Origin: Macrostomum lignano
Lineage: Eukaryota
Direction of reading: 5' to 3'
Length of the DNA stretch: 64,000 bases
Assembly: GCA_002269645.1 (NCBI GenBank)
Contig: NIVC01001091.1
Location: forward strand, 1 to 64,000
Shown: positions 1 through 64,000 of the stretch, piece after piece
Layout: every line of letters starts with the position of its first letter
Position numbering within the stretch: the first letter of the stretch is position 1
Made by a program: the position numbers and the translations under genes
The notes under the pieces: model-generated
What the model saw: only the letters and a program-made list of their open reading frames with translations
Database searches by the model: none
What the model was told of the DNA's origin: nothing

Positions 1-1504
1 CCTAAACGAATACGAGGAGCTGCCGCTGGATGCGCTCACCTACCTGACTGGCGAGTGCAACTATGGCGGTCGTGTTACCGACGACAAGGACAGGCGACTG
101 CTCAACTCCCTGCTCAACATCTTCTATGTGCCTGCAGTTGTTACGGATGAGAACTACAGGTGAGTTTCTCTTTATTCTACAATGCTTTACGACAGCTATG
201 CTCTCAGATAACAGATTCTGTGCTCTTTTTGAGTGCAAAAATTACAAGTTTTTTGCACGAATTGTTTCAGGTTCTCAGCCAGTGGCCACTACTACGCCCA
301 AAGGGGCGTCCATACCAGTCCTATGTTGACTACATCCGCAGTCTGCCGCTTAATCCGCTGCCAGAAGTCTATGGTCTCCACGACAACGCGACATCACCAA
401 GGACAACCAGGAAACTAACCAACTATTCGACGAATTTGCTGACTCTTCCGCGCGAATCTGACGGAGAAGGCAAATCGCCCGGCCACTATTCAAGAGCTGG
501 CGGCTGACATTCTAGCCAAGTTGCCGAAGAACTTTGATCTTGAGATGGTGCGTATTATCATCCTCAAGCTCACTGACAGGACAGTGTAACGCATATTACG
601 TCTAATTATTTCAGGTGATGGAGAAATATCCAGTGGAGTACACCGAGTCCATGAACACTGTGCTGCGCCAGGAGCTGATTCGGTTCAACCGTCTGATCTC
701 AGTTGTACGCGAGACTCTGCAGAACTTGCAGAAAGCCATCAAAGGTCTGGTCGTTATGTCATCGGAGCTCGAGAACGTATTCACATCGATGCTAGTTGGC
801 AAGGTGCCAGCAGTCTGGGCTGCAAAGTCCTACCCGTCGCTGAAGCCGCTCGGCAGCTACGTCAACGACCTACTCGCTCGGCTGAAATTCTTGCAGACTT
901 GGGTCGATTCGGCGCGCCGCCGACTTTCTGGATCTCCGGATTCTATTTCACGCAGTCGTTCCTCACGGTGTGCTGCAGAACTACGCCAGAAAGTACACCA
1001 TACCCATCGACACCGTAAGCTTCGAGTTCGAAGTCACCAAGGAGCCGGAGTACATCAACGAGAAGCCGGAGGATGGCGCCTACGTCAGCGGCTTGTTCCT
1101 CGAGGGCGCCCGCTGGGATCACGAGGGAGGCGTACTGACGGAATCCTATCCCAAGATCCTGTTCGACACACTACCAGTGGTGCGTACATAGCTTAGTACA
1201 TGTAGCTTAGTACATGTAGCGCAGCCGTACAAGTTACTGAAGTGTGAGGGATATGGTGGTATGACACACTACTTGTTTATTTTTTCGCATTTTTTCAGCT
1301 CTGGCTGAAGCCGGCCAAAACCGCTGACATCGACAAGACTGGCACGTACGACTGCCCGGTGTACAAGACGTCCGCCCGCCGAGGAGTGCTGTCAACAACG
1401 GGCACAGCACCAACTTTGTGCTGCTGATCTTCCTGGCCACGAAGCAGCCACCACAGCATTGGATTAACAGAGGCGTAGCCGCACTCTGCCAGCTGGACGA
1501 CTGA
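1..1504 (+). CDS. DNAH3: Axonemal dynein heavy chain, C-terminal part (DNAH3-like); exons 1-159, 271-547, 615-1179, 1299-1504; gene starts upstream of the window; about 7 single-base deletions break the frame
   Basis: Translates to [93 protein letters not shown], which recall the human DNAH3 C-terminus. GT-AG introns at 160-270, 548-614 and 1180-1298 keep phase. Confidence 0.85.
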
Positions 1505-2517
1505 GTAGGAGGAAGATGGGAGTGACTTGTTTTTGTCTAAAACCAATTGAACTTATCTCTATTGTTTTTGACAATAATTTGTTTCGTTAATTCGAATTTC
1601 GCTCACGGTGTTTCTTCGTGACAGCGGCTTTAATGTATTGTTGCTTAGGATTTTCTTTAATGCTCTTGTGTAACTTTAACCTTTTTTATTTTCTAGACTG
1701 ATCAGTCAAGTCAGCTATCCAAAAAACACAAAAATTTACAAATCAACAAATTTTCTGCAGAAAGAATCTGCATGCTGCCACATTGGATATTCATTACCCG
1801 CTGGATAGCCACTTATTGGTCAGAACTTTTCCGTATTCCGAAACACAAACCATTCGAATTCGTACCTGTAGAGAGCCAATCAGACAAACAAAACACAGTT
1901 TGTTGGAGCTTTTCTTCCTGTCGACGCGCAACTCAACGACCCGTTGTTTTGTTTCTTGTAACTTTGATGCACTCCCCCCACCCAGATTATCACCAGATCT
2001 GCTAACCGCTCTTAAATAATAAGTATTCTTTCAGTTGTATAGTTAGATACGCTTAGTACGTCTATATTCTTTTTTAATTTTCCTGTACTTTTCTTTTACT
2101 AAAAATCTTCTTCATAGATATGGTGCACTTTCCAAGCTTTTTTACGTTCTTTCTCTTTGCCGAACAACATTGGTTTGGTCTCACTTCTGTATTGTTATTT
2201 TTAAAAGCGTTCAAGCTGAAGATCTGATTCAATAAACGTTTTTAACAAAATTGCTTCGATATATGCTCGAAAACTCTGAAACAGATAGTGATCAGAGGAG
2301 TTATTCATACTTATATATCCCTCCAGATGAATAGTGCTATTTTCTAATGTGATTTAACACATGGCGCAGAAAGGGATAAAAATCGGTTTTTTTCTAAATA
2401 TAAAAGTCTAGATCCGTGCTTTGCTGAAGTCTCGAATTTTTTTCAAAGTGGCATTCTCATTCTCATTCTCAGTGTTTTTCTTATGCTAAAATTCACTACG
2501 ATTTTGATTGACAGGGG

Positions 2518-2696
2518 CTTTCATATCTCCGAAAAATGGTGTATCTTCGAAAAGCAGTTCTTTCACTACTCCGACACTTCATATCTCCGAAATAGGTTGT
2601 TGTTAGGGCTACGGTGTGGGTGAATGAGGCTGCTAAACTGAAGTTTCGGTGATATGAAGTGTCATGGATATGAAGTATAAAGATTCGAAGATATGG
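2518..2696. repeat. Fold-back (nested inverted repeat) element
   Basis: CACTTCATATCTCCGAA (2575-2591) pairs with TTCGGTGATATGAAGTG (2645-2661); outer ATCTTCGAA / TTCGAAGAT arms. Confidence 0.5.
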
Positions 2697-2858
2697 CTGA
2701 AGTTAAAACGAAAATATACACAATAGAATGCAAAAAGTAGTCTATAGAGAACAGAGCATGTAAATTTAGCATTTTTAAACCAATTGACCCCTGCGAGTAG
2801 GAGCAAGCAAGTTAATCCTTATCGAAAGAATCAAGCTATTGAAGTTGAGCCTTTTGAT

Positions 2859-3374
2859 TGTCTATGGCCCAAAACGGGGGTCAAGGAAGCGACCACTTTA
2901 GGTTTTATTGGACAAACAATATGTTTCGTAGATATGGCAAACGAATAATTTAGAGAGCAGAGCAAGATGAAACGGATAAGCAGAAATCCTGCGCAATACA
3001 AGCAACGAAAAGTACAACCTGATTTTCTATGCCATCGAGCGGGGTGACAATGCTGAGCATATTTACGCGATGGCGGAACGTAAATAGAAAAACAATGAAT
3101 TCTATTAGGCGTCGCTATATGAAATCACGGGACATGGCGGGGCGCGCACCACGAGGTGGCGATCGTGTAACACTGCCTACAGTTGAGAGTTGAAAGAGTT
3201 GACTTTGAACGAGATACCTGGTAATAATGACTTTGAAAGGGTTGCAAAGCAAGCTAACTGATTATCCAGAAATTGTTTCAGCAAATACAAGACGGATTTA
3301 CTGTGAAAAAGATTTATTGAGTGGGCAAATTCTCAAATTGGTTGCTCCACAGACCCCCTTCTGGGCCATAGACA
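2859..3374. mobile_element. Putative non-autonomous TIR element (about 515 bp)
   Basis: Perfect 15-bp inverted repeat ATTGTCTATGGCCCA (2857-2871) / TGGGCCATAGACAAT (3362-3376), extending imperfectly to GGGGGTC / GACCCCC; possible AT target duplication. Confidence 0.5.
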
Positions 3375-3376
3375 AT

Positions 3377-3569
3377 GGGCCGTATGCAGAAAGCCTAGTC
3401 CAGACTAGCTAGTCCGGACTTGGGTAGTTCAGTCTATAGTCTATGGTCTAGCTAGCCTAGTTCTGCTATAGTAGACTGGTCTAACTTTGTGTTTCTGCAT
3501 ACCAAATCCAAGTCTAGACTAGCTTTTCAAGACCGGACTACCCTAGACAGAGCTTTCTGCATACGGCCC
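3377..3569. mobile_element. MITE, PIF/Harbinger-like (193 bp)
   Basis: Perfect 18-bp TIR GGGCCGTATGCAGAAAGC / GCTTTCTGCATACGGCCC; 3-bp TSD AAT (3374-3376 and 3570-3572); many internal CTAG palindromes. Confidence 0.8.
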
Positions 3570-3958
3570 AATTACTCACGCGCTGCTCCGGGCGAGAGGA
3601 ATTGCCGTGGAATTGTCGTAGAATTGCCGTGGAATTGCTATGGAAATTTCGTGTAGTTGCCTGAAAACAAGTACAGAAAATCTGGATTCTCACAGTTTCG
3701 TGGATAGACCAGTACGTAGACTACCAATTCAAACACTCACTCTTGTGTGTTATTTTTGCATTCAGTTATTTTTTAAATAACTGAATTAAAGTTAAATAAC
3801 TGAAAAAATAACTGTTATTCAGTTATTTTTGCATTGCTGTAGAAAAGCGTGGCTTGCTAAACACTTCGAAGCTCAGAAACTTTTTTCAGCCGACAAGCCT
3901 GGGAGTCACTTCTGCGTGCCTAAGAGGGGCGAGATTCGAATATTCAAAGTAAATAAAT

Positions 3959-4677
3959 ATGCCAACGAGACCAATCGATCTCAGCTTACTGAAGCCAACA
4001 GGGTTCCGGCTTCTTGACAATGAGTGTCTTAATGGCCGAGTCTGTCTGCCCTCCTGCTCCGCCTGCCTTGGCTTAGCTTTCAACGCTTGGCGAACGCCTC
4101 ACGGCTGCCGGCTGTGCGGCTACTGTCGCGGTTGCTGCTTCGGGTGCCAGGAGGCCGACTTCCCGTGTCCCGGCCGACTGCCCGGCTGCTCCGGTCAGGT
4201 GGTGTCGCGTTGGAGCGACTGGCGGCGGGACGACATTGCCAGACAGCAACTGATGAACGTCCTGGTCTATTGTCCGAATTTTCTCGTCGGTTGCAGCTTT
4301 GTTGGCGAGTTTCATACGCTGCAGAGTCACGTGACACAGCGCTGCGACAGACGCTCGACTCGCTGCACCCGGTGCAACCGGATGGTCCGCCAGGCTGGCT
4401 TGCAAATGCACCAGCTGAGTGACGAGTGCCGGCAATTCGTTTTAACCAACTTTGGCAGCTACAACGGCCAGGAGGTTAGCTTGGGATATGGGATGTGAAC
4501 GGACGAAACAAGTGTTAGGATGAAGTGTAACTGTTTTAACTTTTTAATCTATCTATATATCTATGTATGTATGTATCTATCTATCTATATATCTTATCTT
4601 ATCTTATCTTATCTTTTCTTATCTTATCTTTTCTTATCTTATCCTATCTTATCTTGTCTTATCTTATCTTATCTTAT

Positions 4678-4708
<31 letters not shown>

Positions 4709-4747
4709 CTATCTTATCTTATCTTATCTTATCCTATCTTATCTTAT

Positions 4748-4779
<32 letters not shown>

Positions 4780-4822
4780 TATCTTATCCTATCTTATCCT
4801 ATCTTATCCTATCTTATCTTAT

Positions 4823-4854
<32 letters not shown>

Positions 4855-4952
4855 TATCTTATTATCTGATCCTTCAGATCTCTCCACTCAGAGCATATTA
4901 TATAAACTCAAGACTGAGCAGCTGTTCCAGGTCAGAATCTTATAATATCTGA
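3959..4952 (+). CDS. TRAF-like protein N-terminus (variant RING + TRAF-type zinc fingers); exon 3959-4474, tentative last exon 4878-4952
   Basis: CSAC-x11-HGCRLCGYC...CP followed by D..RQQLMNVLVYCPNFLVGCSFVGEFHTLQSHVTQRC..RCTRC..MHQLSDEC, the RING-to-zinc-finger layout of TRAF proteins. Donor GAG|GTTAGC at 4475; acceptor TTCAG|4878 after the microsatellite. No MATH domain seen. Confidence 0.65.
4560..4865. repeat. (TCTTA)n microsatellite, intronic
   Basis: Direct reading; preceded by short TCTA/TATG runs. Confidence 0.95.
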
Positions 4953-5362
4953 AGTAGTTTCTAGCTTTATGATTTATACAGCTTGGCGGCACAAAAATTG
5001 CCTTTTTTGCACTCTAATTGACTATCCCAATTAAAATGATAAAGTATATTATTTCCCTGAGTTTTTTACTGTCTCTGTTGACTATATTTCAATGCCCTTC
5101 TTTTTACTTACGTAGTTTGCTGCCAGAAAATTAACAAAACACAAATAAATTGTCCCAACAATGGAATCGAGCAAAATCATTATGCATCGAGTTTTCAAAA
5201 TTGTAATCGTGTATTTTTTTAATACATTGTCAAGTTTTCACAGGTATGATCACAGAATATGATTGCAAGCCGCACTTACTCTGAAACTTACCCAACGAGC
5301 GAACTGTCGTCCTTTATATATTCCAGAATTGGCTGATTGAAATACGAGTGGTGCCCCTAGAT

Positions 5363-5625
5363 CAGGGGTCGGCAAACTCCGGCCCCGGGCCACATGGGGC
5401 CCGCAAGCCACTCTATCCGGCCCTCGGGTTCTTCGAAACTTCACAATAGATATCCAGCCCGCTTAAGGTTTGTGTCTCTTCTCAGTTTTTTGCTAATCTC
5501 CTCTCCTTTCTCATCTTCCTCTCCCCTCTCCCCTCTCTCTCTCTTCCACTTCCCCTCTCTTCTCCCCCTCCTCTCACTCCTCTCCTTTCTCCCATTCTCT
5601 CCCCTCTCTCCTTCCCCCTCTCTCC
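5363..5625 (+). mobile_element. Truncated non-autonomous hAT-like element, copy 1, with internal CT-rich expansion
   Basis: Starts with the TIR CAGGGGTCGGCAAAC after a CCCTAGAT site. Shares AACTTCACAATAG and AAGGTTTGTGTCTCTTCTCAG with the reverse complement of 37652-38150. Right TIR is missing. Confidence 0.7.
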
Positions 5626-5667
5626 TTTAGATCGTAAAGATCATAAAGCGCACAGTGCAATACTTAC

Positions 5668-6585
<918 letters not shown>

Positions 6586-7471
6586 ATTCTGCTCAGAATC
6601 CTTGTGAACAGCAAAACGCTTGTTGGAACGCAGAAATTATTCAAACATGTCTTCCAGCTCGCCAATTTATAGCAGTGGGTTGAGCAGTGATAATACTGAA
6701 AGCTTTGAATCAGGATTTAGACAATAGAATTTAAACATTGCTGCTTGGCCGAACAATGAAATATGAACAAATAGGAAGGAGAGAAGCAAATAATTGTTAC
6801 TTCAATCATCAATTAATTGGATGCTCAAGACTTTCTAGAAACGTTTTCCTATGATTATCTTTCAGCTGTGATTAAAATTAATAAAATTCTTAGAGAGCCT
6901 TTGTTCGCCCAAGGACTACTAAAGTAACAAGTAAAGTAAACTTAAGTTGTCCTTGTTTTCGCCTACTATTAGTAGTTCACATTATGTACAAGCGTAGAGT
7001 TTTACACCATAAAAAATAGATCTCGCACAGCTCGTTTCTAAATTTCTTTCGGCTTGTTGGCGATAAGCCGTGGCTTCTATCGGCTCGGTTGAATCGATTG
7101 CTAATCATAGGAGAGAGAGAGGGGGGAGTCAGGGCAAGGCGAATGGGACGCAACCCTCCCCTCCCCCAGTGCACCTCCTTGTAGGCAGTAGGGACCCGAC
7201 AGTGGCTTTCGTGGAGTTAAGCCCCTGAGCAAACACCGTCAACTCAGATCTCGTGAATTTGCTGCAATATGGCGCTGCTAATAGTTAAGTACTCGTATGC
7301 TGCCCGGCTGTATGCGCCACTCCTTTCTCAGTTTTGGGTAAGAACGAACCCTCCCCTCTAGTGAGTCCACTTTTAGCATAAAAAGACTCAAGCAAATTCT
7401 TGCAACATCGAGTCAGCGAAACTAAAGTATTGAAACCTGAAGACGCACGCTTCGAATAAACAAAGTCAATT

Positions 7472-10400
7472 ATGGGTGTTTGCAGTTGTTGCACCTCCTG
7501 CCTGGCCAAGAGCATTCTGGGCATCGTCAACTCCGTGTTCATGGTGAGATGCTTCTGGGTTTGCTAACCCAGAAACTGTTTGCTAAGAAAGTACACCGGT
7601 AACTTTGTGGGAATCAAATCAAGTTACCGGTTAAATTTCAGTACAAAACCAGCACAAAAATAGGGCATTCTGTAACAACTATTAGCGCACATGTTAGGCA
7701 GAATTAGTCAACAGGATCAGGGTTCTTGCAGATAACAGGTCTCTTGGAAGAATACAAATTAATTATTGATTGCACGTGTCCCAATTAGGCCAGATGTGCA
7801 ACCGACAGCTCAGCCGCAGCTATTGCGCGGCGCATCTGAAGGCTGCGTACGGCTGTTCAGTCCAAGGACTGGGAGGTCGCCGCACACACCCTCAATTACC
7901 CCAGCTAATGCTGGCACCCATTTTACAGCTGGGTGAACTGAAGCAATGCAGAGTTAAGTGTCTTGCTCAAGGATACGAATTGTTATGAGTGGGTCGAGAA
8001 TCGAACCCCCGACCTTTCAGTCGTGAGTCCCACGCTCTGACCACAAGGCTAGAATGCCCAACAACGAATAATAGAGTGCTATATGGGCAAAAGCCAATTC
8101 CAATGCTTTCAGCTATCTTTCATGTAAACTATTGCTTACATTGCATTCGCAACCGCACCGCAGACTGTGGGCATTTTGCTTACAATATTCGGCGCACTAT
8201 TCTACTGGGGCCAGCAGGCTGTGTACAACTGGATCAGCTCTATGCTGGCCAAGTCTGATGTCGGCTCAACTAGGCAGATTTCGCTTGAAGAAATCCAGGC
8301 TGTGCTGGGCGCCTGGTCCCGGTACTTGAGTGAGTACGCTCATAGCTCGTATATAGCTCGTAACTCGTGCATACCGTGGGATCTTTACTGAGCAGGTAAT
8401 TAATAAATTGCAGCTTACGCCGGAGTGATTCTGTTCGGCCTGGGAATTGCGCTAGTCGGTCTGGCTATAATTGGCTACATTGGCATGTGCTGCGAGTTCA
8501 AAGTTCTTGTCATCGCTGTGAGTTCATCTACGCCATTTGTTTACAAATGCATTTCCTATTTACAGGTCTATAAGTTAATAGTCCAAGGACTGGGGAGTCG
8601 CCACACACCCTCAATTACCCCAGTTAATGCTGGCAGCTGGGTGAACCGAAGCAATGCAGAGTTAAGTGTCCTGCTCAAGGACACAAATTGTTCCAGTAGG
8701 ATTGGGAATCGAACCCCCGACCTTCAAGTTATGAGTCCGACGCTTTAACTATTAGGCCACAACCCCTACAGCTTGTAGCTCGTAGTATACGTTGTAATTA
8801 AGCTAATCAAGGAAGTCATCTTACATGACTTTCAATCCTACATGACTTCCAATCCTACATGACTTCCAATCCTACATGACTTCCAACCCTACATGACTTC
8901 CTTGATCACGTTTCAACTTCGAGACCCATGGACAAGAACCACAAAGTTTAATTTAATAGGGATGAGTGCTACTGGGTTAATTGTTAATGTCCATGTACAT
9001 ATACTCTGGTACATATACCCTGGGTATATGTATATATATGTATGTATGTATATATATGTAAACATATACCCTTGGTATATGTACCTAGGCGAATTTAGTT
9101 AAAAAACCATGAGGTACAATTTTATTTTGACCATCATTTAAAACAGCAGTGGACAATCAGTCTTCAAAAACTATTATTTTTATTGCACATCAACTGAAAA
9201 TGTAATTATTTGAGCTGTCATAGCAAGACACCAGTTGGTCTATAGAAGCATCTGTTGATAAAAGCATGCACAGAACAGATAAGCTATCGGTGGACACAAT
9301 GACATCTCGACCTACTTTCCATTGTCCCAGTACACTGTGACAGTCGGCGCCTTCGGTGTTGGCTGCATCGGCGTCGTGATCAGCTACGGCGTATTCAAAA
9401 AGGACATGGTGCACTTTGGCAGGACTGAGATGCTCAAACTGCTGCGTCAGCGATATAATAATAGCGGAACGCCGAATGAGTTCACTACGATTTTGGATCT
9501 GATTCAGGCTCGGGTGAGCTTCATAACTGAAGTGGCACAATGTCGCGACAAGAAAATTCCGACTCTTAGTGTGAACTGTTGTACTGAATTGTTGTGGCTG
9601 TAGTGTATCATGATTTGATGGCTGTGTGGAATGGGGGACTGCAGTGTGGGTGTGGGACAGCATTGTGGGGTGGTGGGACAGCAGTGTGGGTGTAAAACAG
9701 CAGTGCGGGATATGAGACAGCATTGTGGGGTGGTGGGACAGCAGTGTGGGATTTGGGACAGCAGTGTGGGATGTGGGACATCAGTCTGGGATTTGGGACA
9801 GCAGTGTGGGATATGTACAGCAGTGTGGGATATGGTACAGCAGTGTGGGATATGGGGCAGTAGTGTGGGATATGTACAGAAGTGTGGGATATGATACAGC
9901 AGTGTGGGATATGGGACAGCAGTGTGGGATATGATACAGCAGTGTGGGATATGATACAGCAGTGTGGGATATGTACAGCAGTGTGGGATATGGGACAGCA
10001 GTGTGGGATGTGGGACAGCAGTGTGGGATATGATACAGCAGTGTGGGATATGATACAGCAGTGTGGGATATGATACAGCAGTGTGGGATATGATACAGCA
10101 GTGTGGGATATGATACAGCAGTATGGGATATTATAAAGCAGTGTGGGATGTGATACAGCAGCGTGGGATATGGGACAGCAGTGTGGGATATGATACAGCA
10201 GTGTGGGGTGTGGGACAGCAGTATGGGATATGATAAAGCAGTGTGGGATGTGATACAGCAGCGTGGGATATGGGACAGCAGTGTGGGATATGATACAGCA
10301 GTGTGGGATGTGTACAGCAGTGTGGGATATGAGACAGCAGTGTGGGGTGTAAGACAGCAGTGTGGGATATGGGACAGCAGTGTGGGATGTGGGACAGCAG

Positions 10401-13263
10401 TGTGGGATATGGGACAGCAGTGTGGGATATGAGACAGCAGTGTGGAATGTGGGACAGCAGTGTGGGATATGAGACAGCAGTGTGGGATATGATACAGCAG
10501 TGTGGGATATGGTACAGCAGTGTGGGATATGATACAGCAGTGTGGGATATGTACAGCAGTGTGGGATATGATACAGCAGTGTGGGATATGGTACAGCAGT
10601 GTGGGATATGGTACAGCAGTGTGGGATATTATACAACAGTGTGGGATATGATACAGCAGTATGGGATATTATACAGCAGTGTGGGATATGATACAGCAGT
10701 GTGGGATATGTACAGCAGTGTGGGATGTGGGACAGCAGTGTGGGATATGATACAGCAGTGTGGGATATGATACAGCAGTGTGGGATATTATACAACAGTG
10801 TGGGATATGATACAGCAGTATGGGATATGTACAGCAGTGTGGGATATGGGACAGCAGTGTGGGATGTGGGACAGCAGTGTGGGATATGATACAGCAGTGT
10901 GGGATATGATACAACAGTGTGGGATATGGGACAGCAGTGTGGGATATGATACAGCAGTGTGGGATATGATACAGCAGTGTGGGATATTATACAACAGTGT
11001 GGGATATGATACAGCAGTATGGGATATGTACAGCAGTGTGGGATATGGGACAGCAGTGTGGGATGTGGGACAGCAGTGTGGGATATGATACAGCAGTGTG
11101 GGATATGATACAATAGTGTGGGATATGGGACAGCAGTGTGGGATATGATACAGCAGTATGGGATGTGATACAGCAGTGTGGGATATGGGACAGCATTATG
11201 GGATGTGGTACAGCAGTGTGGGATATGGGACAGCAGTGTGGGATATGATACAGCAGTATGGGATGTGATACAGCAGTGTGGGATATGGGACAGCAGTATG
11301 GGATGTGGTACAGCAGTGTGGGATATGGGACAGCAGTGTGGGATATGGGACAGCAGTATGGGATGTGGTACAGCATTATGGGATGTGGTACAGCAGTGTG
11401 GGATATGGGACAGCATTATAGGATGTGGTACAGCAGTGTGGGATATGGGACAGCAGTGTGGGATATGGGACAGCAGTATGGGATGTGGTACAGCATTATG
11501 GGATGTGGTACAGCAGTGTGGGATATGGGACAGCAGTATGGGATGTGGTACAGCAGTGTGGGATATGAGACAGCAGTATGGGATGTGGTACAGCAGTGTG
11601 GGATATGGGACAGCAGTATGGGATATGGGACAGCAGTATGGGATGTGGTACAGCAGTGTGGGATATGGGACAGCATTATAGGATGTGGTACAGCAGTGTG
11701 GGATATGGGACAGCAGTATGGGATATGGGACAGCAGTATGGGATGTGGTACAGCAGTGTGGGATATGGGACAGCAGTATGGGATGTGGTACAGCAGTATG
11801 GGATATGGGACAGCAGTATGGGATATGGGACAGCAGTATGGGATGTGGTACAGCAGTGTGGGATATGGGACAGCAGTATGGGATGTGGTACAGCAGTGTG
11901 GGATATGGGACAGCAGTATGGGATATGGGACAGCAGTATGGGATATGGGACAGCAGTATGGGATATGGGACAGCAGTATGGGATGTGGTACAGCATGCAT
12001 CTTAAAGCGCCCCTGATAAGTGCATGTACAATATTTGAGTCGCACATGAATGACTGGAGCGATTGCCATTGCATTTTCCAATGCAAACAAATTCCAGATG
12101 CCGTGCTGCGGAGTCGATAACTACACAGACTTCTACAATTCCACTGGCTGGAATAGGACTTACATTCAAGACAAAGTCGAGTACAGTGAGTATACCCGGG
12201 CAAGCGTGTTAGTTGTCGCTATTTTACAAAATTTTTTTAGAAACTAACTGATTTTACCTGGCATTTTGCAGACCTAACGGCCCCGATCTCCTGCTGCATG
12301 ATCACTGGCCCCTCTATGCGACCCGACTATCCTGAGTGCGTCTCGGCGCCCAACTCCAACAATAGCAACTATATGGTTGGTGGTTGCTATGGCAAACTGT
12401 GGGCAATGTTTGATAATTATTCGGCTTACACTATGTACGCATTGGGAGTCACAGCGGCTGTATGCGTGAGTGATCTTTGTTATGCAAAATGGCTTGCCCG
12501 AATACCGCATCTGCATCTGCTCTGCTTCTGCTCTGCTTCTGCTCTGCTTCTGCTCTGCTTCTGCTCTGCTTCTGCTCTGCTTCTGCTCTGCTTCTGCTCT
12601 GCTTCTGCTCTGCTTCTGCTCTGCTTCTGCTCTGCTTCTGCTCTGCTTCTGCTCTGCTTCTGCTCTGCTTCTGCTCTGCTTCTGCTCTGCTTCTGCTCTG
12701 CTTCTGCTCTGCTTCTGCTCTGCTTCTGCTCTGCTTCTGCTCTGCTTCTGCTCTGCTTCTGCTCTGCTTCTGCTCTGCTTCTGCTCTGCTTCTGCTCTGC
12801 TTCTGCTCTGCTTCTGCTCTGCTTCTGCTCTGCTTCTGCTCTGCTTCTGCTCTGCTTCTGCTCTGCTTCTGCTCTGCTTCTGCTCTGCTTCTGCTCTGCT
12901 TCTGCTCTGCTTCTGCTCTGCTTCTGCTCTGCTTCTGCTCTGCTTCTGCTCTGCTTCTGCTCTGCTTCTGCTCTGCTTCTGCTCTGCTTCTGCTCTGCTT
13001 CTGCTCTGCTTCTGCTCTGCTTCTGCTCTGCTTCTGCTCTGCTTCTGCTCTGCTTCTGCTCTGCTTCTGCTCTGCTTCTGATCTGCTTCTGCTCTGCTTC
13101 TGCATTTCTACGTTTTCGTCCTAATGTTTCATAAATGTATTAAAACTAATAATCTTTATTACTATTTTAGTAATTTTAGTAATTCCTAATATGCTCCTAA
13201 TTCCAATTCCAGGCCTGCATTGTGGTCCTTGCAATTCTAGTCTTGTGTGACATGTTCGACTGA
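7472..13263 (+). CDS. Tetraspanin 1 (about 285 aa); exons 7472-7543, 8164-8329, 8414-8517, 9331-9513, 12098-12185, 12272-12465, 13213-13263
   Basis: Four hydrophobic segments, N-terminal Cys cluster, large loop with CCG, PISCC and GC (6 Cys); all splice phases are consistent and the frame is intact. Confidence 0.92.
7759..8059 (-). mobile_element. tRNA-derived SINE, full-length copy 1
   Basis: Minus strand begins GGGCATTCTAGCCTTGTGG (A box) ... GGTTCGATTC (B box), then TCCTTGAGCAAGACACTTAAC and CACCCAGCTGTAAAATGGGTGCCAGC, with an AT-rich tail; matches 34729-35011. Confidence 0.85.
8578..8766 (-). mobile_element. tRNA-derived SINE, partial copy 2
   Basis: Same head (GGACTCATAACTTGAAGGTCGGGGGTTCGATTCCC) and central block as copy 1; 3' part missing. 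Confidence 0.8.
8820..8900. repeat. 17-bp tandem repeat (CTACATGACTTCCAATC) x about 5
   Basis: Direct reading. Confidence 0.85.
9640..11995. repeat. 20-bp minisatellite (CAGCAGTGTGGGATATGRKA), about 2.35 kb, tetraspanin 1 intron 4
   Basis: Direct reading; 18-bp variants on the left, alternating 40-bp dimers on the right. Confidence 0.97.
12508..13101. repeat. 11-bp repeat (CTGCTCTGCTT)n, tetraspanin 1 intron 6
   Basis: Direct reading; nearly perfect. Confidence 0.97.
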
Positions 13264-13845
13264 TTGCACTGCTGTTTACCAACGGCATGGACAATTTTTT
13301 GAAGAACAGTCACAACACTCGCATGCGCCTACTTATGCTTGTGCACTTATGAGTAGTAAAAAAGTATATTCGTATTTTTTTTCCGAACAGCAATTTTTAT
13401 TCTTATTCCGATACTGTAAAAACGCGATGAAATTCCTTGTTAATACGTACCAGCGGATGAACTGCTAGTGTCTCAGAATTTGAGTGATGAAAATACTCTC
13501 TTTCTCATGCCTCTATTGAATCATAAGCAATGTAACCTAGCAGGCCTTGTTAATAAATATTGCTATTTTTATTTTCTTCAAAAAACCAAATTTCCCAACT
13601 AATTGCGCAATTCTTTACGAGTAACTGCATGTGGAGTTTCAATTCTGAACTATAACCGTATTCCGTTTAGCAGTTAAATTCAATCAGCTATGCTAATGTG
13701 ACAGTGTTATAATATGCGCATTATAAAAAAACTGTAATTTAATTATTTACTGGTACATTGTGTTTCTATTTTTCGTCGCTCATAAATGTGTCAGCTTATA
13801 GCCGCTCGAAGCGCACTGAAAAAAGCGTTGCTTGCCTCTTGGCTA

Positions 13846-13859
13846 GTTGCCTTGGTAAC
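13846..13859. promoter_or_regulatory. RFX X-box GTTGCCTTGGTAAC
   Basis: Matches GTNRCC-N2-RGYAAC exactly; about 145 bp upstream of the tetraspanin 2 ATG. Confidence 0.55.
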
Positions 13860-14002
13860 TGGATTGCAAAACTTGCAAAGAAATGATAAGGGAGCGCAGC
13901 TTATAATACAGTCGATGAGGGTAAATATTTTTAGCCGAGCTAGCAAGCTAAGTATTGCACAGTCCAATAAAACAGAATAGAAGAAAAAAAGCGAATGCTA
14001 AA

Positions 14003-17000
14003 ATGGGAATTTGCGGTTGCCTCACTTCAAAATTGGCAGGGTGCATTTTGTACCTAGTCAGCAGCATCTTCATGGTGAGGTCGCTTCATTATGACTGTTT
14101 TCATTTTTTTTTAATCTCTAAATTTGGAATATATTTTATTTAAACGACTTCATGTCCGATTTATATTCTCTTGCTTGTCTCTCAGTTTAGTTTCACAGTC
14201 AGAAATATGCGTGTATAGTCTATGGCCCAACTTGCTTGTCTCTCAGTCAAGTTTCACAGTCAGCAATATGTGTGTTTAGTCTATGGCCCAAATTGCCTGT
14301 CTCTCAGTTAAGTGTCACAGACAGCAATATGTGTGTTTAGTCTATGGCCCAACTTGCTTGTCTCTCAGTTGAGTGTCACAGACAGCAATATGTGTGTAGT
14401 CTATGGCCCAACCAGTCTTCTTGTTCTTTTGGCCAGGCTTTCAACATCAACTTCAAACTTCGGGATTTCCTGTTTTCTTACTTGGCATGACAAGTGCTGC
14501 AATTAAAATTTTAATGTTTAAGACTGGCATGGTCTTTTGATAGAACGTCTGATTATTAATTTTCTTAAAGTTTGCTTCGCCTCTTTTAACTAACGTACCC
14601 AGTATAGAATTGGTGTAGCTCTGGTTTTCTACTAGTCTACTAGCATCAATTTTCAATCTTATTATCTTATCGACTCAAAATCGAGTAGTATGTTAAATGC
14701 CAGAAACAGTGTACAGTGAACGAGTGCGCGGTAAGAGGTGTGTTGCTATCTACAAAATACATTGCCTTAAAAAATTGTAAAATACGGATGAAGGACGCGC
14801 ATTTCTGTTTTGTACCCCTTCCTTGGTCGAAAATCCATGTCGATAAGATAGCCGTTGAGCTTCGATTATACACACTGAACTACTACCGTTTTTTATAACT
14901 ATTCGAAGTAGTAGCAGTAGTAGTGTCAGAGGGGAATTCTACTGCTCATGTGTAGTTGTAGAGTATCAGAGGTGAATTCTACTGCTCATGTGTAGTTGTA
15001 GAGTATCAGAGGGGAATTCTACTGCTCATGTGTAGTTGTAGAGTATCAGAGGGGAATTCTACTGCTCATGTGTAGTTGTAGAGTATCAGAGGGGAATTCT
15101 ATTGCTCATGTGTAGTTGTAGAGTATCAGAGGGGAATTCTACTGCTCATGTGTAGTTGTAGAGTGTCAGAGGGGAATTCTACTGTTCATGTGTAGTTGTA
15201 GAATATCAGAGGGGAATTCTACTGCTCATGTGTAGTTGTAGAGTATCAGAGGGGAATTCTACTGCTCATGTGTAGTTGTAGAGTGTCAGAGGGGAATTCT
15301 ACTGTTCATGTGTAGTTGTAGAGTATCAGAGGGGAATTCTACTGCTCATGTGTAGTTGTAGAGTATCAGAGGGGAATTCTACTGCTCATGTGTAGTTGTA
15401 GAGTATCAGAGGGGAATTCTACTGTTCATGTGTAGTTGAAGAGCATCAGAGGGGAATTCTACTGTTAATGTGTAGTTGAAGAGCATCAGAGGGGAATTCT
15501 ACTGCTCATGTGTAGTTATAGAGTGTTAGAATGGAATTCTACGGCTCGTTTGCTCCTAAGTACGCGTAGTTTCAACTTGTCTCAATGGCATTTTTGTACT
15601 CAATTCTTAAAAAACTCGCACGGTCCAACGAGCAGACGATCGGAGTTGCCATCGCCGCCCTGGGCTGCGTTCTGCACTTCGGCGGCAATGCGGTCTACCA
15701 GGCCTTCAGCAGTTTGCTCGGGTCAATCGGCAGCACGAATATTGGCGGCGAAATTGTACAGTTGGGCATCCTGGATCTGCAACGCATTTTAGGCAGCTGG
15801 TCGTCAATTATAAGCTACGCTGGTCTTATACTGCTGGGCTTGGGACTGTTTTTCCTTGCTGTTGGCATCTTGGGCTGCATTGGCGCCTGCTGCAACCTCA
15901 AGACTATGTTGATTGTGGTGAGTTTGGCTCTCTGTGTTATTTTCTTGTCTCCGATTTTCTACTTGTTGGTGCTTCACAAGCTCTGTTTACTTCTCCCGAG
16001 TTTGTGTCTCACTTCCACACAGCTTCTCCTGAGTTTGTGTCTTACTTCCACACAGCTTCTCCTGAGTTTGTGTCTTACTTCCACACAGCTTCTCCCGAGT
16101 TTGTGTCTTACTTCCACACAGCTTCTCCTGAGTTTGTGTCCCACTTCCACATACCTTCTCGTGAGTTTGTGTCCCACTTCCACATACCTTCTCGTGAGTT
16201 TGTGTCCCACTTCCACATACCTTCTCGTGAGTTTGTGTCCCACTTCCACATACCTTCTCGTGAGTTTGTGTCCCACTTCCACATACCTTCTCGTGAGTTT
16301 GTGTCCGACTTCCACATACCTTCTCGTGAGTTTGTGTCCCACTTCCACATACCTTCTCGTGAGTTTGTGTCCCACTTCCACATACCTTCTCGTGAGTTTG
16401 TGTCCCACTTCCACACACCTTCTCGTGAGTTTGTGTCTCACTTCCACACACCTTCTCGCGAGTTTGTGTCTCACTTCCACACACCTTCTCGCGAGTTTGT
16501 GTCTCGCTCACTTTTGCAACAATTAACCAATATCTGAACAGTTCAATAAGAAAACTCATCAAACTCGCATGTTGAATAAATTTTAGTACGCTATCCTGAC
16601 ACTGACCATCACTGTGGTGCTCATCGGGTTCGTCATCGGCTATTATGCCTTAAAGCAGAACATGAGAGATCTTGGCGCCGAGGAGATGAGAAAGCTCATT
16701 GTCAACGAATACCAGGGCAGGACTCATCCCAGCCCGAATGACTTCTCCAAGATCCTGGATATCGTTCAGGGACAGGTGAGTGACACGTAGAGACACTTCT
16801 GGCATGGAATGGGGCATACCAATTTAGTACGTGGATGTTTCTGCGAATGGTTAGCTACAAGTGCATAAAGCTGATTGGCATTCGGACAATGGTTCATGAC
16901 ACTATTAAGATAAGCACTTATCGTTGGGACAATGGCACATGCAGGGACAACTGGATACTGTCAGGATAGGTACTTCAATTTGGATAGCTACACAGATGCT

Positions 17001-18570
17001 TTTAACAATTTATTCTAAATATTTCACCAGCTCGACTGCTGCGGCGTCACCAACTACACGGAGTTCTACTCGGCCGGCCAGTGGAATCGGACATACTATT
17101 ATTCGGATTCTGTCGGATATATTCGTGAGTAGTTTGCCTCTTGGATGCGTACATTTTGCTTTTTTATGTTAGACAACTCGGTGTTGGGAAACAGACTTAC
17201 AGAATTAGATTCTTCTAGGAATTATGTGCTAAGACGCTTTGAAAGCTTAGCGAATTTTTACGCTTTCTGAAGGGTCTAAATGGCCTTTTAAGCTCAAGTT
17301 TGGTCATTTTTATAGGTTTTCTTTAGAAGCTATTGTACCAAAAGTTTTTGAACTTCTGGCTTGTTGAAGGGAAGTCCTATTGTGAAAGAGTTCTAAAGGC
17401 CTTCTATGTCCTTAGTGTTAAATGTTTCTGGGGGCATTTTGTGTCTTAGGGTTGAGGATCACTGAAGGCCCTTTGAGTTTGAAGGTTAAATGTTTCTAAA
17501 GAGTTTTCATAAGCCTTGCATCGCAGTTCGACCCCTCTGAAGGGATTGGGTCTTGAAATAAAGGACGTGTACATTGCCAATAGAGTTGACAAAATAATTC
17601 TTTAGTCTTAGGCATCATTTACTGAAGATTTTAATCTCGTAGTAACGTTAATGGTTTAGAAAACATTCTCTCACACTGCAGAGCTAACCGCGCCGATCGC
17701 CTGCTGTAAACTGAGAAAGTCGGACTTCGAGCCCCAGTTCGCCAACTGCACTCTCAGCCCGACTGCGCAGAACAGCAACATTCACACGGGCTGCTACGAC
17801 AAGCTCTGGGAATTTTTGGATACTTACGCAAATGTGCTGATTGTTGGTATAGCCATCACCGCCGGTGTTACCGTGAGTGTGCACGTCTTCTTCATAGTAA
17901 ATTTATTCAATGATTAGATAATACTAAACCCGATATTAACTGTAACTTTTACAAATTGATGGGGAGAAAAGAAAGAGACGACAAGAGCCAGATATGGGAA
18001 ATTCTATCGATGAGGAAAGTATTCTATTGTCTAGATTTAGGACACATCGCTATATACTAGTAAGAATCACTGAATCCACACTCAACCTACATTTAGGTTC
18101 TGAAGAATCGCTCCCACAAAAAGTTCTCAAGAATTGTTGCTCAAACCCTCATCAAGTTCTCAATAATAATTGCTCAACCTCTCATCAAGTTTTCAAGAAT
18201 CGCTACTCAACCGTCATCAAGTTCTCAAGAATCGCTACTCAACCGTCATCAAGTTCTCAAGAATCGCTACTCAACCGTCATCAAGTTCTCAAGAATCGCT
18301 ACCCAACCCACATAAAGTTCTCAAGAATCGCTACTCAATCCTCATCAAGTTCTCAAGATCGCTACTCAACCCTCATCAAGTTCTCAAGAATCGCTACTCA
18401 ATCCAAGAATTACAGCTCTCTGTTGCCTACAGTCTTCCCTTATATTTCAGTGTCTTCAAGGAGAAACTATATCTACATTTTTAATTTCATGACCCTTTCA
18501 GGCCGGCATATCCGTTCTGGCCATCATCATGCTGTGCTACCACTTCAAGAATGACGTCACTCCGATCTAA
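14003..18570 (+). CDS. Tetraspanin 2 (about 298 aa); exons 14003-14074, 15636-15917, 16587-16775, 17031-17124, 17682-17872, 18502-18570
   Basis: Paralog of tetraspanin 1 with CCG, PIACC and GCYDKL; splice phases are consistent; ends NDVTPI*. Confidence 0.92.
14170..14412. repeat. 61-bp tandem repeat x4
   Basis: TTGCYTGTCTCTCAG recurs at 14171, 14232, 14293 and 14354. Confidence 0.9.
14925..15535. repeat. 40-bp minisatellite (GAGTATCAGAGGGGAATTCTACTGCTCATGTGTAGTTGTA) x about 15
   Basis: Direct reading. Confidence 0.95.
15980..16508. repeat. 33-bp minisatellite (GTGAGTTTGTGTCCCACTTCCACATACCTTCTC) x about 16
   Basis: Direct reading; lies in the intron after exon 2 of tetraspanin 2. Confidence 0.95.
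18115..18405. repeat. 32-bp minisatellite (TCATCAAGTTCTCAAGAATCGCTACTCAACCG) x about 9
   Basis: Direct reading. Confidence 0.9.
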
Positions 18571-19350
18571 GGAGAACGTTAGAGGTGTGCATGTACTTCG
18601 GTCTTTGTATTGAAAATTATGAAGCAATTATTCAGCAAGGCGGGCACAATGCCAAAATACAGTTCGGTTTATCAAGTTGAAGGATATGATTGTTATCTTA
18701 ATCGAGTTTTGATTTTTATTCCTTTGGAGATACTGCTTTACAGTATATATGTAATACATTATACACTTGCAAACACTTTGAGAGCTTTAAACCTTCATGT
18801 TACTGAAGTGGATTTCTGTACTCTTTTTACCATTCTATGCCACGAATGCAGTACATGTACGAGTTTTTTAAGCAAATTCCAAAGCGTTGTTGGCCGAATA
18901 AATCAATGAAACTGAAGCTGGCAATGCAAGAAAACTTTATTCATGTGATTGCGTTTTGGCTTAATTTATTATTTACATTCTTCACAATGTTTGGAAGTTC
19001 TGCAAAATACATAATGTTGTGCCTTGTGCGTAATTTGCTACCAATGCATTGTTTTATTTATGCATAAATATATAGAATTCAAAATTGATCAGAGATTTTG
19101 TATGTGTACGTGCTACATTTTACGTTCTTCAAACTATTGAATTTGTAGCTTATAAAGGAAAAATGCATTTATATGTACTTTTGTAATTCATCTTCGGAAT
19201 TTATAATCTTTGTTAAATACATGATGTACACAAAGAACCGCTAGCGCAGTATATCTACTAGTCATAAATGCTGCTATAGTGGTCCTTATTGGGACTCCCA
19301 ATAAATACATATATATATATATATTGTTCCCATGCCTTCATGTATACATG

Positions 19351-20178
19351 TGTCACGTTATTTGATGTTGGCCGTGACCCTTAAAAGGGCCGTTTTAGTC
19401 CCAAAATAAGTTGAAGTCAACTCAGGCGAAGTGGATGGTGTAGCGGAGCACTTGGCGATAAAGGCAGGAACTGCCGTAGTTGTCTTTATTGTTAATATCA
19501 GTATTAAGTTTGGTTGTTACTGGCAATAAACAGACTATAGCTTTCTGGGCACTGGCGGCTGCAACAATGGGTTGAATATAATTTGGATATGAAGTCAAGT
19601 GGCAGGCGAATGACACAATGGCGATGTGACGAGAGCAGAGGCTATGAGCACAGTGAAGGCAGTGAAACGTAGTGGCGAGTTTGGCGTCGGTCGTGGCGTG
19701 AGACAGTCAAGTAAGTGTGTGAGCAGGCTGGCCCAGGCAGAGGGGCCGTGGCGAGAAATAAGGAGGCTCGAGGCAGCCAGGCAGGAACGCAAAAACACAC
19801 ACAAGGCCAAGGACAGACAGGGAGGGAGAGAGAGGCACAGATAAGGACGGAGGAAACAAGAGTGAGGAGTGCCCGCCGCCAGGCGGGGGGTTTAATAAAA
19901 GAGCGCAGAGGGGGGTAGCGCGAGCACGAGTGATTTCATTGGCTGGCGAGAGAACTTAAAATTATCGATCGTGTCAATTTTATACGGTCGCGAGAGAGGA
20001 TAGCAAAATATACAGTGAATTAGAAATTGCCACAAAATCGTTGGGCACTACTACAAGTAAACGTCGCAATAAACGAATGGAAAAGTTTAGTTGAAACGGT
20101 GAAACTGAAGGGTTGAAACTATAGAGAAACAGCAGTCCAACGGCCCTTTTCGGGACCACCTTAAATGACAACGTCACA
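19351..20178 (-). mobile_element. Solo LTR (828 bp) of a second family, or a non-autonomous Ginger-like element
   Basis: Termini TGTCACGTT ... AACGTCACA flanked by a 4-bp direct repeat CATG (19347-19350, 20179-20182). Subterminal inverted AAAAGGGCCGTT. Minus strand carries CCAAT (19942-19938), TATTAAA (about 19895) and AATAAA (19490-19485) in LTR-like order. Confidence 0.7.
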
Positions 20179-22006
20179 CATGTCAACCTTTTAATGGACA
20201 CAAGTAAGCAACTTATTAGAATGAAAAAGTTACGGTTTTCCTATTTTGCAGCAACTGAGATCGGATCGATAACCGTACACACAGCAGACGAGCGTCAACA
20301 AGGAATTGAGTACACGTACATATTTTACATCTACATACATGCAAATATATGTACATGTGCGTGCAGTGTGTGCAAGGTAAAATATCATTCAGTTCAATCG
20401 TAGTTACATGCATGCATGTATGTACCAATAATTACATGTACCCTACATGTAATATTATAATTTCCCCAATAAAACAGCAATATTGTGCGACGATCGAGAG
20501 CATGCACACAAGTCGTCCTTTACTACGACTTACGAGTACAGTTGATTACTACGGTTGATTTTCGCTAGTAGCTGGAGTCACCAAAAGGACGACTCAGCAA
20601 ATCTGCATGATTATTCAGGCATGGGCGGTACACTGGTAATTCATGCAGTTTGAATGCTGTGCCTTACTGGAAGCAATTTTAACTCGCTTTTACTTCGACT
20701 CGCTTTACTTTACTCGTTTTTTCCTCAAGACGAAGAAAAAACGGGCAAGTCCACAACCCAACTGGCAATATAAATGGGAATAATGATCGGTTTTAACGAC
20801 CCCACCCTTAGCTCTGTGCTTGAAAACGTGCAACACCCAATCCAGGTCTGACGACTTGATTGAGAGTAATGAGAGAGTAATGAGAATAATGTCTTGTGTA
20901 GGCAGTAAAGAAAAAAATAGCTGTCTTTGAAACTAATTAACGAGTTTTTATGTCAATTATTTTCTCTATAGTTGTACGGTTACGCAACTAAAGATAAGAG
21001 TTGTTATGTTACATTCTTGTTAAAACAATACATTTTTAAATTGATGTTTCATGGGAAATTGGTTGTCATGGTGGATGGATGGTTGACAACTTGAAAACAC
21101 AACCTGCCGTCCTGCCTTCCTTCTGCCTACCATTGTCTGTTTTAATTCCAGCAGTACTGCAACACGTTAGTATAAAAATAGTGTAGCTTGCCTCAATCTT
21201 TAGACTAAGAACTTAAGTAGAAGAACATGAAACCTCTTTTCTTCGAAAAATAAGGTGGCTGGTTTTGTCCAAAAACGTACACTATCGAGATAGGGACTTT
21301 TTGTTTTTAATTTTTATAAATAGGCCCTAATAGATTGTTTTTAATCAAAAGGGGACTGAATGCTTATCTTTGATATACAATATTTCTTTAGTATTGTTCT
21401 ATTGATTTTTTAATGCTTTATGAGTTATGTGCAAGACTAAGACAAGAGATCCATGTTGGCTACCCTGCTGGCTGCTGCCTGCTACTGCTACTGCTAGTCT
21501 GCTACTCATACATACATAGCGCATAGGTGTAGGCATAGCCCAAAGCCACAGGCATGTATCTTTCATATTTATTAATATGATATAAAAAACAAGAAATAAG
21601 AAATCATTAGGGACTACATTATTGAATATCAAAAAAGGCTTTTTATTTAAGTTCCTCCTTTTGTTGCAGACTTGCAGCCTCAATTGCTCAATGGCATGTG
21701 TAGGCCTACAATTTTTTGTGTTCATAGAATGAACTAGGCCTATAGTTATTCATAGGCTAGACATAGTTCTATTGTCCATTGTCTACTACTAGGCCTAGGC
21801 CTATTGGACTTATTGAACTTTAGTTAGGCCTAGGCCTATGCCTATATAAATTATTTGTAATTTGATAGGATCATAAGTTGTCTATAGCCTATAGGCTATA
21901 TAGGTTTTTGATAGTATTGATTTCAAATTAAAGCTTCATTTTTTTGTAGAGTAAGGCCAACCACTAGGACATGGAGAATAGAAGTTTTAGGATAGAAACA
22001 TGCATG

Positions 22007-22168
22007 CACAACCTTGGGAATCACTCAGCCATTTCTATTGGCAACACACAGATGTAAGTTGCTATTGGCTGATAGCAGTCACGTGACTACTTTTCCGTCC
22101 AATAGCGTCAGCAACTTATATGTGTATGTGTTGCCAATAGAAACAGCCAGGTGAATCCCTTGGTTGTG
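22007..22168. repeat. Imperfect 162-bp palindrome centred on GTCACGTGAC
   Basis: Arms TTTCTATTGGCAACACA..TAAGTTGCT / AGCAACTTA..TGTGTTGCCAATAGAAA and CACAACC / GGTTGTG. Confidence 0.75.
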
Positions 22169-23183
22169 GCTGCACCTAAGCATAGATAGAAATAGAATCT
22201 TAATGGGGAGGTTAGCAACAGCATAATGATTTTTTGAATATTAGATAGATAAACTCTAAGACCAGGGTTAGGGAGGTCTAAAGGGTGCCACCAAATTCAT
22301 TAATATCTAATTTATCAACTCTATTGATGAATTCAATTTATCTTACTATGCATTGTTGACAAATTTGGTTGCTTGACTAAATACTGTTAACTAATGTTAA
22401 AAATTAAAAGACAAAGCCTATTAAGATAAGAATATGCATATAAGATAACAAAGGCAAATGTTTTTTAATTAGGCCTAGGCCTAATATATATTTATTAATT
22501 ATTTTTACACACTGTTAAAACCTCAGAATTTTAAACTTTTTGAATTTTAATCCTAGAACTATAGGATTTATCTTTTTAATATCAAAATTTTCTCTTATTT
22601 ATATCAACATTTATAATCATTTAAAATAAATAATGTGATCTTATTAGGATAAAGTAGCATACTAAAATAAACATTAATAAAATAGCAATTATAAACAATT
22701 ATAAATTATAAAATTATGGTTGCTTAATTTTTTCAATGTAATGTATTTTATCAAAGGCCATTATTTTAAAGTCAATGTGTATTTTGCATATGAAATAAAT
22801 TATATAAAATTAAAAAGGCCTAGGGCCTATATAATCTAAAGAGCTAATCAGAGACAGATTAAGTATATTGCATAAAAGTTAATTGTTAATTAATAGACTC
22901 CCTCTCTTTTTTCTCCCTCCTTTCTTTTCCTATTCTCTTCCTCTCCTTTCTTTCTTCTCCCAATTTTTTATTTTTTGCATTTTTTATTTTGCAAATTACT
23001 TTGGCCGGCAGCCATTTCACCTGTCTAGTTTGGATGGGTCAGATAAGTATTGGGCATGTATGCATTAAGGACAGATATGATATTAGAAACCATTTAAAAA
23101 TTAAAGATAGATCAAAAGCCTGTACTAGAAAATGAAAGAAAATAAAGTTGTCAATGCACAATTTGTTTAGAAAAAAACTATTT

Positions 23184-23951
23184 TGTACTAGTGCTATGCC
23201 TTTATCATAGTATACTCGAATGTTCTTTCAATGTAATAACTGTATATTCGAATCTTTCTTAGAAACTGAATCTACGCGAACGCCAAATAATAGTTTGTTT
23301 TAATGCGCGAAATAAATTGGAGAATTATTTTTTTGTTTTAATCGTATGTGGGGAAAATCACTATATATAGGAGCGGTTTTGCGACAAATATACTCTAACT
23401 GTCTTTTACTCGTGAGCAAATAATTGCGAACAGAATAAGCAGTTCAATCTAAACCATTTCAAAGTCTTTGAGCTAAATAGCGACTTATTTATTTGCAAAA
23501 CCTGTGAAACGATTCTAAGAAATTTGCTAAGAGAAGGGAATTGGGACTAATTCTTGGAGATATACCAAGAGAGGCGCCGTGACCCTCTAGTCTCGGTGAA
23601 CGCCCGATTAGGACTATACACTAATACATATACCAGTACTAGACCGCTCAGGCCATAAGCTACTAGAACGCTACCAGAAAGCAAGCCATAAGCTACCAGA
23701 AACGCTACTAAGAACGCTACCAGAAACGCTACTAAGAACGCTACCCAGAAATATTTAAATGAAATTCTAAGAAATAGTTAGGGAGTAAAAGCAAGTATAG
23801 TCAGGATAACTGTAGTTGGCAAATCGGTGGGATTAAAATTGATAAAGTAAGAGGTGAAAGGCCTGTAACAACTTTGGTGGCAGCTCGTAGGATATTTAAT
23901 AAACACTAATAGTTAGAAGTTTAGAAAGACAGAGCCAAAAGGCCTGTCACA
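23184..23951 (+). repeat. 5' LTR
   Basis: TGTACTAG...TGTCACA; same length as 31168-31935 and no difference found by eye. Confidence 0.95.
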
Positions 23952-23953
23952 GC

Positions 23954-23964
23954 TGGTGGCAGCG
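23954..23964 (+). other. Primer-binding site TGGTGGCAGCG (tRNA-Leu-like)
   Basis: 2 nt after the LTR; complementary to the CGCTGCCA-CCA 3' end typical of eukaryotic tRNA-Leu(AAG/TAG). Confidence 0.8.
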
Positions 23965-24052
23965 ATAAGGATTAGAGAAACGGCGCGAACTCTTAAAGCT
24001 AGATTCAGAAGAATTCCGAAGAATAATTTGAAAAGTTTTTCGTAGAGAAAAG

Positions 24053-25057
24053 ATGAATCAGAATCAGGCTAATGACGCCATCGCCATGCTGGCAGAAGAA
24101 TTGCGAAACCGACTAGAGATAGGGCCGATGAGACACGTTAAGATTCAGAAATTCACACCTACGCAAGACATTCGGATCTGGCTAACAGCCTTCGATCAGC
24201 GCTGTGAAGTAGAAGGGATAGATGAGGAACATAGGAAGCAGGAATTGCTAGCTAATCTGGACCTGTCCACTGCATTCGCAGCGGTACAGCGCCTAAATCT
24301 GCCCGAGGATCTTGAATACGAAGAGTTCAAAGAGCGACTGATTGAGCGATTCGGAAGAATCGGTAGTTCCGCAGAATTCAGAGAGGAGTTTCGTGGAAGA
24401 ATGCAAGGCAGAAATGAGCCTGTAGAGACTTTCGCAGACTGTTTGATCGAGCTGGCATCGCGTGCATTTCCGAATATGACGGTTGAGCAAAGGGAAGAAG
24501 AAATTGTTGAGCAATTCATCAAGGGAATCAGAATTCCGTCAGAGACCCGTGAGAAGCTAATCTTTGCGCAGCCAGGCAATTTACAAGAGGCTAGAAGAAT
24601 GCTAAGAAGGATGGAGGCTGCGTGGAACATGTCTCACAAGAATGTCAACATGAGAATGGCCAAAGGCGAAGGCGAGAGTGAGCAGAAGGCAGATCAGGAG
24701 AAGCTTGAGGACATCATCAAGAAGCAGAGAGCAGAGTTAGAGCAACAGAAGAAGGCGATTGAGGAGCTGATGGAAGAGAAGAGAGCTAGCCGTCAGCAGT
24801 ATCATCCGCAGAATCAATATCAAACGTACGCTCAGGTCGCTGGACCGCCGCAGCAGCCGAGATATCGGCCGCAGCAGCAGCAGCAGCAGCAGCCAGTATG
24901 GCGCGGTCAGCCTCAGTTCAACAGGCAGCCACAGCAACAGCAGCAGCCTCGAGCCTGCTACAATTGCGGGAAGCTTGGCCACATGGCGAGGAATTGCCAG
25001 AGCGCTAGGCCAAACGGTCAGCGAGTGGTGAACTACCAGAAGCAGCAGGGAAACTGA
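24053..25057 (+). CDS. gag: Gag (334 aa) with capsid-like region, Gln-rich linker and CCHC knuckle
   Basis: CYNCGKLGHMARNC; YEEFKERLIERFG; QGRNEPVETF..L..LA..AFP; EQFIKGI. Confidence 0.93.
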   Translation: MNQNQANDAIAMLAEELRNRLEIGPMRHVKIQKFTPTQDIRIWLTAFDQRCEVEGIDEEHRKQELLANLDLSTAFAAVQRLNLPEDLEYEEFKERLIERFGRIGSSAEFREEFRGRMQGRNEPVETFADCLIELASRAFPNMTVEQREEEIVEQFIKGIRIPSETREKLIFAQPGNLQEARRMLRRMEAAWNMSHKNVNMRMAKGEGESEQKADQEKLEDIIKKQRAELEQQKKAIEELMEEKRASRQQYHPQNQYQTYAQVAGPPQQPRYRPQQQQQQQPVWRGQPQFNRQPQQQQQPRACYNCGKLGHMARNCQSARPNGQRVVNYQKQQGN

Positions 25058-25091
25058 GTAGCGAGGGCCGCTTTGCGAGGCCACGTCCCTC
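25048..25091 (+). promoter_or_regulatory. -1 ribosomal frameshift signal (G GGA AAC + downstream stem-loop)
   Basis: XXXYYYZ heptamer at 25048-25054 in the gag frame. GAGGG (25063-67) can pair with CCCTC (25087-91). The -1 frame has no stop between the site and pol. Confidence 0.8.
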
Positions 25092-28000
25092 TAGCAACAA
25101 TTATCGCGAATTTCAGGCCTCTGAATTTGTAAATAATGCGTATCGAAGTAATGCCAGACAGTATAGTAACAGCAGAACGCATGCCGAATTCAATAAATTT
25201 CACAGAAAACCAAATAAAAATTTTGCACCTCGTGTACATACGCCGCTTGCACCTAGTCATGCGTCTGCCAGCCACAGTAGGCCGAATAATAAAGTACAAA
25301 GTACAGTAATTCCGAATGAGCATTCGAAGAAAGAATTCGAAGAAGATACGGAGAGAAAAGGACGAGAAGCAGTCGTCAATGGAATGCTAAGAAACCGAAA
25401 GGTCTACTTCCTGCTAGACACAGGAGCTGGACATAATTTCCTAAGCAAGAGTACTTGGAAAAAGATGTTCAGAAGTGATGAAATTGAGTTGACTACTAGA
25501 AGAGTGACTACGTTTGACGGATCAAGTGTGCGAATTGAAGGAGAAGTCAGAACGAAAATACGATTCGGAGAGATAGAGATTGAGACAGAGTTCCTGCTGT
25601 GCAATCACGAGTGTGACGACATACTCGGGATGGAGTTCTTCATGAACTTCTGCGACAGCATCAGCCTTTCCAGAGGAATGCTTGTATTAAAAGAAGGGAC
25701 CTGCATCCCAATTCAGTTTACAAAATTACCCGTACGGGTTTGCCGAATCTACAGCCATAACAGCGTGACTATACCAGCGAATAGCGCTCTTCGAATTCCA
25801 ATTAGAATGACTAAAGGATCAGAAGCTAACTATGGAACGCCAATGGTCATTGACACCATTGGAGGCCAAGTGACTACGAAGAGAAATTCCTTAGAGATGA
25901 TTCCTACTCTAGTGACCATGAACGATGGAACAGGAGTAGTGGAAATAATCAATCGACAGAATGACGATATCAGACTGACAAGATCTACGCTGATTGGAGT
26001 GGCCAAACCCTTGAAGCCAGGAGGCCTGGCCTACTCTATTAACAGCAAAGGTCAAGCCAGTTCAGATGATGCAATTAGGACAGTGAAGAGTGAAGAGAGT
26101 GAGTACAGCTGGATAAACGAGATCGATTTAGGAGAAGAGCTAACATCAGAACAGAAAGGACTAGTGATCGATTTGCTAAAGAAGAACAAGGAAGCATTTT
26201 CGCAGACCAACCAAGACATGGGTCTCACCCATCTTGTGACTCATGAAATATCTCTAAAAGATACCACACCGGTCAGGATTCCAACACGCAGAATTCCACC
26301 ACATCTGCAAAAGCAAGTAGATGAGCAACTTGACGACATGCTTGCTAAGAACCTGATCCGACCATGCTATAGTACTTATTCAACGCCGCTAGTGATAGTT
26401 CCTAAGAAGGATGGATCCATAAGAATCGTCAGTGACTTCAGGGTCCTGAACTCGAGAGTGAACTATTACCCATATCCATTGCCGAACATACAAGAGACTT
26501 TCGCTCAGTTATCTGGAAGCAAGTACTTCAGTAGTCTAGATTTAAACTCTGGATACTGGCAGGTACCTATCAAAGAAGAGCACAAATTTATGACAGCCTT
26601 TTCCACCCTTACCAGAGGCCAGTTCGAATATCAGGTCATGGCACAGGGCTTGTCTAACGCTCCTGGTACATTCCAGAGACTCATGAATTTGGTGCTGATG
26701 GGAATACAGCACAAATTCGCGATGTCGTACATAGATGATATTGTGACATACTCAGAGAAATTCGAAGATCATCTCGGTCATCTGCAAGAAGTATTTCAAA
26801 GACTAATCTCAGCAGGACTAAAATTAAGACCAAAAAAGTGCAACTTGTTTCAGAAAGAGCTAAAGTACTTAGGGCATATCGTAGGAAGAGAAGGGATTAG
26901 AACAGACCCAGCTAAGATCGAAGCGATACAGTCATGGCCTACGCCGAAAGAGGTCAAAGAACTGCGAAGCTTCTTGGGGTTGTGTAACTACTACTGCAGA
27001 TTTGTAAAGAATTACGCAGAGGCAGCGCATCCACTATTTCAATTAACTAAGAAAGGTATTCAAAACTTTAGGGAAAAGTGGACCAAGAAGCATGACGAGG
27101 CTTTCCAGCAGTTGAAGCAGAGAATGACATCGACCGAAGTACTCGCGTACCCAGAATTCTCAGAGAACGAAAATGTTCGAATGGTATTAGACACCGACGC
27201 AAGCGAAGACCGAATTGGTGCTTGCCTGGGTCAAATACAATCGGACGGGGTTGAAAGACCCATTGCTTACTTCAGCAGAGCAATGAAAGAGTCTGAGAAA
27301 AGATATCCGATTACCAGAAAAGAGCTATTAGCGCTAGTAGATGGCATGAAACACTTCCGATTTTACCTAATTGGCAAAAGGTTTCTGGCCCGCACAGACC
27401 ACAAGGCAATTCTATGGCTATTGCGCCAGACCGAAGCCCAAGGAATTCTCGGAAGATGGATTGAAAGACTGAGTGAGTTTCAATACGATATTGAGCACCG
27501 CAGTGGAGCCAAACATTCCAACGCAGATGGATTGTCACGGCGACCCTCGGAACCACCAGTTGAACAGAAAGATGCTAAGATCAAAGAGAATGAGGCCGAA
27601 ATTCCTAAGATGACAATAGAAACCAGCGCTGTGAAACAAGTCGTGACTAGCAGCGTGAAAGATCAGAGTTGCCAGACCGACTTCACAGAAGAGTATGAAT
27701 CAGATTCCGAAGACGAATTCGCAGATGATGAATACGAAGATGCCAGTGATCAGTTCGAAGATGATGATGACATCTATGAAGATGCAAGAGACTATTTCGA
27801 AGAGGAAGAGACAGTGTGCAGAAAGCTTCTGACAGATTACCTCTCGGTTCCATTGAAGAAAGAGCAGCTGACTTCAGCGCAGCATGCTGATCCTTCTATA
27901 AGAACCTTGATGGACTGGAAGCAGAAGAAAGTGCGTGAGCCGAAGTTACCAGAAAATGCATCCGGAGAATTGAAGAAGATGGTTAAGTTCTACGAGCAGA

Positions 28001-29571
28001 TGAAAATCGAAGATGAAATGCTGACAGTCAGTGAAGACGGTAAACGAAAAGTAGTATTGCCAGAGAAGATTGAGAAAGATGTATTCAAAGAGCTGCACGA
28101 CAGTCCGCTAGCAGGCCACCTAGGTCGGGACAAGACGCTACAGCGAGTCCGAGACCGATTCTGGAGGCCGGGGTTAGTGACTGCAGTTGAAAAGTACATC
28201 GCAGAATGCATCCCGTGTCTGGAAAGTAAAAGCGGAAATAAAGTACGAGCACCGGTGCAGACCTTTCCGATATGTGAGCCATTCCATCGGCTGCACATAG
28301 ATTTGATCGGTCCGATATCAAAGGAAAGCAGAAGAGGACACCGATATGTACTTACTGTTGTAGATAGTACAACGAAGTTCCCATTCGCTTTTCCGGTTCG
28401 GAATCAGAAATCCGCTACTGTTATCAAAACGATACAAGAGAGAATTTTCAGCGAGTATGGCCAGTGCCAATGGATACACACTGATAATGGCAAGACTTTT
28501 GTAAGTCACCAATTTCAGGCATTCTGTACCCTATACGGCATTAAGCATACTTGCACTACGCCTTACCATGCTCAGAGTAACGGGCTTGTCGAAAGATTTA
28601 ACAAGCAAATTAAATCGATTGTAACCTGTTTGATTGAAAAGGATCATTCAGATTGGGATCTGCTCATACCCGCCGCTTTGGTAGCTGTGCGAACCAGTGT
28701 TAATCAAACTACTGGGTTCACACCACACTACTTACTATTCGGGAGAGAAGCAGATTTGCCAATAGATAGCATTGTGAAAAGGCCAAGACTATACCGAGAC
28801 TATCCTAGTTATGTGCTGGATCATGCGAAGAGAATCGAGGAGACAAAAGCAATTGTGCGAAGACAACTCGAAAAGGTGCGAGAGAAAAGGCAAGAGGACG
28901 AAGTTGAGAATCGTCAGCCTAAAAATGTGCCAGTTGGCTGTCTCGCTCTCATCAACAACCCTCAACTTCACCAAGAGGAGAGCCACAAGTTTCATCGAAA
29001 GAAGAGAGCAGCCTATCGAGTACTTGCGAAGATATCAGACACAGTGTTCCGTGTGCAAAGAGAAATCAATGGCGAAAGGAGCGGAGAAAAACTATTAGTA
29101 CATAGAAATAATCTGACTCCAGTGCCGAAATCCGAAATTGATTTACCAGAGGAAATTAATAATAATTTAAAACCAGCACCAGTGTCAACTAAGAAGAAGG
29201 AACCGCCGAAGCCGAAGAAAAGAATTTGCCATAGACAAAAAGAAGTTAGAATTCTAGAAGTTCAAATTTTAGAGGAAAGCTCAGACGAAGAAAACAGAAT
29301 TCAATGGAGAGTATTCGCAGATCCGAATTCGCAGAGTGAAAACGAAGGAAATGAAGAATTGAACAGTGAGAATACAGAGAGAGCGACTGACTCAGATGAG
29401 CCATCAGAAGAAGAGGAAGGAGCATTAGAGTTAGAGGAGGAACGTGCTAACACAGTAGGAGGCTATAATTTGAGACCCCGAGACAATAGAGTGACTCAGC
29501 AAGAGAGAGAGAGAGAAGGCGCGACAGGATTTGTGCCCCGAAGGCGCTATGCGAGATATTTAGCACCTTAA
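25048..29571 (+). CDS. pol: Pol (protease, reverse transcriptase, RNase H, integrase); probably made as a Gag-Pol fusion; first in-frame ATG at 25384
   Basis: LLDTGA protease; LDLNSGYWQ and YIDD in RT; LDTDAS..ELLA..TDH in RNase H; H-x6-H..C-x2-C, HIDLIGP, TDNG, SNGLVERFN and GFTPHYLLFG in integrase. Uninterrupted 1395-aa ORF. Confidence 0.96.
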   Translation, partial: GKLSSEGRFARPRPSSNNYREFQASEFVNNAYRSNARQYSNSRTHAEFNKFHRKPNKNFAPRVHTPLAPSHASASHSRPNNKVQSTVIPNEHSKKEFEEDTERKGREAVVNGMLRNRKVYFLLDTGAGHNFLSKSTWKKMFRSDEIELTTRRVTTFDGSSVRIEGEVRTKIRFGEIEIETEFLLCNHECDDILGMEFFMNFCDSISLSRGMLVLKEGTCIPIQFTKLPVRVCRIYSHNSVTIPANSALRIPIRMTKGSEANYGTPMVIDTIGGQVTTKRNSLEMIPTLVTMNDGTGVVEIINRQNDDIRLTRSTLIGVAKPLKPGGLAYSINSKGQASSDDAIRTVKSEESEYSWINEIDLGEELTSEQKGLVIDLLKKNKEAFSQTNQDMGLTHLVTHEISLKDTTPVRIPTRRIPPHLQKQVDEQLDDMLAKNLIRPCYSTYSTPLVIVPKKDGSIRIVSDFRVLNSRVNYYPYPLPNIQETFAQLSGSKYFSSLDLNSGYWQVPIKEEHKFMTAFSTLTRGQFEYQVMAQGLSNAPGTFQRLMNLVLMGIQHKFAMSYIDDIVTYSEKFEDHLGHLQEVFQRLISAGLKLRPKKCNLFQKELKYLGHIVGREGIRTDPAKIEAIQSWPTPKEVKELRSFLGLCNYYCRFVKNYAEAAHPLFQLTKKGIQNFREKWTKKHDEAFQQLKQRMTSTEVLAYPEFSENENVRMVLDTDASEDRIGACLGQIQSDGVERPIAYFSRAMKESEKRYPITRKELLALVDGMKHFRFYLIGKRFLARTDHKAILWLLRQTEAQGILGRWIERLSEFQYDIEHRSGAKHSNADGLSRRPSEPPVEQKDAKIKENEAEIPKMTIETSAVKQVVTSSVKDQSCQTDFTEEYESDSEDEFADDEYEDASDQFEDDDDIYEDARDYFEEEETVCRKLLTDYLSVPLKKEQLTSAQHADPSIRTLMDWKQKKVREPKLPENASGELKKMVKFYEQMKIEDEMLTVSEDGKRKVVLPEKIEKDVFKELHDSPLAGHLGRDKTLQRVRDRFWRPGLVTAVEKYIAECIPCLESKSGNKVRAPVQTFPICEPFHRLHIDLIGPISKESRRGHRYVLTVVDSTTKFPFAFPVRNQKSATVIKTIQERIFSEYGQCQWIHTDNGKTFVSHQFQAFCTLYGIKHTCTTPYHAQSNGLVERFNKQIKSIVTCLIEKDHSDWDLLIPAALVAVRTSVNQTTGFTPHYLLFGREADLPIDSIVKRPRLYRDYPSYVLDHAKRIEETKAIVRRQLEKVREKRQEDEVENRQPKNVPVGCLALINNPQLHQEESHKFHRKKRAAYRVLAKISDTVFRVQREINGERSGEKLLVHRNNLTPVPKSEIDLPEEINNNLKPAPVSTKKKEPPKPKKRICHRQKEVRILEVQILEESSDEENRIQWRVFADPNSQSENEGNEELNSENTERATDSDEPSEEEEGALELEEERANTVGGYNLRPRDNRVTQQEREREGATGFVPRRRYARYLAP

Positions 29572-29820
29572 ACCATGACGTAAGCAATTTCCCATAAGAA
29601 ACAGTGTTAAATAGTTAAATTTCCGTATTGGAATTACTTATCTGCTTATAAAATTTGACATGCTGTACATAGAGCGAATCTGTAAATACCATATTAATCT
29701 ACAAAATGCGATCTTTAATTTGATACTTTACTCAAGAAAATTTATCAAAAAATAAAAAAGTTATAAAAATAAATAGAAAATCCATAAAAAATTAGTTGTC
29801 AAATCTGTCAAATCTGGCAT

Positions 29821-29957
29821 GCCCCGCCCCACGCGCGAGGGGAGTGCTTCGAAGAGGTCCAGTTTTTCGGCCCGCCAGCCTATAAATACGAGCTCCCCGC
29901 AGGCCCCACAGATCCCATAGCTCACTGCTAGCTTCCTTTCTATTCTAAGAGTCATTC
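29821..29957 (+). promoter_or_regulatory. Putative internal promoter / splice acceptor for ORF3
   Basis: GC box CCCCGCCCC (29822-30), TATAAATA (29881-88), pyrimidine tract + AG (29948-49), TCATTC Inr-like (29952-57), ATG at 29970. Confidence 0.55.
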
Positions 29958-29969
29958 GAAGAGAACCAT

Positions 29970-30875
29970 ATGGATAACTCAGTCGACATTCTGCAAGAGT
30001 TAATCGGTGACCTGTCCGAAGAGATTGAGCCTCAGCCGGAGCCTAATGTTGACGAGAACGAGGCGCCGCTACGTTGTCCAACAAGACCAAAGGCGCCTGG
30101 TGTAAGCAACAAAAGACCGAGGGCATCGCCACGAGCATCATCGCCTTGCCGCCAATTAAACGTGGATGGCCCAGAGCAAAAGCGAGCCGCCTTGCTGACA
30201 ACACAGGCAGCGGCGCCCATTCGTTCGTACGTTATCAAGGCCACGCCAGGCTCGTCAACAGCAGGAAGAACGCAGCAGCTAGTGTCGCCGCCATCTGCCC
30301 CGCCATCGAAGAAGCCTCCAGCACCGCGGCGGAAGAAGCCCGAGGCCGCGCCAACAACGGCTCAACAGCCGCCGAGTCTGCCGGCAGCTCCGCAGCCAGT
30401 TTCACTGCCGAACCAGCAGCCAGCTCAACAGTCACCGAGTCTGCAGGCAGTTCCGCAGCTAGCTCCACAGCCAGCTCTGCAGCCGAGTCAACAACCAGCT
30501 TCGCAGCCGCCGACACCGCAGCAAGACTATCATCGAATTGTCCGAAAGCTTGTAGAGACTCGTGGATCTGAGGTCGAGAAATTGCACTTCCATATTGAGC
30601 AGTACTCGCTGAAGGTCGCGTACCATCGATCTGACATGCGGCAGCGATATCCTCAAGGGTCTCAGATCTGGCAGCACCTGAAGTTCCTTAGGGAACAGTT
30701 CAGCCACCAAGAAGCGGTTGCGATTCTGCAAGATGTCGCCCATCGTATCCAAAGGGCCAGGCAAGTCAACCCGCCACCTTCGCTAGCTGTACTAGACGAG
30801 GAGTACAACTGGTTCTTCTCTCAAATCGGCTGGCCTTATTACCGTGATCTACCTGAACCATGCAAATTTATTTGA
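29970..30875 (+). CDS. Retrotransposon accessory ORF3 (301 aa), not Env; function unknown
   Basis: Intact sense ORF between pol and the 3' LTR. Acidic N-terminal helix, basic NLS-like clusters, Pro/Gln/Ala-rich middle and a roughly 115-aa ordered-looking C-terminus; no signal peptide or TM segment. Confidence 0.8.
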   Translation: MDNSVDILQELIGDLSEEIEPQPEPNVDENEAPLRCPTRPKAPGVSNKRPRASPRASSPCRQLNVDGPEQKRAALLTTQAAAPIRSYVIKATPGSSTAGRTQQLVSPPSAPPSKKPPAPRRKKPEAAPTTAQQPPSLPAAPQPVSLPNQQPAQQSPSLQAVPQLAPQPALQPSQQPASQPPTPQQDYHRIVRKLVETRGSEVEKLHFHIEQYSLKVAYHRSDMRQRYPQGSQIWQHLKFLREQFSHQEAVAILQDVAHRIQRARQVNPPPSLAVLDEEYNWFFSQIGWPYYRDLPEPCKFI

Positions 30876-31154
30876 GCTGAACTATTGAGGTGAACTAACT
30901 TTTGCGTTGCCTTTAATAACAATTTTGCCTTTTATAATACTTTTATAATAGTTCGTTTTGCTTCCATAATAGTTCTCACTTTAATGGTTTACCTACATAA
31001 TAGTTCTATCACAACCATTTTATGCACCAATTGTTTTAGCACTGAATTGTGTTTTCTGCACCTTGCTTTGCACCTTTTCACCTGCATTTTCCTACGATAT
31101 CAATTTTTTCACTGTATACATATAATATAGTATTTCGTTCAAAATTTGATATAT

Positions 31155-31166
31155 AGAGGAGGAAAG
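31155..31166 (+). other. Polypurine tract AGAGGAGGAAAG
   Basis: 1 nt before the 3' LTR. Confidence 0.9.
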
Positions 31167-31167
31167 T

Positions 31168-31935
31168 TGTACTAGTGCTATGCCTTTATCATAGTATACT
31201 CGAATGTTCTTTCAATGTAATAACTGTATATTCGAATCTTTCTTAGAAACTGAATCTACGCGAACGCCAAATAATAGTTTGTTTTAATGCGCGAAATAAA
31301 TTGGAGAATTATTTTTTTGTTTTAATCGTATGTGGGGAAAATCACTATATATAGGAGCGGTTTTGCGACAAATATACTCTAACTGTCTTTTACTCGTGAG
31401 CAAATAATTGCGAACAGAATAAGCAGTTCAATCTAAACCATTTCAAAGTCTTTGAGCTAAATAGCGACTTATTTATTTGCAAAACCTGTGAAACGATTCT
31501 AAGAAATTTGCTAAGAGAAGGGAATTGGGACTAATTCTTGGAGATATACCAAGAGAGGCGCCGTGACCCTCTAGTCTCGGTGAACGCCCGATTAGGACTA
31601 TACACTAATACATATACCAGTACTAGACCGCTCAGGCCATAAGCTACTAGAACGCTACCAGAAAGCAAGCCATAAGCTACCAGAAACGCTACTAAGAACG
31701 CTACCAGAAACGCTACTAAGAACGCTACCCAGAAATATTTAAATGAAATTCTAAGAAATAGTTAGGGAGTAAAAGCAAGTATAGTCAGGATAACTGTAGT
31801 TGGCAAATCGGTGGGATTAAAATTGATAAAGTAAGAGGTGAAAGGCCTGTAACAACTTTGGTGGCAGCTCGTAGGATATTTAATAAACACTAATAGTTAG
31901 AAGTTTAGAAAGACAGAGCCAAAAGGCCTGTCACA
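31168..31935 (+). repeat. 3' LTR
   Basis: Copy of 23184-23951 at a constant offset of 7984. Confidence 0.95.
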
Positions 31936-32620
31936 ATTTAATTGCTTTATAAAAGTTTTTCTTTCACATTACTAAGTATATCAAGTATATTAAAAAAATC
32001 TAATAGATTTATAGCAAACAATAAATTAAATTGTTTCAAAAGCAGATGACCAAGTTTAATACTATGATTTTATTTTTCTGATATCCCAGTTGTAACAGAT
32101 TTGTCTCCCAATTTTTCAACATTTAAAATTTGAGAATTAGTTCTATTTTAGCTTTATCCTTAATGCATGCAAGAGAAGAGATCTTTATTGTTCTTTTCTT
32201 AAATTTCAATGCAAAAGCTAAAAGTAATGAGTAGTAATAGTGAGTTGAAAGTGTCCACTTCTTGTGGATATACCCAAGAAATATTTTCTTGTTTAAAGTA
32301 ATTTAAAATACAAAACTACAGTAGAAGCAAAAACTTGAAACTAACAAACTGGTATTTCTATAGTTGTAGCCACTGGAGCAGAATCTGCTTTAGATTTTAG
32401 CATAGTTACCATAGCAGTCACCTATTGCCAATAGTTAAAATTAGAACACAAATATTAGTTAGACTTATTGTGACTATGAGAATATTTAACTCTACACCAG
32501 AAATAAAAACTAGACATTTACAAGAATCATATAAATATTGGCTTTTATTGCAGCTTGTATATTATCTGTATAAGCAATTAGTTCGATTACTAGCTTAATA
32601 AATAAAACAACCAACTAGCC

Positions 32621-35458
32621 ATGAGCGGCAGTGCAGCAGTGGCAGCCTCAGCCGAGCCAGAGAAGCCAGCAGAGCCCAAGGAGGCCGAAGCCGATTCTGG
32701 AGCTGTTCGTAAGCCGAACGATTCTCGATTTCATCAGCAGAGGCTGCCCGCATGGCAACCGTTGCTAACGGCCAAGCCCGCATTCTGTCTGTTCTTCATC
32801 ATCGGTATTGTGTTCGTACCATTGGGCGCGTTTTTGTTGACAACTTCTCAATCGGTTGAAGAGATCAAAACTGACTATACAAATTGCAAGAATGGATCCA
32901 GCTTCTGTCTGGCACTGGTAAGATATTAGCATTTGTCTGTTAGGTTCCCTGAGGCTGTAAGGCAGAGTTTTCTTTGTTGGAGGCGCCATTTCACTTGATT
33001 AGGCGCCATTTCAATTGACTAGGTGCCATTTCACTTGATTAGGCGCCATTTCACTTTGACTAGGCGCTATTTCAATTGATTAGGCGCCATTTTATTTCAC
33101 TAGGCGCCATTTTATTTGACTAGGCGCCATTTCACTTGACTAGGCGCCATTTCATTTCACCAGGCGCCATTTCATTTGACTAGGCGCCATTTCACTTGAC
33201 TAATCGCTCACGAAACAAAATATCACGATGATCTTCATTGTTTTATGCTTTCAAAGCTTGTGTCATTGAATGGTCTCTGCTGGTACAACCTAGCTGGTGT
33301 CCTTAGTTGACCTCTGTTGTTGCAACATGCTTATGTCCTGAAATGACCTTTTCCGGTATTAAAGCTGCTAATTGCCCACTGATTTCATTCCAGGTGAGCA
33401 CGCCAGAATACTACGCCAACTTCCAGAGCTGCCAGTGCATGGTGGACATCAAACTGCCCAACAACCTGACTGGCCAGGTGTACGCCTATTACGCCCTGAC
33501 TAATTTCTATCAGAATCATCGGCGCTACGTTAAAAGCCGGGACGACGGCCAACTGCAGGGCACAAAGATGGACAACCTGCTGGATGACTGCAATCCCTAT
33601 AGGCAGAGCCCGTCTGGCCAGTGGTACGCTCCCTGCGGCGCCATCGCTAATAGCCTATTCAACGACACGTTCCAGCTGTTCTACAACCGGCCAGACGGCT
33701 CCGGCCGGGTAGCCGTGCCCTGGACCTCTACCGGCATAGCCTGGGACAGCGATCGGGCCCGCAAATTTGCTCGCATCAGTTCGTGGAATAATACCGTTAA
33801 GCCTGTGAATTGGCCCAAGTCGGCTAAGGAGAGGAATGCCGACGCTTATCAGGTTAGGGTTGGCAACTTGACGAGGAGATCAGGTCCTTAAATGACCTTT
33901 CATATCAGTGACGTTTGTTTTGAAGTTTGTATGATTTTCGAGCCGGTGTCCTTGAATGACCTTTACAGGTGCAACTTGCACTGTGTCCTTGAATGACCTT
34001 TACAGGTGCAACTTGCACTATGTCCTTGAATGACCTTTACAGGTGCAACTTGCACTGTGTCCTTGAATGACCTTTACAGGTGCAACTTGCACTGTGTCCT
34101 TGAATGACCTTTACAGGTGCAACTTGCACTGTGTCCTTGAATGACCTTTACAGGTGCAACTTGCACTGTGTCCTTGAATGACCTTTACAGGTGCAACTTG
34201 CACTGTGTCCTTGAATGACCTTTACAGGTGCAACTTGCACTGTGTCCTTGAATGACCTTTACAGGTGCAACTTGCACTGTGTCCTTGAATGACCTTTACA
34301 GGTGCAACTTGCACTGTGTCCTTGAATGACCTTTACAGGTGCAACTTGCACTGTGTCCTTGAATGACCTTTACAGGTGCAACTTGCACTGTGTCCTTGAA
34401 TGACCTTTACAGGTGCAACTTGCACTGTGTCCTTGAATGACCTTTACAGGTGCAGCTTTCACTGTGTCCTTGAATGACCTTTACAGGTGCAACTTGCACT
34501 GTGTCCTTGAATGACCTTTACAGGTGCAACTTGCACTGTGTCCTTGAATAGCCTTCACTTTACCAGGCACTACTTCAACTTATGCGGTGTCTTTGAAAAA
34601 TGTTTTTAAAGTTCAATTTAGGCTTCTGTCATTAAAAGACCAATTTCTGGATCTACTTAAAATGGTTACAGGTATTCCCGCCTTCCTGATGGACCTACAT
34701 ACACGGTTGTAGATTTTACTGGTGTCCCTAATAATAATAATTGATTACACCTGCCCTATTGGGCCAGATGTGCAACCGACAGCTCAGCCGCAGCTATTGC
34801 GCGGCGAATCTGAAGGCTGCGTACGGCTGTTCAGTCCAAGGACTGGGGGCTCGCCGCACACACCCTCAATTACCCCAGCTAATGCTGGCACCCATTTTAC
34901 AACTGGGTGAACTGGAGCAATGCAGAGTTAAGTGTCTTGCTCAAGGACACAAATTGTTCCAGTGGGATCGGGAATCGAACCCCCGACGCTCTAACCACTA
35001 GGCTACATCCCATGGTGTCCCTAGATGACCTAAATTACCTGCTTAGTGTCTTTAAATGGTCTCTTTTCCACTGCAACATAGGCAAATCGATTGTCCTCAA
35101 ATAAGCTTATGTTTCGGCTTCCTTAACCCGTGCCCTTTAGGGTGACGAAGAGCTAATAGTCTGGATGCGAACCGCCGCCTTGCCATCGTTTCGCAAGCTG
35201 CACCGCATCATACAGCACGATTCGGCTGCAACGAATCTGTTCAAAGACGGCCTGCCTGCCGGCAACTATTCGCTAGTGGTTAACTACGCCTACCCTGTCA
35301 GCTCGTTTGCCGGCACCAAGTCTTTCATATTGACAACTTCAACTTGGCTGGGCGGCCGGAATCCCGCTCTCGGCATTATCTACCTGGTTGTTGGCTCTCT
35401 GCACGTTATTCTTGGCATCATCTTTGTGGGAGTTTTTCTCTACTCGAGAAAGAAGTGA
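32621..35458 (+). CDS. TMEM30A: CDC50/TMEM30 P4-ATPase flippase beta subunit (about 357 aa); exons 32621-32917, 33394-33852, 35141-35458
   Basis: FHQQRLPAWQP, YYALTNFYQNHRRYVKSRDD.QL, PCGAIANSLFNDTF, GIAWDSD, VWMRTAALPSFRKL, WLGGRNPALGI; splice phases are consistent. Confidence 0.93.
32983..33205. repeat. 20-21-bp minisatellite (TAGGCGCCATTTCACTTGAY)
   Basis: Direct reading; TMEM30 intron 1. Confidence 0.9.
33945..34550. repeat. 37-bp minisatellite (GTGTCCTTGAATGACCTTTACAGGTGCAACTTGCACT) x about 16
   Basis: Direct reading; TMEM30 intron 2. Confidence 0.95.
34729..35011 (-). mobile_element. tRNA-derived SINE, copy 3 (internal deletion in the tRNA head, (TTA)n tail)
   Basis: High similarity to 7759-8059. 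Confidence 0.85.
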
Positions 35459-35549
35459 GTTAAATTATTTCTGGTTTTTAACCTTTTCCATTAACCCATT
35501 TGCGCTTCTGAGTTCTTCAGATAAGCTTTTTATCTAAGATAAAATTTGT

Positions 35550-36340
35550 CCAAGAATCCCTCCTCTTGGTTCTCTAAGAATCGAATCGCCCCTCCTAACT
35601 CTCCAAGAATCGCCCCTCTTAACTCTCCAAGAATCGCCCCTCTTAGTTCTCCAAGAATCACCCCTCTTAGCTCTCCAAGAATCGCCCCTCTTAGCTCTCC
35701 AAGAATCGTCCATCTTAGCTCTCCAAGAATCGCCCCTCTTAGCTCTCCAAGAATCGCCCCTCTTAGCTCTCCAAGAATCGTCCATCTTAGCTCTCCAAGA
35801 ATCGCCCCTCTTAGCTCTCCAAGAATCGTCCATCTTAGCTCTCCAAGAATCGCCCCTCTTAGCTCTCCAAGAATCGCCCCTCTTAGCTCTCCAAGAATCT
35901 CCCCTCTTAGCTCTCCAAGAATCGCCCCTCTTAGCTCTCCAAGAATGGCCCCTCTTAGCTCTCCAAGAATCGCCCCTCTTAGCTCTCCAAGAATCGCCCC
36001 TCTTAGCTCTCCAAGAATCGTCCATCTTAGCTCTCCAAGAATCGCCCCTCTTAGCTCTCCAAGAATCGTCCATCTTAGCTCTCCAAGAATCGCCCCTCTT
36101 AGCTCTCCAAGAATCGCCCCTCTTAGCTCTCCAAGAATCGCCCCTCTTAGCTCTCCAAGAATCGCCCCTCTTAGCTCTCCAAGAATCGTTCATCTTAGCT
36201 CTCCAAGAATCGGCCCTCTTAGCTCTCCAAGAATCGCCCCTCTTAGCTCTCCAAGAATCGCCCCTCTTAGCTCTCCAAGAATCTCCACTCTTAGCTCTCC
36301 AAGAATCGTCCATCCTAGCTCTCCAAGAATCTTCTCTCTT
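35550..36340. repeat. 24-bp minisatellite (CTCTCCAAGAATCGCCCCTCTTAG) x about 32
   Basis: Direct reading. Confidence 0.95.
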
Positions 36341-37651
36341 AGTTGGCCTTTATAAGTAATGCACGATCGTGTTTTGTTTAGATGATTATGCTTGTGCGTA
36401 CTATAAGCATGGTTTATAAGTTATAATTTAACCCAAAATTTATTATTACGGTGCTTGATAAGTATACTCTATCTAGCCAATGGACTGAATTATTAATTTG
36501 AATGCTGTTATGCGTAATTGCAACCCAGGCCTCTAGTGGCTGAAATCGGCATGGATTAGGTAATGATAAATATATATCTGTCAAATTGGTAATGATAGTC
36601 AGTCCGCTTTCGCATTTAATTGGCATCTTACAATTACTGAATTTGCACTATACTAAATCAGGCGTAAATTCCATTGAAAACGGTTACCGTGACCAGAAGC
36701 GCTAAAGAATCATTACAAACAACTCACTAGCGACTCTGTGACGCTTCTCAGCCTGGGTACCGTTTTCATCGGGAATGCCGAATGTTTATCCATGCATCGC
36801 CTACTCTCTGCTCCGTAATGCTTTATTGTTATGTAGCCATTCTGCCGCTTTTGAGTACGCCATGAACAGAAATCATCAATAGCGCCACATTATTGCTTTA
36901 GTAGCTACTTATGGTAGCAAGCAGTATTTGCTAAAAGGCAAAAAATAGGAGGGAATGCAATTCAATGTCTGTTTTACTACACTGTACTTTTATATTGTTT
37001 ATCTCATTGCACGCATTTGTTAGAGACAGGATTTAGAATCAACTCCGTCAAGGCTTAAGATAATGTCTGGACAACAGCAGCACAGTACACTGCCGCAGTG
37101 ATTGTTAGTGTGTCGGTTTATAAATATTGACAATTACATGTTAGTTCGCTTTGTTTGATCACGTAGTAGATACTATAGTAGACATTAGCTTGCTAGTGCT
37201 GTGATTATAGCTCGTATGTACCCCTATCTATAGGTGTACTACTATAAGTAGAGGGACGCTGCACTCGAAAATACCGACTAAGCTGCCCGTATTTCAGGAT
37301 GAAATAGGATAAACGAGCCCCAGAAGTTGGTACCCTGCCAGTGTGACCCACCAGATTCCGGGGATTATTGACATTCGAGCGTGTTCAGCGCCGTAGTGAC
37401 ATGCTCTCACCTGTTTGCAAGCATTACTTTTAACAACAAGCACAACTTCACGCTTAAAAAACTGCCATGCTCAAAATACCGAGATATGTTTTTCTAAACG
37501 GGTTGTGCAATTAGACAATTTGGTCGAGAGAATCAACGCATTTCAAAAAAACAATCGCAATTTACATAATTTGTGAGCATAGCGTCTCTTTACTTATTGT
37601 AGCTGTCCGTGCATCTGTACATGAATGCGTTCTGTTCAGCACAGCCTGAAT

Positions 37652-38150
37652 CAGGGGTCGGCAATGTTTTTACCTCAAGGGCTAGATAGAGAACTTGGCG
37701 CATGACTGCGGGCCGGAGGGGGAGAGAGGAGAGATGAGATAGGAGAGGTGAAGGGAGAGAAGAGAAGGAGAGGTAAGAGAAGAGGGGTGAGAAATGAGAT
37801 AGGAGAGGTGAAGGAGAGAAGAGAAGGAGAGGTAAGAAAAGAGGGGGGAGAGATGAGATAGGAGAGGTGAAGGGAGAGAAGAGAAGGAGAGGTAAGAGAA
37901 GAGCGAGGAGAGGTAAGAGAAAAGGATGGGAGGTAAGAGAAAAGAAGGAGGAGAGGTAAGAGAAAAGGAGGAGAGGTTAGAGAAGAGAGAGGAGAGGTTA
38001 GAGAAGAGAGAGGAGAGGTAAGAGAAGAGAAAGGAGATTAGAGAGAACGCAGCTGAGAAGAGACACAAACCTTGAGCGGGCCGGATTGCTATTGTGAAGT
38101 TGAAAAGCACGGATAGAGAGGCTTTGCGGGCCTGGGTTTGCCGACCCCTG
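37652..38150 (-). mobile_element. Non-autonomous hAT-like element, copy 2, with internal GA-rich expansion
   Basis: 13-bp TIR CAGGGGTCGGCAA / TTGCCGACCCCTG; no clean 8-bp TSD; homologous to 5363-5625. Confidence 0.8.
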
Positions 38151-38512
38151 GCGCTAAATCCTTTCAAATTGACTGTTTTGTTAAATTTGCGTGCACAATT
38201 GATGATGACTGTCGTCAGCTGTAGTTTGTATCGCAGAGCTAGATGTCTCGCGCTTGGCAACTGTAAGGTATCGATCGACTGTCTTTCAGGTTAGTCGCCA
38301 GCGTCAGTCTGTGGGGTCGGAACAATGCCGCATTTAGCCGGCGGATCAGCCCTAACCAATCACTTTTCTAGCGGGATCCGTTTCGGTTGGTGGACCGAGG
38401 AAGTGGTTATTTTATATCATGCATGTTTCCTTGCTTCAAAACTAAAATGCAAGTCTATGTGACTAAGTAAATAACTAAATTCACGCTCCTGCTAATGAAA
38501 ATTGTGGTAAAA

Positions 38513-39168
38513 CAGATTTGGCTGACAGCTGGCATTGAGCGGGGCGGGTTTTGAGTCAGACCAGATTGATTGGCTGACGGCTGAAATTGGGCAGAGTGGG
38601 TTGGTTTTGAGTCAGACCAGATTTGATTGGCTGACAGCTGAAATTGGGCAGAGTGGGTTGGTTTTGAGTCAGACCAGATTTGATTGGCTGACAGCTGGCT
38701 TGGGCAGAGTGGGTTGGTTTTGAGTCAGACCAGATTTGATTGGCTGACAGCTGAAATTGGGCAGAGTGGGTTGGTTTTGAGTCAGACCAGATTTGATTGG
38801 CTGACAGCTGAAATTGGGCAGAGTGGGTTGGTTTTGAGTCAGACCAGATTTGATTGGCTGACAGCTGGCATTGGGCAGAGTGGGTTGGTTTTGAGTCGGA
38901 CCAGATTTGATTGGCTGACAGCTGGCATTGGGCAGAGTGGGTTGGTTTTGAGTCGGACCAGATTTGATTGGCTGCCAGCTGGCATTGGGCAGAGTGGGTT
39001 GGTTTTGAGTCGGACCAGATTTGATTGGCTGCCAGCTGGCATTGGGCAGAGTGGGTTGGTTTTGAGTCGGACCAGATTTGATTGGCTGACAGCTGGCATT
39101 GGGCAGAGTGGGTTGGTTTTGAGTCAGACCAGATTTGATTGGCTGACAGCTGGAATTGGACAGATTTG
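38513..39168. repeat. 57-bp minisatellite x about 11, each unit with a CCAAT box (CAGCCAATCAAA on the minus strand)
   Basis: Unit GATTTGATTGGCTGACAGCTGGCATTGGGCAGAGTGGGTTGGTTTTGAGTCGGACCA. Confidence 0.95.
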
Positions 39169-40147
39169 ATAGGCTTTCAGATTTCAACCAATCAGTATTT
39201 ATAGTTGTCACTCATTTTTGTCGTCGTCGTTTTTCTTTTTTACTTTTGGAATTTAATTGTTTATTTTTGCCAAATTTAATTGAAAAAATGGCGCTAAAAT
39301 TTGTACTCTGAATCGTACGAGTCTGTATCTATTTTTAAGTCAGTTCAATTAAAAAATAATCTAAATCAACTTTTCAGGCACAAAGTGACCCTCACGAACT
39401 TCTGATACCTTTCTGGCACGAGATTGGCTGGCGAAGAGTTTCCTAAAAAGAAAAAGTTCTGCACCCACTTTTGAATTTGTTTTAACTTGATCTGCTTATA
39501 ATTTGAGAACTGATCTATTTTTTTATTGTCACACTGGAAAGGCCTACTTAATATTTTTTGCCACAAATGTTCCTATCTTGTGAATACAAGAATTTGAATA
39601 CGGCAAATTTTTCTTTCTATATCCTACTCTCTTATTCCATTCTCTTTGTCTCTTTCGATTGTTTTTTAAAAGCTTCTCTGTGACATTGTGTGAGTGTAAT
39701 GTTACTGTATTGTATGTCTACTCTGCACCACACAGATACTAGATGGGCCACTCAACACATTTGCGTGTAAGCTACTTTCAGTTCAGTAGTAAGTTAAATA
39801 GAAGCATTTTCATGTTTTTTTAAAGCCAAGGCTTATTTATTGGCTCCCACCCCCAGCTTAAACCCTCCAACCACGCCTTTCCACACTACCCCCCCCCCCC
39901 CCGCGACCCGCCCCAATTTTTATTGCCTTTCTCGGAATTCTAGCCTAGTAAGCTGCCATGTACATTTCAGTGGACTGGCTAATGTACATTATTACTGAAC
40001 CAATTAGCTTATCAAAGTCAGTTCAGCTGCCTTTATAAAATAGCTTATGCATTCTTCTTTGCTACTGAACTGAAAGTAGAAAGCTGTTTTACTAAGTATG
40101 TATGCCTGTGCAGCCCATCTAGTTATTTTAGTATCTGTGCTCTACAC

Positions 40148-40161
40148 TAGATAGATAGAGT

Positions 40162-40223
<62 letters not shown>
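40148..40223. repeat. (GT)n microsatellite
   Basis: Direct reading. Confidence 0.95.
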
Positions 40224-40226
<3 letters not shown>

Positions 40227-40784
40227 AATCTATGAATATAGAAGGCTTATTATCATAGATTTTTGCACATTCCTTACTGCACCGTATTTCAGCAGCTGTG
40301 TGTAACATTAGTTTGTGTGCAAACTACAACTTTACTTAACGGATAATAATAATAATACTTTTGTAATTAAATATTAAGAACAGTTATATTCCAGATAAGC
40401 TATAACTAATTAATTATTATTATCAATTTTATATTTCTTTATACCAATAATATCTTTTGCGTTTTTTCAGTTGTTGTTTACCCGGCTGTGTCCGCTTCTA
40501 TTACTCTCTGTTTTAGTATGACAATATGCCTATTTCTTATATACTGTTACTAATGGTGGCGTTATGTCACAATCTTATGCCCATGTTAGTAATTATAGCA
40601 TGGAATTAATTATTAATATAACTGGCGATTGTAAAATGCATATTAATCCATTTTATTTGGCTGGCAAAAGCCTTTGTTGTTTTATCTGTTTTTTTATTGA
40701 ATCTTAGAATAGGAATTCGTTTTTATTAAATTATCTTATTCTGATTAACATAAACCTCATTAAGGTATTTTCTAATAACCCAGT

Positions 40785-41560
40785 GTGTTACTGCTGATAG
40801 CCCAGTGTGTTACTGATAGCCCAGTGTGTTACTGATAGCCCAGTGTGTTACTGCTGATAGCCCAGTGTGTTACTCATAGCCCAGTGTGTTACTGATAGCC
40901 CAGTGTGTTACTGATAGCCCAGTGTGTTACTGATAGCCCAGTGTGTTACTGATAGCCCAGTGTGTTGCTGATAGCCCAGTGTGTTACTGATAGCCCAGTG
41001 TGTTACTGATAGCCCAGTGTGTTGCTGATAGCCCAGTGTGTTACTGATAGCCCAGTGTATTACTGCTGATAGCCCAGTGTGTTACTGATAGACCAGTGTG
41101 TTACTGCTGATAGCCCAGTGTGTTGCTGATAGCCCAGTGTGTTACTGATAGCCCAGTGTGTTACTGCTGATAGCCCAGTGTGTTACTGATAGCCCAGTGT
41201 GTTACTGATAGCCCAGTGTGTTACTGATAGCCCAGTGTGTTACTGATAGCCCAGTGTGTTACTGCTGATAGCCCAGTGTGTTACTGATAGCCCAGTGTGT
41301 TACTGATAGCCCAGTGTGTTACTGCTGATAGCCCAGTGTGTTACTGATAGCCCAGTGTGTTACTAATAGCCCAGTGTGTTACTGATAGCCCAGTGTGTTA
41401 CTGATAGCCCAGTGTGTTACTGATAGCCCAGTGTGTTACTGATAGCCCAGTGTGTTACTGATAGCCCAGTGTGTTACTGATAGCCCAGTGTGTTACTGAT
41501 AGCCCACTGTGTTACTGATAGCCCAGTGTGTTACTGATAGCCAGTGAGTTACTGATAGCC
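40785..41560. repeat. 19/22-bp minisatellite (GATAGCCCAGTGTGTTACT[GCT])
   Basis: Direct reading; abuts the UBAC2 promoter motifs. Confidence 0.95.
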
Positions 41561-41574
41561 AATGGTCACGTGAC
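41559..41574. promoter_or_regulatory. CCAAT + GTCACGTGAC (USF/MiT-TFE CLEAR-type E-box) upstream of UBAC2
   Basis: Perfect 10-bp palindrome at 41565-41574, about 160 bp before the ATG. Confidence 0.5.
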
Positions 41575-41732
41575 TAGACCTATTTCAAAGTGCGTGCTCG
41601 GTCGTGCTGTCAGTAGAAACGATGATTACCTAGGTCGCTATTACGCACCATAGCGTCATTGCAATCCTAATAAAAAGTGCAACATGTACTTTATTGTTTA
41701 TTCGTTTCGCTATGCCTGAAATTCATGCGCCG

Positions 41733-43441
41733 ATGTTCTCGCCGCACAGTCACTCCGGCTTCCATCAGGCCACGGTGTCGAAGTGCCTGCTGGCCACCGT
41801 GGTGGTGTCGACCATCCTCCTCAGCCTGCCCCTTCACGCCTATCGCAATTATTTCATCAACGCTAGCAAGGCATCCCCAGCCTATACTTACGTCACCTCC
41901 AAGCTGGTGTTCCTCGACACCAAAGACCTCATCCCCGGCGCTCTGCTGCTCTATTATTTTCGAATATTCGAACGACGCTACGGTCAGAGAAAATTCTGCG
42001 CCTTCCTATTGTTTAGCCTGGCCTGCGGCCTGGCCCTGGAGGCCCTGGTCTTCAGCCTGCTGCAGGCCTGGGTGGGGGGCCTGGGGTCGCCCTGTGGCCC
42101 TGTGGCTCTGGTCTTCTCGCTGTTTGTGCCGTTCTACGTTGAGGTGAGGGGCTCTGGCACCTGACTGACTGACTGACTGACTGACTGCCTGACTGACTTA
42201 AGTGAGTGGGTGACTGACTGACTGACTGCCTGACTGACTTGAGTGAGTGGGTGACTGACTGACTGACTGACTGACTGACTGACTGACTGACTGCCTGACT
42301 GACTTGAGTGAGTGGGTGACTGACTGACTGACTGCCTGACTGACTTGAGTGAGTGGGTAACTGACTGACTGACTGACTGACTGACTGACTGACTGACTGA
42401 CTGACTGACTGACTGACTGACTGACTGACTGACTGACTGTCTGACTGACTGACTGACTGACTGACTGACTGTCTGACTGACTGCTGTCTGACTGACTGAC
42501 TGACTGACTGACTGACTGACTGACTGACTGACTGACTGACTGACTGACTGACTGACTGACTGACTGGCTGACTGACTGTCTGACTGACTGACTGACTGAC
42601 TGACTGACTGTCTGACTGACTGCTGTCTGACTGACTGACTGACTGACTGACTGACTGACTGACTGACTGACTGACTGACTGACTGACTGACTGACTGACT
42701 GACTGACTGACTGACTGACTGACTGACTGACTGACTTAAGTGAGTGGGTGACTGACTGACTGACTGACTGACTGACTTGAGTGAGTGGGTGACTGACTGA
42801 CTGACTGACTGACTGACTGACTGACTGACTGACTGACTGACTGACTGACTGACTTGAGTGACTGACTGACTGACTGACTGACCCCAAGAGTCATCAGTTC
42901 CCAACCAATCGCTTACAACTCCGTCCGCCAGGTGCCCCGAGTCGAATTCGCTCACATCCTTGGCGTGCCCGTCACAGGCAAATCGTTCGTCTATTTGCTG
43001 GGCCTGCAGCTCGGCTCCAGCGGCTGGGGCGCCGCCCTGTTAGCCGCCTGCGGCCTCGCCACCGGCGCCGCCTGGCAGCGCTGGTCTGGCGCCATATTCC
43101 GTTGTCTGGCGCCGCCCAAGCCAGTCTGTCGATTCGCCGCTTGCTGGCTGGACCCGCTGCTCAGGTCGAGCCCGCCGGCTGGCCGTCACACGGGCGCCAC
43201 TCTGGAGCTGCAGCGCCAGGAGCAGATGGAGCACTGGGAGCAGCAGATGCGGTCCCGCTGGATGACTGGCGGCGCCGCCTCCTCAGCAGCTGGCGACAAT
43301 GCGATGTCGCCTGACCCGACCGAGGAGCACATTACCCGCCTGACTGACATGGGGTTTCCCCGGCAGAGTGTTGTGCAAGCCCTTCGATTGAGCAATAACA
43401 ATTTGCCTATGGCTATGAATGTGCTGCTGCAGGAGGTCTGA
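41733..43441 (+). CDS. UBAC2: UBA domain-containing protein 2 (rhomboid-like pseudoprotease + C-terminal UBA), about 306 aa; exons 41733-42143, 42932-43441
   Basis: YFRIFERRYGQRKF, VFSLFVPFY, GATLELQRQEQME, LTDMGFPRQSVVQALRLSNNNLPMAMNVLL, all recalling human UBAC2; phase-0 intron. Confidence 0.92.
42160..42880. repeat. (GACT)n compound microsatellite, UBAC2 intron
   Basis: Direct reading. Confidence 0.95.
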
Positions 43442-43574
43442 ACATGCGCTGCTTTTGGGGATTCACCTTTAAAGTTCTCTAGTAAAGTTATTACTCAGAA
43501 ATCGGAATGTCCCTTAGAATTTGGCTTTGGGTTTCCATTTCCATTGAATTTTCCTCGGTTTTTCTTTTGGGATT

Positions 43575-43900
43575 TCCCTCGGGTTTTACTTCGGGATTTC
43601 CCTCAAATTTTCCCTTGGGATTACCCTCAAGGTTTCCCTTGGGATTTCCCTCTAGGTTTCCCTTGGTATTTCCCTCAAGGTTTCCTTTGGGATTTCCTTC
43701 AAGGTTTCCCTTGGGATTCCCCTCAAGGTTTTCCTTGAGATTTCCCTCAATGTTCCCTTGGGATTCCCCTCAAGGTTTCCCTTGGGATTCCCCTCAAGGT
43801 TTCCCTTGGTATTTCCCTCTAGGTTTCCCTTGGTATTTCCCTCTAGGTTTCCCTTGGTATTTCCCTCTAGGTTTCCCTTGGGATTCCCTTATGGTTTCCT
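43575..43900. repeat. 24-bp minisatellite (TTCCCTTGGGATTCCCCTCAAGGT)
   Basis: Direct reading; each unit contains a CCTTG/CAAGG hairpin. Confidence 0.9.
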
Positions 43901-45302
43901 TCGGGATTTCGCAATTTATTTTGGGATATTTTCCTGTTTGTTAGGTTTAAATTTCCTGAAGTGAAGTGGCTGTTACTATTTTCAGACAGAGTTCAAAGGC
44001 CAATCAGGCAGCGACCGATATTCATTAGCCAGAGACAGAGTTTCGTGAGTTATAGAACTTTGCGTATTAACTCCATGTATTACCTACACCCCGTGCATTC
44101 ACCTTAGGCGAATGGGAGTCTGCTTGTTGTTGTTTATTTGTTTTGAGTTCTGCCACTGCCGCCGCCCCTCCACCACCCCCACTGTTGCTTTTGTCGATTT
44201 TATTATTCGTGAAATTTAGTTGCTTGGCTGAATAGCACTTGCACTTTTTGCAAGTGCAGAATCGCAATTCTCTCATTCTGTGCGCTGGTTTATCCTCATC
44301 GGCTACCCGATCGCCTATATGTAATACCCGTTGAAAGCGTTACCGTGACCGTGACTCTGGGGCGGCTGCTGTGACTTTTTAACGGCTCAAACGACTGTAA
44401 TGCTACGGAGAGGCGGTTGTTGGGTAACGAGCGCTTCAAAAGTCGTCGAAAAGTCATTGTGTTGTTAGCGTCAAAAGAGCTTAACTGTCTACTAACTCAA
44501 GTAGACTAAGTAGAGTTGTTATAAATGCGAAATGCTGGGCTTTAGACGCAACTCAGTTACAGAGTCGCAGACAATGAAACGCCTCAAATTGACTCTTAGG
44601 AGACTCTTTGGCGACTTGACGACCGTGACAGAGTCTAAATATGGATAAATATACATACGATTATATATTTGGTGTCAACTAAATAATGCAAGCACTCATT
44701 CACTCTACTTTGCCATTTGACGATATGCAAATCGACATGTTTGATTTCAGTTTGGTTCTTCAGTTTAGAAAATCGAGTTAAAAGCCACAGCGCCCCTGAC
44801 TTTCTTCTCACCGTCAGGCGCATTTGCGCACACTGTGCCTTGGGGGGGGGGGGGCTGGCCACTCGGCCCCCGTACGATACTACTTACAAGCGCATATTGT
44901 AGGCAAAAATCACAGGAAATCTGTAGGCTCCGAGGATAAGCAGCGCTCGTATCTCTAATTAATCTTTCAGTGTGGATTACTGCACTGCTGTCCGTAGTAG
45001 ATAGCTGGCCTGCGTTGCTAGGGATATTAAATTGCTTGGCTGCCTGGGAATAATCAGTTGTGCAGCACATGCATTGTTAGAACAGTGTGTTTATAACCTG
45101 GCTTATTCCCCTCTTGCTTTGGCCTTAACTACCTCTCTGCACTGTTCTAGCTTATCCACCTTTCAGTCATGTCTATACAGTAGGTGCATGGAGGCGGGAC
45201 TTGGCGAAAACTGTAAACAAATGGCTTACAGATCAATATTAGAGACTGTGCAAATAGTTGTAATAATACAGGCAGACGGGCAGTCACTTTGACACTAAAA
45301 TT

Positions 45303-45353
45303 GACAGGCAGGCAGACAGACACTAAGACAGACAGACACTAACACTAAGACAT

Positions 45354-45384
<31 letters not shown>

Positions 45385-45437
45385 TACAGACAGACAGACA
45401 AACATACAGATACACAGACAGACAGACAGACATACAT

Positions 45438-45475
<38 letters not shown>

Positions 45476-45563
45476 GGATAGACGGACAGGCAGGCAGACA
45501 GACAGACAGACAGACGGATAGACGGGCAGACAGACAGACAGACGGATAGACAGGCAGGCAGGC

Positions 45564-45603
<40 letters not shown>

Positions 45604-45619
45604 GGATAGACGGACAGGC

Positions 45620-45650
<31 letters not shown>

Positions 45651-45665
45651 AAGACAGACAAACAG
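45303..45665. repeat. (GACA)n compound microsatellite
   Basis: Direct reading. Confidence 0.95.
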
Positions 45666-46477
45666 GACAACTGATGACATGCCGTGAGCGCATTTGCATG
45701 TACTGTGTAGACATGTATGACTCTGGCCCGTGTTCGCCATGCAGTTGCTTAGCAAAGTGAGAACGCTTTATGCCACACTGCATGCGCAGCAAGAGCTTAT
45801 ATCAGATGGATTGTATTTTGTATGCTTGCAAAGCTTTACGTGTAATTTTAAAAGAAGCGAAATCTGCTATTCATCCGCACAGAACAGCCCGGATGCGCCG
45901 GGTCTTATCGCCGTGCGCTTTTGGTAGACCGCTAAGATACGAGGCTGATGCCGCCGCAGTTTGCGAGTGAGTTACACTACAGGGTACCTACGTTGGCTCG
46001 CCCTGATCCAGTCAGTTATTTCAGTCCAGATGGGGTAAACTTCCCTGTCCTTTGAACCCTTTCTATAGCATCTCTCTCTCGCACTTGCATTTTTATTCTC
46101 GATCCCCTTTCTCCCCCCCCCCCTTGTAGCTCGATGCTGCTGGCTCTCCCTCTCTCCGTCTGCCTCGCCTTCACTTCTAAATGGAATCGCGGCAGACCTT
46201 GGACAGCTGTGCTATTCCAACTAGCAGTATCTTAGGCCTTCATTACCGGCTTGGCTTAGATATAAGCTAAGGCAAGGTGAAGGCTGCATGGCCTAATTTC
46301 CCCAGTTATTATTCTTCATTCCTCCTCCGAGAAAAGCCATCTGCTCCCCAGTGCAGTCCTGTGTCCAAGCCAAACTGCTGTAAAAATAAAAGCAACGGGT
46401 CCGCCAAGTGTCCCGTCTCCGGCCCCGCGTACACTGACGCGTTCTTGCCACACGTATTTCCGTGTGACTGATAGCTG

Positions 46478-47522
46478 AGTGTTCCATGATCCCTAGAGTG
46501 TTCCAAGATCCCTAGAGTGTTCCATGATCCCTAGAGTGTTCCATGATCCCTAGAGTGTTCCATGATCTTTAGAGAGTTCCAAGATCCCTAGAGGGTTCCA
46601 TGATCCCTAGAGTGTTCCATGATCCCTAGAGTGTTCCATGATCCCTAGAGGTTCCATGATCTTTAGAGAGTTCCAAGATCCCTAGAGAGTTCCAAGATCC
46701 CTAGAGTGTTCCATGATCCCTAGAGTGTTCCATGATCCCTAGAGGTTCCATGATCTTTAGAGAGTTCAAAGATCCCTAGAGTGTTCCATGATCCCTAGAG
46801 TGTTTCATGATCCCTAGAGTGTTCCATGATCCCTAGAGGTTCCATGATCTTTAGAGAGTTCAAAGATCCCTAGAGTGTTTCATGATCCCTAGAGTGTTCC
46901 ATGATCCCTAGAGTGTTCCATGATCCCTAGAGGGTTCCATGATCCCTAGAGGTTCCATGATCTTTAGAGAGTTCAAAGATCCCTAGAGTGTTTCATGATC
47001 CCTAGAGTGTTCCATGATCCCTAGAGAGTTCCAAGATCCCTAGAGGTTCCATGATCCCTAGAGTGTTCCATGATCCCTAGAGAGTTCAAGATCCCTAGAG
47101 AGTTCCAAGATCCCTAGAGGTTCCATGATCCCTAGAGTGTTCCATGATCCCTAGAGAGTTCAAGATCCCTAGAGGTTCCATGATCCCTAGAGTGTTCCAT
47201 GATCCCTAGAGAGTTCAAGATCCCTAGAGAGTTCCAAGATCCCTAGAGAGTTCCAAGATCCCTAGAGGTTCCATGATCCCTAGAGGGTTCCGTTATCCCT
47301 AGAGTGTTCCATTATCTTTAGAGGGTTCCGTTATCCCTAGAGGGTTCCGTTATCCCTAGAGTGTTCCATTATCTTTAAAGGTTTCCATTACCTTTAGAGG
47401 GTTCCATTATCCCTAGAGGGTTCCATTATCCCTAGAGGGTTCCATTATCCCTAGAGGGTTCCGTTATCCCTAGAGGGTTCCATTATACCTAGAGGGTTCC
47501 ATTATCCCTAGAGGTTTCCAAG
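46478..47522. repeat. 18/19-bp minisatellite (GATCCCTAGAGTGTTCCAT)
   Basis: Direct reading. Confidence 0.95.
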
Positions 47523-48203
47523 ATCCTCTTCTCTCTCTGATATCACTCTCTCTCTCTTCCCCACTGCTTGTCCCTCTTCTGACCCTCTCTTTAACCTAGT
47601 GGGTTTTACAACTTTTGCATAATAATTTGTTTTTTATCTCCTTTATTCACCATTGTCTGCTGCAGAGCCAACTATCGGTTGCCCCAGCTCATCAGTTCAT
47701 TATTGTGTTTAGCCATTGAAGCGGGCAGCTGGTCCTTGTCCCCAATGATGGCACTCAATACTTTTTTATTTTAGTAAGGAATAACAGGCTCGATTTCGCT
47801 CGAGTCTTTAACTGCTTCATCTATTATTGAGAACATCCCAGCCGGGTGCCAGAAATGGTACACGGAAATCCTCTTTATCCCTTCTTAGTAAGTTCAGTCT
47901 AGCAGCCGAAGCTCGAGGCACTGGGTGCTGTCTGGCGTGTCTTCCTGGTTTGCCTCTGCCTTTCATTTAGTCTTTAGCTACTCCCGTCTATTTTGGCAGC
48001 GCCGCGTCAGAACTTTTTCTTTGCTCAGCGGAGCACACTTGTGAGTTGAGCAGTTTCCCTTCCATTTTTAGAGGAAAAAACTCCCTGTACCCCAGCCCCA
48101 CTGCCACACCAGATCCCCAAATTTCGGTCAGATGAGGGGAGTGCTCTGGAACAAGTCCTCGTGCTTGTCCTACTTCCCCCCTCGCTTTTTTGCCTCGTCC
48201 CTG

Positions 48204-48569
48204 ATTGGCTGAGAGCTGGAATCTGGGGTGGGGTGGGGGGTTCATCACCAAGTGAGGGGAGGCCCCACTGATCCGGCTTTGGCTGGAAGGCCGCAAATCC
48301 CAGGCAGGCAGCAGCAGCAGCAGCAGCAGGTATAAGAGCCGAGCCTCCATCCCGCACTCTCACCCTCACGCGACTCTCTTCTCTGTCGTTATATTTCAGT
48401 TCGCTTTCAAGATTAAAGCTTAAAGCCTGAACCCTAATTTCTCATATTGCATCTGTCAAAGAGAAAGCTAGGTTTTGGCGCAAGGAGGTCGCGCCTGAGT
48501 TAGAGAATAAAAGAAGCCGGGAGGTCGAGCAGGAACCGCATCATCAAAGCGAGAGAGGAAAAAATTTCG
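48204..48569 (+). promoter_or_regulatory. Putative Pol II promoter and non-coding first exon of an unidentified gene
   Basis: CTGATTGGCT (48204-08), TATAAG (48331-36), pyrimidine-rich start region, donor CG|GTGAGT at 48570, possible acceptor GCAACAG|49411. Confidence 0.45.
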
Positions 48570-48888
48570 GTGAGTCGGCAATTTTGTCATATCAATTTTT
48601 TTTTCTTAATTAAGCTCTTTCTTCTCCTATTCTTTGTGATCAAGCGCGCTTGCTTGAGCCAGTGGCGTTTCTAAAAATCTTTTTTCATTAAAGCAACTTG
48701 CTTCCAGGCAAAGCAAAGTAGCAGGTGAGAGAGTTGATACAAATGAATATCTAGGGGGGGGGGTTCATGAACAGGCAATTGCCTTCATTGAAGCTTTCTA
48801 TCGTTGGCTTGAAAACAAATTTTATAAATTTATCTCATTCCTGAGATTTCAAATTAACTGATTTATCATGTGTTTGGGTTTATAGAGT

Positions 48889-49385
48889 GACTGGTTAATA
48901 GAGTGACTGGTTTATGGAGTGACTGGTTTATGGAGTGACTAGTTTATGAAGTGACTGGTTTATGGAGTGACTGGTTTATGCAGTGACTGGTTTATGAAAC
49001 GACTGGTTTATGGAGTGACTGGTTTATGGAGTGACTGGTTTATGGAGTGACTGGTTTATGGAGTGACTGGTTTATGCAGTGACTGGTTTATGCAGTTACT
49101 GGTTTATAGAGTGACTGGTTTATGGAGTGACTGTTTTATAGAGTGACTGGCTTATGCAGTTACTGGTTTATGGAGTGACTGGTTTGTAGAGTGACTTTTA
49201 TGGAGTGACTGGTTTATAGAGTGACTGTTTTATGGAGTGACTGGTTTATAGAGTGACTGTTTTATGGAGTGACTGGTTTATAGAGTGACTGTTTTATGGA
49301 GTAACTGGTTTATAGAGTGACTGGCTTATGGAGTGACTGTTTTATAGAGTGACTGGTTTATGGAGTGACTGGTTTATAGAGTGAT
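48889..49385. repeat. 16-bp minisatellite (GAGTGACTGGTTTATG)
   Basis: Direct reading. Confidence 0.95.
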
Positions 49386-49639
49386 ACGTTTATAATGTCT
49401 GTTGCAACAGGTGATCCTGCTGAGGGACAGCTGACAAGACTACAGAGTAAAAAGTTCCCTGAAAGCTGTGAACTACAAATTAGCTGGCTTTTTCACGCTT
49501 TACACTCCATGCGACTTGAAAAGGAGAAAAAGTAGCGCTGGTTTCTTAGAAATCGTATCCGCAAATCGATACTTGATAAAAAGTTCATCAAAGTAGGTTT
49601 TTTAGAGTTATAAAGGCTGAGATTTAGGAAATAAAGTCC

Positions 49640-51432
49640 AATGAGGTGAGATTTCGGAACATAAGTCTAAAGGTGAGATTTAGTAGCCAAACTCTAAGGG
49701 ATGAGATTTGCGTGCTGAAGTCTAAAGGTGAGATTTTGAAGTAGAACTCGGGTGAGATTTTGAAGCAGAACTCTAAGGGGTGAGACTTTGAAGTAGAACT
49801 CTAAGGGGTGAGATTTTGAAGTAGAACTCTAAGGGGTGAGACTTTGAAGTAGAACTCTGAGGGTGAGAAATTTTGAAGCAAAACTCTAAGTTGTGAGACT
49901 TTGAAATCGAAGTTTGAGGGGTGAGTAGAACTCTCAAGGGTGAGATTTGATTACCAAACTCTAAGGAGTGAGATTTGATTATCAAACTCTAATTGGTGAG
50001 ATTTGATTACCAAAGTGTAAGGGGTGAGATTTGATTATCAAACTCTAAGGAGTGAGATTTGATTATCAAACTCTAATTGGTGAGATTTGATTACCAAAGT
50101 GTAAGGGGTGAGATTTGATTATCAAACTCTAAGGAGTGAGATTTGATTACCAAACTCTAAGGAGTGAGATTTGATTACCAAAGTCTAAGGGTTGAGATTT
50201 GATTACCAAACTCTAAGGAGTGAGATTTGATTACCAAACTCTAAGGAGTGAGATTTGATTATCAAACTCTAATTGGTGAGATTTGATTACCAAAGTGTAA
50301 GGGGTGAGATTTGATTATCAAACTCTAAGGAGTGAGATTTGATTACCAAACTCTAAGGAGTGAGATTTGATTACCAAACTCTAAGGGTTGAGATTTGATT
50401 ACCAAACTCTAAGGAGTGAGATTTGATTACCAAACTCTAAGGAGTGAGATTTGATTACCAAACTCTAAGGAGTGAGATTTGATTACCAAACTCTAAGGGT
50501 TGAGATTTGATTACCAAACTCTAAGGAGTGAGATTTGATTACCAAACTCTAAGGAGTGAGATTTGATTACCAAACTCTAAGGAGTGAGATTTGATTACCA
50601 AAGTCTAAGGGTTGAGATTTGATTACCAAACTCTAAGGAGTGAGATTTGATTACCAAACTCTAAGGAGTGAGATTTGATTACCAAACTCTAAGGAGTGAG
50701 ATTTGATTACCAAACTCTAAGGAGTGAGATTTGATTACCAAACTCTAAGGAGTGAGATTTGATTACCAAACTCTAAGGAGTGAGATTTGATTACCAAACT
50801 CTAAGGAGTGAGATTTGATTACCAAACTCTAAGGAGTGAGATTTGATTACCAAACTCTAAGGAGTGAGATTTGATTACCAAACTCTAAGGAGTGAGATTT
50901 GATTACCAAACTCTAAGGAGTGAGATTTGATTACCAAACTCTAAGGAGTGAGATTTGATTACCAAAGTCTAAGGGGTGAGATTTGATTACCAAAGTCTAA
51001 GGAGTGAGATTTGATTACCAAACTCTAAGGAGTGAGATTTGATTACCAAACTCTAAGGGGTGAGATTTGATTACCAAAGTCTAAGGAGTGAGATTTGATT
51101 ACCAAACTCTAAGGAGTGAGATTTGATTACCAAAGTCTAAGGGGTGAGATTTGATTACCAAAGTCTAAGGAGTGAGATTTGATTACCAAACTCTAAGGAG
51201 TGAGATTTGATTACCAAACTCTAAGGGGTGAGATTTGATTACCAAAGTCTAAGGAGTGAGATTTGATTACCAAAGTCTAAGGGGTGAGATTTGATTACCA
51301 AACTCTAAGGGGTGAGATTTGATTACCAAAGTCTAAGGAGTGAGATTTGATTACCAAAGTCTAAGGGGTGAGATTTGATTACCAAAGTCTAAGGAGTGAG
51401 ATTTGATTACCAAAGTCTAAGGGGTGAGATTT
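49640..51432. repeat. 28-bp satellite (GATTTGATTACCAAACTCTAAGGAGTGA), about 60 units
   Basis: Direct reading; degenerate left edge, homogeneous centre. Confidence 0.96.
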
Positions 51433-52084
51433 AAAATCGCTAAAAATTTCCAGTAAAATTATTCCGCTGTGCATCGAAGCATAGCGAGCCGAGTTCTCGG
51501 AGCACAGAGGCTTGCCACCTCATCTTCCCGTTGCCAGGCCGCAGTTTCCATTCTGAGCTAATAATTTCAACATTCCTTTAAATCAACTTTGAGCTGAGAT
51601 TTTCCCAGTCTCCCCTCGGAATGTTCAATCGAATTGCAGGCTCAGTCAGTTTTTCAAGTTTAAGCCGTAAGCCCAGCAGGCAACCGCTAATCCTGCCCAA
51701 GCCTGCTAGGGGGAGATAATCCCCGCCCGAGGAGGGAGAAGTGCATGGGGAATGTCCACCGGTTCAGCCGAGCAATCCAATTCCCAGGCTCAGACTTTGG
51801 AACATAGAAATTAATTAGTTGCCAGGTGCGAAGCAGTTTCTAATCGTCATCGAAATGAGCTTGTAAAGCGAGGCTGCACCTGTTCCCTTTATGCGGCTAA
51901 ATATGAACTCCCGGGACTGAAGGGGGGCGCGAAAATTGGAGAAAATTTTGGGATCGGGTTCGAGATCGAGGAGAGATTGGGAAAATTCACCGCATCAGTC
52001 TGCCATCGGCTTCGGCTTTAGTTCATGGCCTGAGATGAGGCTGGTGATAAACAGGACAGGTGCGAGACTGGAAAGAAGGGGAAC

Positions 52085-55000
52085 GGGGAAGACAGACAGA
52101 GATCAGACAGGGGCAGACAGAAAGACAGACAGAAATCAGACAGGGGCAGACAGAAAGACAGACAGAGATCAGACAGGGGCAGACAGAAAGCCAGACAGAA
52201 ATCAGACAGGGGCAGACTGACAGACAGACAGAGATCAGACAGGGGCAGACAGACAGACAGACAGATATAAGACAGGGGCGGACAGAAAGACAGACAGAGA
52301 TCAGACAGGGGCAGACAGAAAGACAGACAGAGATCAGACAGGGGCAGACAGAAAGACAGACAGAGATCAGACAGGGGCAGACAGAAAGACAGACAGAGAT
52401 CAGACAGGGGCAGACAGACAGACAGAGACAGGCAGGGGGCAGACAGGCATGGGGCAGACAGGCATGGGGCAGACAGGCAGGGGGCAGACAGGCATGGGGC
52501 AGACAGGCATGGGGCAGACAGGCAGGGGCAGACAGGCATGGGGCAGACAGGCATGGGGCAGACAGGCATGAGGCAGACAGGCAGGGGCAGACAGGCAGGG
52601 GCAGACAGGCAGGGGGCAGACAGGCAGGGGGCAGACAGGCAGGGGCAGACAGGCAGGGGCAGACAGGCAGGGGGCAGACAGGCAGGGGGCAGACAGGCAG
52701 GGGCAGACAGGCAGGGGCAGACAGGCAGGAGCAGACAGGCATGGGGCAGACAGGCAGGGGGCTGACAGGCATGGGGCAGACAGGCATGGGGCAGACAGGC
52801 ATGGGGCAGACAGGCATGGGGCAGACAGGCAAGGGATACAGGCAGGAGCAGACAGGCATGGGGCAGACAGGCATGGAGCAGACAGGCATGGGGCAGACAG
52901 GCAAGGGATACAGGCATGGGGCAGACAGGCAGGGGGCTGACAGGCAGGGGATACAGGCAGGGGGCAGACAGGCATGGGGCAGACAGGCAAGGGATACAGG
53001 CAGGGGCAGACAGGCAGGGGGCTGACAGGCATGGGGCAGACAGGCAGGGGGCTGACAGGCAGGGGCAGACAGGCAGGGGATACAGGCATGGGGCAGACAG
53101 GCAGGGGCAGACAGGCAGGGGATACAGGCATGGGGCAGACAGGCAGGGGCTGACAGGCATGGGGCAGACAGGCAGGGGGCTGACAGGCAGGGGCAGACAG
53201 GCAGGGGATACAGGCATGGGGCAGACAGGCAGGGGGCAGACAGGCAAGGGATACAGGCAGGGGCAGACAGGCAGGGGGCTGACAGGCATGGGGCAGACAG
53301 GCAGGGGGCTGACAGGCAGGGGGCTGACAGGCAGGGGATACAGGCATGGGGCAGACAGGCAGGGGGCAGACAGGCAGGGGATACAGGCATGGGGCAGACA
53401 GGCAGGGGGCTGACAGGCATGGGGCAGACAGGCAGGGGGCTGACAGGCAGGGGGCAGACAGGCATGGGGCAGACAGGCAGGGGGCTGACAGGCAGGGGGC
53501 TGACAGGCAGGGGGCTGACAGGCAGGGGATACAGGCATGGGGCAGACAGGCAGGGGGCTGACAGGCATGGGGCAGACAGGCAGGGGGCTGACAGGCAGGG
53601 GGCAGACAGGCATGGGGCAGACAGGCAAGGGATACAGGCAGGGGCAGACAGGCAGGGGGCTGACAGGCATGGGGCAGACAGGCAGGGGGCTGACAGGCAG
53701 GGGCAGACAGGCAGGGGATACAGGCATGGGGCAGACAGGCAGGGGCAGACAGGCAGGGGATACAGGCATGGGGCAGACAGGCATGGGGCAGACAGGCAAG
53801 GGATACAGGCAGGGGCAGACAGGCAGGGGGCTGACAGGCATGGGGCAGACAGGCAGGGGGCTGACAGGCAGGGGCAGACAGGCAGGGGATACAGGCATGG
53901 GGCAGACAGGCAGGGGGCAGACAGGCAGGGGATACAGGCAGGGGCAGACAGGCAGGGGGCTGACAGGCAGGGGATACAGGCATGGGGCAGACAGGCAGGG
54001 GGCTGACAGGCATGGGATACAGGCAGGAGCAGACAGGCAGGGGGCTGACAGGCATGGGGCAGACAGGCAGGGGGCTGACAGGCAGGGGCTGACAGGCGGG
54101 GATACAGGCATGGGGCAGACAGGCAGGGGGCTGACAGGCATGGGGCAGACAGGCAGGGGGCTGACAGGCAGGGGGCAGACAGGCATGGGGCAGACAGGCA
54201 AGGGATACAGGCAGGGGCAGACAGGCAGGGGGCTGACAGGCATGGGGCAGACAGGCAGGGGGCTGACAGGCAGGGGCTGACAGGCAGGGGATACAGGCAT
54301 GGGGCAGACAGGCAGGGGGCTGACAGGCATGGGGCAGACAGGCAGGGGGCTGACAGGCAGGGGGCAGACAGGCATGGGGCAGACAGGCAGGGGGCTGACA
54401 GGCAGGGGGCTGACAGGCAGGGGATACAGGCATGGGACAGACAGGCAGGGGGCTGACAGGCATGGGGCAGACAGGCAGGGGGCTGACAGGCAGGGGGCAG
54501 ACAGGCATGGGACAGACAGGCAAGGGATACAGGCAGGGGCAGACAGGCAGGGGGCTGACAGGCATGGGGCAGACAGGCAGGGGGCTGACAGGCAGGGGCA
54601 GACAGGCAGGGGATACAGGCATGGGGCAGACAGGCAGGGGGCAGACAGGCAGGGGATACAGGCATGGGGCAGACAGGCAGGGGGCTGACAGGCATGGGGC
54701 AGACAGGCAGGGGGCTGAGAGGCAGGGGGCAGACAGGCAGGGGCTGACAGGCAGGGGGCAGACAGGCATGGGGCAGACAGGCAGGGGCAGACAGGCAGGG
54801 GGCTGACAGGCAGGGGATACAGGCATGGGGCAGACAGGCAGGGGGCTGACAGGCATGGGGCAGACAGGCAGGGGGCTGACAGGCAGGGGGCAGACAGGCA
54901 TGGGGCAGACAGGCAAGGGATACAGGCAGGGGCAGACAGGCAGGGGGCTGACAGGCATGGGGCAGACAGGCAGGGGGCTGACAGGCATGGGGCAGACAGG

Positions 55001-58000
55001 CAGGGGGCTGACAGGCAGGGGGCTGACAGGCAGGGGATACAGGCATGGGGCAGACAGGCAGGGGGCTGACAGGCATGGGATACAGGCAGGAGCAGACAGG
55101 CAGGGGGCTGACAGGCAGGGGGCTGACAGGCAGGGGATACAGGCATGGGGCAAACAGGCAGGGGATACAGGCATGGGGCAAACAGGCAGGGGGCTGACAG
55201 GCATGGGGCAGACAGGCAGGGGGCTGACAGGCAGGGGGCAGACAGGCATGGGGCAGACAGGCATGGGGCAGACAGGCATGAGGCAGACAGGCAGGGGCTG
55301 ACAGGCATGGGGCAGACAGGCAGGGGGCTGACAGGCATGGGGCAGACAGGCAGGGGATACAGGCATGGGACAGACAGGCAGGGGGCAGACAGGCAGGGGA
55401 TACAGGCATGGGGCAGACAGGCAGGGGGCTGACAGGCATGGGGCAGACAGGCAGGGGGCTGACAGGCAGGGGCAGACAGGCATGGGGCAGACAGGCATGG
55501 GGCAGACAGGCAGGGGGCTGACAGGCAGGGGGCTGACAGGCAGGGGATACAGGCATGGGGCAGACAGGCAGGGGGCTGACAGGCATGGGGCAGACAGGCA
55601 GGGGGCTGACAGGCATGGGGCAGACAGGCATGGGCAGACAGGCAGGGGCTGACAGGCAGGGGGCTGACAGGCAGGGGATACAGGCATGGGGCAGACAGGC
55701 AGGGGGCTGACAGGCATGGGGCAGACAGGCAGGGGGCTGACAGGCAGGGGGCAGACAGGCATGGGGCAGACAGGCAAGGGATACAGGCAGGGGCAGACAG
55801 GCAGGGGCTGACAGGCATGGGGCAGACAGGCAGGGGGCAGACAGGCAGGGGGCTGACAGGCAGGGGCAGACAGGCAGGGGATACAGGCATGGGGCAGACA
55901 GGCAGGGGGCTGACAGGCAGGGGCAGACAGGCAGGGGATACAGGCATGGGGCAGACAGGCAGGGGGCAGACAGGCAGGGGATACAGGCATGGGGCAGACA
56001 GGCATGGGGCAGACAGGCAAGGGATACAGGCAGGGGCAGACAGGCAGGGGGCTGACAGGCAGGGGGCAGACAGGCAGGGGGCTGACAGGCAGGGGCAGAC
56101 AGGCAGGGGATACAGGCATGGGGCAGACAGGCAGGGGGCAGACAGGCAGGGGATACAGGCATGGGGCAGACAGGCAGGGGGCTGACAGGCATGGGGCAGA
56201 CAGGCAGGGGGCTGACAGGCAGGGGGCAGACAGGCAGGGGGCTGACAGGCAGGGGGCTGACAGGCAGGGGATACATGCATGGGGCAGACAGGCAGGGGGC
56301 TGACAGGCATGGGGCAGACAGGCAGGGGGCTGACAGGCAGGGGCAGACAGGCAGGGGATACAGGCATGGGGCAGACAGGCAGGGGGCTGACAGGCAGGGG
56401 CAGACAGGCAGGGGATACAGGCATGGGGCAGACAGGCAGGGGGCAGACAGGCAGGGGATACAGGCATGGGGCAGACAGGCATGGGGCAGACAGGCAAGGG
56501 ATACAGGCAGGGGCAGACAGGCAGGGGGCTGACAGGCAGGGGCAGACAGGCAGGGGATACAGGCATGGGGCTGACAGGCAGGGGATACAGGCATGGGGCA
56601 GACAGGCAGGGGGCTGACAGGCATGGGGCAGACAGGCATGGGGCAGACAGGCAGGGGGCTGACAGGCAGGGGGCTGACAGGCAGGGGATACAGGCATGGG
56701 GCAGACAGGCAGGGGGCTGACAGGCATGGGGCAGACAGGCAGGGGGCTGACAGGCAGGGGCAGAAAGGCATGGGGCAGACAGGCAAGGGATACAGGCAGG
56801 GGCAGACAGGCAGGGGGCTGACAGGCATGGGGCAGACAGGCAGGGGCTGACAGGCAGGGGCAGACAGGCAGGGGATACAGGCATGGGGCAGACAGGCAGG
56901 GGGCAGACAGGCAGGGGATACAGGCATGGGGCAGACAGGCATGGGGCAGACAGGCAAGGGATACAGGCAGGGGCAGACAGGCAGGGGGCTGACAGGCATG
57001 GGGCAGACAGGCAGGGGGCTGACAGGCAGGGGCAGACAGGCAGGGGATACAGGCATGGGGCAGACAGGCAGGGGGCAGACAGGCAGGGGGCTGACAGGCA
57101 GGGGGCAGACAGGCAGGGGGCTGACAGGCAGGGGGCAGACAGGCATGGGGCAGACAGGCAAGGGATACAGGCAGGGGCAGACAGGCAGGGGGCTGACAGG
57201 CATGGGGCAGACAGGCAGTGGGCTGACAGGCAGGGGCAGACAGGCAGGGGATACAGGCATGGGGCAGACAGGCAGGGGGCTGACAGGCATGGGGCAGACA
57301 GGCAGGGGGCTGACAGGCAGGGGCAGACAGGCATGGGGCAGACAGGCAGGGGGCTGACAGGCAGGGGGCTGACAGGCAGGGGATACAGGCATGGGGCAGA
57401 CAGGCAGGGGGCTGACAGGCATGGGGCAGACAGGCAGGGGGCTGACAGGCAGGGGATACAGGCATGGGGCAGACAGGCAGGGGGCTGACAGGCATGGGGC
57501 AGACAGGCAGGGGGCTGACAGGCAGGGGGCAGAAAGGCATGGGGCAGACAGGCAAGGGATACAGGCAGGGGCAGACAGGCAGGGGGCTGACAGGCATGGG
57601 GCAGACAGGCAGGGGGCTGACAGGCAGGGGCAGACAGGCAGGGGATACAGGCATGGGGCAGACAGGCAGGGGGCAGACAGGCAGGGGATACAGGCATGGG
57701 GCAGACAGGCATGGGGCAGACAGGCAAGGGATACAGGCAGGGGCAGACAGGCAGGGGGCTGACAGGCATGGGGCAGACAGGCAGGGGGCTGACAGGCAGG
57801 GGCAGACAGGCAGGGGATACAGGCATGGGGCAGACAGGCAGGGGGCAGACAGGCAGGGGGCTGACAGGCAGGGGCAGACAGGCAGGGGCTGACAGGCAGG
57901 GGGCAGACAGGCATGGGGCAGACAGGCAAGGGATACAGGCAGGGGCAGACAGGCAGGGGGCTGACAGGCATGGGGCAGACAGGCAGTGGGCTGACAGGCA

Positions 58001-61000
58001 GGGGCAGACAGGCAGGGGATACAGGCATGGGGCAGACAGGCAGGGGGCTGACAGGCATGGGGCAGACAGGCAGGGGGCTGACAGGCAGGGGCAGACAGGC
58101 ATGGGGCAGACAGGCAGGGGGCTGACAGGCAGGGGGCTGACAGGCAGGGGATACAGGCATGGGGCAGACAGGCAGGGGGCTGACAGGCATGGGGCAGACA
58201 GGCAGGGGGCTGACAGGCAGGGGGCAGACAGGCATGGGGCAGACAGGCAAGGGATACAGGCAGGGGCAGACAGGCAGGGGGCTGACAGGCATGGGGCAGA
58301 CAGGCAGGGGGCTGACAGGCAGGGGCAGACAGGCAGGGGATACAGGCATGGGGCAGACAGGCAGGGGGCAGACAGGCAGGGGCTGACAGGCAGGGGGCAG
58401 ACAGGCATGGGGCAGACAGGCAGGGGGCTGACAGGCAGGGGGCTGACAGGCAGGGGATACAGGCATGGGGCAGACAGGCAGGGGGCTGACAGGCATGGGG
58501 CAGACAGGCAGGGGGCTGACAGGCAGGGGGCAGACAGGCATGGGGGCTGACAGGCAGGGGGCTGACAGGCAGGGGATACAGGCATGGGGCAGACAGGCAG
58601 GGGGCTGACAGGCATGGGATACAGGCAGGAGCAGACAGGCAGGGGGCTGACAGGCATGGGGCAGACAGGCAGGGGGCTGACAGGCAGGGGGCTGACAGGC
58701 AGGGATACAGGCATGGGGCAAACAGGCAGGGGGCTGACAGGCATGGGGCAGACAGGCAGGGGGCTGACAGGCAGGGGGCAGACAGGCATGGGGCAGACAG
58801 GCAAGGGATACAGGCAGGGGCAGACAGGCAGGGGCTGACAGGCATGGGGCAGACAGGCAGGGGGCTGACAGGCATGGGGCAGACAGGCAGGGGATACAGG
58901 CATGGGGCAGACAGGCAGGGGGCAGACAGGCAGGGGATACAGGCATGGGGCAGACAGGCAGGGGGCTGACAGGCATGGGGCAGACAGGCAGGGGCTGACA
59001 GGCAGGGGGCAGACAGGCATGGGGCAGACAGGCATGGGGCAGACAGGCAGGGGGCTGACAGGCAGGGGGCTGACAGGCAGGGGATACAGGCATGGGGCAG
59101 ACAGGCAGGGGGCTGACAGGCATGGGGCAGACAGGCAGGGGGCTGACAGGCAGGGGGCAGACAGGCATGGGGCAGACAGGCAAGGGATACAGGCAGGGGC
59201 AGACAGGCAGGGGGCAGACAGGCAGGGGGCTGACAGGCAGGGGGCTGACAGGCAGGGGATACAGGCATGGGGCAGACAGGCATGGGGCAGACAGGCAGGG
59301 GGCTGACAGGCATGGGGCAGACAGGCAGGGGGCTGACAGGCAGGGGGCAGACAGGCATGGGGCAGACAGGCAAGGGATACAGGCAGGGGCAGACAGGCAG
59401 GGGGCAGACAGGCAGGGGGCTGACAGGCAGGGGGCTGACAGGCAGGGGATACAGGCATGGGGCAGGCAGGCAGGGGCTGACAGGCAGGGGATACAGGCAT
59501 GGGGCAGACAGGCATGGGGCAGACAGGCAAGGGATACAGGCAGGGGCAGACAGGCAGGGGGCTGACAGGCATGGGGCAGACAGGCAGGGGGCTGACAGGC
59601 AGGGGCAGACAGGCAGGGGATACAGGCATGGGGCAGACAGGCAGGGGGCAGACAGGCAGGGGATACAGTCATGGGGCAGACAGGCAGGGGGCTGACAGGC
59701 ATGGGGCAGACAGGCAGGGGGCTGACAGGCAGGGGGCAGACAGGCATGGGGCAGACAGGCAAGGGATACAGGCAGGGGCAGACAGGCAGGGGGCTGACAG
59801 GCAGGGGCAGACAGGCAGGGGATACAGGCATGGGGCTGACAGGCAGGGGATACAGGCATGGGGCAGACAGGCAGGGGGCTGACAGGCATGGGGCAGACAG
59901 GCAGGGGCTGACAGGCAGGGGCAGACAGGCATGGGGCAGACAGGCAAGGGATACAGGCAGGGGCAGACAGGCAGGGGGCTGACAGGCATGGGGCAGACAG
60001 GCAGGGGGCTGACAGGCATGGGGCAGACAGGCAGGGGGCTGACAGGCAGGGGATACAGGCATGGGGCAGACAGGCAGGGGCTGACAGGCATGGGATACAG
60101 GCAGGAGCAGACAGGCAGGGGGCTGACAGGCATGGGGCAGACAGGCAGGGGCTGACAGGCAGGAGGCTGGCAGGCAGGGGATACAGGCATGGGGCAAACA
60201 GGCAGGGGGCTGACAGGCATGGGGCAGACAGGCAGGGGGCTGACAGGCAGGGGGCAGACAGGCATGGGGCAGACAGGCAAGGGATACAGGCAGGGGCAGA
60301 CAGGCAGGGGGCTGACAGGCATGGGGCAGACAGGCAGGGGGCTGACAGGCATGGGGCAGACAGGCAGGGGGCTGACAGGCAGGGGGCAGACAGGCAAGGG
60401 ATACAGGCAGGGGCAGACAGGCAGGGGCAGACAGGCAAGGGATACAGGCATGGGGCAGACAGGCAAGGGATTCAGGCAGGGGCAGACAGGCAAGGGATAC
60501 AGGCAGGGGCAGACAGGCAAGGGATACAGGTAGGGGCAGACAGGCAAGGGATACAGGCAGGGGCAGACAGGCAAGGGATACAGGCAGGGGCAGACAGGCA
60601 AGGGATACAGGCAGGGGCAGACAGGCAAGGGATACAGGTAGGGGCAGACAGGCATGGGGCAGACAGGCAGGGGCAGACAGGCAGGGGCAGACAGGCAAGG
60701 GATACAGGCAGGGGCAGACAGGCAAGGGATACAGGCAGGGGCAGACAGGCAAGGGATACAGGCAGGGGCAGACAGGCAAGGGATACAGGTAGGGGCAGAC
60801 AGGCATGGGGCAGACAGGCAGGGGCAGACAGGCAGGGGCAGACAGGCAGGGGCAGACAGGCAAGGGATACAGGCAGGGGCAGACAGGCAAGGGGCAGACA
60901 GGCAGGGGCAGACAGGCAGGGGCAGACAGGCAGGGGCAGACAGGCAGGGGCAGACAGGCAAGGGATACAGGCAGGGGCAGACAGGCAAGGGATACAGGTA

Positions 61001-62650
61001 GGGGCAGACAGGCATGGGGCAGACAGGCAAGGGATACAGGCAGGGGCAGACAGGCAAGGGATACAGGCAGGGGCAGACAGGCAAGGGATACAGGCAGGGG
61101 CAGACAGGCAAGGGATACAGGCAGGGGCAGACAGGCAAGGGATACAGGTAGGGGCAGACAGGCATGGGGCAGACAGGCAGGGGCAGACAGGCAGGGGCAG
61201 ACAGGCAGGGGCAGACAGGCAAGGGATACAGGCAGGGGCAGACAGGCAGGGGCAGACAGGCAAGGGGCAGACAGGCAGGGGCAGACAGGCAGGGGGCTGA
61301 CAGGCAGGGGCAGACAGGCAGGGGCAGACAGGCAAGGGATACAGGCAGGGGCAGACAGGCAAGGGATACAGGCAGGGGCAGACAGGCAAGGGATACAGGC
61401 AGGGGCAGACAGGCAAGGGATACAGGCAGGGGCAGACAGGCAGGGGGCTGACAGGCATGGGGCAGACAGGCAGGGGCAGACAGGCAAGGGATACAGGCAT
61501 GGGGCAGACAGGCAAGGGATTCAGGCAGGGGCAGACAGGCAAGGGATACAGGCAGGGGCAGACAGGCAAGGGATACAGGTAGGGGCAGACAGGCAAGGGA
61601 TACAGGCAGGGGCAGACAGGCAAGGGATACAGGCAGGGGCAGACAGGCAAGGGATACAGGCAGGGGCAGACAGGCAAGGGATACAGGTAGGGGCAGACAG
61701 GCATGGGGCAGACAGGCAGGGGCAGACAGGCAGGGGCAGACAGGCAAGGGATACAGGCAGGGGCAGACAGGCAAGGGATACAGGCAGGGGCAGACAGGCA
61801 AGGGATACAGGCAGGGGCAGACAGGCAAGGGATACAGGTAGGGGCAGACAGGCATGGGGCAGACAGGCAGGGGCAGACAGGCAGGGGCAGACAGGCAGGG
61901 GCAGACAGGCAAGGGATACAGGCAGGGGCAGACAGGCAAGGGGCAGACAGGCAGGGGCAGACAGGCAGGGCAGACAGGCAGGGGCAGACAGGCAGGGGCA
62001 GACAGGCAAGGGATACAGGCAGGGGCAGACAGGCAAGGGATACAGGTAGGGGCAGACAGGCATGGGGCAGACAGGCAGGGGCAGACAGGCAGGGGCAGAC
62101 AGGCAAGGGATACAGGCAGGGGCAGACAGGCAAGGGATACAGGCAGGGGCAGACAGGCAAGGGATACAGGCAGGGGCAGACAGGCAAGGGATACAGGTAG
62201 GGGCAGACAGGCATGGGGCAGACAGGCAGGGGCAGACAGGCAGGGGCAGACAGGCAGGGGCAGACAGGCAAGGGATACAGGCAGGGGCAGACAGGCAGTG
62301 GCAGACAGGCAAGGGGCAGACAGGCAGGGGCAGACAGGCAGGGGCAGACAGGCAGGGGCAGACAGGCAGGGGCAGACAGGCAAGGGATACAGGCAGGGGC
62401 AGACAGGCAGGGGCAGACAGGCAAGGGGCAGACAGGCAGGGGCAGACAGGCAGGGGCAGACAGGCAGGGGCAGACAGGCAGGGGCAGACAGGCAAGGGAT
62501 ACAGGCAGGGGCAGACAGGCAGGGGCAGACAGGCAAGGGGCAGACAGGCAGGGGCAGACAGGCAGGGGCAGACAGGCAGGGGCAGACAGGCAAGGGATAC
62601 AGGCAGGGGCAGACAGGCATGGGGCAGACAGGCATGGGGCAGACAGGCAC
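52085..62650. repeat. 10.5-kb compound G-run satellite built from 13-15-bp units (GGGGCAGACAGGCA, TGGGGCAGACAGGCA, GGGGGCTGACAGGCA, RGGGATACAGGCA)
   Basis: Direct reading; begins with a 33-bp GACA-derived unit at 52085-52430. Confidence 0.97.
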
Positions 62651-63324
62651 AGTTCGTTAAGCCTACGCACAGAATGGCAGAGGCAAGGAGAGCAGCGGAA
62701 GCGCTACCACTGAATGCAGAGAAGGACCCGAAAGCTCTGTGCATGGCTAAATGACTGGGTTCGAAAATCTCCACAGAGAAGAGAGGAAAAAGGGATGAAG
62801 AGAGAGAGAGAGGGACAGAATGCCATTCATCAAAGCTTAATGGTGTCTTAAAGTTTAACTACCACTGAAAACGTGAGCCAATTTGGAGCCGAAGCGGATG
62901 AAGGGAAGGGGCAGCTGAGGGCGGGAGAGAGGAATGGCTGGCAGGGCCATTGTGCGCGCAGCAATGCAATCGATCACGGAGGGGAGTCCCCAGCCAGCCT
63001 GCCTGTGCAGATTGGGGAAGGCGAATACGAGCTACTCGCTTCCCGTGGAAAATTATTCGATCATAAGCCCGGTGCTGCCCAGGCCTCGGAGCACACGCAG
63101 TGCTCATTGGGAGCTGGGAGCTTCTGAGTGACTGCCTGCCTGTCTGTCAACCGTTTTCATCTGCCTTCGGCCCAATCAGTCACGTTTCATTCTGCTTGGG
63201 GCAGCGCTGTGCTCGAGGTCCGGCTCGTCCTCCCCTCATTTTGCTCTTTTCCCAGCTCGTTGTCCCGTTTTCTTTTTCTCATTTCCGCGTCCTGAGCGGT
63301 CATTCTCCTCTATATGAACTCTCT

Positions 63325-64000
63325 AGTCTGTCTGTTCTGTCTCGCTGTGATGTATCTGTGTCTGTTCTGTCTCACTGTGATGTATCTGTGTCTGTTCTGT
63401 CTCGCTGTGATGTACCTGTATCTGTTCTGTCTCACTGTGATGTATCTGTGTCTGTTCTGTCTCGCTGTGATGTACCTGTGTCTGTTCTGTCTCGCTGTGA
63501 TGTACCTGTGTCTGTTCTGTCTCGCTGTGATGTACGTGTGTCTGTTCTGTCTCGCTGTAATGTACGTGTGTCTGTTCTGTCTCGCTGTGATGTACATGTG
63601 TCTGTTCTGTCTTGCTGTGATGTATGTGTGTCTGTTCTGTCTCACTGTGATGTACGTGTGTCTGTTCTGTCTCGCTGTGATGTATCTGTGTCTGTTCTGT
63701 CTCGCTGTGATGTACGTGTGTCTGTTCTGTCTCGCTGTGATGTACGTGTGTCTGTTCTGTCTCGCTGTGATGTATGTGTGTCTGTTCTGTCTCGCTGTGA
63801 TGTATGTGTGTCTGTTCTGTCTCGCTGTGATGTACCTGTGTCTGTTCTGTCTCGCTGTGATGTATGTGTGTCTGTTCTGTCTCGCTGTGCTGTATCTGTG
63901 TCTGTTCTGTCTCGCTGTGATGTATCTGTGTCTGTTCTGTCTCGCTGTGCTGTATCTGTGTCTGTTCTGTCTCGCTGTGATGTACGTGTGTCTGTTCTGT
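63325..64000. repeat. 30-bp minisatellite (TCTGTTCTGTCTCGCTGTGATGTAYSTGTG), continues past the window end
   Basis: Direct reading. Confidence 0.95.

Follow-up and report, generated by a model that had tools for sequence, protein, structure and literature searches.

A candidate nucleosome-anchoring motif in the integrase tail of a Gypsy retrotransposon from Macrostomum lignano, compared with foamy virus Gag and CENP-C

In the two closest cases solved as structures, prototype foamy virus Gag and CENP-C, an anchor arginine binds the acidic patch of the nucleosome and a downstream aromatic residue reaches the C-terminus of H3 or CENP-A. The chromatin-binding sequence of foamy Gag comprises residues 535-550 (structure 5MLU; PMC12125541), and Table 1 of that paper gives the peptide GGYNLRPRTYQPQRYG, with its anchor, R540, right after YNL. 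R540 sits in H2A E61/D90/E92, Y537 and L539 contact H2A Y57/A60 and H2B V41/V45, Y537 also contacts H2B Q44, and Y549 contacts the H3 C-terminus (PMC9040877); a positive charge at position 540 is enough for chromosome binding (PMC6042332). The CENP-C motif reads RxxRxxxxPLxYW (PMC4830207); its second arginine binds the acidic patch and its aromatics bind the CENP-A C-terminus, and in KNL2 the anchor R527 lies at the acidic patch with F535 eight residues further on (PMC10015371). The arginine-anchor principle that we propose below for a Gypsy integrase is also that of KSHV LANA, HCMV IE1 and MLV p12, none of which is an integrase; the review that treats these acidic-patch binders names no retrotransposon protein (the string "retrotranspos" occurs 0 times in it; PMC9040877). 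Tethers in integrase tails are known from MLV (PMC4027182), Ty5 (PMC12159745), the chromoviruses (PMC10984392, PMC12477314) and Ty1, whose tail binds RNA polymerase III, and it has been stated that independent mechanisms must exist for chromatin engagement without a chromodomain (PMC10984392). Within the literature covered (few subscription journals, no supplements) no acidic-patch or CENP-C-like motif is described in retrotransposon integrases, and an earlier notice is possible; the passages covered of PMC2836005, PMC5072296 and PMC12801592 (the last on the LTR elements of this host) make no mention of one.

The window analysed here is a stretch of 64,000 nucleotides of the Macrostomum lignano genome, in which the original prediction had read an octamer in an integrase tail as the tethering motif of foamy Gag. 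A complete Ty3/gypsy LTR element spans positions 23184-31935, recognised by two TG...CA LTRs (768 bp each, identical throughout), a target-site duplication, a polypurine tract and a primer-binding-site-like sequence. Its features are:

23180..23183, + strand: left target-site duplication ATTT (same four bases at 31936-31939)
23184..23951, + strand: 5' LTR, 768 bp, TG...CA, identical to the 3' LTR across 768 bp
23954..23964, + strand: primer-binding-site-like TGGTGGCAGCG, called on its position and TGG start
24053..25057, + strand: gag, 334 aa, one CCHC zinc knuckle
25009..29571, + strand: pol frame, open throughout its 1520 aa, shifted to -1 against gag
28060..29121, + strand: folded part of the integrase (Pfam PF17921, PF00665, PF22938)
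28060..28233, + strand: H2C2 zinc domain of the integrase
28279..28569, + strand: catalytic core of the integrase
29014..29121, + strand: integrase C-terminal domain
29122..29568, + strand: integrase tail of 149 aa without a chromodomain, disorder-like, first basic and then acidic
29305..29307, + strand: tryptophan W62 of the tail, in an acidic-then-IxW patch, invariant in 12 of 12 family representatives
29458..29481, + strand: GGYNLRPR in the pol frame, residues 1484-1491 of 1520
29464..29475, + strand: conserved core Y-N-x-R of that octamer, from codon and alignment comparison of relatives
29473..29475, + strand: putative anchor arginine, by analogy with the foamy peptide
29527..29550, + strand: GFVPRRRY, a second basic-aromatic patch close to the C-terminus
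29970..30875, + strand: third ORF, 301 aa, P/Q-rich in its N-terminal part, with about 110 aa at the C-terminus forming a conserved domain
31155..31166, + strand: polypurine tract
31168..31935, + strand: 3' LTR
31936..31939, + strand: right target-site duplication ATTT

After gag, pol has the order protease, RT, RNase H, integrase, and not integrase before RT; the match of PF22938 to the integrase C-terminal domain (aa 1336-1371) scores below the curated cut-off. Among the best 120 of 241 database matches, the proteins nearest to pol carry the Macrostomum lignano label, at 99% identity. The genome has five copies of a tRNA-like 3' end that pairs with the primer-binding site over 11 bases, for which ARAGORN (two loci) and Rfam (one locus) made no tRNA call. 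The third ORF, listed with a TATAAA at 29881-29886, matches no Pfam family, and its best Atlas scores (0.87 or lower) serve as leads only.

Translation confirms that the octamer, embedded in NTVGGYNLRPRDNRV, lies in the integrase tail at 37 residues from the Pol end; no other Y.LR.R occurs in any of the window's six frames, and the composition of the tail predicts about 0.002 occurrences there. The tail (aa 1372-1520) directly follows the integrase C-terminal domain, and the motif stands about 115 residues past the folded integrase, after an acidic spacer (23 D/E vs 4 K/R in the 62 preceding residues). As predicted, the tail is chromodomain-less, since it has no Pfam match of any kind in a scan that does detect the chromodomain PF00385 in two other proteins, P0203 and P0210; the predicted disorder also agrees with its composition, which is disorder-like (63% disorder-promoting residues vs 47% in the core). 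A sequence search of its last 54 residues against solved structures, in a library of chains of 20 residues or more, gave no match at E-values up to 10. Elsewhere in the tail there is a lysine-rich stretch, KKKEPPKPKKR.

The prediction gave the foamy peptide correctly, with the anchor arginine after YNL, and in the window copy GGYNLRPR equals the first eight residues of that peptide, with the Gypsy Y, L and arginine corresponding to Y537, L539 and R540 (many relatives have F or T at +2). Both motifs lie in a disordered, or here disorder-like, C-terminal region of a retroelement protein, and a role in tethering the integration complex is proposed for both. In contrast to foamy viruses, however, the Gypsy motif sits on the integrase in Pol and is absent from the element's own Gag, which has neither Y.[LT]R nor RxxRxxxxP and is not a spumavirus Gag. 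The window peptide also lacks the foamy TYQPQRYG (Y544, P546, Y549) in register, reading DNRVTQQER there, with PRRRY standing 15 residues downstream of the foamy register, and most copies of the family have YNFRMT instead. For so short a motif, convergence seems to us as likely as common descent.

Conservation among relatives had been set beforehand as a test of the prediction, and it was found for the core of the motif. When the host's own genome was searched with the integrase core, 136 matches received a score, of which the best 30 loci and 20 others picked across lower identities were used. Of the 41 loci whose integrase identity is 65-100%, 39 carry YN[LFT]R (37 in frame, two past a frameshift), and in 12 family representatives, whose tails measure 142-204 aa, the sole invariant positions are V1, P2, S4, W62, Y115, N116 and R118. 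Within the YN[LFT]R loci, tyrosine is encoded by TAT or TAC, asparagine by AAT or AAC and arginine by AGA, AGG, CGC or CGT; with synonymous codons at all three residues, constraint therefore acts on the protein. None of the nine loci at 46-51% carries YN[LFT]R, six of them ending in RPxRxRxxPxRL.

The residues around the core vary. Families at 84-86% have YNLRPR preceded by H, Q or G, those at 65-74% have YNTRRQ, YNTRSQ or YNLRPP (T being the +2 residue at 70-74%), and a DNA comparison of tail ends (best 30 of 40 matches) showed 24 copies with ENRYNFRMT, which has no +5 arginine, five with GGYNLRPR, the window included, and one with neither. Since the GG and PR flanks thus vary even inside the element's own family while Y-N-x-R is kept, the eight-of-eight match to the foamy peptide is, on this alignment, a fortunate version of a genuine core of four residues. 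The octamer, which the prediction had named as the motif, was accordingly rejected as the conserved unit, as 24 of 30 copies have YNFRMT and 0 of 87 distant tails (see below) contain GGYNLRPR. One may also consider that the motif has no function in the protein, being a chance likeness or a DNA or RNA signal read through (the YN codons spell TATAAT). The varying flanks behind the octamer match are in keeping with this, and for the GG flank alone it survives, whereas the synonymous codons rule out a TATAAT signal and, together with enrichment over shuffled tails and absence from control regions, leave it largely refuted for the Y-N-x-R core, so that as a whole we regard it as highly improbable. 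Judged by the usual consensus patterns, conservation as an RxxL degron or as an import signal of the PY type was likewise rejected because the -1 residue can be G, R, Q, H or P.

The prediction further noted YxLRxR-like tails in other Gypsy integrases and suggested that the module may be widespread. From matches to queries lacking the motif we took the top 120 of 241 and the top 150 of 94,798, and examined 264 proteins. Excluding 168 (62 models with several integrases, 50 matches that end early, 34 with RT after the integrase, 19 with tails below 25 and three with tails above 450 residues) and then nine near-duplicates left 87 tails. Y.LR.R occurs in nine of these, against 0.09 expected from whole-tail shuffles and 0.13 from shuffles in 20-residue blocks, a count reached by 0 of 2000 shuffles; its density is nine per 9,415 tail residues vs three per 80,819 in the rest of the same proteins, and control patterns in the same 87 tails (reversed, F for Y, K for R) showed no enrichment. 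Two of the tails resemble the entire foamy peptide, YNLRQTIRQPERYG of P0073 (9/14 identical, same register) and GYNLRPRHTIQPPQRYG of P0270, and in them the foamy QPQRYG half is met or nearly met. Three further sets were examined: metagenomic tails found with a Pol alignment (79 loci, 31 tails), other loci of the host genome (18 loci, nine families) and shorter proteins (58 proteins, 14 tails). There Y.LR.R was found in one of 31 metagenome tails (attained by 41 of 1000 shuffles), where Y.LR was not enriched either (336 of 1000 shuffles), in 0 of 9 families and in 0 of 14 shorter-protein tails. These three sets speak against a wide distribution of the Y form. On a tree of 104 integrase cores built with FastTree, the 17 tips of Y type (a label wider than Y.LR.R) correspond to 8 changes (shuffled mean 16), and the counts therefore exceed the number of independent events; clustered as they are, these tips yet lie in about eight places of the tree, some as well-supported sisters of R-type tails.

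The other, R-type form is the commoner one, YxLRxR being the minority among the tail motifs. RxxRxxxxPxx[FYWL] occurs in 18 of the 87 tails (0.7-1.0 expected), a count on the tails from which the pattern was itself defined post hoc; in the independent sets it occurs in nine of 31 metagenome tails (0.29 expected) and six of nine host families (0.26 expected), both reached by 0 of 1000 shuffles, and in one of 14 shorter-protein tails, a count given without a shuffle comparison. The two forms share the +3 arginine. The commoner form has the R0, R3, P8 and hydrophobic residue at 11 of CENP-C, KNL2 and M18BP1 in the same register, and its anchor-to-aromatic distance of 8 equals that between R527 and F535 of KNL2. 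Unlike CENP-C, the Gypsy tails have no YW or WW pair (missing in 18 aligned R-form tails, position 12 being mostly G, L, E or D), and therefore CENP-A specificity is not expected; the window form starts with Y and has no P8, its own tail showing no RxxRxxxxP spacing at all. In addition, [LT]RS[RG], which we take to be similar to the LANA motif, is found in 11 of the 87 tails vs 1.0 expected.

Either form is present in 29 of the 87 tails, compared with none of 65 linkers between RNase H and integrase and none of 34 proteins with integrase before RT. Among 141 pooled tails, neither form was found in any of the 14 with a chromodomain, vs 48 of 127 with one of the forms where there is none (Fisher p 0.0025, ignoring relatedness); chromodomains were called by a local profile, two confirmed by Pfam, and degenerate ones may escape. 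This contrast is phylogenetically non-independent. The remaining 79 of the 127 chromodomain-less tails, some of them truncated or mis-predicted, have neither form. In the pooled tails the motif lies a median of 18 residues before the C-terminus, and 42 of 45 cases have a net-acidic stretch ahead of it.

A short basic motif in a disordered tail could alternatively serve nuclear entry of the integrase or pre-integration complex via importin or transportin. Three families have R-x-H-P-Y ahead of NLR, like the usual consensus of a PY-type signal, but the proline ahead of Y varies. Classical import signals favour lysine, whereas in the 87 tails versions with lysine are few or lacking (Y..K.R 0, K..R....P 0, and [RY]..K....P 2 vs 22 with R), and the lysine-rich stretch elsewhere in the window tail fits import better than the motif does. 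The import signal of Ty1 integrase is also reported to lie in the C-terminal region. Import leaves the exclusion from chromodomain tails unexplained, and we find it unlikely. It should be said that a preference for arginine is weak evidence, because a positive charge suffices at foamy position 540 (PMC6042332).

Two other explanations appear somewhat less probable still. In the first, the arginines would touch target DNA, linker DNA or, in packaging, the element's RNA, making no histone contact. Arginine-rich short motifs are known to bind nucleic acids, and some tails have TRSGR or TRRGR, presumably reminiscent of AT-hook cores; the fixed distances at which an aromatic, a single arginine, a proline and another aromatic stand, together with the invariant Y-N, suggest instead a shaped protein surface, and the net-acidic stretch ahead of the motif also speaks against nucleic acid as the partner. 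The second, to which we give about the same small weight, is docking to a non-histone chromatin protein of the host, comparable to MLV integrase with BET proteins or Ty1 integrase with RNA polymerase III. Unstructured integrase tails have precedent as docking sites (PMC4027182; Ty1), and the patch of the invariant W62 could form part of such a site, but the motif recurs over many branches of the integrase tree, as would fit a partner that is conserved universally, and its spacing equals that of two known nucleosome-binding peptides.

By analogy with the solved cases, the motif is probably a short linear module for nucleosome binding at the Gypsy integrase's end, an arginine anchor by which the intasome is tethered to the H2A-H2B acidic patch. 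Judging from the foamy Gag-nucleosome structure, the +3 arginine would enter the H2A E61/D90/E92 pocket, and Y at position 0 and L, F or T at +2 would pack against H2A Y57/A60 and H2B V41/Q44/V45; in the host's own genome, H2A (EYLAAEVLE, NDEEL) and H2B (KVLRQV) retain the contact residues. Y-N-x-R would belong, as one of its forms, to a broader tail motif, [Y/R]-x-x-R-x-x-x-x-(x)-P-x-[R/K]-aromatic, which in its spacing fits the foamy peptide over its full length as well as the CENP-C motif, and in forms with the downstream P-x-R-aromatic that half would reach the H3 C-terminus. In the window's family the H3-reaching half may be displaced, GFVPRRRY possibly being the P-x-R-Y in question (it is retained in families at 84-100% and missing at 65-74%). 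An integrase multimer on the cDNA ends would carry several tails and could thus grip nucleosome faces, keeping the integration complex on chromatin, perhaps also on mitotic chromosomes, as with foamy Gag; this would be a general tether more than a locus-specific address.

The Gypsy motif is likely to work as the foamy Gag and CENP-C anchors do, yet it is a member of neither group, because it does not lie in a spumavirus Gag, has no QPQRYG in register and has no YW pair. With the chromoviruses it shares a chromatin-engaging module, here a putative one, at the integrase C-terminus (PMC10984392, PMC12477314), but as a short linear motif for the nucleosome face in place of a folded reader of histone marks, and it is found in 0 of 14 chromodomain tails. 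MLV (BET), Ty1 (Pol III AC40) and Ty5 (Sir4) likewise have a short motif in an unstructured integrase C-terminus, and the Gypsy tail resembles them as a putative tether of the intasome, although theirs depend on host adaptors at particular loci, in contrast to the direct contact with the histone core proposed here. It is also possible, though we would put it at somewhat less than an even chance, that a large part of the chromodomain-less Gypsy elements share a family of nucleosome-face motifs that shifts between foamy-like and CENP-C-like, a default tether that is replaced where a chromodomain is gained, with small changes in the downstream aromatics perhaps tuning a preference for H3 or centromeric nucleosomes. 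If these tails do bind the acidic patch, one motif of 12-16 residues would explain how a sizeable part of the Gypsy elements (48 of the 127 sampled tails that have no chromodomain) engage chromatin, and would link this to two solved structures; retrotransposon integrases would then join the acidic-patch binders, and the same tether would be carried on Gag in foamy viruses and on the integrase in Gypsy elements.

The element, a complete Gypsy LTR retrotransposon, lies in host sequence rich in tandem repeats, of which two features can be placed in the window as follows.

32621-32917, forward strand: host exon, about 690 bases beyond the 3' LTR
52401-62649: purine-rich tandem array of 10 kb, with a 14-15-base unit in about 714 copies

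The peptide encoded by the exon contains HQQRLPAWQP and resembles the start of a CDC50/TMEM30 protein; a Pfam search with this piece returned no matches. Shorter minisatellites are numerous throughout the 64 kb, and the long open frames seen in these regions and in the array are due to the tandem repetition itself. Elsewhere in the genome, copies occur in pairs on one strand, at a spacing of about 7.9-8.6 kb (loci L012 and L013 on one contig, G000:C2404, as well as pairs on other contigs), an arrangement that would fit either tandem elements that have a common LTR or a duplication in the assembly.

Both LTRs also contain, some 70 bases short of the LTR end, a word that nearly repeats the PBS site found after the 5' LTR (at 23954).

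About 23876-23885 (region given as 23895-23910): PBS-like word TGGTGGCAGC in the 5' LTR
About 31860-31869 (region given as 31858-31875): PBS-like word TGGTGGCAGC in the 3' LTR

A tRNA-like 3' end, at 1430-1521 of locus L182 (G000:C803), is complementary to the PBS of the element over 11 bases and has five copies in the genome; neither ARAGORN nor Rfam scored it as a tRNA.

Within Pol two further features were observed, both acidic in character.

27690-27810, forward strand: strongly acidic stretch dotted with Y/F, in the RNase H-integrase linker
29280-29310, forward strand: acidic patch followed by I-x-W, mid-tail of the integrase

The I-x-W tryptophan is identical in all 12 representatives of the family, and the patch is a candidate second linear motif. 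The integrase tail of a metagenome locus, L095, lacks both a chromodomain and the candidate nucleosome anchor, and terminates in a cysteine/histidine pattern that resembles a PHD finger.

Downstream of pol, the element carries an additional frame.

29970-30875, forward strand: third ORF, lying after pol and before the 3' LTR

A TATAAA box lies near it, at 29881. The ORF has no Pfam family, and a comparison with Atlas gave no matches scoring 0.9 or more. Among the relatives sampled, the majority possess a similar ORF after pol, down to an integrase identity of about 50%; its N-terminus is disordered and its C-terminal domain, about 110 aa long, is conserved. The third ORF looks like a lineage-specific accessory gene.

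Follow-up and report, generated by a model that had tools for sequence, protein, structure and literature searches.

Among the accessory proteins of LTR retrotransposons in animals, few that are not Env have, to our knowledge, been characterized. One precedent is CERV from the Caenorhabditis elegans element Cer1, a novel protein that is made from a spliced RNA and described as exporting genomic RNA (PMC10309623). The Oikopleura Tor3b/4b elements express a third gene, env, from an internal promoter in or after pol, and its product is reported to be a membrane glycoprotein (PMC4402516). LTR elements of bdelloid rotifers carry modular, exchangeable ORF3s that have been classified as env-like or as enzymes (GDSL esterase, DEDDy exonuclease; PMC5408684). 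In plants, gene23 of maize Grande and other additional ORFs of Ty3/Gypsy elements lie between pol and the 3' LTR under promoters of their own; gene23 is antisense, and its product is described as nuclear and of unknown function (PMC7264820). The VANC protein of Arabidopsis VANDAL, a DNA transposon, is a fast-diverging anti-silencing factor whose specificity is reported to follow target motifs, and VANDAL elements contain variable short tandem repeats in their non-coding DNA (PMC5735166). Foamy viruses encode Tas in a 3' gene under an internal promoter. Tas combines an acidic region with basic clusters.

We analyzed a 64,000-nucleotide stretch of the Macrostomum lignano genome (contig NIVC01001091.1, positions 1 to 64,000; hereafter the window) that contains a retrotransposon with a third open reading frame, ORF3. 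Like gene23, ORF3 belongs to a Ty3/Gypsy element and lies between pol and the 3' LTR, apparently with its own promoter. It differs from gene23 in being a sense gene of an animal element, in belonging to a separate protein family, and in having a promoter box in common with histone H1 genes and alleles that behave as cassettes. The internal promoter recalls the Tor elements, but ORF3 has no membrane segment. As a novel non-Env protein of an animal LTR element it resembles CERV, although no similarity between the two was detected. The rotifer ORF3s are comparably modular, but the ORF3 domain has no match to their env-like or enzymatic types. VANC is likewise element-encoded and fast-diverging, and window-type elements also carry variable short tandem repeats; in contrast to VANC, different ORF3 alleles can accompany the same LTR. 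Foamy viruses offer a second likeness beyond Tas, a Gag chromatin-binding motif found at the pol end of the element, and ORF3 has acidic and basic regions as Tas does. Unlike foamy viruses, the element has no env; ORF3 gave no sequence or fold match in the libraries searched, and its promoter is apparently driven by a host H1 box.

The initial annotation of this sequence proposed an undescribed system with a complex-retrovirus-like layout. An accessory gene with its own promoter has precedents in Grande gene23 and Tor env; the protein family and the H1-box arrangement do appear to be new. The main text of a study of M. lignano LTR elements (PMC12801592) does not contain "ORF", "accessory", "internal promoter" or "non-autonomous", though the classification cited there might mention extra ORFs. 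The literature we searched, in which subscription journals are thinly covered, yielded no paper in which a retrotransposon and H1 genes have a promoter box in common. ORF3 thus apparently represents an uncharacterized protein family with an unreported promoter arrangement.

Structure and transcription of the element

The element in the window is a complete, very young Ty3/Gypsy LTR retrotransposon on the plus strand. Two LTRs of 768 bp and identical sequence (23184..23951 and 31168..31935) are enclosed by a 4-bp target-site duplication, ATTT. The primer-binding site (23954..23972) is presumably of the tRNA-Leu type, and a polypurine tract occupies 31155..31166. gag (24053..25057; 334 aa, with a zinc knuckle) is followed by a pol ORF (25384..29571, counted from the first ATG) with the Ty3/Gypsy order of protease, RT, RNase H and integrase, an order unlike the Gmr1 arrangement. 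Our RT tree was built without named reference clades (Mag, CsRN1 and so on). ORF3 (29970..30875, plus strand) lies inside the element, after the pol stop at 29571 and before the polypurine tract and the 3' LTR at 31168.

At its C-terminus, the integrase end, pol contains GGYNLRPR (29458..29481, plus strand). These residues are the same as the first 8 of the foamy virus Gag chromatin-binding (nucleosome-binding) peptide, as its sequence is given in PMC12125541, which bears out the nucleosome-tether motif noticed initially. Related Y-x-[LT]-R motifs end the pol of sister elements.

A second, degenerate primer-binding site lies within the LTR, 79 nt upstream of the first. The degenerate units that make up the U5 region (window 23860-23972, and the LTRs of L066, L067 and L076) vary in number and reach four or five; each resembles an LTR end plus a primer-binding site, as if the LTR had grown by capturing earlier priming sites. 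The word TTGTTTTAA occurs twice in U3 of the 5' LTR (23295 and 23333). Within the initial 200 nt of the LTR, TTGTTT(T)AA occurs 21 times across 13 of 13 types (shuffle mean 0.5); it may be a target for ORF3 or for a host factor. Some copies of the sister subclade (L104, L105) have similar words ahead of the ORF3 TATA. E2F-like words are present in 7 of the 13 LTR types.

We searched contigs from four sequencing runs belonging to four studies, from which transcript starts and levels are not readable. The intron of an adjoining host gene was spliced in all four runs, and we therefore took them to represent RNA. Contigs cover ORF3 of both alleles as well as read-through from upstream, and one spans 29256-31363, as expected of genomic RNA.

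Features of the ORF3 protein

ORF3 is an intact reading frame of 301 aa, and the motifs named in the initial annotation are all present. The protein comprises an acidic amphipathic N-terminal helix, short conserved motifs, a KRPR cluster, a Pro/Gln linker and a folded C-terminal domain (residues 183-301; 30516..30872, plus strand). This domain is confidently predicted to form five helices (pLDDT 87, pTM 0.82); it is arginine-rich and mostly basic across the family. The disordered part combines the acidic hydrophobic helix with three short motifs, the latter found in 14-17 of 22 ORF3 types. A strict acidic-helix pattern matched 9 of the 22 types, and the remaining types were judged by eye. KRPR-like words are absent from 7 of 27 ORF3-family proteins.

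The initial annotation had found no Env hallmarks in ORF3, and hydropathy agrees. The maximum 19-residue Kyte-Doolittle mean is 0.77 in the window protein and at most 1.11 among 27 family proteins, none of which shows a signal peptide or transmembrane segment such as an Env or sORF2 fusogen would have.

The C-terminal domain had not been recognized from the sequence, and our searches placed it in no known fold, DNA-binding or otherwise. Pfam has no family for the whole protein or the domain, and PDB sequences gave no match. Foldseek returned nothing at E<=0.001 for either predicted model against the PDB, or for the window-type model against viral structures. Structural matches in VIA were generic helical proteins (best Z 8.2, rmsd 2.3, 81 aligned residues); cullin repeats (Z about 7) were among these helical bundles and were not taken to indicate function. 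Leads from the ESM Atlas were all below 0.9, and word-indexed searches found no homolog. Nor did Pfam, PDB sequences or the fold libraries return a match to foamy virus Tas, although absence from such lists does not exclude homology.

Conservation and distribution of ORF3

Genome-wide, the ORF3 domain gave 150 scored matches among 214 candidates, with identities from 100 to 21%. Of 40 ORF3 loci read at 10 kb, 16 proved to be gag-pol-ORF3 elements and 18 were LTR elements that lack pol and measure about 5 kb; fragments or stand-alone copies made up the other 6. To avoid circularity, 20 relatives of the element were picked by integrase alone. All ten sisters (78-84% integrase identity) have the ORF3 domain after pol, interrupted in three, and none of the ten relatives at 56-63% identity matches the ORF3 profile. 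Of 12 pairs compared over the whole ORF, 9 allowed dS to be computed and gave dN/dS of 0.08-0.24; the other three are saturated. Among 30 close ORF3 copies, 16 have no frameshift. ORF3 is a real, old accessory gene under purifying selection. It is neither missing from the sister elements nor evolving neutrally.

Searching 1.84 billion representative proteins with the ORF3-domain profile returned eight: five named M. lignano proteins, one Logan cluster and two bacterial repeat proteins, which we treated as noise. No scored match in the M. lignano genome exceeds 45% identity to the Logan protein P0009, so the ORF3 family probably reaches another species. A metagenome scan with this distant relative found nothing, and the identifiers of ORF3-relative genes did not appear in the paper supplements we searched.

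Outgroup elements also have a helical domain downstream of pol. Five of them (L111-L115) contain an ORF of 240-278 aa that begins 2-5 nt after the pol stop. In hhalign its domain aligned to ORF3 across 84 columns at E 0.0014, and a reversed control across 13 columns at E 0.057; a second comparison gave E 0.0038 with a probability of 9%. The two domains have the same helix order, an EAP[LE]R motif in common and 21 of their top 50 structural neighbors in common. Homology between this group and ORF3 is probable, not proven. In two more distant copies (L118, L119), a helical domain of similar layout lies in frame with pol in very long polyproteins, and its homology to ORF3 is weak or undetected (hhalign E 0.013 and 0.34).

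A probable internal promoter of ORF3 and the histone H1 box

The initial annotation had read the spacer before ORF3 as an internal promoter, citing paired AATAAA signals, a GC box, a TATA box and a splice-acceptor-like site. These elements fared differently. Both AATAAA words (29751, 29768) are present but at chance level (probability of two or more 0.24 in 1000 shuffles of the A-rich spacer), and RNA contigs run across both, so we rejected them as a pol terminator. The GC box and the splice-acceptor-like site also exist, but by eye they are not kept in other ORF3 types. Among the RNA contigs, which give contig-level data only, no splice joint into 29950 was found. The word CCCCGCCCC (29822-29830) is present as first described.

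The TATA box of the inferred internal promoter, TATAAATA, is at 29881..29888 on the plus strand. As a word it is at chance level (P = 0.43, shuffles), and its significance comes from its conserved position. In 12 of the 22 ORF3 types a TATAWAW word is found 72-111 nt upstream of the ATG. Six further types show a degenerate AT-rich stretch equally far from an upstream box, and four have neither.

That box, the most conserved element of the spacer, was overlooked in the initial annotation. It occupies 29846..29866 (plus strand), 21 nt that recur without a mismatch in the promoter of a stem-loop-type histone H1 gene of the host. In all 14 ORF3 types of the window's subclade the box motif lies 17-27 nt before the TATA position. 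Each element of this subclade has a single box, placed just before that position, both among pol-bearing copies (11 of 11) and among pol-less ones (18 of 18). A genome search with the motif led to the host gene, which Pfam identified as linker histone H1.

We compared the box across histone loci. It is present in all ten parsed H1 loci (4 types; 4 further hits were unparsed), where it holds the same position before the TATA region, and none of the core-histone upstream regions compared contains it (20 distinct H3, 13 H2A/H2B and 16 H4). With 0/16 H4 upstream regions, we discarded the idea of a general histone or H4 element. The window box has 21 exact bases in common with the stem-loop-type H1 gene, and another ORF3 type has 30 in common with a different H1 gene; 92 control stretches matched H1 promoters over at most 11. 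Genome-wide, the 21-mer has 41 exact matches, consisting of 37 ORF3 promoters and 4 H1 promoters, and its reversed control has none. Apart from the H1 gene and one box-plus-stem-loop site, eight single genomic 14-mer matches look incidental. The box could have arisen in ORF3 promoters by convergence rather than by copying from H1. A GGTCC core may bind HINFP, and homologs of HINFP or of CRAMP1/GON4L are candidates for the host factor at the box. H1 genes of flies and humans are reported to have regulators of their own (PMC12979687), and vertebrate H1.0 promoters are described as containing an H4-box element (PMC6027317).

The sister subclade has ORF3 without the H1 box (0/16 loci). The box was thus gained after ORF3 and does not define ORF3 function. 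An internal promoter for ORF3 is well supported by the positioned TATA, the H1-type box and an LTR-less stand-alone copy that has the promoter. The AATAAA pair, the GC box and the acceptor carry no such weight. Through the box a transposon may set the timing of its regulator, and the box hints at an H1-specific regulator in flatworms as well.

ORF3 alleles and cassette exchange

Five copies with an identical 400-aa RT/RNase H stretch have ORF3 domains only 52-80% identical to that of the window. Their pol dS is 0.06-0.09 and their ORF3 dS is 2 or more, at which synonymous sites are saturated. We compared the window with the commonest second allele in 50-nt bins. Identity is 96-100% at 29600-29949, falls to 40-84% at 29950-30899, and then returns to 98-100%. 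The exchanged segment is almost exactly the ORF3 coding sequence, and divergence does not extend past the start and stop codons. Over most of gag, pol and the LTRs, one of the copies compared has 96-100% identity to the window. ORF3 behaves like a cassette that can be swapped among nearly identical gag-pol backbones.

We infer that old alleles have been retained by selection on the ORF3 protein while recombination homogenized their flanks; localized hypermutation is an alternative. Allele boundaries this sharp, at the start and stop codons, allow balancing selection on a gene of a transposon to be tested in a natural setting. One ORF3 frameshift is common to 5 of 30 copies at different sites, four of which have readable, different flanks. 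This suggests that ORF3 can act in trans, though shared frameshifts could be assembly errors. LTRs that are 96-99% alike can be paired with ORF3 domains only 80% alike, and linkage accounts for the correlation seen overall between LTR and ORF3 (Spearman 0.78). The type of ORF3 does not appear to be tied to that of the LTR, which argues against a strict lock and key of the VANC kind.

Pol-less satellites and a stand-alone gene

The pol-less copies encode a Gag-derived protein of about 192 aa that forms one clade (15/15 tested, support 100/100), followed by a 3' remnant of pol and by ORF3 alleles in common with full elements. These satellites are one old clade that swaps LTR and ORF3 with full elements. 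An example of the mini-Gag (L092:4215-4793, minus strand; 192 aa) has a partial capsid and an altered zinc-knuckle-like motif. Words resembling the histone stem-loop occur on the antisense strand only, with 1-3 per copy in 18/18 pol-less copies and none in 37 pol-bearing loci. They sit between mini-gag and the pol remnant (e.g. L092:3970-4015) and may end or process antisense transcripts of the satellites. Rfam detected no histone stem-loop in the elements at its curated threshold; one candidate, at E 0.004, fell below the cut-off.

A stand-alone gene encodes the ORF3 domain in 119 aa (L123:4770-5303; also L121 and L122). Its three homologous loci are annotated as hypothetical proteins and keep the box and the TATA; between the copies there are 4 synonymous and 2 conservative differences. 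Five loci were examined, and in none did anything nearby match gag, pol or an LTR. The gene branches inside one ORF3 subclade and has the promoter of that subclade, and is therefore likely derived from the element. It is a candidate domesticated decoy and a candidate host restriction factor.

Proposed function of ORF3

The initial annotation had proposed a nuclear regulator. ORF3 is a conserved, selected, non-Env accessory gene; the regulatory role is our best reading of it. We propose, at roughly even confidence, that ORF3 is a trans-acting nuclear activator or anti-silencer that is co-expressed with H1 and subject to conflict with the host. A host activator of H1 genes would bind the box and drive ORF3 from its internal promoter along with H1, so that the protein would be made in H1-producing, probably dividing, cells. 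Its acidic helix and short motifs may bring in transcription or chromatin factors of the host, and docking on element chromatin or on a partner may fall to the helical domain. ORF3 would then serve as an activator or anti-silencing adaptor for the element's copies. Conflict with host factors could keep several old alleles alive as recombination homogenizes their flanks. H1 is reported to silence transposons in Drosophila (PMC3384340), which makes co-expression of ORF3 with H1 a plausible counter-move.

Several other roles were weighed against a nuclear regulator. ORF3 could be a Rev- or CERV-like factor whose target is unspliced genomic RNA, which it would help to export or package instead of acting on transcription. 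Cer1 offers a precedent (PMC10309623), the ORF3 domain is arginine-rich, the leucine-rich N-terminal helix could serve as an export signal, and conserved motifs in LTR R/U5 could be RNA sites. However, CERV arises by splicing and ORF3 has a conserved, separate promoter; no protein outside the ORF3 family with a sequence relation was found, and the N-terminal helix is strongly acidic. Strongly acidic helices are typical of activation domains. We regard an RNA-export role as doubtful. The outgroup elements raise another explanation, namely that ORF3 is a detached C-terminal extension of integrase that is co-packaged and aids nuclear entry or target choice of the integration complex. The similar-layout domain in frame with pol in L118 and L119, and the probably homologous ORF 2-5 nt after the pol stop in L111-L115 (hhalign E 0.0014-0.004), would fit such an origin. 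Homology to the pol-fused groups is nevertheless weak or undetected (E 0.013, 0.34), and a fixed partner of integrase sits uneasily with a separate H1-type promoter and with alleles that are swapped while the integrase core stays unchanged, so we consider this role improbable.

The many old alleles, the satellites with their own ORF3 and diverged mini-Gag, and the domain-only copy located in the host could instead reflect conflict among elements, with ORF3 acting as an interference factor that excludes competitors or defends against satellites. Satellites and full elements have the same alleles almost letter for letter, however, which leaves no basis for discrimination, and we judge interference similarly improbable. 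We hold it very improbable that ORF3 represents an Env, a host exon of recent capture or a neutral frame. Its env position and the related stand-alone gene in the host genome would allow it, but ORF3 is conserved across a deep clade under strong purifying selection and lacks a signal or membrane segment, and the stand-alone gene, placed inside one subclade with its promoter, is likely element-derived. Hydropathy and dN/dS refute the Env and neutral versions.

The nuclear-regulator reading can be extended to a joint scenario that we hold unlikely as a whole. The lineage would have taken over the promoter box of the silencer H1, so that a counter-silencing protein is made whenever H1 is made; swappable old alleles would persist by frequency-dependent selection. 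The domain-only host copy under the same promoter would be a dominant-negative decoy, and the satellites would terminate antisense transcripts with histone-type stem-loops. ORF3 brings a whole family of animal non-Env accessory proteins whose predicted domain has no match in the libraries searched. Transgenesis and LTR reporters are described as established in M. lignano (PMC12801592).

Host sequences around the box and the element

The large arrays of the H1 box are host minisatellites. They are built of 34-bp and 24-bp units (L182:2450-4570, L183, L185, L184) and account for many of the 1451 genomic matches; they could bind the H1 regulator. At L191:1880-2030, an H1-box-like word comes about 100 nt after a histone stem-loop, and no histone start was seen in the stretch read. 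Histone-fold genes near three ORF3 matches lie beyond gag/pol remnants and were read as neighboring host genes. Downstream of the element, a host gene at window 32553-33891, with a GT-AG intron between 32916 and 33393, resembles CDC50. RNA contigs have an identical 23-nt loose 5' end at 32553 in 4/4 runs, which is consistent with spliced-leader trans-splicing.
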